Shown here: in pieces, positions 1-64,000 of the stretch
How positions within the stretch are numbered: the first letter of the stretch is position 1
Layout: each line of letters begins with the position of its first letter
DNA from: Perna viridis
Taxonomy: Eukaryota
Reading direction: 5' to 3'
Assembly: GCA_037379345.1 (NCBI GenBank)
Contig: CM074520.1
Location: 1,178,001-1,242,000 of the forward strand
DNA length: 64,000 bases
Made by a program: the position numbers and the translations under genes
The notes under the pieces: generated by a model
Told to the model about the DNA's origin: nothing
Databases searched by the model: none
The model's input: only the letters and a program-made list of their open reading frames with translations

Positions 1-98
1 TTCAGTCAATGGTGTTACCATGTCTAAGGGATGAGTTTCCAGTCGATGGTGTTACCACGTCTAAGGGATGAGTTTCCAGTCAATGATGTTACTACATG
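1..98. repeat. 37-bp tandem repeat, about 2.6 copies, running off the window start
   Basis: Unit ccagtc(a/g)atggtgttacca(t/c)gtctaagggatgagttt is repeated directly. Confidence 0.85.
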
Positions 99-1346
99 CT
101 TGTATTTATATTCTCCACTTGCAAGCTTTGGATAAATGATATAAGTTGTGTCCATCCTTCCGGCTGTACTCTCATTCTGTAGCAGGTACCCTTCTATTAT
201 CCATCACTCCTTCAGCGCCAATGAATGGAATATGATAAAACTTTCACAGAATATTTATGTAATATTGAAAATGTATGCTTTGATCTCCATGCTTTTAGGG
301 TGTTTCCATAGCAAGGCATGGACTTTGTCCCTTATGAATATTGGGTACCCATTTCTTACCTGTAGCATCTCCTACATCAGTGAATGGAATTGAATGTGAA
401 GTTTCTTTTTAGATTTTGATCTAAATGTTTTGTTCTCACTAAGCCAATCGTGGATTTTGTCATTCCTCGACATGGAATGTAGGGTATATATTTAGTAATC
501 ATTGCTAACCGGCTGTGCTCACAGGTTTTCTATTGAAGATGCATTTGTTTTAATTTTTTTCTGAAGTTTTTCATAAATCAAACAATAAAATTTAAAAGTT
601 CTTGACAAATTTACAGGTACTCTATATACTACACGTTTTAAACAGGAACAGACGCCAACAGTAAAATATTACTTTTAAATGTTTTTTTTCATGTAACCTA
701 CTATTGTTCAACTCATTTAGTTCAAGGTCAAATAGTTCATTTTTAAACAGTCTACATACTTTTTACATGAATTCCGTCCTTTCGATAATCGTACGAATTG
801 CTGATGGTAATGAAACACAACCTTTCTAGTTTTTAAGTAGATTGGTATCGAAAGTCATGCTTTGTTGCTCTGAATATGTATCGTTACAAAATTCATCACG
901 CTTTTTCATTTGAATACGAATATTATCACTACGACAATTAGAAAACTACTAAATACCCCTGTAACGATGTAAGGCACATTCTTTCGTTTTGTTGTTAGTA
1001 TGTTCTGAAGCAAAGTAGGATCGAGTTTTATGGTTGAAATATAAATATTACCAATTACAGATGGTGTCGCAATATTGAAGTTTGATGCATTGAATATTAC
1101 TTCTATGGTCCAATCAAATGTAAACCGAACATTGACACAAGGTGTATGGTCCAGTTCCCAGTCTGGAGAAATCTTGTGGACCTGTAAACTAATATTCTTT
1201 CTCTCTTCTTGGTCCTCGTTAGTAATATTTATATCTGTAAGTCGTTTCCTGCTTGGGTTTATAAAAGTAACAGTCGGAAATGGGTCACCTTCGATGATAC
1301 ACGTCAATTGTGATTTCTGCCCAGCAAAGATTGTTATGTTAATTTT

Positions 1347-1871
1347 ATGTTTCCTTTTAGAATTGTCAACTTTCCTTTCATCTATGGCAACATCCCTTCA
1401 GCACCTGCGTATGGAGTGTTCATATCACAACTCATACGTTATGCCAGAGCTTGCCGAAACTACACAGACTTTTTGTTTCGCGCTAGAACTCTAACAAATC
1501 GGCTTCTGGAACAGGGTTATGTTGCTACAAGATTGAAGTCATCACTACAGAAGTTTTATAGTCGTCATCATGAACTCGTGGATCGTTACGGTGTATCCAT
1601 CTGCACCATGAAAACTGATTTATTCAACGGATCATAGTTTTCCTTTCCCCGTTTGTCTACCCCGGACTTGACTTTTTATGAGCAACTCGGCGGGTGTTGC
1701 AGAGGACGCTTACCCTACCGGTGCACCGGGTCCATGCTCCCAGTTTTTAGTGGAGTCCGAGTTGCTCATTTGCTTTTGTTACTTTGTATGTATGATTATT
1801 AGCTACTTTATGTTCTTTGTTGTGTATGTCTGTTTTCCATGTCTGGTCTTTGTCCCTGGATTACATTCTTT
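1347..1871 (+). mobile_element. Penelope-like retroelement, 3' fragment (RT thumb end plus 3'UTR)
   Basis: IVNFPFIYGNIPSAPAYGVFISQLIRYARAC...LLEQGY...LKSSLQKFYSRHHELVDRY matches the RT C-terminus typical of mollusc PLEs. Near-identical sequence recurs several times in the window. Confidence 0.85.
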
Positions 1872-2032
1872 AGTGTGGTAGCAGTATAAGTCTTATTACT
1901 GCTATTATTTTCTACGTCTACCTCTGATAATAAACATTGGATGTAAAACGTTTTGCAGAAAAAAAATATTGTTTTGGTCTTTGTCTGCTGGTACAACAAG
2001 ATATTTGTCATGTATAGTAGACAATGTAGCAT
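1872..2032 (-). mobile_element. Penelope-like retroelement, internal fragment from upstream of the RT core, inverted relative to the adjacent copy
   Basis: ATLSTIHDKYLVVPADKDQNNIFF(+frameshift)CKTFYIQCLLSEVDVENNSSNKTYT contains the PLE 'PADK' motif. Confidence 0.8.
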
Positions 2033-4553
2033 TGTAATCCATTTCTCTATGAAAAAAACGAATTTTCATATTCGCCAGTCGCAACACTTTAAATAGTGTC
2101 AAATTACGGAAAGAGTTGGGGGCAATTTGACAATTTACATTTCCACTTAAATTAAGACTCGTCAAGTCATTTAAACCTCTAAATATTCCGTTGTTTATGA
2201 CAGGTATTTCATTATACGATAATGATAATTAAGTGTTTAAGTTCCTCAAACGTCCTTTCATCAATTATTTTAATTCCACAACGTGACCGTGTAACATGCC
2301 AAATGATTGGGAACTTCAATAATGACTTGTTGAGGTTCCCAAAATAACTAGGTCTGCTTATATTACCGATGATAACTAACACTTTCATGTTTTGAGGAAG
2401 TTCTGTGGGAAATAAATTCAAAATCTGATCATAATTGCAACCACTTCAATTCGCACCACAACTACATTCCTTTGGACAATTTTGGCAAAGAACATAGTGT
2501 ATTTTTGCGCACAGAAGAATATCTAAGGTGATACTAACATCTTCTGGTGGCACATAACAAATCACCTAAACTCATCGACAATAATATAATAGTGGACTAG
2601 ATATTTCTCCCTAACCACGTGGATATTGATGTTCACTTTGGGTAGCGAATTTAATATAAATTGAATTAACTATATATTCATTATGTTAAATTGCCATTTC
2701 GCACCTTATTTGTTACAATTTGTCGCTAAGTAATTACAATATTTAATTTTACTAGAACACTTAATGTTTGTCATTCACGTTATGATCTAACCTAATCCAA
2801 ACAGTTCTTATTGGTAATCTTAGCTTAAGGATGAAGGCAAGCGTTTCACAAGGATGCAATAATCTTAATCGGCTACATGTATGACTTTTTATCGATTCCA
2901 TACCCATATATTATGTTTTTAAGTCTTAACTAAGCACAAAATATTTAGGATGTCTAACATGATGGTCCAATTTCACCGCTTCCTTTACAAAGAGGAATAA
3001 CTTCGTAATACCTCGCTGTGATAAGTCCTTTTATAAAAGATTACATTCTTAAGGGAGAGTTGGCTGACCAATTAAATAAATTGATATCTTAAAACACTAA
3101 AGATCATCAAATCTATTTTGTTAAAAAAAGCAAAAAAAATAATCCTTTATTTCACAAAAAGCTATCTATGATACACTATGCTTTCCGTTCTATGTGGTTT
3201 TCATTTTTAAACTATGCTTCCATCATGCGAAAATGTCAAATTTAATTTATTATAATTTCGTCTTTACACCATAGTTTAATGATACTTTCATATTGCATAA
3301 CTTAAATATCTCTGAAGCAAGGTACAAACGAAAGCACCATGGATAAAAATGCGTGTACACCTATATGACAAGGAGCGGACCATTAAAGTAATAAAATACA
3401 TATAAAAACAAAGAGTACGAACTACATTACCTGGCTGCCCTGGACGGGTAGCAATCCCATGACGTTCTTTATAGATCAAGTCTGGTAAAATAGGAAAAAC
3501 ATATTTCAGACTTGTCACAGAACAAACGACCAGGTCATGGTAGCAAATTTGGACATAACTTTTGCACAACAAAATAAAATTCCCAGTACCAGTACTTTAG
3601 TGTAAGCCGCTGTCATTGTAATTTCTAACAAAGTGTATGAGTTAAGAGGAAAACATTGGGCAGCTGGAATGTTACTACATATGAGAGAATAGCTAACAAT
3701 CGAAAGTCAACGTCGTCGCATTTGTAATAAAGTTAATTTAAACTATTCCTTGTTTTGAAAAGAAAGTCAGGATAAGACACAGACTAGTGTGTTTATAAAT
3801 TAAAGATAATGTTCAATGACCCGTTCTAAAACAAAGAATTCCCTTTAGGTATATTTCCCATTTCCTCATTTATCTGGAATGTTTGATTAACCTCTAAACA
3901 TAAATGGTTAAGATGGTATGAACAACCAATATTTACGCATTCTTAATGTGAAAAAAAAAACAAATGATAAAAATATCCTAATTTTCTTTATTTTTTTCAC
4001 TTATTATCATGATAAAATGAAATACATGGAATAGTATCGTTAAGACTGTCATAGGCCGAAGACAGTGCTTTAATCAGATAACTAATCAGATAACTAATTT
4101 ATTATAAAATTAGGAATTGGACCAAATTAAACATTTACTTATCTTGAATGAAATTAAAGTTTATGTGAAAAATGGTCACTTTCAATTATTTTAATGATTC
4201 TGTGTGATAATCACACATAGCGAATTTAAGCTTTGGTTACACTTCCTTATTATTGCATTAAGCCATCCAAGCATCCAAGCCAAAATGTCATCATATGGAA
4301 CAGTGGTATAGATAGGTCCCCAGAAAAAAATTCATGAACAAATGAAAAAAATACAACTTTACCATAAAATGACTTTACAAATAAAAACAGCTTAATACTG
4401 TTATACAAAATTAGTACGTTCGTGTATTAAAATACTTAAAAATCTGAGAAAAGAAACAAAAATCACGCTCGATGTTACTTCATGTACAGAAAAAAATATT
4501 CTGAAAAATATCCAGGCTTTATTTTAGTGTTGTCATATTTCAATAGTCACCCA

Positions 4554-5498
4554 AGGGACCGGTCAAAATTTATCGCCACATAGGACCGGTGCAAATAGCA
4601 ATAGGACAGATATTTCTTTGATGTAATGCTTTTGTTGGGACACCACTTTTTTACTGATAATATCCATAGATTTTTTACGAACAAATTCTTTGAACTAAAT
4701 GTTTTATTAACTTACAAAACAAACTATTAGAAAAAAAATAATCTACAACATATAAATGCTGTAGAAAATACAGCTATTTAACATAATTCATTGTAATTAG
4801 AATAACTACATATGTATTAAAACAGAAATAGCTTTATATCAATATCTTTTTGTAAGATCTTTAATAAAGTATATGTGTTAACATAATGTTTTCAAATTAA
4901 TTAAAATGCATTTAATTTCAACAATATAGTTACAAAAATGCATAAAATATGTACAAATATAATGACTAGAATACTAAAAGTTTCATAACTTTGTGTAACG
5001 ATAACACAATTAAAGGGGGATAACTGAATTGCATTAATGACATGAATAATCCTAAGAAAAAAATCACTGCTTTTACATGTTTTACATGTACCTGGTTCTT
5101 CTTTTAATAACATTTAACATAAAATATGCATTTCTTCACTATTTTTTCCAAGGTAATTTTCATGATTTTCAAGCACATATTTTTAGTAAGACTTAATCGA
5201 ACAGTAAAATAGCATGACTAAAACAATTAAGTATAAATAAGATATACATTGCAAGAAAATGAGAATTATTTTGATTTTTAATTATGTTCATTTTGAGCAG
5301 TATTTTATACTAGTTTACTCTATTCATATAATACCCATGCACTTTATAAGAAAACCATGATAGGACACCAACTTCTTTCTTACTAAGTTGACAAAGGAGA
5401 TCTTTTTTTCCAAGTCAGATAGCCATAGGGTCGTAACATTTATTTAGGCTCTTTTGTTTGCACCGGTCCTATATGGCGATAAATTTTGACCTGTCCCT
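4554..5498. mobile_element. Non-autonomous DNA transposon, ~945 bp, with ~42-bp terminal inverted repeats
   Basis: agggaccggtcaaaatttatcgccacataggaccggtgcaaa (4554-4595) versus tttgcaccggtcctatatggcgataaattttgacctgtccct (5457-5498), 2 mismatches. AT-rich non-coding interior. No clear TSD. Confidence 0.88.
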
Positions 5499-6600
5499 AA
5501 CCTAAGCTCTAATTAAGAACCTTTTGTTCTTAATTACCTTTGATCTCATTTATCCAACTTTTTTTACCTGTATTACCTGAAATTTCAAAAAGTTGGATAA
5601 ATGGGGATGAACCGATTCATGGAAGGCATAATGCATTTCAAGAACAACAAATATCAAGTGTTGACAATAAAGGAGATTGGTGAAATTATCTGAGTATCCT
5701 TTTTTTGTTGTGACAACGATATAGATAAAGTCATATTTCTGTTTTTTTTTCTAGTAATAAAAACCCAACAAGATAATGTGTGATGTACTTGTGCATCTCC
5801 TTACAAGAATATGGAGAAATAAAATAAATACTGAAAAGTCAGCAATGACACGAGGGGAAATTCCCTCCTAAAAGAAAATATCAATTTAAACATAACATGA
5901 TATGAATGTGTTATAAAATAAATATCGAGTAGATTTGATACAAATTTTACCGAAAATAAATAGCTACTGAAATGAAATTAATATTCTATTCAATGCGAAT
6001 TATATTATGTACATGTGTTGAGAGCTACCACTAAACTGGGATCTTTCACGTTTCATTACCTCTTTATTCCAAAATTATTAAATACAAAAATATTCTATAA
6101 TTGAACTTGCTTATGTATAAAAATTTATACAAATGAATTCAAATTTAAGACTGACTTGATGTTTTCCGTAAACCGTAAACAAAAGCCTTAAAAGCCAATT
6201 TATATATGGTAAAGTCTTTGACTTAAGTAGCTGTCATTTTGCGTATAGATACCAGGGATTTAATCAAATGAATGGTGACAATTAAACATACAAAATTCAT
6301 CTCAACAACTAAGGTATGATAACAGCCTGAATACGAGGTAAAGTAACCATATTTCTCTTGTAACAACTAATACTGGCTATTGGTAATAACCTATACCACA
6401 TTTTTACACACCAAGGCTTCACTGTACCTTCATTTCTTGTATTGCCAATCGTAGAACTTCTCGATGGTGCGTGCTAGATTTGGCTTCTGTCTTGATATTT
6501 TTGATGTATAGCTCTCGATCTTCTGATGTGTTAGGTTATGACAGGATACTAATTTAAACACATGTACAGCATAGTGAAATGTATATATGATATTTTTATA

Positions 6601-6743
6601 GTTGCTCATTTACTTTTGTTTCTTTGTACGTATCTTTTTTAGTTTTTTTTTTTTGCTGCGTTTGTCTGCTTTTCATGTCTGGTTTTTGACCCTGGATTAT
6701 ATTCTTTAGATTTCCGCTAGAATCTTGGTTCCCTTGATTACTC
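6601..6743 (+). mobile_element. Penelope-like element, 3'UTR-only fragment
   Basis: gttgctcatttacttttg...catgtctgg...ccctggatta...ccgctagaatcttggttcccttgattactc matches the 3' ends of other copies. Confidence 0.8.
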
Positions 6744-7147
6744 ATTGTATTTGCCAATGAATGATCCTTTGCTGGTTTAATTTGTTTTTTTAATAGCCTT
6801 TCATAATACTTCCTCCGCAAACTGTAATTATGTGTCTTCACTTTCATTTTTACACATTACATATTAATTCTAAATATTAGTGCAACAACAAATACGAAAT
6901 GTAAATCAAAGCAACACGTTGACAGAAATAGTTTAAACGATGCAAAAGTTACAAAAAGTTCATGTTAAACCTAAAACAATGAAATGTGCAGTACATAAGA
7001 TGGAACATAAATCTATGGATAACGTTTTTATGTGTAACAAAGAAATCTAAATAGACAAAACTAAATAAAAAAGTAGCGGCTATGTCAAATACTGGGCTAG
7101 GAGGTTATGTAGAAATGCTCAATATTGGATAATCAAAAAAAATCGGT

Positions 7148-7490
7148 GTAGTCACAGCAAGCTCTGGCATAACGTATACTTCATAAACTCCATACGTAGG
7201 TGCTGAAAGGATTTTGCCACTGATGAAGAGAAAGGTAACAATACGGAATGAAAATTATCGCGTTTGTCGTATAGTCTGGTCAATAATTTTCCTTTTCCTT
7301 CGATCTGGATAAGTATAGGTCAAGATACGAGGCTGACTTTACAGTGTCTGTAGTATCCTTTATCTCAAGTTCTTAGGGGTAGATGCGATTATAAAATCCC
7401 CAAAACTTTGATTGTTTAACAATAATACAACATCTATATAATAGTGGAAACCGAGTACAAAGGATCTGGCTAAACGAAGTTTCTTTTTTT
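7148..7490 (-). mobile_element. Penelope-like element, degenerate RT fragment
   Basis: The reverse complement aligns with 12018-12265 and 45645-45978 (RIYPKELEIKDTTDTVKSASYLDL...LYDKRD...RYARAC). Confidence 0.82.
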
Positions 7491-8836
7491 TAGGTCAGAT
7501 CAGCCGACCATTTAGTAAAAAACACCACATTGGACATACAGAATGTACGTGACGTGCAGCTTGTATTCTAAATGATTGATATTTTGTGATGCTTTTGATT
7601 TATTTAGTTTTTTCCTGATTGTGTGACTGGTTATAAAATTCTGTTTTTCCGTTGTAAATTGTTGGTCACCTATTGTGTTTTTTTTTGTACTCCCAGTTGT
7701 GTTTTTGCCCATGCCTCCCCCTATTTTCAGATTCGGATTTCTCACTTCTCTCAATAGATTAAACATGTCAATTTTGCGTACAAGATCAGAAATGTTTCAA
7801 AATACCGGCTTATTAATTAAGAGAAATAACTACTACTGGGGAAAATGACAACGTAACCAAGACAACAGTGACAGCATAAAAACCTACAGATGATGTCAAG
7901 GATTTATATATAGCTATATTTAACTCCTTGATGAAGTAAAGAAGAAAAAAAAACACACAAAATAGAATTAGATAAATACAACTATGATCTGGATTCCATA
8001 TACTATTCAGCTTTATCTATTTGTAATGTAGATAACACTCTAGCTTTTTGTGCATACACATTTGTTCGGTTTCACAATATATTTATTCCAGAACTTTTGT
8101 ACGGTACGTGTACACACGTTTTGGTATTGACCCTGAATAATCAATGATGATTGTTACTTTTATTGTTGTAAAACTTTAATCATGAGTCATGTGTATGTTT
8201 GCCTAACAAATTCAGATGCTAATTATTTGTAATAACTACCTCCCTTCTCTTGTCAGTCTAGAACAATATATTTCATCTTTTTTTGTTATTGTTCAATAAT
8301 GCATACTCTGTTTCATATTTTATATATTTCTTAGATGTAGTATACGTATTACTGTGGCAAAATTCAGATGGAGAGCATTTTCGACTTTTAATAAAGTAGA
8401 CTTTAAGGTATTTGAAATATAAAAGTAACATTTTTGGTGCGGTATTTATAACTTGTCTTTCAGGTTTCTTATCTGCTTGATATTCTCAACATCCTTTTAT
8501 TTTAGGATTTTCTGAGATTTATGTAGGTTTGTGGCAAAATGTTTTAACACGGTTATGAAATACTAAAATAGTAAATATCAACTTGTTCAATGCGAAATAG
8601 AGGTATGCAAACATATTATCAAGCGAAGAATAAAATTTAGTGGAAAACCGGTTTAATTACAAATTTACTGACAAATATGAAAAATGATAACCAAATTCTT
8701 TATTACTACAAACGATAAAATTAATAATGCAATTAACGTAAACAAAAACAAACATCTACACAGTTGCAAACATGAAAATCAAAAACTGCTATGTAACAAA
8801 TAACAATAAGAAAAGTATGACAAAACAACTTGAATA

Positions 8837-9008
8837 CAGTGGTGGATCCAGACATTTTGGAAAGGAAGGGTGCCAGCTGGGGTTCATCAGAAAAGGGGGC
8901 TCTAGGACATTTTTTGGCATTTTCGTCAACTTACCATGTGAAAACTACTATTACAAAGGGGATATTACCCCCCCCCCCTCCTTTGCAGTCCCTTTAGATC
9001 GACCACTG
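8837..9008. mobile_element. MITE, 172 bp, CAGTGG...CCACTG termini
   Basis: TIR cagtggtggatcca / tagatcgaccactg. The 5-bp direct repeat gaata flanks both ends (8832-8836, 9009-9013). The interior is GC-richer than the flanks. Confidence 0.8.
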
Positions 9009-9705
9009 GAATACAACTAACCATGATTTATCTCGGAAAATGCAATAAAAGTTTCCTTTTGGCACAATATGGGTAACAACAATTTGATTAAAACTTTAAA
9101 CGGAATCTATCTAAAACAATTAAGATGACAATGTAAACAATAAAATGATACCATAAAACCTAGGGAAAATCCTCCGCTACCATTGGATATTTGATTTTGG
9201 TCAAGGAAATTCAATCCTTTGCAAATCACAAAATAGTAATGTGTTCGATCATATAGTAGTTTCAAAACTGGAACTCTGTATTAGTAGAAATATACAGCTT
9301 AAAACGATCGATATAGATGTAGATTCCCAGCTCTGTCAAAAATAGCCAATACAAACAGGAGATGTCTGAATGAAATCATTTTTAAGTATTGACGCATTTT
9401 TATATCGAAATCAAAAAGGAAAAAAAACATATTTCAGAAAAGAACATATGAATGCATATCTATCATTTTATCCTCATAAGCAGTATCGCACGAGTTACAA
9501 AACTTTGACCTTAATATGTAACAACACTTTTTAAATTTCATTAAATTATTGTCTTAACTACTAGTATTCCTTGTAGAATTACAAAGAACATCTGTACTAC
9601 GTAGAAGAAAAAAAAAACACCTGTAAATTTAACATATCAAAGATATTTTGCCTAAATTTTCTATATACTGCCTAATAAGATGTAACTAGTGTTTTGTCTC
9701 TGAAA

Positions 9706-11205
9706 TTATGTATATGCTTGTCTCCGAGGTGCTACATTCACTCGAGTTGGATTAGCACGCGATATCGATTTACGAGGACTTCGGACTGTATCAAACCCTT
9801 CGTTCTCCACAGCAACATCTTTCTTACATTTCTTACTGCAGATTATGATTAGAATTATGAGTAACAATAGACCCCCACCTCCACCAGCGGCGTAGTACAT
9901 TAACATGTTTGGTGGTTCTTCCGGTTTGCTAGAGTTTGTCATTTTTACCACAGAGGTCACGTGAGTAGGAGTTGCAGCAGTAGTTGATTTCATCACTTTA
10001 TTCGTTGTAGTTGTCGATAAACTTGTTGATGTTGTTTTCGTCGGTTTTGTCGTAATAGTTGTTGTGATAGTGGTTGTTGTTGTCGATAAAATCACACGTA
10101 ATTCAACAGCACGTTGATCTTCTCCCAAAGTTGAACTAGCCGAGAGTGTCCAGTTCCCCTGGTCACGGATCGATACTTTTAGTATAAGGAGACTACTGTT
10201 CTGAAATACTACATGGTCGTTCTTAGTACTTGATGTTCCATAGATAGTGCCTGTCGGGTTTATCCATGTAACTGTAGGTTTAGGTTTCCCTTCAAAACTA
10301 CAATTTATTAACACAGACGATCCTTCATCAACGGTTACCTTACTTCTGTCACAGTAGACAATTTTCGGCGCAATACGATCAAGTTTTGAATCAGGAACAT
10401 TGACTAAAGAAATATATTTCAAATCATTTGGTAAATCACAGATTAAACTTGCCCAACTTGCTTTAATTGAAAAAGATGCATTATGGTTCTTAAGCCATTT
10501 GATATCGCTATCACAAACCCAAGGATTATCCGCCAGGAAAATACTCTTAAGATGGCTGAATAGTGGTGCCATTGTTGATGGTATAGAGGTCAGTTTGTTT
10601 CTTGATATATCCAAATAAGTCAACGATTTAAGTGAAGTAATAATACGCCACTTTAACGATTTCAGCTTGTTTCCGTGAAGATCAAGTTTACGCAGAGACA
10701 TAAGTGGCTTAATCAAACTTTCATCAAAAGAATTCAAATTCAGTTCTGCCAAAAGCAACTCACATAAACTACTTAGTCCGTCAAATGCACCGTTTTGGAT
10801 TTTGCAATTTTCGTTTCCAGTAAGATCCAGTGTTTTTAATCCAGAAAGTCCTTGAAAAATAAGTTGATCGATCTTAGAGATATTGTTATACGCCAGACTT
10901 AAAGTCCTTACGACAGGAAGGCCACTGAAAGCTCCTTTGTCTATTTCAGTGATTCCACAATATCTTAAAGTTAGATGTTGAAGCCCTGGAAAACTCATCA
11001 TTGAAATTTTTCTCAAAGAGTTCGGGTTGGTGTCCTTACCAGCTATTGTCAAAATTTTTACATTTTTTGGAATATTATTGGGAAGACTGCTATGAAAAGA
11101 CGATAAAAGACACGTACTTAATACGGCTCCACAGTGGCATCCGGGTATACAAGTCTGGCTCCTAACAATTAAAACACAACTAATGATGAAAATTGTCTTC
11201 AACAT
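9706..11205 (-). CDS. LRR + Ig type I membrane protein (LIG-type architecture as in Kekkon/LINGO/ISLR), 499 aa, single coding exon
   Basis: Signal peptide; LRRNT CIPGCHCGAVLSTC; about 7 LxxLxLxxNxL repeats; LRRCT NPWVCDSDIKWL...CDLP; I-set-like Ig; Thr-rich stalk; TM AAGGGGGLLLLIILIIIC; basic tail. Confidence 0.95.
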   Translation of the reverse strand: MLKTIFIISCVLIVRSQTCIPGCHCGAVLSTCLLSSFHSSLPNNIPKNVKILTIAGKDTNPNSLRKISMMSFPGLQHLTLRYCGITEIDKGAFSGLPVVRTLSLAYNNISKIDQLIFQGLSGLKTLDLTGNENCKIQNGAFDGLSSLCELLLAELNLNSFDESLIKPLMSLRKLDLHGNKLKSLKWRIITSLKSLTYLDISRNKLTSIPSTMAPLFSHLKSIFLADNPWVCDSDIKWLKNHNASFSIKASWASLICDLPNDLKYISLVNVPDSKLDRIAPKIVYCDRSKVTVDEGSSVLINCSFEGKPKPTVTWINPTGTIYGTSSTKNDHVVFQNSSLLILKVSIRDQGNWTLSASSTLGEDQRAVELRVILSTTTTTITTTITTKPTKTTSTSLSTTTTNKVMKSTTAATPTHVTSVVKMTNSSKPEEPPNMLMYYAAGGGGGLLLLIILIIICSKKCKKDVAVENEGFDTVRSPRKSISRANPTRVNVAPRRQAYT

Positions 11206-12017
11206 TTTGATACATGCACAGTTCCTTGGTACAAGATATCATAATTCGTCTTTAGTTCCGCGGTCGTTATTATATATCCTTCGAACATTCTATTTAGATC
11301 TTACGCATATACTAATCGAGAAAAAGATGGTCAAAATCATTTGAATGCTAATGCATAGATAAGAAACATTTAAGTAGCCATTGATCACCCATTAACGGAT
11401 AAACCGGGTATTAGATTGGACAAAATAGGAACCCACATCATCAGAAGAAAGTTGAATGTAAATTTTAAAGTTTGCAATTATTTCACTGAGTGGTTGGGAT
11501 ATTATCGTATAATTTATCAAGTTAATATATGTACTTCTTACTTTTCAAATTATATTTAACAAGAATTTATTTCCTTGTTTACATATAAGAGTTTATAGTT
11601 CCAATACAAAGAATACCTTCATTTGAACTGTCTTTCTGTTTTGGAGTAACATATTCCAGTTAAAGCTGTCCACATGAATTCTCAGTGTAATTGTGAAGAG
11701 TGAGGGGCTAATTTTTAAAAAGCATCGACACAAAATTTAACAAATTTGATAAATTGAAAGAAATGTCCAATATCTTTTGACAATTTGAAGACATCACTTG
11801 ATTTCAAGGGGGAGCTTGGAAGTTTTATAATTATTTTGATATAGACCTTTTTTTTTAACAATTAAATATAATGATATTGAAAAAATATTCTAACACTTTC
11901 AAATTACTCTACTTTGAATGGCATGCTTTTACTCTATGAAAATACATAACGCACAGGAAAAAAACATTTTTACTGTTAATATGGTGAAAATAAATATTTT
12001 GATCCTAACAAATCTTC

Positions 12018-12745
12018 CATCGCATCTACCCAAAAGAACTTGAGATAAAGGATACTACAGACTCTGTGAAGTTAGCCTCATATCTTGACCTACACTTAGA
12101 AATCGATGGTAAAGGAAAACTATTGACCAAACTTTACGACAAACGTGATGACTTTTCATTCAGAATTGTCAACTTTCGTTTCATCTGTGGCAACATCCCT
12201 TCAGCACCTGCGTATGGAGTGTTCATATCACAACTCGTACGTTATGCCAGAGCTTACCGAAACTACGCAGACTTTTTGTAGAACTCTAACAAATCGGCTT
12301 CTGGAACAGGGTTATGTTGCTACAAGATTAAAGTCATCACTACAGAAGTCGATTGCAGTATGGAGTATGCAGTTTTGAAAAGTTACGTTAGTATGGTCGT
12401 CATCATGAACTCGTGGATCGTTATGGTGTATCAATTTGCACCATGAAAACTGATTTATTCAACGTGTCATAGTTTTCCTTTCCTCGTTTGTCTACCCCGG
12501 ACTTGATTTTTTTGCACAACTCGGTGGGTGTTTCTAGAAAATCAGACGCTTATCCTACCAGTACACCTGGTCCATACTCCACTTTTTAGTGGAGTCTTAG
12601 TTGCTCATTTGCTTTTGTTACTTTGTATGTATGATTTTAGTTACTTTATGTTCTTTGTTGTGTACGTCTGTTTTCCATGTCTGGTCTTTGTCCTTGGGTT
12701 ACATTCTTTTGATTACCGCTATAACCTTGGTTCCCTTGATTATTT
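12018..12745 (+). mobile_element. Penelope-like element, 5'-truncated copy (RT 3' half plus 3'UTR)
   Basis: RIYPKELEIKDTTDSVKLASYLDLHLEIDGKGKLLTKLYDKRDDFSFRIVNF... followed by the shared 3'UTR ending ggttcccttgatta. Has a small deletion and a ~45-bp insertion near 12350-12392. Confidence 0.88.
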
Positions 12746-14204
12746 TGTAATTTTTACTGCTTATATCAATACCTTTATTAACCACTAAATATCGTACTAT
12801 TAACTTGTGTGTCGTCGATACCAGACAAAAGCAGACACACTCAACGTATTTTATAGAAAATAAATTAAACAACTTTAAACAACTTACAAGGTGATATGGG
12901 ACCAACGTTGAAATATAATTAGACTATGCTTAAAAGAGGGAAAATTTCGATTTTAACTTTATTCACTTGAAAATGTTTTCACGATAATCACCGTAGTAAA
13001 AGCACGTGTTGTGATGTACATTTGTGAAGCCAATTGAGAGAAAATATACCCTTTAGCCCTCCATTAGATGTAATACTAATAAATTATGCTAATTGGTGAA
13101 TTATTACGAGCCTAATGGTAGGAGTTGAAAGGCCATTCAATTAACCACATGGAGTTGGTCTGTTGCCGTAACCTACGCTTTAAAGTTATCAATACAACGG
13201 TTTTAGAAGTAGCTTCATGTATCAATCAATGCCATTCGTGTGCTCTTTAATCTTTTTACCGATTAATTCCTCTTATCCGAGATACTATTGTAAGTATATA
13301 TATTAGAAATGTTCATATTCGATTTTACGTAACACCTGCACTTAAATATGTTCTCCGAGTTTACAAGACATTAAAGAGTTATCGAAGTCTATGAAATTTT
13401 AAAATAGTTGGTATGCTAACACATTTACACAAACCATCTACAATTGCATGTCCGAATACTTGTAATGACAAAGTTGTGAGTCTCTTTCTTTTAAATATAA
13501 CTTGTGAAGACAGTCAAATTTGTAAGTGTAAATTAAGTAGATTAACTTTTTTTCATACATTCATATGGTCAAATTTTAAATTTTGTCCTCTTCAAGAAGG
13601 AGCCTTGTGGTATGTTAACTTCGATTAAAGCTCCTGTTATGAAGACCTTTCAGCTAAGGTACAAATGTCAACCTTACATATAATATGTATTAGATTAATG
13701 GCGTTAGAAACATTAAGAATCCCGTACTGTCTTGTTTAATCTGTAAACTAAATCAAACCTATATTTTCTGATACAGAAATTTAAAACATACACCTCATAT
13801 AAAAACAACAATGTTTGGGAGACAATCATTTCTGTGGGCTGCTGCAGTCCTCTTGAACTATCTACCTGAGGTGTTCAGACAGGGCTTAATCTTTAACCAA
13901 TTTAAATATATGATTTCGAAAATGGGGGTATGTTTTCATGAGTTGACTCAGGTGAGCTGAGCGTATCGACCAGACAATAATATATGTTACATGGCCTCTA
14001 AGACAACAAGTCGTAATGATGACATTCGACAATGGTATTTGTGAAAGCACATGCGCAGGCCAATGCATTTTACTGACTATCACAATCTGACAAATCAATT
14101 CGTTAATTCTCAGTAATGTCTTGATCTGTCAAATATTATAATAAAACCATGATTTATAAAAGTTCTATAATCTCAATAAAACAGTAAATAATAATAGGTA
14201 ACAG

Positions 14205-15946
14205 ATGAGGTACCGAAAAGACAGAATGACAATCAGTTCCTGCAGGAAATCCAAATACATATGGAGGTAAGGAGGTATAACTTATACGGGTAAATGTAAC
14301 TTAGTAGATTTATATGGCAGAGTTGGTTGTAAATAACATCGAGGAGTAGTATGTATTCATATATTCCTGTGTACATGTGTGTATCTATTGAAAAAAAGTT
14401 CGAAATAATTTCAAGCGTAAAAAAAAAACAGTTAAAATGCAACAATAAATAGTGATATTCATAAACATTTTGGAAAAAAGTGGACATTGTTTTCCTAAAA
14501 CCACTAATTGGTAAACATAGACTGCCTGAGAGATACAATGTTCAAATTAACATGTAAAACTCGAACCACTCGTTCTAGCCTTTTTACTTAATGTAATTAA
14601 TATAACAAAAAACAAAAACAAAACAAATAGACATTGATCAATAATGAACTCTTGAAAAGAAATATTTATAACAAATAGAACAGACTTGTTGACAATTGAG
14701 CTAACCTGACCGCTTTGAAATTTTAATTTTTAGATTGGTGTTTCTACAGCTAGTGATTGGTATTTTTGTCGTTTATAAGAGCTTTAACGAAGCAATACTC
14801 AAACATTCAAATGAAGTCTTCAGCTTCAATGACAATCTACAATCTGTTAAAACTCCAAATGATACATGGATTCAAAGAGAAAACTCCTTGAGTCATACAC
14901 ATATCCCTACCTTCTTTCCTCGGTGTAAAAAACAACGCAATGTAGTATTTGTTAAAGTCCACAAAACCGGAAGTACAACTGCCTGGGGAATATTTGCTAG
15001 ATTTGCTCATAACAATGGTTTAAACATGGTACTTCCTAAACGAGAGAGTGGTATTCAGTTCAACTATTTGTCGTCAAGGAATATCAAATTGTCAGAGACA
15101 ATCTTGCCCCCACCAAGAGGAGAGACCTACAATATTCTTTGCAATCATGCACTATACAATAAGGAACAGTTTGATAAATTGATGCCCCCGGATACAGTCA
15201 GGATAGGAATTGTACGCGACCCGGTGTCCGTTGTCAAATCTGCTTTCTTCTATTTCGGATTGTACAACGTGGTCAAAAACCGTCTTCCATCGACTGACAG
15301 TCACATGATATTTCACAAATTTCTGGAGCACAAAATATATCAGCTCTACGACTTGCATCGGCCTCTGTTTAATGGTATGGCGTATGACTTTGGCATACCA
15401 ACAACACAACTTTCGAATACGTCATTTGTTTTAAACTATATCAATATACTAGACAGAGATTTCAAACTTGTAATCATTGCTGAATATTTTGATGAATCTT
15501 TAGTTCTGATGAAGAGATATTTATGTTGGGATTTTCAAGACATTTTATACTTAACACAAAATAAAGGCACATGGAGGACATACAATCGACCCAACATGAC
15601 TTCTGACGACATTAACAGGATAACTACTCTATCAAAAGCTGACAGTGTACTTTACAACTTCTTCAAAGTTAGATTGATTGGCCAAATTCAAAGAGAAGGT
15701 CCAAGTTTTGAGCATGAAGTACGACATTTCAAAAAAGTGACGCAACAGCTACGTCAGTATTGTGTCACCACAGAATCTATCAATTCAATGACCATACCGT
15801 CAACAACATGGAACAAAGCTTTACATTTCGACCGTGGACTTTGTAATAGGCTGATTACATCAGAAATAGAACTAGTCAGGCAGCTGATCAGGGAAAGTAA
15901 GAAAAAGCTGTCACAAAGAGCACAGACCACTAAGATGGTGAAATAA
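14205..15946 (+). CDS. Galactose-3-O-sulfotransferase (Gal3ST) family type II Golgi protein; join(14205..14266,14734..15946)
   Basis: 5'-PSB motif VFVKVHKTGSTT, 3'-PB motif GIVRDPVSVVKSAFFYF, and FKLVIIAEYFDESLVLMKRYLCW. Exon 1 MRYRKDRMTISSCRKSKYIW ends AG|gtaagg (phase 2). It joins ttttaatttttag|A (branch-like gctaac at 14700) in frame, giving a basic N-terminus and signal anchor. Confidence 0.92.
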
Positions 15947-17583
15947 CAATGCAATGCTGGGCAGCGTATTTGATACTCATTGTTTCCTTGTATTAACCTA
16001 AGTAATTCGACGACATTACTGTTGAATTCTAATATTAAGTATTTGATTTCTATGGAATCTATTCTATTGTCATTCTTCTACATTTTTTCTCATAATTTGA
16101 CATATTGAGAGGTTTTAATATAACATAAGTATTTAGGAAGCTAGTCTTTATACCCGAGCACTTTGTCTATATAGTACAGGTATATTTTGTTTTATTTGCA
16201 AACCATCTCAAAACTTTTGGAATACTTTATTAAGTTAGAAATGAAGTAAGCAAATAGACTAATCTACTCAGTTTTATATTGTTTTCTCCATTAGTATAAT
16301 TATTATAAACTATCATTGCTAGTATTTCTTTTTCCTTATAAAGACATCAATCTGGTGTAAATTGATTCTTTCATCTACTAAGTAGATTGTATTATTTCAT
16401 TGATATTTGATTGTTTATCATAAATTTATGTGTTTAATACTTTACACTTTCTGCTTTGTGATTTAATGAAAAATGATAAAAAATAAAATGTGGTAATGAC
16501 TCTTAATTGGCTGTGCAGACGTGATACTACAATACATTACTCACATTGTGAATGCATGATATTATGTAAGATTTGTTAAGCGACATATGATGGCTGTTTT
16601 GAATCTTAGTTCGGCATTTCTGACTTAATTTTCCAGTTGTCGATTTCACAAACTCGTAAATTAAATTAATACTTAAACGACTTTTTGTAATTTAAGATGC
16701 TGTAACGTTGCTGATTCGATCATACTTTCTTCCTGACGTTTTTATGGATATTAAGAATAAAACTGGGACCATTTCAGTAAACTTTAGGGCATATAAAGGC
16801 AAGAAATGTCATTTATTTTCTTCTTTGGATAAAATTATGTAGGTACTGAACGATCGTGTACTGTAATATGTCAATGGAAAATGCAATGGCGATTCTATGT
16901 AGATTTCTCCGAACATCTTACAGTTGTATTATAGTATAGTGACATCGACGGTGTCATGTGTTTTTCTCACTGGTAAACAATAATTTATGATTCTGTATGA
17001 AGTGCATGTTTGGAGCTTTTTGATATGTGTATTTGTTTTGGAATAGGTTTCTCATGGTGGGAATTTAAGATTACAAAAATGTCTTCGTTATTGATATGCC
17101 ACTACTCAATAATTGTAGACGAAACAACAAAATTCGTTTTTAAAAATTAAATAACTTGGCCAAAATTCTTAGGCCTACTTGCTTGAAATATTATTTTACC
17201 TACGGAAAATTTTAGCCTAATCACGTCTTTTTTTTCAAATGAATTGCAAATATTTTTGTGGAGAAAGCTCATTCTTATACATAAAATGAATCGGCTGCTA
17301 GTAAGTAATTTAATTAAAAGATTTGTCTTAGAAAAACTGCGCTGTCGGCGCTTGTTAGCCTTTCGCACACAATTTATTATTGTAGTAAATCAAGTGACTT
17401 GCAAATTGAAATTTATGAATAGTGCAAAATAGTGCCGGTCAAAATTTGCACAATTGCAAATACCTGTATATATATTGATTTTTGATATCCAATCTGTATT
17501 TTATGTTTGATCTTTGTATTGTATTTGCTTGACCCAAATGGGTGTAATTTGCAAATAAAGTATTACTAACGTTTGAATAATAG

Positions 17584-17840
17584 CCCAAATATGACAAAAT
17601 ACGAAAGTGCGCCAATACGGGATTTAGCCGTCCAATACGAATTTTACCAGTCCAATACGAGATTTAGTCAGTACATCATATTGGCCTGGGCCAATATGAC
17701 GTATTGGACTAGATAGTCAATAAAGGTATAATTGCGTAAGGTTTTCCATATTGGCTGAGTTATTGGTCCTCGGCTCAGTCCAATATGGTTACGCTCGGAC
17801 AAATAACTAAGCCAATATGGAAAACCTTACGCAATAATAC
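17584..17840. mobile_element. Non-autonomous foldback element with CCAATA(C/T)G subrepeats and two hairpins; class uncertain
   Basis: Long hairpin attgcgtaaggttttccatattggct / agccaatatggaaaaccttacgcaat (17731-17835); short hairpin tcatattggcc-tg-ggccaatatga (~17676-17699); three tandem ccaatacg units. Confidence 0.65.
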
Positions 17841-19859
17841 TATACTATCGATATAACCAGTGAGGAAACTAGTTAAAACCAAAGAAATAATATTATACAA
17901 CTAAGGAAGACTTCTCCAATAGAATTTCATTATAAAAATCAATCGTTCAGTACCCATTCTGTTAATTTCTATGTTTAAATATCAGGAAAAAAAAGTTTTA
18001 TAATTTTGGCCATCATATTTGAAATATTGTAAAATAGCAATGTATTAGTGTGTGTAGTTGAATTTAACGGCCTGGTGTGTAGTATTTGAAAAATCGCTTA
18101 TTCTCTAAATTGTTGAGTTTTTCTTTATTTAAGGTTATTAGATGTGCACAAAATACCAAATGTAAAAATAAAGTAATTAAAAAAATGGACTTTTTCTCTA
18201 CATTTTTACGACATAAATAATATTGTAGCTGACTTTTTGCGGAGTGTACGAAAGTACGAAATTAACAATGAAATTGAATACCTATATTTGTAGGTAGTGA
18301 TTGCATGGCGAATAGGATTTTTTTTTAAATCAAAGTTTTATTGATGAATAAACGATCTGATTTTGACCTGTTTTTTTTATCTCCTTTGACTCCAGTAAGA
18401 TATATTATCAAGCCGGTTGATACAGTCAGTTGTAGCACAGTGCGGAAGTTTTTAAAATATTTCAATACATATCCATGACATGTATAAAAACATGGCCGAC
18501 TAATATTCAACTACTGAACTAAAACCCTTTTTCAGACGTTCTACTCCAAATTATATCTTACATGTACATGTTTTGAATATGAATTAATTTTAATCAACCA
18601 TTAATTTTCAGTGTAACATGGTTTTATCCTGAAGCATGTCTTTTAGTTACTATAAAAGTTTGTAGTCATGATACCATTGAGAGTTATACCAGTAATCAAA
18701 CACCAATATTTCCATCAATTATTAAATGTGATATAAGATCAATTTTCTTTTCATGCGAAAGAAGTAATATAAATCTGTTTTCGTATTCGTTGTTGTGGAT
18801 ATATTCGATGCAGGATTACAATAAGAGATAAAAGAGATAAGTTTTAAATCTGATTTTTTTCACCAATTACTTAGTAGTTTGTTTGGAAGTTGTAAATATA
18901 ACTGTGAATACGATACAATTCTCCAACTGCCAGGCAGGTAGACAGGCATAAGCCGAACACAATTTTCTAGTGGAGAAACATTTAAATTTAACTGTTAAAA
19001 CCTGAATTGTAAATGCATGAACGTTATTTTGATAGTTTGGTTAATATCCTCTTACATTTAAAAGTGATTATAAAAATGGCATGACTTTTAAGGTTCTATT
19101 GTCCCTACACCTAACACCATATCAATGTTTTAGAAATGAAACAATAAAAACAAATCGGTTAAAACATAATGTGGCATACCAATAAATGATCAGGCATGAA
19201 ACTTTTTTTCTCTTTACGTTGATTTTGTTTTGATGAAAGAGGCACTGATTTTCACGAAGTTTTTTATCTATGTGTGTGTGTTCTTTTAAACTGTTCATTG
19301 TTTTGTTTTGTTTTTAATTGATTTACTACTTACTTTTGCTTGAGATCGATGTATAGACCTGTAATTTTGTTTAACCTTTTCTTTGTTTTTGTATGAAATG
19401 ATTGAGTCAAATTGTCATTGAAAACAGCCCCTTCAACATTGAAAATATATAAAACATTGCAAAATACTTTGAAAAGTCCCATTTTTCAGAAAATGTTTTA
19501 TCAATAATAGATTCTTCATTTTTAATCACTATAGCAACCACCGGTTTCCATTACTGTCATTTTTCATCCTAGCTAAAAGTGTTAAACTAAACTAAACTGT
19601 GGAGTGTTGACATACAGCTTATCCACTATAAACCACCTAATCAACGATAACATATACATTTCATCGATTTTTGGTTACTTTTGCAAGTTCGTTATTCGTT
19701 GAAACATATACATAAAATCGGCAAAAATACCGAAGCATCATTTCGGAAAGACAATTCAGGATATTATTCAAGACACCAGAACCCAAGGACATGACCAAAA
19801 CATGAAAAAAGGAAATAGAGACGATCCATCACATACTGAGTATGATACAATGACATACA

Positions 19860-20262
19860 AAAGAGTAACCAAGGTAACCAAGACTCCAACGGAAACCAAA
19901 AGAATGCAACCTACGGACAAAGACCAGACACTGAAAACTGACACACAACAAGGAACACAAAATAATCAAACTAATGGACACAAAGTAACAAAAGTATATG
20001 AGCAACTCGGACTCCACTAAAAACTGGGAGCATAGACCAGGGTAAGCGTCCTCTGCTTTTCTAGAAACACCCGCCGAGTTGCTCATAAAAAGTCAAGTCC
20101 AGGGTAGACGAAAGATGAAAGGAAAACTACGACACGTTGAACAAATCAGTTTGCATGGTGCAAATGGATACACCATAACGATCCACGAGATCATGACGAC
20201 GACCATTAAACTTCTGTAGTGGTGACATCAATCTTGTAGCAACATAACCCTGTTCTAGAAGC
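19860..20262 (-). mobile_element. Penelope-like element, 3' fragment
   Basis: LLEQGYVATRLMSPLQKFNGRRHDLVDRYGVSICTMQTDLFNVS* plus the 3'UTR on the minus strand. Confidence 0.87.
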
Positions 20263-20627
20263 TTAAATGTAAGAAGTAAATTAGAAAAAAAGAAAAACAA
20301 AACACACACAAACCTGAGACACTTACAACAGGAACTACTACCAAAAAAAAAAAAAAAAAAGGAGTAACAAGTAACATCAGGTGTTCCGGAGGATAGACAT
20401 GGTCTGCTCCGAAAGTGGCATCAGCCATATTGTAAGTGAGTAAACTCTAGTAAACGTGAAGATAAAAAAGATTAATACAATAGACGACCGTAAAAATATT
20501 GGTTAAATGGTAGACAAAGTTTTTATCATGTGTGCTATAGTTGGCAATTTTCGTGTGTATACAGTCAAACGAAAACACTAGGTTAACTTGACGATGTATT
20601 ATAATGATAGGTTCAAGTTCATCGCTT

Positions 20628-21413
20628 TTACACAACACGAGCACTTGGAGGTCCTGGTGTTACTTTTCTATTAAACAAAAAGCTCATTAATTTCTTTCTG
20701 AACAAAAATGCAATCGTACTTGACACACCAATAACCGTTACCCCGGCAACGGCTCCCCCTATAGCCGCAGAATTGTTATTTGATTTTTCGTCCTCGTTCG
20801 CGAAATTCAAGTTATCAGATGCAATTGTCGAAGAACCCATGGAACCGGTGACATGTTGAAAACCATTTTGATTCTGATTAAGGTTTTGCTGATGTTGGTT
20901 TTTATCAGGACTTGGTCCTTGAAGATTATTCTGACTCGGAGTTTGGAGCATAGACTTGACATTTGTTTTTATTGATAGTGTTGTTATCATAGCGTGTGTT
21001 ACTGGTTTTAAAAATCCTTGCGAGGGCATTTTAAATTTAACTGTCGTTTGAGGTGGTAGAGTTGTCTTTTTCAGCGACACCATCACTCCAGATGTTTTAC
21101 GAGTACCTTCAGCATATGCCGCTATAATCCAACCTCCAAAGTATTTTTGTTGTACTTGAGAAATGCACAGAGAACCATTGTTATGCAACACAAAATTAGT
21201 ATTTGTAAAATTCACGATGATACCACTTTTCTGGTGTTTCCAACTTGCCTTGGGGAACGGATCACCATCAACAACACATGGTAGACACAGAGAGTCTCCA
21301 GGAAAAACTGTCATCAGATGACTTCCACAATTTATTTCAGGATCCCTGTGGCTCAACACACATCCACCTGAACATAATAAAAACAAAAATAAAAAATTCA
21401 GAACCGTCATCAT
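20628..21413 (-). CDS. Single-Ig-domain type I membrane protein, 261 aa, single coding exon
   Basis: Signal peptide; Ig-like domain (TVFPGDSLCLPCVVDGDPFPKASW...NGSLCISQV...GGW); Thr- then Gln/Asn-rich stalk; TM AAIGGAVAGVTVIGVSSTIAFLF; RKK stop-transfer; short tail. Confidence 0.9.
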   Translation of the reverse strand: MMTVLNFLFLFLLCSGGCVLSHRDPEINCGSHLMTVFPGDSLCLPCVVDGDPFPKASWKHQKSGIIVNFTNTNFVLHNNGSLCISQVQQKYFGGWIIAAYAEGTRKTSGVMVSLKKTTLPPQTTVKFKMPSQGFLKPVTHAMITTLSIKTNVKSMLQTPSQNNLQGPSPDKNQHQQNLNQNQNGFQHVTGSMGSSTIASDNLNFANEDEKSNNNSAAIGGAVAGVTVIGVSSTIAFLFRKKLMSFLFNRKVTPGPPSARVV

Positions 21414-22134
21414 CTTATTCCAAAAACCGTATTTCGTTTAATTTGGTATTTTCCTTGTAAATTCTAATTCATACTGAACGTCGTCAGTTTATATCTGCTT
21501 CAGGTTTTGACTGACGTCTTAGTATTAGGAAGGTATTAAGAAAGGCATGTTCTCTCAAAAGTGTGCAAGTTCTGTTTGTCAAATATTACATCGAAAAAAC
21601 AGTGATTAGTTCCCTTTATATCCAACCTTTACTCAGGTAATTTTTCTTTGATATTAAACAATTGTGATACAATCTAAATCTTCTCTCCCCAAGTATGCAA
21701 ATATCACTTTTCATTTTGATATGCCTTCTTTTTCATCCTTATGATATATACATGCTTAACAAGATTGCAATAAAATGAAATAAATCAGCTTTTAATCTTC
21801 TATTGATTCTACAGCAGATCATTTGAAAAGATATTCGTCAGTTGACTCGTACAATGGCTTTACTGACGAGCACAATATCTATATCCATCATGCAGATGGA
21901 CATGCGGCGGTTTAGTATTTCAGTGGGATACCAATATAGATTGTACTTTTGCGTAAGGTCCAATACATGGTATTACGAACTTTGATCTTACATGTCACTA
22001 TCTGGAATGGTTCGTTCTACTGTTACATATACGCGGAACTTCCTTGATTCACAGAAATCATGATTTGGAAAATAACAATTTATTCCTTTAAAATCATATC
22101 GCACTTTGTAGCAATGCAGAAGGCAAAACCGAGG

Positions 22135-22275
22135 ATAAAACAATGCCAGGAAACCAAAAAGACAGCAGACAAACAAAACAATTGTCAGGAAACCGAAAAA
22201 AATACAACAGACGAACAAAACAATATCAGGAAACCAAAAAGACAGCAGACGAATAAAATAATGCCAGGAAACCGA
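22135..22275. repeat. Degenerate ~40-bp minisatellite, about 3.5 copies
   Basis: aaacaatgccaggaaaccaaaaagacagcagac-like units recur. Confidence 0.75.
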
Positions 22276-23124
22276 CCGAAAAGATAGTAGGCGAAGAACA
22301 AACCGTACCTTATAACTGAAAAGTAAACAAAGAAAAAAAACGAACGAACCGAACAACGTTTATAAAAACAAAGCTTCCGCTAAAAAGTGATGTGTATGAA
22401 CAGTAAATAAGTCGTCAAAAGAGGAATCACTTTCGTGTGCATACTTTCTCTGTCTTATGGGAACAACCGTATTGGTTAATACTTAACTATTAATTATAAG
22501 AATACGACATCTTAGTTACCTTACCGAATAACTGAATCGACGTAGGAGGACGGACAAACAACTAATGATTTTTTTTTATCTCTATACAAAATATGTACTA
22601 TTTTGTTTAGAGTTATTGTTTAAGTTCGAAGAGGAGCATCAAATACCTTATAAAAAGTTCAAAATGAAACTGAAACAACACTGTCCTATCAGATAAATCA
22701 TTTTTAAAAAGTATATGTATGTGTTATATTAAAGAATGATACAATGTTTGAATTCTTAATTTGATTTAACACATGTATTCTGTATAACAATCTCTTTCTA
22801 AAGACAATCAAATAGGCTCCTAGAGAGAATAATAATCTGGTCTGACAAATAACTGCCATGATAACCTACATAAAAATAAAACGAATAAACACTTCAATCA
22901 AAAGATTCACTTCTCATTAAGTCCGGTCTTGGCTATTAAATAAAGCATCTGCTAAAAAGAGAAGTGAATGCACCTTAAATAATTCATCAAATGAGATATC
23001 GCTTTTGTATAGCATGGGTTGTGTCCTTATTGTATGACTTGTGAAGTATCGTGATTCTCAACCCCGCACCATGTACAAAATTAGGATTGATTTTGCATAC
23101 GATGCGGGCATAACTCTGTAGGTT

Positions 23125-23420
23125 TAAACTGGTCTAGAGCTGGCATGTCAGTTAACTGCTAGAAGTAGTCCTTAGTTTGTTCCTTTGTTTAATTTACATT
23201 CAGTTTCTTCATTTTCGTTGTAACAAGGGACAGACCTTTTTGAACAGATGTTTAGGTGTGTTTTATTGCGTAATATTTTTTCCACAGTGGCCAGATTTGA
23301 AAGGGGGTTGTGATCACGCCAAAGTATATTAACCCCGCCGAATTTTTGCGCCTATTCAATCTCAAGAATTTCAGGCCTCTCTATGTCTTGTTTTGTATTC
23401 ACCTTTAGTTTATTTCTATG
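23125..23420 (+). mobile_element. Degenerate copy of a short non-autonomous bivalve retro-repeat (retrozyme/PLE-associated type)
   Basis: Blocks tagagctggcatgtcagttaactgcta and ggggttg...ttaaccccgccg-aatttttgcgcct resemble an abundant mussel repeat as I recall it. No second copy in the window. Confidence 0.45.
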
Positions 23421-23741
23421 TTACTTGAGTATATATCATGAATTGTACGATCGGCGCCGTATACATAAAAAAAATTGCAACGTGTTTTGAAAACACATAA
23501 AAAGCATAATTATGTTTATCATAGTTATGTTTATCCTATTTTAGGAACACCATGAAAAACATGTTTCAGGCTAACGAATTAATTCATGAAAAAAAAAAAA
23601 TAAATAAAAATCATATGGTATATCACTCAGGGGCACCAGTGTTTGGTTGAATACCTCTTCTATATATATTGCGTAGTTTTGGTAGTTTATTAAACCACAA
23701 AAAAATTTAATGTATTTACTTCTGTTTTTGGAACTGAAAAG

Positions 23742-24260
23742 TTACTACGCAGGCTTTTTGTACCGTGCTATATTTCTTACAATTAGGCTTGTGGAAAAGG
23801 ATTATTTTGCTTCAAGATTGAAGTCACCACTACAGAAGTTTTATGGTCGTCATCGTGAACTCATGGATGGTTACAGTGTATCCATCTGCACCATGAAAAT
23901 TGATTTTTTGAACGTGTTATAGTTTTCCTTTCGTCTTTCGTCTACCCTGGACTTGACTTTTTACGAGCAACTAGGCGAATGTTTCTTGAAAAGCAGAGGA
24001 CGCTTACCATACCGGTGCACATGGTCCATGCTCCCAGTGTTTAGTAAAGTCCGACTTACTCATTTACTTTAATTACTCTGTATGAATTATTTTGGATATT
24101 TTATGAACTTTGTTGTGTGTGTGTCTGTTTTTCATGTCTGGTCTTTGTCCCTGGATTGCAGTTTTTCCGCTAGAATATTGGTTCCCTTAATTAGTCTTCC
24201 ATGTTAGCACTATGTCCCTGGATTATATTCCGCTAGAATCTTGGTTTTCTTGATTACTCA
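23742..24260 (+). mobile_element. Penelope-like element, 3' fragment with duplicated terminal ~55 bp
   Basis: YYAGFLYRAIFLTIRLVEKDYFASRLKSPLQKFYGRHRELMDGY... plus 3'UTR. The block gtccctggatt...ccgctagaat...ttgatta occurs twice. Confidence 0.85.
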
Positions 24261-24390
24261 TTTTTGTACCTAATAAAGAATATAAGTATCGAACAAAAAA
24301 ATGAACGATTTTTTTATAAAGTAGTCTTCCTTCGTAAATTAATTATTTTTAGAGAAACAATAAAGACTTAAATGCAGCTATTTGTAAAAT

Positions 24391-24468
24391 AACATAATAA
24401 ACATTATAACATACTAAACATTATAACATAATAAACATTATAACATACTAAACATTATAACATAATAA
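24391..24468. repeat. 17-bp tandem repeat, about 4.5 copies
   Basis: aacata(a/c)taaacattat repeated. Confidence 0.85.
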
Positions 24469-25821
24469 AATGAAAGTATTTCCATACGAAATGGGCGTGA
24501 AGTTTATGAGATGTGCAAAATAACGTTGTCAGTTTAGATCTTAGTACAAATGCACTGTAAATAGTAACAGAACTAAAAAGGTAATGCTAACGTACTTTTG
24601 CAACCCTGCTCCCACAAGCATGCTTCGTTATTTTCGAGTCAATGCATCATGCCCTATAATCGACTTGTTAATCACGAATTTCTGCAGTAAGAAAATCCAA
24701 TGGTAAACTTCCCCAAATTTCTTTCCTCGGACAACAGCGAAATAATAATGTACACCTGGAAGAACGACTTCTAATCTCTATCCACTTGACAATGACCAAC
24801 CGGCTCTTTCATGTGATACGCCGATAGCTGTTATTTAATGGGGAGCATTCTATATTTATTGACAATGGTCTTGTTAGGTATAATTTTTGTTGGAATCGGG
24901 GAATAAATTAACATTTTTATTGCGATTACGGGGCTATACTTGTAGCTACTAGCCTTCACAAAGTGCCATTAATTTGTAAACGTTTTGAAGAGTGTTTGTA
25001 GAAGGCAATTATAAGAGCTTTTAAAAGGGTGCGAGATTATCGTAACACAAAACATAGTTCTTTGGGAATTTAAACAATTTCTTGAATTGTCAATAAACAT
25101 CAGAAAATTAGTCATCTGTGCTTTTTTACTGAAGTTTGACATAGGAAACTGTCACAAATAAAAACAAGTAACTCTAAAGAAAGATTTTCTATCTTGTCGC
25201 CCGTAGTTGTTTCGAATGTTTCCAAAAAGTGACCAAACCTAAAGTCGTGACCTCCATTGAGAATCCACATGCTATTCCGGCTTTCATTTCGTGTGGTATA
25301 AACCTGTCTATTCAATGATATCAAACTATCAGCTCAAATTTAGATACAAACAACGATTCAGTACATATGAATGAATCATTATTATTTTATTGGTAAACTT
25401 AATTTTAAGAAGTATCAGGTGACATTGAGTTTAGAACGTTCATTTCCAATCGGCCGTTATTTCGATTAACTCCTCAGCGGGTTTCTGACCCATACATGTT
25501 GCGTACCTTAATTCATGTTGAAGAAGTATCGTGTTATGGACGCTGTAAAAATTTTGTACTGAGTTTGTATACGGGTGATAATGTGCTTTCCATAAGCAGA
25601 AAATTAAAATACCGACTGTGATTGGTACTTGCTGCCTCTATCTAGCAGACCAAGCATTGGTACTCATTGCCTTTATTCAACAGACCAAGCATATATTGGT
25701 GTCATGGGCTTAGGTAAACTATCATAGTCCACTCGTTCACCGAGCACCTCTATATATATATATGTGAAACTTGGATAGATAACACATTTTTCAAGGTATG
25801 TAAATGTATTTATAAAAGAAC

Positions 25822-26031
25822 TACTGTGGAAGTACTATTGTTCGTGGGGTACCAATTTTCGTGGTTTTCGTGGGAAGGCCAAACCACGAAAGTTGCTTCC
25901 TAATGAAAAGGACATTTTCATAGATGTGTTAACTGAAAATCTCGAAACCACGAATTCGAGAATCCACGAACTTGTGTTTCTTCCCCAATCCACGAAAATT
26001 CGTATCCACGAATTAAAGTACTTTCACAGTA
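25822..26031. mobile_element. MITE flanked by TA (Tc1/mariner-like), ~206 bp
   Basis: TA-ctgtggaagtact...ttcgtgg versus ccacgaattaaagtactttcacag-TA. Multiple internal TTCGTGG/CCACGAA motifs in inverted orientation. Confidence 0.85.
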
Positions 26032-27391
26032 TATGATCTCTAAGAAATATGAAAGTGGACCGGACGGTTCAACGAGGAAAATTGCTATTATTTTTTTTTT
26101 AGTCAAACGTTTGCTTGGTGTCATTTGTGTGCGCAATAATCACATTAAAATCGAGAGAGCAACATTCCCCCTGTCATAATGAACTTTTTTATTAACAGAT
26201 AACCTTTTATATCTTGTATCACTTTTTGGTATTCACTAGTCTTTACTTTTTGATACGACCTCGTTAATGATGACGATTGTGTTTTTTCGGCCTTGACTAT
26301 CCTTTGCGCATCACGCATGACCAGCCATTTCAGGGATTGTGTCCTGCTAGCGTCAATTCTATTAAATTCGATATTTCGCTACCCTCCCCCCCCTCGTTTT
26401 AGCATTTCGTTTTTACAGTGTTCCCTCGTGTGGTCCAGTCGGTTAGTTGATTGGTATCACCTGTTTGACCCATTAATTCCATAACAATAGAAATTTCTGC
26501 TACATCGGTTTTTATTAGTTTTCTATTGAGTGCTACTTAAAATATTTAACATTAAACAAATTCTGTGTAAAATTAGTCGTGTTACTAGAATTAACATCTG
26601 CAGTGGGGTGCATAATGAAAACTGCCACTAGACGGACAGGTCCCTAGGCAGTGCTAAGGTATGTTCATTTTAATTCTTAGTGAAATACATATACTGGTAT
26701 TCGTTTTCGTTTTTTCTGGTGATATGTTTTGTGTTTCTATGGCTTAATACTGCGCGTATGTCCTAACGATTAAATGGATATGATATAACGATTTGTTTGT
26801 CTTTGTTGTTGTTGTTGATGTCGTTTTTTGTGTGTGTGAGAGTGTTCAAAAAGATGTCAATATCCAGTAGCAAGGGTTCAAAAACTTTTAGTTCTAAAGC
26901 AGGGGCACAGTTTAAAGATAACTCAGTGAAAACAGTTAGTACTTGTAGACGCCATTTCTATATTAATGACTTTCCATAACCTCATATAATTATATTTGTT
27001 GCTCTGAAAAAAAAAAACACTTCTCAGTCATACTTATACTAGCTCCCTAAATAAAGTCGAGAAATTGTACAAAAAAATATCACCGTTTCTAACGCTAAAA
27101 AACAAGTTGATGACATGCAGCGAATGACAAGGAATGGAAAGTAAACCACGAAATGAAGACACTGAAGACGAACAAAACTGATCGGAAGTAGTTTATATCA
27201 AATTTTCATACAAGTTTATACAAAAAAAGCTACAGCATCCCGTACGTTCGATACGTGATAAGAACATGTAGTCCCTGAGGAGAACAAATAAAAGTAATGA
27301 AGGAGAGGAGGAAGGATTTGTCATAATAAAATGGCAGAAAATATTTTCGATAAAAGTTTGATATACTGTTTTGACTATCTCATTACTTCAC

Positions 27392-27750
27392 ATGTTGTCG
27401 GTACAAACGTTGTTTTTACCCTTGTCTCTTTGTTGTCGGTACAACAGTTGTTTTTTATCCTTGTTGTCAGTCCAAATGTTGTTTTTTATCATTGTTGTCG
27501 GTACAACCATTGTTTTTATCCCTGTTGTCGGTACAAACGTTGTTTTTTTATCCTTGTCTCTTTGTTGTCGGTACAACAGTTGTTTTTTATCTTTGTTGTC
27601 GGTCCATCCGTTATTCTTATCCTTGTTGTCGGTACAACCATTGTTTTTATCCCTGTTGTCGGAACAACCGTTGTTTTTATCCCTGTTGTCGGTACAACCG
27701 TAGTTTTTTTTTTATCCCTGTTGTCGGTCCTACTGTTGTTTTTCATCCTT
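27392..27750. repeat. Minisatellite of ~30-33-bp units, about 11 copies
   Basis: tgttgtcggtacaaccgttgtttttatcc(c/t) repeated. It produces the overlapping spurious ORFs here. Confidence 0.92.
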
Positions 27751-27813
27751 GTATCTATTTTCTTTATTTGCAAAGTTATAATGACCTTAATATCATTAAA
27801 ACAAATGATAGCG

Positions 27814-27910
27814 GACATTGTATAAAAATGAAATACGGCGAACATTTTACAAAAACGATTTATGGAGAACATTGTATAAAAACGTATTACGGCCGACATT
27901 GTATAAAAAT
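27814..27910. repeat. ~27-bp degenerate tandem repeat, about 3.5 copies
   Basis: acattgtataaaaa(t/c)g...tacgg units recur. Confidence 0.7.
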
Positions 27911-29164
27911 GCTCTATTTCTATAATTGATATACACTACGGTTCGTTTAACGTTGTATTTTCATGGACTGGGTTTTTTTTAAATGTCCTTGACTGTCGGG
28001 TCTCGAGTTTTTTATTGTGTATATATATTTATATATTTTGGGGATACCCTATGGGTACCATAGCAGCCGTTATTTTAATCATCGTTTTTTTTTCACTATT
28101 TCTTTTTCTAATTTGGTTAAGTACATTCAATCTGGACACACCATAGCAGTCATTCTTATAACTTTGTAGTTAATTATTATTCTTCCCACGAATATACATT
28201 ATATCAGAATATGTTTGTTTCTCTGTGCAATAAGTCAGCGAGTCAGAAACAAAAGTTTATTCGTACTATTTTATTTATATATGTATAGTTTTGAATTAAA
28301 GTATTGTTACTCAACTCCCAATGACATGAATCAGAAGCAGGCTTGACAATTAACAATGCATTTTAGACCAATTTTAACAGTCGTGAAAATCAGAAGTAAA
28401 AAATTCACCTAAATCTCTGAGTTATAGATTGTATACAGAAGGTTTTGGAATGGAAATCTATTCCTGAATTTTAGATGACAAAGATATTATTACAGCTCTT
28501 TGTAGATTTAGAACCTTGAATAATAACCTTCCCACTGAAAGTGGGCGTTGGCAAAATATAAGTAGAGAAAAAAGAAAATGTCATTTATGTGATTCGGGAG
28601 ATATTGCGGGATGAGGTGACAAAAAAAAATCCATCTAGCAGAAAAAATATTAAAAGACCAAATATGTAAAGTTTTGATGAATTATTATAGCTCGTCATCT
28701 TCTGTTCTCAACAATTTATGTAAACTTATGCGACAGATTACAAAGATATTGTCTCCAGGGTAGTTCTCTAAATTTATGTATATAAAACTCATCAAGAATG
28801 TGACTCAATATTACTCCTTCCAATACATGTACAATAATCAACTTATAAACGTTACATGTATCTATGTAAATTGTATTGAATTTGTTCTCTGTGTAATGAT
28901 ATTACGGTGTTTCAGTAATAAAAGATATAAAGGCTTGGAATTTAAAAAGATTCTCAATAAAAATATAATTAAATTCAGAAATTAAAAATGATAGGATGAT
29001 TAATTGAAAAGAGTGAATATCCAAAATATGATCTTCAAACGTTCTTGGCACGAGCAGTAATTTGATTTTCTCGATAACCAATCAATTATCCTATTTATTA
29101 AATAGATTTCTCCATTATGTATTGCTATTTTCAACAAAACATCAAAATTTTCTGAACATTTTCG

Positions 29165-29541
29165 TGTTGTGACGTTTTGGCGGAGGAAAGTTCGAGAGTG
29201 AAATTATTGAATTTATTACACAGCGTGAATTATCGTTTATATTACACCGGGACAGTCCGCTTGGTGGTTTATACGGTCTTGACTATCCGTACGGATCTCA
29301 CACGACCGCTCCTTGCGGGGATTGTGTTAGTAGATTTCTGTTAGTAGTTGGAAGTAGCGAAGCCCAGCCTTCGGGATATCTGACCGAAGAACTCAACCAA
29401 AGTATGTCCTACTAGCGGATGGACTGCTGATGATCTGGCCTAGTGGGTCCGAGAGCGTTTCCCCACTACCTGTTTGGGAGTACTTCAACATGAAGAGTCC
29501 ACAGGGACAGGAATTTTATATTATATATATACTCCTTGACA
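29165..29541 (-). other. GC-rich structured non-coding island; possible solo LTR or structured RNA
   Basis: TGT...ACA boundaries; minus-strand AATAAA about 47 nt from the end; nested inverted repeats. No TSD, PBS or PPT seen. Confidence 0.4.
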
Positions 29542-30930
29542 GGGAACATTCCATAAATCACCGTTATTTATTCAATAAAATCAAAAGTTAGTCAAATTGA
29601 AGTTAAATGATTTTGTTAACACTCTTTGTAATAATCCTCAAAAATTTTGTTATGTGCTTATTAGATCTAAATATCTGTCATCTCTTTTATTGTCTTCCCA
29701 GAGATTATTTTCGAAACGTAATTCAATTATACTGTATATTTGAATTTTGATTTAAAACAGTGTAATATTGGATTATTTCGAACTAGATCAATTATAAAAG
29801 TAAAAATAATTGTGTCGCTACAAGTACTTAAATGTGACATATAGCCTGAAACAAACAAGCATCAAAGATGTTCGCACCTTTGATCGACAGTTTCCGTTAA
29901 TCCACTGGATTAAACAGCCCTAGTCGTTCTAATCCAATTATCTTCCTGCATCTACATGGGATTAACATGCATATTGTGTAATTAACATATGGATTGATAA
30001 GATATTACACCTTCCTCAGGTAATCACCGGTTTTCTTTGTTGTTATATATTGTTTGGTCATATAGTTCCCCTTCATTAATTATTAAAGGTGATAATTTCT
30101 GACTGAGTAATCTGTTAGAGTAGATATTAATTTCACTAAGACAGGTTTTCATACAAAATTACTCCTATTGATATTTAATTGATAAAGTTGTATATAAATA
30201 CATACAAACTTGTACCAGAGTATTAAAACGTGTTGATTGAGTATTCAGAAAACACAGTCTACTGTTAAGAATCTAGAAAATCCATATATTAAATAGAAAA
30301 TATTTATTTAAGCCTTTTAACTGCAAACTCAAGGAATGAAATTCTGAAAAAGGTAAGATATTAATGAACTAAAAGAATCTTCTACGTGAATATAACAATA
30401 TTTGGTATCAGACTGTCAACCTTTTTATTAGCTTGACTTCCAACTAAATATGAACTTCTGTGATTTCAGTATATGTTTCATGCAAATCATATTAACTCCC
30501 AAGAATAAGCGGCGAATTGTAAAATAGCTATATCGCTCGGCCCATATTGTTAAAAACTACTAACAAGATGATATATGACATCCATTGGCAAAGCTTTAGA
30601 AATTACATATTGATAAATGTTTTCATACAAACCAAAGTATTAAAAAAGCATCACTAATCCCCATGGAACAAATAGCATTATTATAGACGGTAGCATACCA
30701 CGGTAGTCTCTAAGCCGTTGTTTAAACAAGGCCCGTAACTGCATTAGGAGCTTCTATCCCTAATCAAAATGTTTGTACAACTAATGTTGACAAGGTTAAT
30801 ACTTTGAAATGGTAGTGTTTTTGGAGAGATTATTTATTTTTGTTTCTTGTTTTTCTATGAGATTCCGAAAGTGTCAAAGCATGACACGCTTTATAACAAC
30901 ATTATAAAAGTGAAAATATATATTTTACAG

Positions 30931-31015
30931 ATTTATCAACATTAGAAACTCAGTGTCTAGTTCACACACAGAGAGATCACCATTATATTGGACCAATCTT
31001 AAATAACACTACATG
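30931..31015 (+). other. Probable 5'UTR exon of the plus-strand protocadherin
   Basis: tattttacag| acceptor and ATG|gtaagc donor. The next acceptor cattttttctttgcag| is at 31466. Confidence 0.6.
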
Positions 31016-31494
31016 GTAAGCACTAGTTGATTTTTAACATTATTAAGAACGATATGTTTACTTGTAAATTATGTTTGAATAATATAATAGGTGCCTAAAC
31101 GAATATGAATTGAACATTTCACTATACAGCTTTTATGATGAACAACAACATACTTGTACAACACGAACGTCGATCACAACATTTCACTATAAAATGCTTG
31201 TACAAAGTCAAAAACGCAGTGGTTAATTTCCCTTTTCTACAGTGTATCCCTGATTTTGCCAGTCCATGTATTATTAAATATGCCCCTTCTCGAAATATGA
31301 TTATGAGTTCAGTAATTTTTTCAATATCTTTATATAAAAAATAATAAGTTCATGTACAAACATTATTTTGTCGCTAAAACATAAATATCAGCCCAAGAGG
31401 TATCGCTTCAGAACTTGTATGTTTGTTTCAGAATATTTTTAATACAACTTCATTTTTTCTTTGCAGATCTTTGAAAATCTTACCGCCATCTGAA

Positions 31495-34400
31495 ATGATG
31501 AATCGGTTGTTCTGTCTGTTCGTACTAGTTGCCGTTTGCTCTGCAAACAATGTCATAAAATTCCAAATCATGGAGGAACTTGCTGTCGGATCAATGGTGG
31601 GTAATATTGCACTTGAAAGTGGATTACTAAAAAAATTTACTGTCGACGAACTTTCGAGGATTAATTTCAGCTTTCTAGACCGAACGGAAATGCGAAAACT
31701 GTTCACAATTCACGAAAACACCGGAAATATTCTCATTGACACTGTTGTAGACAGAGAGACCGAATGTATATATTTGGACTTGTGCATCCTGAGATTTGAT
31801 GTTGCTGTTCATTCATCGAATCCACAGCTTTTTGAAATTTATTCAGTTGAGATTACTGTAGAAGACAAGAACGATAATTCACCTAAATATCCTGTTGACT
31901 CAATTACAATGCATATACTAGAATCCGCAGTAATTGGAACATCATTAGGTTTGATTGAAGCAACCGATATGGACTCAACAACGAAGAATTCTATTTATTC
32001 TTACCAACTTGTACACAATAAAGACACTTTTGCTCTGAGTGCAAACAAGTCATCAGATGGACGATTTAATTTACGACTTGTCCAACTTGTGGAGTTGGAC
32101 CGAGAGAATAAAGAACGATACGAGTTGCAACTCCTCGCCAAGGATGGCGGAAACCCATCAAACACCGGAACGTTAAACATAGTCGTCCAAGTCACCGACG
32201 AGAATGATAATGCTCCTGTTTTCGAGCAAGACACCTACATCATAAGTATCAATGAGAACACGGCAAAACAAACGCCGTTACTCGCAGTGAAAGCTTATGA
32301 CCAAGACAGTGGCCCGAACGGTGACATAGTGTATAGTTTTAATCCAAGACAATCGGACATAGAACGAATTTTAAAAATTTTCAAAATAAATGAAAAAACA
32401 GGAGTAATATATGCAGCTGGCAATGTTATATATGGTAAACAAAATGTCTACACTATCGACGTAGTGGCTAGTGATAAAGGGTCACAGTCTCGTGAAACTC
32501 ATACAACAGTGGAAATAACCGTATTGGATACTACAAACAATAGACCGAATGTACATTTAAATTTTCTAATCCCTGAAAACGAAAGTTTTGTGAGTCTTAT
32601 AGAATCGGCTCAAGTCGGCACAGTGATAGCACATGTAACAGCAGACGACAGTGATTCTGGCGCCAATGGTCAAGTGATTTGCATGATAACTAACGAGTTT
32701 GTTACACTACAAAATATTTCAGGGAAACCAGGATACTTAATAGTGTTGAAAAGACAATTTGATCGTGAATTGAAAGAGGAACATTACATTTCTGTCACGT
32801 GTTCTGATAATGGTTCTCCGAAACTCAGTACGTCAAAAAGCTTCATGTTAAGGATTTTGGATGACAACGACAATGCTCCCATCTTTCTTGAATCGACATA
32901 CTCCGGAACTATTGATGAAAATAACTCAAATGGACAGTATTGTCTGCGAGTCTCTGCTAGTGATGCCGATGTGTGGCCAAATGATAACATTCGCTATGTT
33001 ATGTCTGGTGCCTCCAGTGATTTCTTCTCTATCAATCCAGTAAGTGGAATTATATCTGCCACACAAAAGCTAGACAGGGAGAAAATGGACGAGTACAGGT
33101 TCACAGTACTGGCTATTGATGGCGGGAACCCTGCATTAACCGGTACTAGCATTGTTGTCATATTTGTCGGTGACCTCAATGATAACCCTCCACGGTTTGA
33201 TGTACCATACTTTCAATTCTTTGTAAAGGAAAACGGGCCCTCTGATACAATAGTGGGAACAGTAAAGGCATATGATTCAGATGTTGGCATAAACAAAAAC
33301 ATTGTGATTTCGATGGTCCAGGCGGAGGGAACCAGCTTACCATTTACCGTCAATGAAAATGGTGAAATAAAAACAACGGAATCATTTGACCGCGAGGAAG
33401 AAAGTCGCTATACGTTTGAAATAGTCGCTACAGACCGAGGTGTGCCTTCGTTGTCTTCAAAAATATTTGTACGAATGTTCATAACTGACGAAAATGACAA
33501 TGAGCCAATAGTAAAGTATCCTAACAGCATAAATAACACCATTCAGAAAACATACTCTGCTACTTCAGGGACCTATCTCACAACCATCGAAGCAATCGAT
33601 ATTGACGAAGATGGACCTAATAATCTGTTAAATTACGAATTTTTGGCAGGAAATGAAGATGACGAGTTCTTTCTGGGCAGAAACTCTGGTAAAATCTACC
33701 TGAAGAGGCAACTAAGTGGAAAGTCAGCAGTCATGAAGACTCTGACGGTCAAGGTCACGGATAGCGGTGATGTTTCTTTAGAAACTAATGTGACCTTTAC
33801 ATTGGCTTTGACTTACGTAGATCCTTCAGTTGTTTCACCTTTCCAATCAGCTGAAACTGACAACAAACATGTTATAATAGTGATTGCAGTGGTTTCCATG
33901 ACAATTATAATATCCGGTGCTTTGATTGCTATTATCTGCGTCTTGCGCCATAGCGAGCAAATCAGAAAGAAACACACAAATGAGCGTGAAAAGAAGACAA
34001 ATATCGTTCCTCAGCTCTTTAAAGAACAAAATCTTAAACATATACCGGAAGTAAATGTCCAAGAGAATTTATCATATCAAGAAGTCCTTCCTGCGAAAGG
34101 GAAAGAAATAATGTCAAGTTACGATGAAGATCTTGATAACATGGAGCTGTACACGTCGTTCGGTACATCAGTGTTCACAGATACGTTACCAGGAATGGAG
34201 GTTGGTACAGTTGATAAGAAATTTAACAAAGTTTCAATTGAGTTTAAAAGAAAATATTTGAAAAAAGACTTCCTAGCTATGAAAAAAAAACAAAACAAAA
34301 AACAAAAACAAAAAACAAAAAAATGTTATTCTACCCTGGAGGAACGGAATTCACAACTATACGTTGTAGGAGTACCAAAACAGTATGTATTGGCAACTCC

Positions 34401-35281
34401 TTTCGGGTCGAGCTCTAAAATTGTGTTGACAAAGTTTCTGTAGACAATGAAACATAAGCCATTTATCTTCAGAGCGTTCTTATCATCTCTATATTTGTTC
34501 CTTTTATGCAGAAGCCAGGCCAAACAATGGACGACCAAAGGACAATGAAACGATCGTCACTGAAACACATTCTTTCAGACGAAAGAATTTCAGGAATACA
34601 TAGTCTGGGCGATATAAGCGAAATATCAGGAGAAGAAAACTCTGATAGTGGGCGTGGCAGTAGCGACCCAGATTTAACAAGACAGTCAATTTCATATAGT
34701 AAGTATTTGTGTCCGTCTTCGTAAGCCGAAAAAATCCCGTTTAAAGCTTGTTTTATCATAGATAATAGCATTTTGTATCATCATCTTTTGTGGTAACCGT
34801 AACGAAGTTGTTACGATAATAAACACTATCACTGCAGTTAAGCGACATCTATATATAAATGTAAAAGTACCAATAATACAAATTTTACAACATGTTTCAA
34901 GGAGCGATTTCTCCCCCAAAATTACTATTGTTTCTGCTGTAGGTTAGAAATGATGGAACACTGAGGTGTCCACCTTCTGAATCATATCGTTATGTTATTA
35001 CATTTTTTATTTGTATTTTAGATTCAGAAAAGTTTCTACACAAGCCAAAATCGATGTGGAAAAATAAAACCAGGCAGACAAGTAAACAACAATTTACAGA
35101 CGTACAGACACAAAGAAAAAATATATCAGACTCAAATCATATACAACAAAAATTCTATGGTTTTGTGGATCAACCTGATGATTATACTCACAGTTATAAC
35201 ACATTTCAACGACAAGACCTCAAAGTAGTGAGATTTAATGAACAGGGACAGTTCTGTGTAGAAACTTCGTCATTTGTATGA
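31495..35281 (+). CDS. Protocadherin A (delta-type, 7 EC repeats); join(31495..34200,34512..34698,35022..35281)
   Basis: Signal peptide; EC1 DRETECIYLDLC (C-x5-C); seven cadherin repeats with DxNDN/LDRE/AxDxG motifs in one exon; TM. Splice sites GAG|gttggt, tgcag|AAG, A|gtaagt and ttttag|AT give phases 0 and 1 in frame. Exon 2 carries the CM1-like SDSGRGSSD. Ends ETSSFV*. Confidence 0.93.
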
Positions 35282-35597
35282 GGAATATTTTTGTGTATTA
35301 ATTTTTTCTTGAGTTATTCAAATCGTCAAAATTTAATTTGACATAAACAAACAACATTCTATTAACATGAAACTAAGTTGAAAATCTTTTGTGTGTGTTT
35401 TAGTCTGAGAAAACGTTTCAAGTTTTCTCTATAAATGGTGCTTTATAAATTAACAAACGCACGATTGTTGTTTTGTTGATAACCTTATTTTAGATGCACT
35501 TTGTTTTTGTTTGTTTGTACAGAGTGTCACGTTTGTTATTTTTATGTATTTATTTTGTTATCTTGCCTAACATGTTGATTTCTTGTTGAAATAACCG

Positions 35598-35603
35598 AAT
35601 AAA
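35598..35603 (+). terminator. Candidate polyadenylation signal of protocadherin A
   Basis: AATAAA about 320 nt after the stop, following a U-rich 3'UTR-like tract. Confidence 0.4.
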
Positions 35604-36164
35604 TTGTCACAAATATAGGATTGTCAATAATTTATAAGGGAAACAAAGCGAAATCTCGGATAGACAGTTTTTTATACGGAGTCAATTGGAACCGATGCAT
35701 GTGTAGATACGTACTGAAAACCAGGGAACGAAGACGGATATTGTGATACATAAAGAAAAATAAACCGCAGATAATACATAGAAACTAAAACAAATCACAC
35801 AGAAAAAAAGTGAGATCAATTACAAATGATTAATGAAAGCCTCGAACCCAACTTGAAAAAGACAGAAAAGAAAAGGAACTCCCTTAAATAGTAAAACACA
35901 AAATTTCCTTATCATATTATCATGACCTGAATATCACATATATCTCTTATTCCGCATAAAACTCAAAATTATGATTTTCTTGCCATGTAGTTAGATTAAA
36001 TAAAGAGGTGCAGCGTCACACAAGTATTATTTACAAAGTGTTATTAAAAGACATTCATCATCTGATCGTAATGCATTCAATCTGAATTGAGTTATCTTTA
36101 TTTAGTCGCAAGATATAAAACTAATATATTTGTCAGCCTGACACCTGGACATTGGGATCGATTT

Positions 36165-36453
36165 TACAGGAAAACTATTGACCAAACTATATGACAAACG
36201 CGATGACTTTTCATTCCGTATTGTCAACTTTTCTTTCATCTGTGGCACATGCATATGGAGTTTTCATATCACAACCCATATGTTATGACAGAGCTTGCCG
36301 TTACTACGCACACTTTTTGTATCTCCCTTGATTACTTATACATGTACAATTAGGCTCCTGGAACAAGGTTATGTTGCTACAAGATTGAAGGAATCACTAC
36401 AGAAGTTTTATGGTCGTCATCGTGAACTCGTGGTTCGTTACGGTGTATCTATC
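36165..36453 (+). mobile_element. Penelope-like element RT 3' fragment, cut off by a LINE tail
   Basis: ggaaaactattgaccaaactatatgacaaacgcgatgac...ggtcgtcatcgtgaactcgtggttcgttacggtgtatc aligns with other copies. Confidence 0.85.
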
Positions 36454-37303
36454 TAGTTTAGTATAAACAAATTTTATTCATAAATTATGATGAATAGGAT
36501 TGGATAACAGGTTTGGCCTATATACATCCTCTCCATACAAGGAAACATACAATACATGGGGATATGTACAGTACAAAATATTATGTAAAAGAATATGTTC
36601 AAAGAAAGATAACTCTATTTTCGATGGAAGACGAACAAAAAAAATATTCATTGTATCATTGATTCAATACTTTTCTTTGAAAAATAAAGTAAAATTGGGA
36701 AATGAAATGTGTGAAAATTGGTAAAAATATCTTAGCCAAAATAATGTATCATCAAAAATTTTATTTTTACACGTAATCATGTATCAAAAATTAAAAAGGA
36801 AGAATTTGAAAATTATGATGTTCAATCATCAAACTAAACCACAATTCTTGAAAAGTGTATACAGATTTCTTCTCGTTTTTTTTTAATTCAACAAAGTAGA
36901 AAATAAGTATATAAACATTAGTGTGTCAACAAAACTACCATTGGGACCATATAATTGTGTATTACTTAAATCGTTTAGTATTCTTGATATAGGTTTGAAT
37001 AGCCAACGTCATCTTAATATTATTATCGTATGTCAGGAGTTCATCACCATATAGTATGTTTTGTCAATCTGTAGTTCCATACAGACATCCTGTAGTGACC
37101 ACCTCTGAAGTTGATAGTATGGACAAACCATGAAATAGTGATAATTATCTTCGGCCGTGTCTCCACAGCGAGGACAGATTGTGTTGCCGATGTTGACGCA
37201 TTCAGATGCTTTAGAGCTGACTGAACTGAGCCTCTCTTTGAAAACGTCAACAGAGGGGCTATTTTTGATGATGTAGAAAGCTGGTTCCAAAGTCGTGTAT
37301 TTG
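36454..37303 (-). mobile_element. Non-LTR retrotransposon (LINE) 3' fragment with C-terminal CCHC zinc finger
   Basis: TRLWNQL...SVDVFKERL then CPRCGDTAEDNYHYFMVCPYY...R (C-x2-C-x8-H-x4-C). Minus-strand 3' end reads aataaaatttgtttatactaaact. The middle section may include unrelated DNA. Confidence 0.7.
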
Positions 37304-37419
37304 AAAGAGTAATCAAGGGAACCAAAACTTGTATTTGTCTGTTTTCCATGTCTGGTCTTTCTCCCTGGATTACATTCTTTTGATTTCCGCTAGAATATTG
37401 GTTCCCTTGATTACTCTTT
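37304..37419 (+). mobile_element. Penelope-like 3'UTR end preceded by an inverted copy of its own terminus
   Basis: aaagagtaatcaagggaaccaa (37304-37325) is the exact reverse complement of ttggttcccttgattactcttt (~37398-37419). Confidence 0.85.
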
Positions 37420-37504
37420 GTAAGACCAGATTTGAATTGAGTTATCTCTCTTTGCTTGCATTACTAATCACATCGATAAATTAATTTTCCTATATATTTG
37501 AATA

Positions 37505-37552
37505 TAGTGATGCTGATGAGACGTTACATCTTGAAACACGTGTACAATATAT
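37505..37552 (+). ncRNA. Minimal type I hammerhead-ribozyme-like motif, probably degenerate
   Basis: CTGATGA (37513-19) - g acgttacatc tt - GAAA (37533-36) - C ACGT G - TA. The palindromic stem III loop is typical of PLE hammerheads. Stems I and II are weak. Confidence 0.55.
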
Positions 37553-39454
37553 CAAGATTGGCAAAATATATATGATTGGTACTTTATTTTACTTCTTATT
37601 GACAAAATTTGTTAAACGTGTTGTGCTAGGTAACTTTAGTACCATATGTGCCTTCTTACACAGTAAATAATAGAAACAAAAAATATCAGCATTTTTCATA
37701 CAATATTCATCAACGTTTTCCATGGGGATTATCTTGACAGGTTAAACAATAGCAAACCCTACATAAAAAAAGAAAGGTGGAGACAAAACATACAGGTCAT
37801 CAGGACGTTAATTGAGATTCTTTTGTTTGATTCTAATCGGACGTAAGATCAATCGAACTATTAAAAAAGTTCTTTCAACAGATCTGGAAGCCTGTGTATA
37901 TAGATTTGTGAGGTGCTTTTGTTATCGTTTAAATAACTGGGCAGTACCATGCAATTTCTAAGGCAGCAATATGGTGACATCCAGACAGCTTAATGAACAT
38001 AAATTCCGGTGATCTATGAATAATTCATCCTGATAAGGGATCAAAGCTTGTCACTTATTGTGTATTATTTGTATATGAGGATGGAATTGAACTCTGGAAC
38101 AATACTTCGCCCTCAGTACAATCTACTTGTTATTTGATATTCAATTAACAACTTGTCAATATATATTTTGTGATGCTGTATGATTCATCAATTAGTCTTC
38201 GATCCGTGTTCATATACCTATGATTAAGTGTCAGCTTCATTAAAAATGTGGATTTTGTTTACCGAACATTTTATTTATATTCTTTTGAGAAAATGGTGTA
38301 CAAGAACATGTTAAATAGCTCTTAATTGAATTGAAAAGGGTTGAATTTGTCATTTAATTATTTAAAAAATGTTTTTCTTTTATGATAAAACAATTACCAA
38401 CAGAGTACTTCTTTTATCAAATCTAACAAGTAATGATATAAAGAAAAAAGAACATATTATTAGAAATTGGCCCAACTTTAAGAGACGGTGATTTATAAAA
38501 TGAAATAAAAATTACACAATATCCTTATCTAGTGCAAACCTTCTTATTTGAAGCAACTTTCGGTGGCATAATTTTGTTGTAGTATAATATTTATAAACAT
38601 TATTTAACAATCACTCAGTCAAAACATGACGCAACATTCAAGTACATGTACTTGTACTTTCAAAAACAAAACCCCACTTCAAATGGTCAGAATGAGTTAA
38701 CAACCCTTAACTTATGCAACGTCTCTTCATAAATATGGCGACAAACTTTGTCTTAGTTTCCACAGACACAGATTACCCGTACTCTGTACGTAAGACCATT
38801 AACTTTGTAAAGTGGATATATCTCGACTTTGTGAAATTTGGAGGCCTTTCAATTTTTTAAGCCCACTTCAGTGGATTATGGAGTGAAGTAGTTCTTTGAT
38901 ATCTGTTCCGAGCTATACAATCTTCTTATCCCGAAATCCATACGAACCCACTTCAAAATCTAAATCTTATTTTATTTTTACCGCTTTTTTTGGTCTGTTT
39001 TATTTTAAAAAGTCACGATGACCTTGGCCCAATATAGCTGTACCACCCATATGCTGTGTGAAGTCCTGATATATTTTTTGTAAGAATTTCGTACCTGACT
39101 TGGGGATGGCATCGCCATACATATATAGACTTTACAAATGAAAAGAACGTAGACTGTTGTATCTAACAATTTCAACTATTACAAGTAATTGCATCTATTT
39201 AAACTAGCCTTTTCCCTTTACATATAGTAGCGATATTTTGATTGATTTTCTCAAATATGTAAGGGTAGAACGCTGAAATTTATGAGTGATTTAACATTTT
39301 TTTGGGGTACTACATTATCTCTGTCTATTGTTAAACTATAACGGAAGAACATTTTGTCTCTTTAAACTGTCGTTATAAATAAGATAATAGAAATATTAGA
39401 AAAATCTATGAGTTTGGCTTTCTAACCTCAAATTTAATTGACTTATCATAGAAA

Positions 39455-40062
39455 GTTAGCGACTGGCACAACATCTCCCCTGCTCAGAGACTGACATAAC
39501 ATCTCCCCTGCTCAGAGACTGACATAACATCTCCCCTGTTCAGAGACTGACATAACATCTCCCCTGTTCAGAGGTTTTACGACATAGAGATAGCAACTGG
39601 CACAATATTTCCCCTGCTCAGAGGTTATACGACACAGAAAGTTAGCAATTGGCACAACATCTCCCCTGCTCAGAGATTATACGACATAGAGATAGTTAGC
39701 GACTGGCACAATATCTCCCCTGCTCAAAGGTTTTACGACACAGAAAGTTAGCAATTGGCACATCTCCCCTGCTAAGAAGTTATACGACACAGAAAGTTTG
39801 CGACTGGCACAGCATCCGCTCTGCTCAGAGGTTATACAACATAGAGATAGTTAGCGACTGGCACATCTCCCCAGCTCAGAGGTTATATGACACAGAGATA
39901 AATGTAGTTAGCGACTGGCACAATATATCTCCTGCTCAGAGGTTATACGACACAGAGATAGTTAGCGACTGGCACAGCATCCGCTCTGCTCAAATGTTAT
40001 ACGACACAGAGATAGTTAGCGATTGGCACATCTCCCTTGTTCAGAGCTTATACGACACAGAG
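39455..40062. repeat. Compound minisatellite: ~52-59-bp units with a nested 29-bp subrepeat
   Basis: gttagcgactggcacaacatctcccctgctcagaggttatacgacacagagata units. The first part carries repeats of actgacataacatctcccctg(c/t)tcagag. Confidence 0.92.
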
Positions 40063-42380
40063 ATTGTTGAAATTGACCAAAAATGGTAAATTATGTCCTA
40101 TCACTCATTTTTTTCCTGAGGAACTCCAGCTAGCATCCCCCTTTTTCAAAGTGTCTTGATCCGCCTCTGACCCCAGAGACAGTCCCTGGGGACATCACGA
40201 AAAAAGATAGCGTTAAAGAAGCTATATACAAGTATGGTTAACAGAGATGTTATTATAATTTTTTAAAACTTGAAAATACTCTTAAATGATGGCAATACGT
40301 ATTCATGTTAAAACACCCGGCGAGATAAAACGGTCCACGTTTGTACCTGCATATTTGACTATATAGCATTTTATTATTAGTACTAGAAGCTAAGAATAGA
40401 TTTGCCCCTTTGTTCAAAGTAAGCCATCTTGTCATTCAACCATATGGCACTAAAGTTTAAGAAAAAAAATACACGGATGTTCATTCTTGTCTTTACTCAT
40501 TTCTGTACCAAAAGAACCCTGGTCAATTTATGATCCTCAACTCTAATTTCAAAACTTAATTTGAAAGAAGGGGTCACCTTCATTATAAAAAGGTGACAAA
40601 GAGAATGTGTTAATTTTCTAAACAAAATCTTAAATGTTTTATTTATGCATTTTCAACAGTTAATTTAACGACCATTTTGTGATGTATTGCGATAGGTTTA
40701 ACGCTAAACTGTCAATATAAATTTCTTCAATAAAGTTTGTCTTTTGTGACCCAACTTGGTAAAACACGGTGAAAAGGTGCGAATTGAAAGTGACAGAGAT
40801 ATTAAATTTCTACGTGGTTTCAAAATACTCATATAGTTTTTAATAAATTCATTAAAATATGAAAATGAATTATCATCATCCCAAGTCCTTGGTGGTCCAA
40901 TGCATTCTCAGTCCGGAGTCCATAATTGTCAAGAAATTGTTTTCTATGTTGTACGAAAATCGCATTAAAATATCCTGAGTAATGGACAACACGCACGTTG
41001 TGGAACGAATGCAATGCAAAACGTTTGTGCTAAAAAGCGCAAGGAGAAATCAGGGGACACTACTCATGGATTTTTTTATTCTTGGAAGTCAAAGGAGCCG
41101 AGTATAGTGTAGTAATTCGACAACGAAGGCAATTTTTACAAGCTTTTGAAAACGTGTGATTTAGATTTGAAAACTGCTTTTAGAGGGACGGAATCAACAA
41201 AAATATAATTTACGAAACTGGAAAAAAAATCCGTTTTTTGTAAGAGTTATGGCACAAGTTTTTGAAAAAATGAATTATTGTATACAACGCAAAAATGAGT
41301 ATTAACAATTGCCTAATGCGGCAACGACTTTGACAATAATAGGTCCTATGACTTCGGCAACTTTCGATCGTACTTGTATGAACGACTTTACACGACCTCC
41401 TTGCTATACTTACTAGAACTTTGTATTAATTTGATTAAAGTACTTATATAGTACAACAAACGAAGCTACATTCAATTCGTTCCCTTATAATGCAAACAAA
41501 TCAGAGATTAGAGAAGAACAAAGCCCATTATTTACTGAACAACACCGAACTTATGCTGTGTAATAAGTTAATTGTCAATGAAAGGAGACTTAACTTTAAA
41601 TCCGTCTCTAAGTATCAGTTCTCATGACAGATTATAGGATAAAGAGATTTACACTTAAGCTTGGCTTATAAGTCAAGAGATTAACCAGTCGTTCAGTTCA
41701 CATTAGTCACCCAGATTAATTCTGGAGTCACAAAAAGGGTACTATTGTTATTCGTCCTTGCTATGTCAGTTTGACCGTTCATTACGCAAGGAAGCCAATA
41801 TTGAGGAATTCCTCCAAGTTTTAAATATTTGAGTTGGGGATAGGAGAAGATGGACAAAACTTATAATGTGTATTGCATGACCATCAAAGCAATTCTCGTG
41901 TCAGATTTCACATAACAAATGACGAATATTATATCATACATGTACCCTGTCCATCACAGAAGACATACATGTACTTGACTGTCATAAAGGTGTTAATGTT
42001 CATAGATGGTCATCATAAATAAACAATTATTGATGTCCTTCGGAAAAATGTTTGTTGGGTAATTAAGTTTCATTTTTGGTTCTGGGGCGACAAACTTTGT
42101 AACTTTGTTTCAGCTGCTGAAAACTAGACTATGTAAAGTTATAGACAATAACCTTTCCTCATGCCTCTATACTTTCATATGTAATGGATGATAAAATTGT
42201 TTCTGTAGATCTATAAATCATAGGAGCTTGTTTTCCATCGCGTATGTATGTCTTATTGTTTCTGTCTTCGAATGATTTACTACAAACATTTATATTGCAA
42301 TCGGAAGTAGACAGTGTATTGGCGGAACTGTTTCTTCACAGAAATGACCTCATATTGTCTCCAGAATCCAGAAGTTTGAT

Positions 42381-42685
42381 GGAAAACACAACAGACTGGC
42401 AAAGTTGAGTATGTGTATGTGGGAAACCAAGGAACACACAACAGACTGGCAAAGTTGAGTATGTGTATGTGGGAAACCAAGGAACACACAACAGACTGGT
42501 AAAGTTGAGTATGTGTATGTGGGAAACCAAGGAACACACAACAGACTGGCAAAGTTGAGTATGTGTATGTGGGAAACCAAGGAAAACACAACAGACTGGC
42601 AAAGTTGAGTATGTGTATGTGGGAAACCAAGGAACACACAACAGACTGGCAAAGTTGAGTATGTGTATGTGGGAAACCAAGGAAC
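42381..42685. repeat. Near-perfect 50-bp tandem repeat, 6 copies
   Basis: ggaacacacaacagactggcaaagttgagtatgtgtatgtgggaaaccaa starts at 42381, 42431, 42481, 42531, 42581 and 42631. No spacers. Confidence 0.97.
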
Positions 42686-44728
42686 TATTTGATTGAATTG
42701 TTGGTTCCTATATAACGACTCGAGTCGTCATGATCATTTTGACTGACAAAGAGTCCCATTGACAGTAAACTTTCTCCAACATTCGTTTGCTGTTGTTTGG
42801 TGCAGTTCATGGACCTAGACCTAATCAGATTAGACCTATTGACAGCAATATTTCTCAGGTCAAGTACTGAAATATTGTAAAATCAATTATATTATTGGTC
42901 TAAATCTTCAATAACAACATAACTTAATTATCTGAATATTTCCTCTTAGGGCCAGAAATGGAAATTGATATTGGCATTAAACATGAACCCTACTGTTAGA
43001 TTCAGGCCTAGTTTACAAAATAATACTATTCCCACCTAAAGCCATAACAGCAAAAACGTTCCAACGGTCCGACGTGTCGTGACACAAAAAGCCCTTACAC
43101 TCAAAACAAAAAATAGACAAACAAATGAAATAAAGAACGACAACATTCCATTTATATACTAAAGACAAAAGACGCTGTGACCTCAAGATCAGCGTTCTTT
43201 TTTATGCAGGTATTTGTAACTTGTAACAAGTATAAAACCGCGAGGGACCATTCTGGGCAGTCATGCCCTTCTCTCCATCATTTCTGTAATTATTACCATT
43301 GTATGTAGTAAGCAATGGACGAATTAATTAGATTTTCATCGAAAGACAAATGAACCGTCATATTTTGATTTGCAGCAATTAGCCCAAAAGGACTGAATCA
43401 ACAATCATAAGGGTGCCTATCTTCTCCATCTTGGCAGAAATTGATTTAAAGTCGCAAACTTGTCAAAATCCAAAACCACTGGACAAATCTAAACAATTAT
43501 CAATCTGATTTAATCGGGAGAAGTATTTTTAATTTGTTTCTTTCTCTAAGATGCAGGTGATGTTGTCATTAATCTCGCTGACTATCTGGTATTGTCGCGA
43601 GTATAAAGTCAAGAAAGCACTTGAACCAGGACAATGGCGTGGAAAGTCGATCTGCGGATTGATCCTGTGTTTTTCTTTCGTCAAGACATAATGCAAATCC
43701 GTTGTAGTAGCAAAGAAAGAAATTAATGAATAAACAAACTTGACAGTGGAATGAAACATGATAATGAATTAAAAAGTCGCATCTGAGAAAGGGAATCAAA
43801 AACCGTCTAAGACAAGATCGGCTTCCGTGTTATGGCAAAGGCGTTTGGTGACGAAGTGACAAATCCGAAATAAATTGTTTATGTAAACAGGCAATGTTTG
43901 TTGAGTAAATAAAGTTCAAGACGTAGATTTTAGCTTTGTCAATCAAATTGAAATGAACATGTCGTGAACAAATTTGTATCTATTGTATAGTAGGATTTGT
44001 GACATTCTAAAAGATTTCAGTAACAATTTGTATCAAATATCGAGAATTCTGAAGTGCCTGAGAATAGAACAAAAAGATGTGACTCTAGCTGTGAATTCTT
44101 GTTACATCCCAGGCCGAATGTCAACCCAGATCGCTCAAAAGTCAGATCCTGTTTCAAAAAAATAATACAGGCGACATGAAAAATGCTGTGTGGCTATGAA
44201 TATTTAATTATAATATGTTTGTTTAATATTTCTGTGCTCAAAATCTTCGGGGTATAAATCAAGCATTGAAAAAAAATATTTTTAAAAGGGTCACTTTTAA
44301 CGTGATAACACATATGTGTTTTTTTTTTCTATTTTGTCATGCTTTTATCATTTTAATACACACAACACATCAAAATGGAGCGTTAAAAACTTGGAATTCG
44401 AGAAGTCACATGCAAGTGGTTGGTACGAATAAAATGTCGAATCAAAAGTTCTGTCGATCTGACACGTCAAACAAAATCTTACCCTCAGGTTACTTGAGTG
44501 CTGTTATAGTGGTAACACGATGGGACTAACATTTGAGTTTACATTACACTCCTCATCAAACATAACTCGTAATTAATCTGAGGTGTTATTAATTATTCTT
44601 AAACTCTCTGTATAACGACCTATTAAGACTCCCCAAAATCCAGTTGGTAGTACATATATTTGTTTGGACTGCGACCCTTGGGCTTCTGTTTACATTAAAT
44701 CCTCGTTATCCTTTAATACAGTAGGTGT

Positions 44729-44797
44729 ACAAAAAAAAAACAAAACAAAACAAAACAAAACAACAAAAACAACAAAAACAACAAAAAAACAAAAAAA
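44729..44797. repeat. (CAAAA)n / (CAACAAAAA)n simple repeat
   Basis: Seen directly in the sequence. Confidence 0.85.
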
Positions 44798-44924
44798 GTT
44801 GTAGAATCTGATTACATGTACATTTTTCAGAATGAGTAATATTTTATCTATTCACGGTTGGTAACAACTCTCATCTAATACTTGGAATTTTATGTCATGA
44901 AATAACAGATCCTTTTTACTACCG

Positions 44925-46437
44925 ATTCATATTTCCAACGAGTCATAGTTTTCCGTTCCTCGTTTGTCTACTCCAGACTTGACATTTTATAAGCAACTCG
45001 GCGGGTGTTTCTAGAAAAGTAGAGGACGCTTACCCTACCGGTGCACCTGGTCCATGCTCCCAGTTTTTAGTGGAGTTCGAGTTGCTCATTTGCTTTTTTT
45101 ACTTTGTATGTATGATTTTAGTTACTTTATGTTCTTTGTTGTGTATGTCTGTTTTCCATGTCTGGTCTTTGTCCCTGGATTACATTCTTTTGATTACAGC
45201 TATAACCTTGGTTCCCTTGATTACTCTTTCACAATGTGGATCCTTAAAAAATAGAAAGACCTTCTGAAGATTCTCTATTCAAGATTATTATCCCAGTAGA
45301 ATAGCAGTAAAATATATATTTACCAACTCTTTATACTTCTATTCCCCAGACTCATTGAAAATCCTGACTCAAAATCATAATACATCGTTACCAAAAAAGA
45401 CGGTACACCTAGATACAAATATGTAGCTCTTGGTAGAGATTCCTCTTCTTTTGTAAAAAACAATTCCAAATCATCTTCCAAGTATACACAAGGAAATGTT
45501 TTCAAAATGCTGGAAATTTTTATGGACAGCATTTTCAACAAACGGTCGGCATTCCAATAGAACAAATTGCGCTTCTCTACTTACTGACCTATTCCTTCAC
45601 TCTCATGAGGCTGACTTTATAGGATCTGATCCGAAAGAAGAAAATCGTTTAGCTTGATCCTTTAATCGCAGTTTACGCTAGATAGATGACGTATTATCGT
45701 TAAACAATCCTAGTTTCGTGGTTATGATACATCGTATCTACCCCAAAGAACTTGAGATATAGAATACTACAGACACTGTGAAGGCAGTCTCATATCTTGA
45801 CCTACACTTAGAGATCGATGTAAAGGAAAACTATTGACCAAACTATACGACAAAATCGATGACTTTTCATTCAGTATTGTCAACTTTCCTTTCTTCTGCA
45901 GCAACATCCCTTCAGCACCTGCGTATGGAGTTTTCTTATTACAACTAATACGTTATGCCAGAGCTTGCCGTAACTACTCAGACTTTTTGTATGCGCTAGA
46001 CTTCTTACAATTAGGCTTCTGGAACAGGGTTATTTTGCTACAAGATTGAAGCCATCACTACATAAGTTTTATGGTCGTCATCATGAACTCGTGGATCGTT
46101 AAGGTGTATCTATTTACACCATGAAAACTTATTTGTTCAACGTGTCAGAGTTTTCCTTTCCTCCTTCGACTACCCTGGACTTGACTTTTTTATGAGCAAC
46201 TCGGCGAGTATTTCTAGAAAAGCAAAGGAGGCTTATCCTTCCGGTGCACCTGGTCCTTACTCCCTTTTCTAGGGGAGTCCGAGTTGCTCATTTAATTTTG
46301 TTACTTTGTATGTATTATTTTGGTTATCATTCGTTCTTTGTTGTGTGTGTCTATTTTCTTTGTCTGGTCTTTGCCCCTAGATTACAATGTACACTCTTTT
46401 GATTTCTGCTAGAGTCTTGTTCTCTTGATTGCTCTTT
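44925..46437 (+). mobile_element. Penelope-like partial tandem: 3'UTR copy (44925..45230) fused to a 5'-truncated, frameshifted RT plus 3'UTR (45231..46437)
   Basis: MWILK...TLYTSIP...RYKYVALGRDSSSFVKN...KMLE...FQQTVGIP...LR*IDDVL (decayed YIDD)...IYPKELEI...LYDK...IVNFPF. The ORF ends after the thumb, with no C-terminal GIY-YIG domain. Confidence 0.9.
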
Positions 46438-47534
46438 CACACTATCAATTATCCATTCCACAGGAAATTCGTGAACATGCCATTTCCTTTTTAAAAGGTG
46501 GTTACAGGAAAAAAACTTAATGAAAGATGTTTATTTGTACCATAAAAAGTTGCTATTGAAACAGGCAAAATGAGTCAATGAGGAAAAAAGTCACGGAAAG
46601 GGCAGCTTTTTGGTTTTATTGCTACAGTGTTATTTAAATTTTGAAGTAATGTTTTATCAGTCTGGAAGGAAAATCAAGGGAACCAGGATTCAAACGATAA
46701 TCAGAAAGAGCATAAAAGACAGGAAAAACGACAAGACAACACCAGTCACACAACGAAGTACTTGACCAAAATAACACGGAACTACTATGTAAAAACCACA
46801 ACTACGATGTAAAAACCACTAACTCATGGTTCCTACTTTGACCATATTCTCACTGTCAACTATAAAAGATGAGATACCGTACATGTATATCGTTAATCAA
46901 TTAATTTCTTCTGTTCGTCTTCTTATTCTTCTTCCTCTGTGTAGTCATTCTGATTTGTTATCAGTGTTACAATGAATTGGTATCAGGTGGTAGATTTTTA
47001 TAGGATTGTTTTCATAGTAGTGTTATATGAAAATTTAATAATGTCGCTATATTTTTTAGTTAGAGAGAAGTGCGTTGGATACACAATACACTTCAGAATA
47101 GCCACAAAAAGCTATCGGACATGACTTACTCTAATTTCAATGGTTTAATCAACGACCCCAGTTTTTTTGGTATGTTGTATCGTAGTTGTGCTTCACAGTA
47201 TTAGCATCATCCATAAAAACCCAAATTTAGAATTTTCTTTCCATAATTATTGAGAAATTTGACCTTACAGATAATTAGTAGTGACGAATCAATTGAGTCC
47301 TTTTTTTACGGTATCATTGGTCAATTCTTATCCTCAAATATCATAATTTCCAACAACAGTTGCGAGTCTTCCAACCCATGGAGCACTCGCTGGGTCCGCC
47401 ATTTATCAGGTAATATGACTTTACATGCATCGACTTGCTATCACCGTCTAACATGGCTCACCTTTGCTACAAATACATGTACAAGTATTCAAGGTCGTAC
47501 ATGTATCAATGATCGGCAATTGTAATAAGGACAT

Positions 47535-48986
47535 TTGTGGTGGTATGTGTTCAGGAGTATTGTGTTGGTATGTGTGCAGGAGTATTGTGGTGGTACGTTG
47601 TTCAGGAGTATTGTGGCTTGTATGTGTGCAGGAGCATTGTGTTGTGGTGGTATGTGTACAGGAGCATTGTGTTGTGGTGGTATATTGTTAAGGAGTATTG
47701 TGATGGTACGTGTTCAGGAGTGTTGTGGTGGCATGTTATTCAGGAGCATTGTGGTGGTATGTGTTCAGGAGTATTGTGGTGGTATGTGTTCAGGAGTATT
47801 GTGGTGGTATGTTGTTCTGGAGTATTGTGGCATGTGTGCAGGAGTATTGTGGTTTGTATGTGTGCAGGATTATTGTGGTGGCATGTGTTCAGGAGCATTG
47901 TGTTGTGGTATATTGTTAAGGAGTATTATGGTGGTATGTGTGCATGTGTATTGTGGTGGTATGTGTTCAGGAGTGTTGTGGTGGTATGTTGTTCAGGAGC
48001 ATTGTGGTGGTATGTGTTCAGGAGTATTGTGGTGGTATGTTGTTCTGGAGTATTGTGGCATGTGTGCAGGAGTATTGTTGTGGTATGTTGTTCAGGAGTA
48101 TTGTGGTGGTATGTGTTCAGGAGTATTTTGGTGCTATGTTGTTCAGGAGTATTGTGGTGGTATGTTGTTCAGGAATATTGTGGTGGTATGTGTTCAGGAG
48201 TATTGTGGTGGTATGTTGTTCAGGAGTATTGTGGTGGTATGTGTTCAGGAGTATTGTGGTGGTATGTTGTTCAGGAGTATTGTGGTATGTGTTCAGGAGT
48301 ATTGTGGTGGTATGTTGTTCAGGAGTATTGTGGTGGTGTGTGTGCAGGAGTATTGTGGTTGTACGTTGTTCAGGAGTATTGTGGTTTGTATGTGTTCAGG
48401 AGCATTGTGTTGTGGTGGTATATTGTTAAGGAGTATTGTGGTGGTTTGTGTGCATGTGTATTGTGGTGGTATGTTGTTCAGGAGTATTGTGGTGGTACGT
48501 CTTCAGGAGTATTGTGGTGGTATGTTGTTCAGGAGTATTGTGGTGGTATGTGTTCAGGAGTATTTTGGTGGTATGTTGTTCAGGAGTATTGTGATATGTG
48601 TGCAGGAGTATTGTGGTGGTATGTGTTCAGGAGTATTGTGGTAGTATGTTGTTCAGGAGTATTGTGGTGGTATGTTGTTCAGGAGTATTGTGGTATGTGT
48701 TCAGGAGTATTTTGGTGGTATGTTGTTCAGGAGTCTTGTGGTGGTATGTTGTTCAGAAGTATTTTGGTGGTATGTTGTTCAGGAGTACTGTGGTGGTATG
48801 TGTTCAGGAGTTTTGTGGTGGTATGTTGTTCAGGAGTATTGTGGTATGTGTTCAGGAGTATTGTGGTGGTATGTTGTTCAGGAGTGTTGTGGTATGTGTT
48901 CAGGAGTATTTTGGTGGCATGTTGTTCAGGAGTATTGTGGTGGTATGTTGTTCAGGAGTATTGTGGTGGTATGTGTTCAGGAGTAT
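47535..48986. repeat. 1.45-kb GT-rich minisatellite of ~22-28-bp units (mostly 25 and 26 bp), roughly 55 copies
   Basis: tgttcaggagtattgtggtggtatg(t) repeated. The long Cys/Val/Trp-rich ORFs in all three plus frames come from the repeat. Confidence 0.97.
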
Positions 48987-50021
48987 AGGTGTTCATTTGG
49001 TTCTGTTTGTTTCATAATCTTGTGAGTTTGCCCCTTATTGCGATTTTTGTTATTAATTGGTGTATTCCAACACCTGTCTTATCAAACAATTTTCTTGTTC
49101 TGAATGGTGCCTCATCATACATGATTTACTCCAGTTAAATCAATGTTTCTACATAAGTAGATTAGCTGTGTCAAGCTGTATTTCAATCAAAGATACCCTG
49201 TCTCTTTAGGCCCGTGAAATGTTCCCTTTTTTTTTTTAAATGTTTCTTGATATCATTTTAATACAATGTTTCCCTTTAATGAGTTTCCACTTCCATTTTC
49301 CTTTTCAGGTTTGAAATTAAAATATAAACAAACGTTTCATTATTTTATTTAAACAAACAAAATTTAACAACTATAAAATACATAACAAAGAATAGACCCT
49401 GTATATGGATTATCACATGACAATGAATCAGTATAAAAATATTTGGTTTTGGAGGTAATTAACTCCATCAGAAAGCACTGTTAACCATCAAGATTTATCT
49501 TCAACCTGTAATGGAAAAAATAAAGTAGACATGAAGTACAAATAAAAATAAATAGGTTAGTTTTGTTTATATTCTGTCAGTTTTTCAAGCTTAAAAAAAA
49601 ACATATTTCAAAGACCCTTTTTAATCATTATGATGAATATTTTCCCTAAAAAATAAACTTGAACTGTCAGAATTTAATCATCTGTAGTATAAGTAACCTA
49701 AAGTTAAGTCACAAAAAGTGTTTTCAAATTGTTTTTTTTTCTTTTCATTACGAGGAAAAAGAAGTATCAATGGTCAATGATTGTAATAATGAGAAAAAAA
49801 AAGATAGAAAAAATGTATTGGTAAATACCTAAATGTAAGTGTAGAATCCCATTAACAGTCATCTCTGATATTTCTGGAGCTAAAACCTTTGTATAGTTAT
49901 CCATATTGAACTGTCACTTATGTCTATTTAGTTTCACATGGTCTACTTTCACTTTGCAGACCACAACATCCTGATCATGTGGTATTATATTGCACTATAC
50001 TGTATCCCTATAATGCCAATC

Positions 50022-53000
50022 CTATACATAGGATGGCACCCATTTATCTTTAGATTTCTGGCCATGTGACTTATGCCGTGGCCGATTGTCATACTGGTTC
50101 CCTGTATTTATGTTTGTAATGATTGTCAGTACATCATCAGCTCTGACGGGAGACTGATAGTTAGCTGGTAACATGTGTGGTAACTTTACTGACTTATGTG
50201 AGTAATTCCTTTCATCTAAAAATAAATCAAGTAAGTTTTCAATCAACATTTAGAATTTGTATTGAAATCTTTGATGTGGAATGCTGCTATTTTATTCATA
50301 TAAATAATAATGAAAGGAAGTTTTCTTTTCTTCATGAATCATAAGTTGCTACTTTGCAAGTGTTCAAGAAGGTTGTCATACACATAATGAAAATTTAAAA
50401 AAACCACATAATTCTGCTCCTGTTTTAAGATTTTTCATGAATCATCAAAATGAAGGCAACTTATAAAATATTTTGCAAAAGTCCATACCATGTGACCCAG
50501 TAGTCTGTGTTGTATCTATATCGCTACTACCATGTCCACTGTCGGAATTTGTCGCTTCATCTGAAAATTCACTGATGTTGTCAAAACTATGGTGACCCTG
50601 AAAATAGAAAATATTAAATTGAGTTGTCACAATATTACCAATTATTTTAATAGTATAAAAAGCCCACATAAGGCACTTCATCATCGTTTTCTCATTAGAA
50701 TTCCTGTTATAAAATAGAAGTCCTCCTCCCTGCGACAGTTTTGGCAACTGATAATTATGTTCCATAAACCTGGTGTAACTCCATACATAAAGTTTGTAAT
50801 ACATAATAATTAACTTACAGAAGACACTTTCAGCCTAAGATAGAGTGGCTAAGATGTGAATAGGGGAAATTGTGAGACCTAATTAACATAGCAATAGCTT
50901 CAGTTTGATGTATCACTGGGTGATTATATTACTTCCTAAAACTACCAATTATAAAATATTATGTAAATTAGGTCAATTGTTTAAGGTCAAGTTAAGATAT
51001 ACAGGGGGTATAGGGGTATCAATATTGATATCCATCATAACAAACCATTTAAAAAGTTAAAGAAGTACTTGACTATTTTAAGCCAAACAAGAAGTTTTTA
51101 CACCTGCCTCATTAATCTTTGTAATCCTGAAGATCAGAATAATTGCCAGATAAACATATGCTGGGGTCAACCATATAGTCACTTCCACAATTTTTACCAA
51201 CTTTTCATATGAACCACTTTTTTTCAAAATACAGTTTAATCCAAGGTCAAAAGATTTGAAAGTTTTTTTTTTTTTATCATACCCATAATCTCAAGTCCCC
51301 TTTCACTGACAGATTCGAGAGAAAATGGGGATCAGCATTTTGGTTGATTGTATAAAAAATCACTCGAGCTCCATCCTTAGGTCAGTCAATGGCCCCACCC
51401 CATCTTTTGAATTTCTTGATCTGTACTGCCTTTCCAGAGTGGTAGATACAAATTGTTTTGAAAAAAAGGGAGATACCTTATGATTTAACATTTTATTACC
51501 AACCGTTTGTTTTGGTAGGTCAACATGTAGATCTTTCTTGCTTATTCTGTACTTGTCAGGCAGCTTCTGAAGAAAAAAACAAGTTATGCTGTTGATAAAA
51601 TGTCCTTTTTATCATCCAAATTAAACTATTAGGAGTTTACTACATATCTTAACTGTCACTTTATTTCTACCTAATTGAGTAAACATGATCATTTCTTACA
51701 AACCATTGCTTTGATCCTCCATTTCACTTAAAGCAAACATTTATTGTATAAATCTTTTGTAACATGAAATAAAATAAGCTTTAAAAAAACATATTAAGAC
51801 TTTTTGTGCTCTGTCTTTTGTCCTTCAAAATTTTTATATGGTGAACTGTATAATGGTCTCTTTAAAATGTACATGTGGAAAGCACACATGTACACACAGA
51901 ACTTGTCACTCAGTTTTATTTATTAACATAAATTGACAACTTTGTAATAATACTTTCACCTTGTCATAAGTTGTATTAAAACAGTTATTCTAACTCTAAG
52001 GTAGGCCTGATAAATACCCTAATCCCCTGTCAGGTACTTGACAATACCATGAGACTATTTAGCAGATAGTACATACATCATTACTAAAAACAAGGATTAC
52101 TATGTAAGCTGGAGATTGTTGTTACATATACAGAATATTTGTAACTTCTAACCACAGATATATTTATTACTCTTCACAATGACTAACACATCCAATGGCG
52201 TGAAATAAATAATAATATTTGACAAAGAAATAAACCTGAACATTATTATATCAAATACTTCTGACTCTTACAGTTTATAATGACTAAATTTTATCCAAAA
52301 ACCTACTACACTTGCAAGTCCCCTTTTTGAATTTGAAAATGGCCATATATATAAACAAATAAATATAACTTGACCAAGTTTTGTAAACCAATTAAAATAA
52401 AGTGAATGTTTTTTTTTCGAAGTATCATCTGGAAATCATAAGTCTGACAGACAACATAGACAGACCAACAAATGAACACCAGGACTTCTTTATACCCCTG
52501 ATTCTCGTCAAGTTTGAATAATTATCTATTAACACATTCATGCATATGTAAAGTATATCTATACGGCTTTGATATAGCTGGGATAATCTTACCTCAAAAT
52601 CATTGAATACTGACTTTGTAGAACTGGTATTACACAACTCCATGTTTTCTGAATCATCATCGATGGAGAAGCTGACTTCTTTCTTCTTCTTTATCTCCAA
52701 GTCTTTATTTCCTGCCACTCCATTCATTGCTACTTTTGACTGAGGCGTGATCTGAGAGAATGTCCTAGGTTTTTGATTCAGTGCCTTATCTTTATATCGT
52801 AGAACCAATATAATGGCGATCATTGCAGCTGATATGACAATTGTCAGAGCCACAACTACTATAGATATCATCATGTTTCTGCTCCCATTCTCAGATTTTA
52901 GGGGATTGGTAGAAGAATTAGTAAAAAGCAGTGTTATTTTTAACACAGTGGAACTTTTTAACCTCCTATTACTGCCATTGTCACTGACCTCAATATTGAG

Positions 53001-55250
53001 TGGGTATGTTTTGTCAGAGATCAGTGGAACAGTTTTCCTCAGGTATAACTTCCCATTTGTGGACTCCATTATGAACACATTTTCTTCATTACCCGTTGTA
53101 ATATTGTAAGTCAGCTGACTATTACGTCCAACCTCATCCACATCATGTGCTTTTACTTGTGTTATAAAAGTACCGATATCAACAGAATACGGTATTCTAA
53201 CGGTATTGTTGGTATTAGTTGGGTATGTTATATTGGGTCTGTTGTCATTGTCATCAATAACATAAACCCTAACAACAATAGAAGCTGACCTCTGTGGTGA
53301 CCCCTGATCCTTAGCAACAACCTTGAACTGGTAACTACTTTGCTGTTCTCTGTCAAGTTTCATAGTGGCAAAGATATCCCCTTGTGGATAGACGATAAAG
53401 GGCACACTAGAACCAGGAGCAAGAGAAAATAAAATGTCAGAATTATCTGTTCCTTTCTGATCTTTATCAAAAGCACTGACAGTCCCAACAGTGTTTTTGG
53501 TGTCACTATTCTCTTCAACAAAAAACTGATAAAATTGAACATCAAAGTATGGAGCATTGTCATTCATGTCTTTGACAGTTAGAATTACAGACCCAGTGCC
53601 AGTCAGTGGTGGGTTTCCACTGTCAACTGCAAGGACAGTAAATTTGTATACTTCTGCAGTTTCACGGTCTAAGGGTTTGTCTGCTGTCACAACTCCAGAA
53701 ATTGAGTTTATAGAAAACCTGTCTTCAGAGTCATTATCCAAGAAATATTGTACCATGTTATTTGGACTGAGGTCATCATCTCTGGCAGAAACTTTTGTGA
53801 TAAGAGTTCCTGGTGAATTATTTTCATCAACTGAGGCAAAATAATTTGTAGAAAAGAATTCAGGAGCACAGTCATTACCATCTAGAACTCTGACATCGAA
53901 AGTCTTGGTGGAGCTTTTGACTGGTGACCCCTGATCTTTACAGACAACCAGTATATTATGATAATCCTGAGTTTCACGGTCAAACATTTTCCTAATAACC
54001 ACAAGATATCCTTTCTTATTTGTTATTGGCTGAAGAGACAGAAATTCTCCAGATATACTACACGTAACATTCCCATTTGGTCCTGTGTCAGAGTCCTCAA
54101 CACTCAATGATGCTAGCACAGATGCAATATTTGTGGATTCAGAAATGTTAACCACACCATTTCCACCAGGTAACAGGAAATTGACTCTAAGTTCTGGTTT
54201 GTTGTTACCAGTATCCAAAATGTTAATGTATACAGTGGCTTGAGAACTTTTGGGTGATCTCCCCTGATCACTTGCATCAATGTAAATTTTGAAATTTTTT
54301 CCAGCTTCATAAACAATATTTCCAATCACAGATATGAATCCAGTAGTTTTATTAATTGCAAAGAGACTGTTTATAGAATCAAGTCCAGACTGACGAGAAC
54401 TAAAGCTATAAATAACTTTCCCGTTTTCACCAATATCCTTATCTGTTGCAGAAACAGCGAGGATATCTGCCCCTTGACTTGTCCCTTCTGCAATGCTTAT
54501 GTTATAAATGCTTTGAACAAAGACAGGAGAGTTATCATTATCATCCAGAACTTGAATAGTTATAGTAGCTGTGCCAGCATTTGATGGAGTACCACCATCT
54601 TTAGCTATGATTTTTAGGTGGTAATTGTCTGTCTGTTCACGATCTAAAGTCTGCTGTAGCACAAGATTCAACCAAAAACCACCATCCACCTTTGGCTGAG
54701 AATCAAGATAGAAAGGACCATTGTCTGGAACAATTTCATAACTTTGAACAGAGTATTGAGGACTAGAGTCATGGTCAGTTGCATCTGTGATAGATAGGGA
54801 AGTACTAATAGTTGCAGATTCTAAGATCTGTAAGTTTATTGTGTTGGTGGGGAAGGATGGAAAATGGTCATTTTTGTCTTCTACTGTGACATGAACAGTG
54901 TAAATTCTAAATATAGATGGCACAGTTATAGATCTAATGACTATGTCAAATGTCAGAACACAAGTATCTCCAAAGTCACAGACACTCTCCCTGTCTATCT
55001 GAATCTTAGTCTGTAAATCTCCTGTTTTGTCATTGATTATGAACAAATTCTCAATATCTGTTTTATCAAGAAAAGTATATCTAAGATTATCAAATTCCTG
55101 AGTCGACATATTGGCACCAAATCCACTACTTGTAGCTAGATTGCCCACTAAAGTATCCAGTGGCATTTCTTCCATTATCTGGAAGTTAATGTTTTCTCCA
55201 TGACAAATGATTGTAAGGTATAGCAGTCCAATGATAATGTACAGCACCAT
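50022..55250 (-). CDS. Protocadherin B (delta-type, 7 EC repeats); complement(join(50022..50215,50489..50597,52593..55250))
   Basis: Signal peptide; EC1 DRESVCDFGDTC; seven cadherin repeats in one exon; TM; KKKKEVSF. Splice sites GAG|gtaaga, ttttcag|GGT, G|gtatgg and ttttag|AT give phases 0 and 1, as in paralogue A. CM1-like SDSGHGSSD. Ends WVPSYV*. An extra small exon in 50598-52592 cannot be excluded. Confidence 0.93.
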
Positions 55251-57727
55251 TTTATCTTGTATTTATTACTCCAGCTGGTCAGATTTCAGGTTGATACTTC
55301 ATACCTGCAAAAAAGAATCAATATTGTGAAAAAATCTTAAAAAATTCAGAAATATTTAAAAAAAATTAAAAGAAAAGTTGTCTCTTAACAAATAAAAATA
55401 CCTGTAGCTGTTCTGGGCAACTGAGTTTTCTTTTTATATCTGTTCTAAAAAAATTCTCTGTGGCAATGGTTACTGTAGTCAAAAGCCTTACTATTTTTGA
55501 GAGGATTATCAATGAACAAGTACATGTACTCCAAAATAAAAGGTAGCAAGGGTTTGACATGCACATCCCTATCCAGATTTATCAAATGGACACTTTTATG
55601 TTGAAGATAACTCAAAGATTATAAAGTTTTCACTATGATAAAAATCTCAACAGCCAATCATGGCCGAAGCATTAGTCATCATCTACCCAAATAACCCTAT
55701 CATCTTATAAAAATGTGCTGGGTTTCATACTTTAAAACAAAACCCATCTCCTAGAATGGCAGGATTTATGATTGTAATGTTTCATCGGTGTGTTGGTTTA
55801 ATGTCCAGCAGTTTTCTAGATAACACACAATAAAAATCCAATAAATAAGAAAAACTACCAATACTGGTCATAACAACTAGAAAATTTAATTTTCCCTTGT
55901 CTTAAAATCCTGGGTAGAAAAGCACAATGACCATCCTTTACTTGAACTGATACTTTGTGTGATATCATTAATTAGATTGATGGGCCTAATAAAGTTCATT
56001 CTTAAATAAACAAGTTTATCTTGATATTGACAGAGATTTCAATGTGGACATGAGAAATGGTGTGAAGTAGATTTCTATGGTCTCAGAAAGCCTGCAGATA
56101 TTTGGTGTCATAAATTAAACATGACTTCATTTTCAATAAAAAAAAATGTTTTACATTACAGACATTTAAATTGTCCTTAATTTATGTGTTTTAACAGCTC
56201 TATTAAGTTACAGACATAATTTAAGTCATAGAAATCTCCAACACAACAGTAGTCAATATGCTACATCAAAAACATAAGTTTATTAAAATCAATTCAACAC
56301 TGCATTTAAACAACAAATGTACTGGCATTTTTCCTCCTAGCTCAAATCTCATAATAAAATATCTAGATCAGATTACAGTGGGACCTCTTTTATCAATTTA
56401 TCAAACTTCAATTCTCATTTTAAAAAAGATTGTGATTTAAGTTTGTCATCAAATAAATCCTTAAATTATCTAAGTTTATGACTTACCGATGGAAGATAAC
56501 TCTTTACAAATATATTACTCTAACAGGGAGACAACTTTTTATAAATGTGGTAGCCTAGCAAGTGAATGATTTTCTTCTGTTGTCAAATGACATAATTTCA
56601 TAAATTATTTTAAAGAAAATGTCTAAAGCCATACTTGATAAAATATAACTTAGTGTGTATAATACAAATTTCAATGATGTCTAAGTAACATACCCAAATT
56701 TTATGATCCTCTAAGATTCTTCATAAAACAATCATTTTAAAAAATCAGAATAGACAGTCACTTCTTATTCCTACAAAATAAGAATATATATGTAAAGGAA
56801 AAATCCTATCTCATATCGATAATTTGACAACCTCTGTTTCACTTTTAAATATATCTAATGGAAACCCTATCTTATGGAAGTTACATATATAGAGGTGATG
56901 TAGCAATTAAATCAACTTAATACACATTAGCTGAGTAAACATTTGGATAAATAAAAATTTTACCCCTGATTGAGAACAAACTTATACAACAAAGACATCA
57001 CATGGACATAGAGATCTTCTTTTATTCCCACCTCTGTGTTTGTGTACCAAATAATGGCTATACCTCAGTTGGTATTATTGAGAGGTGTGAAAGCTACATA
57101 TTTTCAATTAATTTATTTACATCTATGTTCCAATAAGATTATCTCCCTTTAACAAAGTAAATACCAACTCCTGTTAGTATTTTGAAGGGAGATGTTTGTT
57201 TTAAGGAAAACGTTGACTCAGAAATAAAAATATCATCTGTTACAGGATGCCGATTGTATGGAGACACCTGAAAGAATTCAGATTGCTGACAGTCATATTT
57301 CAGATTTTTGAAAATAATTATTTGAACAATTTCCTGATATTTTAGTCATGTTATTCATAATTTGTCTCTGTGTGATGGACAATGTATTAAAGAAAAAATC
57401 CACTGAGACAATACGGATATTCTAAAATCAACAAAATAATTATAATGTTTCTCAGAGTTTCAATTTTTTGAAAAATATGCTAATTTTTTATAACAGAAAC
57501 TGAATATTTTATCTCTCAAATTTTCTATCAAATATGTGCAAAAGAATACTGAAATGAAAGCAAAGAAGTCATTGAAAAATAACTCAGCAGAGAAATTATA
57601 TTGCAATTAACACAGAATTTTTGGCCAAAGAATAAATAAAAATATGACAATACTTCCCATACTACTGACCTCTTCTGATAGCTTCCTCATTAGATATCTT
57701 ATAGTGGTAATTTTATAGTCAAAACTA

Positions 57728-58024
57728 ACACCAAACTGAACTTAATGTCACTAACTTTTATACTAGACCTTGGACAAGTACCCTAGCCACCAAACAGAGC
57801 TTAATGTCACTAACTTTTATACTAGACCTTGGACAAGTACCCTAGCCATCAAACAGAACTTAAAACTTTTATACTAGACCTTGGACAAGTACCCTAGCCA
57901 CCAAACAGAGCTTAATGTCACTAACTTTTATACTAGACCTTGGACAAGTACCTTAGCCATCAAACAGAACTTAATGTCACTAACTTTTATACTAGACCTT
58001 GGACAAGTACCCTAGCCATCAAAC
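57728..58024. repeat. 59-bp tandem repeat, about 5 copies, one with an internal deletion
   Basis: caaacaga(a/g)cttaatgtcactaacttttatactagaccttggacaagtaccctagcca(c/t) repeated. Confidence 0.95.
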
Positions 58025-61000
58025 ATTAACAAATGTAGGTATTATACTCACGTCAATTAGAACCTGTCTTACACTCTTCTTCTCAATAAAAGTAAACAAT
58101 TTGTTCTTTTACTCCATTTTTTACAATGAAGATCAAACTTTTCAATACTTCAATAATTCTATTAAAACCTTTGTGTACAGTCCTTACAGAAAATCTCACT
58201 TCAACATGATTCCTCTACTAGTTTAAATATTTGTTGAGGATATAGACCCTACTTCTGAAGAAAGTTAAGCTAGGGATTAAACAGTGGGCCACTGGTTATG
58301 AAAAGGGCTAGTCATTACTAGGTTATTAGTTAGTTACCATTAAATATCTTCATTATAACATTTTTTTTTATAGTTATTGGTTCAGATATATTCTTGTTTC
58401 ATTCCCTTGAAATCTGGAGAGACATAAGATATGGTTTGAATTGCTATTTTGGGACTCTATTTTTTATCTGTCCTGATTTTTCATAACTGAATTCAGATAT
58501 TGTCAGCACATCCTTATCATATTTGCAATGCATTATCACCCCAAAGTAATAAATGAAGAAAGCAACCAAGTAATGGTTTATATAAAAAATATTTTATTTT
58601 TAAAACTTCTTCAAAATTGAAAAAAACCCTGCAAAATGTGTCCCTCCTCAAACTAAACCTAGAAACTTTCCTATATATCATATACTTTCAAGGAAATTAT
58701 AAGTAACCTGTAACGATGAGGACTATTTACATAAATTTAACATCATTCAAAAAATGTATGTGTATAAATTATTTTTCCTATTCCTATCACCAAATGATAC
58801 ATTATTTAAATGTTCAATGGAGAACAAAAACACTTCCTATGTACATGTTTATAATAGAACACTAATATGATGATGTTTCAGATTTAGACATTTTAAGCAG
58901 TCTATGTTAATAATAGAATTATCAACAATCAATTCTTGACCTAAAATAACTTCTATCACTATTGTTCTCAGTCATTCACCAGAGATATAAACATAAAACC
59001 TTCATAATACTTCCATTATCTTTACTTATCTTTACCTCCTACATTTAAAACTGTATTATTTTGCATGGTACATTTATATCTCAATAACATTTAGTTCTGC
59101 AAAAATATTAATTAATTCAATAAAGATGTCTTACGCGCATTTATGTACACATCGATTTTCAACTGGTTGCAACCAAACAAAAGTAAGAAAATAAAAGGAA
59201 AGAACAAATTTAATAGAAATATACAGCAGTGTTGCAGTAATGGGATAAATTAAGTAAAATAAATTATCAGCATTTCTGATACAACTTAATTGTCAAATTT
59301 ACCAAGAATTTGGATTTAAACAGGACAAATATTTAACATTTGATATCTTTTTGTGAAATCAGTTACAATAATTTATATTCAATATATCAATATCATGTGT
59401 CTCTAACTTTTCTAACAACAGTACCTTAAAATTTGAATGGAATATCTTATATGACAGGAAACTCTCAAGAAAAATGAAACCAACATCAACACAACACACA
59501 GCCTAGCATGATTCCAGTCAATTTCACCAAACTGTAATTCATGTGCACTAATTGAAATACATTTAAATGTCGGCAATATCCATTGACTTAATATCTCCAG
59601 TTATTATTCTTCCCTAATGTCTTGTTTAGTTAAAGCTAAATTACAGAGGTCCATCTCCAGTCTTGTTAATGCTCTGTAATGTGAATTTAGACCAAATTTG
59701 ACCAGTGTGTAACAATTGTCTAAATTACAAAAGTTTTGTTCAGATAAATCATAGTGGACGGTAATGGCCGTTTATGACAAAACCAATCAGAGCCTCCCAC
59801 TGATCAATGACCAAACTGATATCTCTCTGTCAAGGAAGAAACCAGTCTAATGGATGCTACCTGTACAGGTATACAGACTGACCACTGGTCATGTCGGCAG
59901 ATCAGAAAAAAAATAATCTCCTCTGATGTTAGCAACTATCTCATTATGATGCATTTAAAATGTAGCCAGATGTTCATATTTAAAGATTTCAAAAGCAAAA
60001 AAAGTTTCCTTAAATATGGTAAGCAAATCAAAATGCTAGATAATCAAAATAGACACAATTTTTTCTTTTTTCTCAAAACACAAATAAATTAGATCTAAAA
60101 ATCCTACCTTATTTAAATGCTACTTGATAAATCACCACTTAATAAAATAATAAATCCTGAAAATGTTTACTAACATAGTCTAACATTGAAGTCCTTTTAA
60201 TACAGGTACCTGAACAGGTTAGTGGACCACTGTAAACTGGTCCAGACATACAGCTCTATACTCAGATAGGCCAGACAATTAAATTATCACCTTCATATGA
60301 AGTGAAGTGACCATTTAATTACAGAATAAAAGGGACACAACTAATGTGATAAAATTTTAACCAGACATGCATATTGCTGGTATTGAAGGGTATTGTCCTG
60401 TTAATTAGCCAGGAGTAATAATTCTCTCCATGTTAATTGGATTAGCATGTCTGGACCAGGTATATCCCCAGGAGTAAGACAACTGTTGTTTTATGATCAT
60501 TCCACACAATCTCTTTGAGAAAGATATCAACATTTGGTAATTAATATACTGATAAAATATCTTAGTGAAAAACAGCAAGGAGACCATGTTTGAAAGGAGG
60601 AATGAAGAAGTGAATGATTATATAGTTAAGGAATGAGTTTTCAAATAATAAAAATACACTAGCTTCTATTCCCATGGTACATGTAGTAAAAATTGAATAT
60701 AAATGAGAACATTCTTTAATTAGTTTCTTCGCCTTGCTAAGAGGATGTCTAAATGAATGCCTTAAAAATAAATGCATTTAAATATGAATTCCACACAACA
60801 ACGCTTTCAAAAAACCCATAAGTACTCACAAGAAAAGAAATAACCAGAAATCCAAATGCAATCCTACAACTTCCTCTTCAGCATAGTTTCACTAACACCT
60901 GATGTTATTGAAGAGCCTTTAGCCAAAAATATGTCTCAGGACACAGAAAGTCATTTATACAATATATATTGAAAAATTACATGAAGTTTTGTTTCAGTTG

Positions 61001-61493
61001 TGTGAAACATGTTCCATTTCAAAGCCATAAGCTAAAACATGAAAAAAACTAAACAAAATGGTCCAATGCATCAATTTGTTCAATAATTTTTCATCTTTAA
61101 TTGGTGATAAATAAATATTTTATTACAAAAAAAAGACATACTCATATTCCATTTGTCCATATTGACAAATTAATGTCACATGTCACATTCACTTTGTTTC
61201 TACAAGGTGTAAAATTTATTTAAACATGAAAAAATGTTTTTTACAAGACTCATATTGCCAAAGGAAAAAAGTTGTAAAGGAGAAATTAAGTGATGTTACA
61301 TTTGATGCATGTTGCTTTTTCTCCTGGGCAAAGTAAAGGGGTCACTAATTTTATACAGTCATACTGGAAAAATTTATTGTAATTAAAAATGTTTAGAAGA
61401 AAGAAATTTTTCACTCAAAACTTAGGGCTCTTGTTACTAAAGAGATTCAATGTCATCACAGGCAAAAATGAGTCACATTAACTTAATGTTACG

Positions 61494-61613
61494 GTTAAAT
61501 TAGTATTAGATTAACCTTTAAATGAATGTTAAGTTAACGTTAACTGAGCCCTTGATTGTTAATGAACATTAAAATTTAATGTTAACTTAACATTACCTTA
61601 ACACTAATTTAAC
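61494..61613. repeat. Imperfect AT-rich inverted repeat (foldback)
   Basis: gttaaattagtatta...aatgttaagttaac versus gttaacttaacatt...taacactaatttaac. Confidence 0.6.
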
Positions 61614-64000
61614 GCTGATGGAACATTATCACAAAACAGTAAACTAAAAGATTTATCTTTTAACTTTTTTAAAAAAGCAAACTATTTCTGAAAACAAAAA
61701 AAGTTCCAATTTAAAGACTTACAAAACTTTGACTATGACATGTGGTCTTAATGTGTGAAGTTATTCCCATTTGGACCATAAAACACACACTACAAGGGCT
61801 TGTTAATGCTATGATGTATGGGACAATTAAAGGGACATAACTCAACACTTCTGTCATTATTACATGATATTATAACCATTATGGTTAATGTAGAACAATG
61901 TTGTTATGGCAGGGATGCAGTTTTTATACTCAGTTTCAACTTAAGTTTGACGTTTATTTCTATTGGTGTAAAGGAGACAAATATTTTACAACAAACAAAA
62001 TTAAACCTTTTCAGCAGAGGCCAGTAGTTTTTGGGAAAAGCCGATGAGTTCGAGCTACCACTGTACTATCTACTATGGGTAATGTTTGAGCTACCAGTGG
62101 AGCTACCAGTGTACTATCTAAAAATCTATGGAAAAACATCTTTAAGTTTTAAAATACCATTAGAAAATCAATGTTGAAAAAATATTTTTCAGAAAATTTT
62201 TAACCAATCTTGACATATATATGGAAATAATACTAATAATTTCTTATTTTCAGTAAAATTTTGTATTGATCAAATAAAATTTTTATGTATCCACTTTCCA
62301 TATCATCTTCAAAAGTCTTCTGTCAAAAAGATTAAAATACTCTATTTTAATTTCCTCTCCACAGCTACAAATGACATATACAACAAAACCCAAGGATATA
62401 CCTTACAAGTGATATTAAACTAACAACATTGTTTTTTTATTAATGTTTTTGCTCATTCCTTCTGGTATTTCTATGGCCAGATAAAGAACACACAGAAAGG
62501 TCATAATCTTATATTTCCTTAACCTGAATATATCACAATATCTTATTAAAATTCAAATATAGATTTTATCTTAACAAATATAAAGATTGTCATCACTTAT
62601 TATTAAAAATTAGAATTTAGAGACATGAAGTAAAGATTGGAAAACCGATACATTAAATTTTGAAGTTTGCTGGAAGTGTCACAATTTATGTCACAATATG
62701 TTATAACTTTACTCCGACTAAAATTGGACAATAACTTCCTGAATAAAAGTAAATGAATAGGGTATGAAATTTAAAGTGTTTGAATCCCATAAAAAATCTT
62801 ATAGTGTATGAATTATTGAAAAGGTATAAATATACAGTACAAAACTGACATTTTATGGTAAAACATATTTATCACTTTAGTTACTGCATTCAGGAGGGTA
62901 AGAAGTAGAAAGACTTTCTTATATCTTAATTCAAATAAAAAATATATTAATCAGTAAACATTGAAAGACTTAAAGATAAATAGAACTGTAAAAAGTCAAT
63001 TACTGAAATGACAGAGATTCTAAGACCGAAAACACTATATTAAAACACATGTAGATTATGATGTGTCAAACAACAAGGTATAAATCATATTTAGAAAAAT
63101 TTTAGATGTAGACTGAATTATTTCAGGAAACGAGAGTGGCAGCAGGATTTGATATCTATTGAACAACCATATAAATCTATATAATATTTCTGAATCAAAT
63201 GGTGGAAGGAAGGAGCCCATTCCAATTTCCCAAGAAAACTTATCATCAAAATTATGAATTCTAAAACCTGGTTCAACAAAAATGACAAAATTGTCAGATC
63301 ACTACACACAATAACATCAAAATGAACCCCCCAGAATTTAAAGATCTTTTTTTGGCTCATTTGATGATTAATGTTTCAATAAATCATTCTTTAATCTGTC
63401 AAAATCATTTATACAAAATATCAAACATCAATTAAAAACCGTTTGCACCATATTTTTACATGAAGAGTAACAATAACCAACAATATCTCAATGATCCCCA
63501 AATTGAATGAAGACTACAATTAAACATTATATGAAGTAGGCCTGTAAAAACTTGGGAGTACATCTTTCAATTAATCTGAGGATTTAATAAAATGGTACAA
63601 CCCATATTTTTAATTAAAAAAACTGAAAAATCTGACACAATGATAAATTATTCTTACATCTGTCCTTAACAAATGTATGTTGACAGCCCTGATATTCATG
63701 TAGAATTAAAAAATAATCTGTGGTCAGTGAATAAAATTTAGAAATTGGAGCTGGATATGTAATTATTTATGTAAATTGAACTCAATTATTTATCTAATCC
63801 CAATAACTTTTTAGAAGACATACAGATATGTGGCCACCCAGGATGGTTTTACTTGGATTACACAGTACCTATTTGGTAACAGGAGAATCACGATAAGCAA
63901 ACTTTGCCACTGGCGCATGGCAAAAAAAACCAAAATCATGATGGGCAAGTCACAGTGAAATAAGGCTTGCCTACTGAACCATCTACTTTTGGATGCTTTT

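What the first reader, a model, noticed from the sequence alone, without database searches (positions are those of the whole stretch)
10090..21345. Ig domains with rewired disulfides: no F-strand Cys, shared C-x16-C A/B-strand pair
Seen: both intact proteins lack the canonical D-x-G-x-Y-x-C cysteine (DQGNWTLSA; YFGGWIIAA, with Trp at the tyrosine-corner position). Both keep the B-strand Cys and have an extra Cys exactly 16 residues before it (YCDRSKVTVDEGSSVLINC; NCGSHLMTVFPGDSLCLPC). The Ig-only protein has two further Cys (SLCLP on strand B, SLCIS on strand E) that could pair across neighbouring strands. Established: the B-F disulfide is the Ig-superfamily hallmark. Inference: a lineage-specific I-set variant stabilised by an A-B (plus B-E) disulfide. 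The same pattern in two very divergent paralogues argues against decay.
Basis: partly seen in the sequence, partly recalled or inferred. Interest (0 to 1): 0.7.

Follow-up and report, generated by a model that had tools for sequence, protein, structure and literature searches.

The report
Mollusc receptors with rewired immunoglobulin disulfide
A small family of mollusc cell-surface proteins has lost one of the two cysteines that normally pin an immunoglobulin domain together and gained a new one on the neighbouring strand, which likely forms a replacement bond of a type already seen in a human immune receptor.

Summary
Two intact genes (A: LRR-Ig-mucin-TM, 9706-11205; B: Ig-mucin-TM, 20628-21413; both minus strand) encode I-set domains with a Cys 17 residues before the B-strand Cys and no F-strand Cys. 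This is conserved, not decay: 12 of 12 non-redundant family domains (named taxa: two Mytilus species, an oyster, a periwinkle) keep both Cys (spacing x15-16) and lack the F Cys. The two Cys are 2 of only 4 invariant columns. Only 4 of 1310 canonical B-F domains have a Cys there. The spacing fits the A-strand anchor that neighbours the B Cys, so a cross-strand A-B disulfide is likely, but no distance could be measured. The bond type is known: human KIR2DL4 D0 has a crystallographic Cys10(A)-Cys28(B) bond, Hydractinia Alr I-set domains have predicted A-B bonds, and CD4 D2 is the mirror case. What differs is family-wide loss of the F Cys, which would leave A-B as the only pairing. The same pattern occurs in one sponge and one insect hemicentin domain. 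The B-E pair is confined to gene B, and B's paralogy to A rests on adjacency and shared rare residues. Verdict: real, a new variant of a known kind.

The parts
9706..11205 (-). Gene A: one uninterrupted ORF, 499 aa: signal peptide, LRRNT, LRRs, LRRCT, I-set Ig, Thr-rich stalk, TM, short tail
   Evidence: model resembles NGL/Lingo/AMIGO/SALM ectodomains; 99% identical protein in Logan contigs
10090..10371 (-). Gene A I-set Ig domain (residues about 279-372)
   Evidence: Pfam I-set 49.7 bits; block pLDDT 74-89
10351..10353 (-). Gene A A-strand Cys285
   Evidence: invariant in alignment A3
10300..10302 (-). Gene A canonical B-strand Cys302
   Evidence: invariant
10144..10152 (-). Gene A F strand W-T-L: Trp at the tyrosine corner, Leu at the canonical Cys position
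   Evidence: sequence; alignments to solved Ig domains
10438..10515 (-). Gene A LRRCT cap with only Cys1 and Cys3 (C231, C256); Cys2 and Cys4 both absent, as in the two Mytilus relatives
9838..9906 (-). Gene A predicted transmembrane segment
   Evidence: hydrophobic stretch in the translation; inferred
20628..21413 (-). Gene B: single-exon ORF, 261 aa: signal peptide, I-set Ig, low-complexity stalk, TM, short tail
   Evidence: unspliced contigs in 4 of 4 runs guessed to be RNA, 3 studies
21069..21344 (-). Gene B I-set Ig domain with four Cys
   Evidence: AF2 pLDDT 92, pTM 0.81; I-set matches Z 13-14, rmsd 1.6-2.4
21327..21329 (-). Gene B A-strand Cys29
   Evidence: last residue of strand A in the model
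21276..21278 (-). Gene B canonical B-strand Cys46
21285..21287 (-). Gene B Cys43 on strand B (predicted outward-facing; candidate B-E bond)
21165..21167 (-). Gene B Cys83 on strand E (predicted outward-facing; candidate partner of Cys43)
21123..21131 (-). Gene B F strand W-I-I: Trp at the tyrosine corner, Ile at the canonical Cys position
   Evidence: sequence
20700..20768 (-). Gene B predicted transmembrane segment
   Evidence: hydrophobic stretch; inferred
906..2560 (-). Third, broken LRR-Ig-TM paralogue: stops, frameshifts and a repeat insertion (about 1350-1871) in the Ig A strand. B Cys kept; F strand W-T-I without Cys; a Cys codon at 1881-1883 just before the insertion may be the A Cys
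   Evidence: groups with gene A and the Mytilus relatives at 99/96

Best explanation
Genes A and B encode mollusc single-pass surface proteins whose I-set domain has no F-strand cysteine and likely closes a cross-strand disulfide between a new A-strand cysteine and the retained B-strand cysteine instead. Shown: the residue pattern, its conservation from bivalves to a gastropod, and the I-set fold of the model. Inferred: (1) the new Cys occupies the A-strand anchor, the backbone neighbour of the B Cys, with both side chains pointing into the core; (2) the bond forms in the secretory pathway and is mainly structural, tying the edge strand A to B, while a bulky residue (Leu/Ile/Phe) at the old F position and Trp at the tyrosine corner fill the core; (3) it arose through a three-Cys intermediate (A+B+F, as in KIR2DL4) followed by loss of the F Cys in an early mollusc LRR-Ig gene; (4) gene B added a second, surface bond between strands B and E; (5) the proteins act as non-catalytic receptors or adhesion molecules of the LRR-Ig kind, most likely in recognition at the cell surface.
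For: A and B Cys are 2 of 4 invariant columns in 12 sequences at 37% mean column identity, none with an F Cys; 17 of 17 family domains versus 4 of 1310 canonical domains. The 15 non-family LRR-Ig proteins with an Ig hit among 118 scanned all keep an F Cys. 7 of 11 LRR-bearing members have all four LRRCT Cys plus the A Cys, so it is not a displaced cap Cys, and 3 of 11 lost cap Cys2 and Cys4 together. Gene B has no LRR, and its predicted mature ectodomain has exactly four Cys, all in the Ig domain. The model puts C29 in strand A, C43 and C46 in B, C83 in E. IgStrand defines the A anchor as the backbone neighbour of the B Cys and shifts the E anchor by two (PMC12051499), which by my count puts C43 opposite C83. 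KIR2DL4 Cys10(A)-Cys28(B) is seen by crystal structure and mass spectrometry. Among B-only domains, an A Cys occurs in 2 of 6 in disulfide-rich proteins and 0 of 42 in the disulfide-poor, mostly titin-like ones.
Against: No coordinates were available, so no S-S distance was measured; registers come from sequence spacing and DSSP. KIR2DL4 spacing is x17 in a different Ig subtype, and its C74S mutant, which has only the A-B bond, formed soluble aggregates. I-set domains can lack the B-F bond altogether (telokin; Alr), so a replacement is not required. P0160 lacks cap Cys4 but keeps Cys2 and has an extra BC-loop Cys, so its pairing could differ. No relative with the B-E pair was found. Gene B is no closer to the family profile than many canonical domains (rank 393 of 1669). 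The 2 of 6 count is tiny, and by my reading two of the six are misaligned and two titin-like. No function was tested.
Confidence: 0.78

Rival explanations
1. The A-B bond is a strained, redox-labile (allosteric) switch that thiol isomerases open to change ligand binding or trafficking, not just a structural staple.
For: The KIR2DL4 A-B bond is a -RHstaple reduced by PDI; the CD4 D2 cross-strand bond is discussed as redox-active. Strand A is an edge strand (established Ig topology).
Against: The KIR2DL4 switch needs the third (F) Cys, absent in 17 of 17 family domains. No redox data exist here. This rival is compatible with the best explanation rather than exclusive of it.
Confidence: 0.2
2. 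The two Cys do not pair with each other: the B Cys stays free and buried, and the A Cys links to another chain or to an LRR/LRRCT Cys.
For: Gene A has three further Cys in its LRRs (C83, C134, C148). P0160 has an incomplete cap. Ig domains with a lone core Cys exist (fish CD4 D1).
Against: Gene B has no LRR yet keeps both Cys. The cap is complete in 7 of 11 members. Spacing is fixed at x15-16. A free B Cys would not be expected to stay invariant at about 20-50% identity.
Confidence: 0.12
3. Gene B is not a paralogue of gene A and reached the same Cys pattern independently.
For: Ig identity to family members only 18-25%; rank 393 of 1669; in one tree it sits on a long branch among sponge hemicentin domains. 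The pattern arose elsewhere too (P0007, P0131).
Against: It lies 9.4 kb from gene A on the same strand with a similar uninterrupted layout. It shares three rare characters (A Cys, no F Cys, Trp corner). A second tree places it with the bivalve members (SH-aLRT 93), and the AU test does not reject one clade (p 0.66).
Confidence: 0.15
4. Decay or chance: degenerate genes that happen to have lost a Cys.
For: A broken paralogue lies next door. Neither gene body was covered in 3 raw RNA runs for gene B or in 4 contig runs for gene A.
Against: Intact ORFs; pattern conserved across bivalves and a gastropod; gene B covered by contigs in 4 of 4 runs, with only two variants, both synonymous.
Confidence: 0.02

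Closest known systems
Human KIR2DL4 D0 domain (PDB 3WYR; bioRxiv 10.64898/2026.02.18.706601, abstract and passages seen)
   Same: A Cys on strand A bonded to the canonical B-strand Cys across neighbouring strands (Cys10-Cys28), in place of the B-F bond; shown by crystal structure and mass spectrometry.
   Different: KIR2DL4 keeps the F Cys (Cys74) and switches between two bonds; spacing x17; one gene among the KIRs. Here the F Cys is gone in every member found, in an I-set domain, across two mollusc classes.
Hydractinia allorecognition Alr I-set domains (PMC9546547, passages and section 11 seen)
   Same: Invertebrate I-set domains without the B-F bond and without the tyrosine corner, with invariant Cys on strands A and B predicted to bond in 28 of 31 models.
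   Different: The paper says all Alr domains lack the canonical paired cysteines, so their A-B pair appears to use other positions; different architecture (V-I-Fn3, no LRR); no homology tested.
CD4 domain 2 cross-strand disulfide (PMC4354306, passages seen)
   Same: One canonical Cys lost, a new Cys on the adjacent strand pairs with the survivor.
   Different: Mirror image: B lost, C-F bond formed; a recent mammalian gain, discussed as redox-active.
Vertebrate LRR-Ig proteins (NGL/LRRC4, Lingo-1, AMIGO, SALM, LRRN)
   Same: LRRNT-LRR-LRRCT-I-set-TM layout; best fold matches for gene A and for B's Ig domain (Lingo-1, TMq 0.89); LRRN2/3 are the next sequence hits.
   Different: The LRRN-type hits keep the F Cys; the genome has its own canonical LRRN-like gene (L007). 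The family has a Thr-rich stalk instead of FnIII.
Trk domain 5 and Siglec V-set domains (B-E bond; recalled, not confirmed by any search)
   Same: Recalled to lack the B-F bond and to carry a B-E intrasheet bond, like the pair proposed for gene B.
   Different: Not verified here (searches gave no passage); no Trk d5 among the 50 fold matches shown; no kinase domain here.
Oyster CgLRRIG-1 (PMC6994640, passages and supplement part 1 of 3 seen)
   Same: Bivalve LRR + Ig + TM protein; knock-down lowers haemocyte phagocytosis of Vibrio.
   Different: Described with three LRR domains; no sequence or accession in what I could read (primer table is a picture), so its relation to this family is unknown.

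Membership tests
I-set immunoglobulin domain | A/A' split, ABED and A'GFC sandwich topology | tested here: met
   AF2 model of B, pLDDT 92; Z 13-14, rmsd 1.6-2.4 to NCAM2, titin, DIP, MuSK
I-set immunoglobulin domain | B-strand Cys and C-strand Trp | tested here: met
   both invariant in 12 of 12
I-set immunoglobulin domain | F-strand Cys forming the B-F bond (canonical form; known I-set members lack it) | tested here: not met
   0 of 17 domains
I-set immunoglobulin domain | Tyrosine corner D-x-G-x-Y | tested here: not met
   Trp in 11 of 12, none with Tyr; G kept in 11 of 12; gene B also lacks the Asp
LRR-Ig (LIG-type) surface proteins | Signal peptide, LRRNT-LRRs-LRRCT, Ig, single TM | tested here: met
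   gene A: (signal and TM read by eye); gene B has no LRR
LRR-Ig (LIG-type) surface proteins | Four-Cys LRRCT cap | tested here: not met
   gene A keeps two; 7 of 11 LRR-bearing members keep four
LRRN orthologues | Ig with B-F Cys followed by FnIII; groups with LRRN | tested here: not met
   separate canonical LRRN-like gene in the genome; family apart from LRRN in the tree
KIR2DL4-type A/B/F cysteine triad | A-strand Cys beside the canonical B Cys | tested here: inconclusive
   spacing x15-16 vs x17; strand assignment fits but no distance measured
KIR2DL4-type A/B/F cysteine triad | Third Cys on strand F allowing a switch | tested here: not met
   absent in 17 of 17
KIR2DL4-type A/B/F cysteine triad | -RHstaple geometry and PDI sensitivity | not testable with these tools
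   needs coordinates or experiment
Trk receptors / Trk d5-like domain | Two Ig domains and a cytoplasmic kinase | tested here: not met
   one Ig and short tails in both ORFs
Trk receptors / Trk d5-like domain | B-E bond in the same register as Trk d5 (recalled) | tested here: inconclusive
   no Trk d5 row among those shown; no passage found
Oyster CgLRRIG pattern-recognition receptors | Orthology to CgLRRIG-1 and microbe binding | not testable with these tools
   no sequence available

The most novel reading that the evidence does not exclude
The A-anchor Cys is a recurrent evolutionary exit from the canonical Ig disulfide: A+B+F triads (KIR2DL4, ray LRRN3) resolve into fixed A-B domains (this mollusc family, sponge and insect hemicentin domains). 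This family has kept a strained staple bond as its only core bond since bivalves and gastropods split because it serves as a PDI-operated redox switch on a recognition receptor.
Probability: 0.2. Interest if true: 0.6.

Novelty: new variant of a known kind. Interest (0 to 1): 0.36.

Why it matters
The family offers natural, long-conserved Ig domains whose only core bond would be the A-B cross-strand type that is a labile switch in KIR2DL4. They would let one test what makes such a bond structural rather than allosteric, and how Ig domains move between disulfide patterns. They also warn that motif-based annotation (D-x-G-x-Y-x-C) undercalls such domains: gene B falls just below Pfam cut-offs. 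The significance is modest because rewired Ig disulfides, including A-B, are already known.

Tried and rejected
Single-domain search of the 1.84-billion library was swamped by multi-Ig giants. It gave no new family members and served only as the background set, which is therefore biased towards hemicentin-, IGSF10- and titin-like proteins. One search was run with a uselessly strict E-value and returned nothing. Own-genome searches with either Ig domain or the LRR part and a scan of 100 kb upstream and 40 kb downstream found no further family members; these are lower bounds. Idea that the A Cys is a displaced LRRCT Cys4: rejected. Idea that gene B's signal peptide is really a splice acceptor (it reads like a pyrimidine tract plus AG): rejected, because 4 of 4 contigs run through it unspliced; the joints 21396-23589 are poly-A artefacts. 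No RNA holder was on record as RNA; three raw RNA runs showed no depth over most of gene B and four contig runs had no cover over gene A, neither of which shows silence. Idea that these are Trk d5-like domains: not supported; the Trk and Siglec B-E bonds could not be confirmed from papers. ESM Atlas gave generic Ig clusters only. The scan's earlier findings returned nothing. Six paper searches bearing on the pattern or the family (listings seen) showed no paper describing this Cys pattern in a mollusc family; subscription journals are not covered, and the original CgLRRIG paper (PMID 28889011) was seen only as a reference.
Full report
Setting. The window is G000:C10:1178001-1242000 of a 723 Mb animal genome; the closest named relatives of gene A are Mytilus proteins, so it is probably a bivalve. 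The finding spans two minus-strand ORFs: gene A (9706-11205, 499 aa, LRR-Ig-Thr-rich stalk-TM) and gene B (20628-21413, 261 aa, Ig-stalk-TM). An unrelated galactose-3-O-sulfotransferase ORF lies between them on the plus strand. A third, broken LRR-Ig paralogue lies at about 906-2560.

Observation. All quoted motifs are present. A: C285 and C302 are 16 residues apart, with W-T-L where canonical domains have Y-x-C. B: C29 and C46 are 16 apart, with extra C43 and C83, and W-I-I on strand F. Gene B is covered by unspliced contigs in 4 of 4 runs guessed to be RNA (3 studies), while the neighbouring single-copy genes are essentially not covered, so these are likely transcripts that include the signal peptide region; the two variants seen are synonymous.

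Conservation. Three searches of the 5.8-billion collection gave a family with members named from Mytilus edulis, M. californianus, Crassostrea virginica and Littorina saxatilis, plus unnamed ENA/Logan records. One search scored only 7992 candidates and listed the best 120 of 344 hits, and it missed two known members, so the range is a lower bound. In an alignment of 12 non-redundant domains the invariant columns are the A Cys, the B Cys, a BC-loop Gly and the C-strand Trp; none has an F Cys and 11 have Trp at the tyrosine corner. Counting cluster members, 17 of 17 complete domains have the A Cys at x15 (1) or x16 (16); one truncated member has both Cys and was left out. The 15 non-family LRR-Ig proteins with an Ig hit among the 118 scanned keep the F Cys. 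In the background set, domains with gaps at the B or F column or without a clean F motif were dropped before counting; 4 of 1310 canonical domains have a Cys at x15-16, as do 0 of 42 B-only domains in disulfide-poor proteins and 2 of 6 in disulfide-rich ones. An earlier, looser count gave 3 of 1356 against 3 of 74 (Fisher p 0.002; domains are not independent). The two clear cases are single domains in a sponge (Oscarella) hemicentin-like protein and an insect (Apolygus) hemicentin, which points to independent origins.

Is the extra Cys the partner of the B Cys? Seven of 11 LRR-bearing members have a complete four-Cys LRRCT cap as well as the A Cys, three lost cap Cys2 and Cys4 together, and one (P0160) lacks only Cys4. 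Gene B has no LRR, and four Cys in its predicted mature ectodomain. The AF2 model of B's domain is confident (pLDDT 92) and places C29 at the end of strand A, C43 and C46 on B and C83 on E; it matches I-set structures at Z 13-14. The IgStrand paper (passages and one section seen) defines the A anchor as the backbone neighbour of the B Cys and shifts the E anchor by two residues. With antibody light-chain numbering (recalled: positions 6 and 23, 20 and 74 are cross-strand neighbours at non-hydrogen-bonded sites), the x16 spacing puts C29 opposite C46 facing inward and C43 opposite C83 facing outward. This is inference from register; no distance was measured. Cys at both of the latter positions occurs in 0 of 1551 background domains, but only gene B shows it.

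Are A and B paralogues? Not shown by score: B ranks 393 of 1669 domains against a profile of the other 11. One tree of 45 domains placed B on a long branch outside the family, with the other 11 members and the pseudogene together at 88/87. A second tree of 23 placed B with the bivalve members (SH-aLRT 93), left the periwinkle out, and did not reject one clade (p-AU 0.66). Adjacency, shared layout and three rare shared residues make paralogy likely.

Mechanism. Most likely a structural cross-strand A-B disulfide replaces the B-F pin, with bulky residues filling the core, and gene B adds a surface B-E bond (confidence 0.78 for A-B; somewhat lower for B-E). The proteins have short tails with no catalytic domain and most likely serve as recognition or adhesion receptors; this is inferred from architecture and by analogy to oyster CgLRRIG-1, whose membership could not be tested.

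Comparison. The bond type is known. KIR2DL4 D0 has a Cys10(A)-Cys28(B) -RHstaple seen in the crystal and by mass spectrometry, reducible by PDI, switching with Cys74 on F (preprint; abstract and passages seen, supplements not requested). Hydractinia Alr I-set domains lack the B-F bond and have a predicted A-B bond in 28 of 31 models. CD4 D2 lost the B Cys and gained a C-F bond. CD200 and CD200R carry extra intrasheet bonds (passages). B-E bonds in Trk d5 and Siglecs are recalled only. Passages or abstracts of seven other papers added nothing decisive; one search gave only that telokin lacks the B-F bond. What I did not find described is a family in which the canonical B Cys is paired to strand A with the F Cys lost throughout.

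Verdict. Real and conserved; a new variant of a known kind; interest 0.36. The boldest reading not excluded, a recurrent triad-to-A-B route with a retained redox switch, has probability about 0.2.

Noticed in passing
P0197 and P0205 (LRRN3 of the rays Mobula birostris and Hypanus sabinus), Ig domain 425-513: A Cys at x16 before the B Cys together with the canonical B and F Cys: a KIR2DL4-like triad, absent from the five other vertebrate-type LRRN hits.
   Followed up: partly
P0007 residues 1518-1606 (Oscarella pearsei) and P0131 residues 452-539 (Apolygus lucorum hemicentin-1): Single hemicentin Ig domains with A Cys + B Cys and no F Cys among otherwise canonical neighbours; probable independent origins.
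   Followed up: partly
window 906-2560 (-): Broken third paralogue with stops, frameshifts and a repeat inserted in the Ig A strand; F strand also lacks Cys.
   Followed up: partly
window 9706-9840 (-) and P0163 tail: Cytoplasmic tails of gene A and the oyster member share a five-residue motif (FDTVR); tails of gene A, gene B, P0005 and P0006 contain a (V/I)-x-P motif, recalled as resembling ciliary targeting signals.
   Followed up: no
window 31378-34443 (+), 52425-55262 (-) and L031: Large single-exon protocadherin ectodomain ORFs; the L031 copy is nearly identical at its start to the one at 52425, suggesting a recent tandem duplication.
   Followed up: no
window 14705-15946 (+): Intact galactose-3-O-sulfotransferase ORF (Pfam PF06990, E 4.6e-52) between the two Ig genes.
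   Followed up: no
window 10303-10305 and 10153-10155 (-): N-glycosylation sequons at N301 (next to the B Cys) and N351 (strand F) of gene A; glycans may add stability.
   Followed up: no
window 47500-49030, 42280-42730, 27300-27930, 39700-40090: Tandem-repeat tracts that give long spurious ORFs and a strong GC skew near 48-50 kb.
   Followed up: no
window about 1350-1871, 12020-12742, 19980-20270, 23800-24250: Copies of a common interspersed repeat with very high depth in the laid runs; longer reverse-transcriptase-like frames occur in L020 and L025 (recognised by eye).
   Followed up: no
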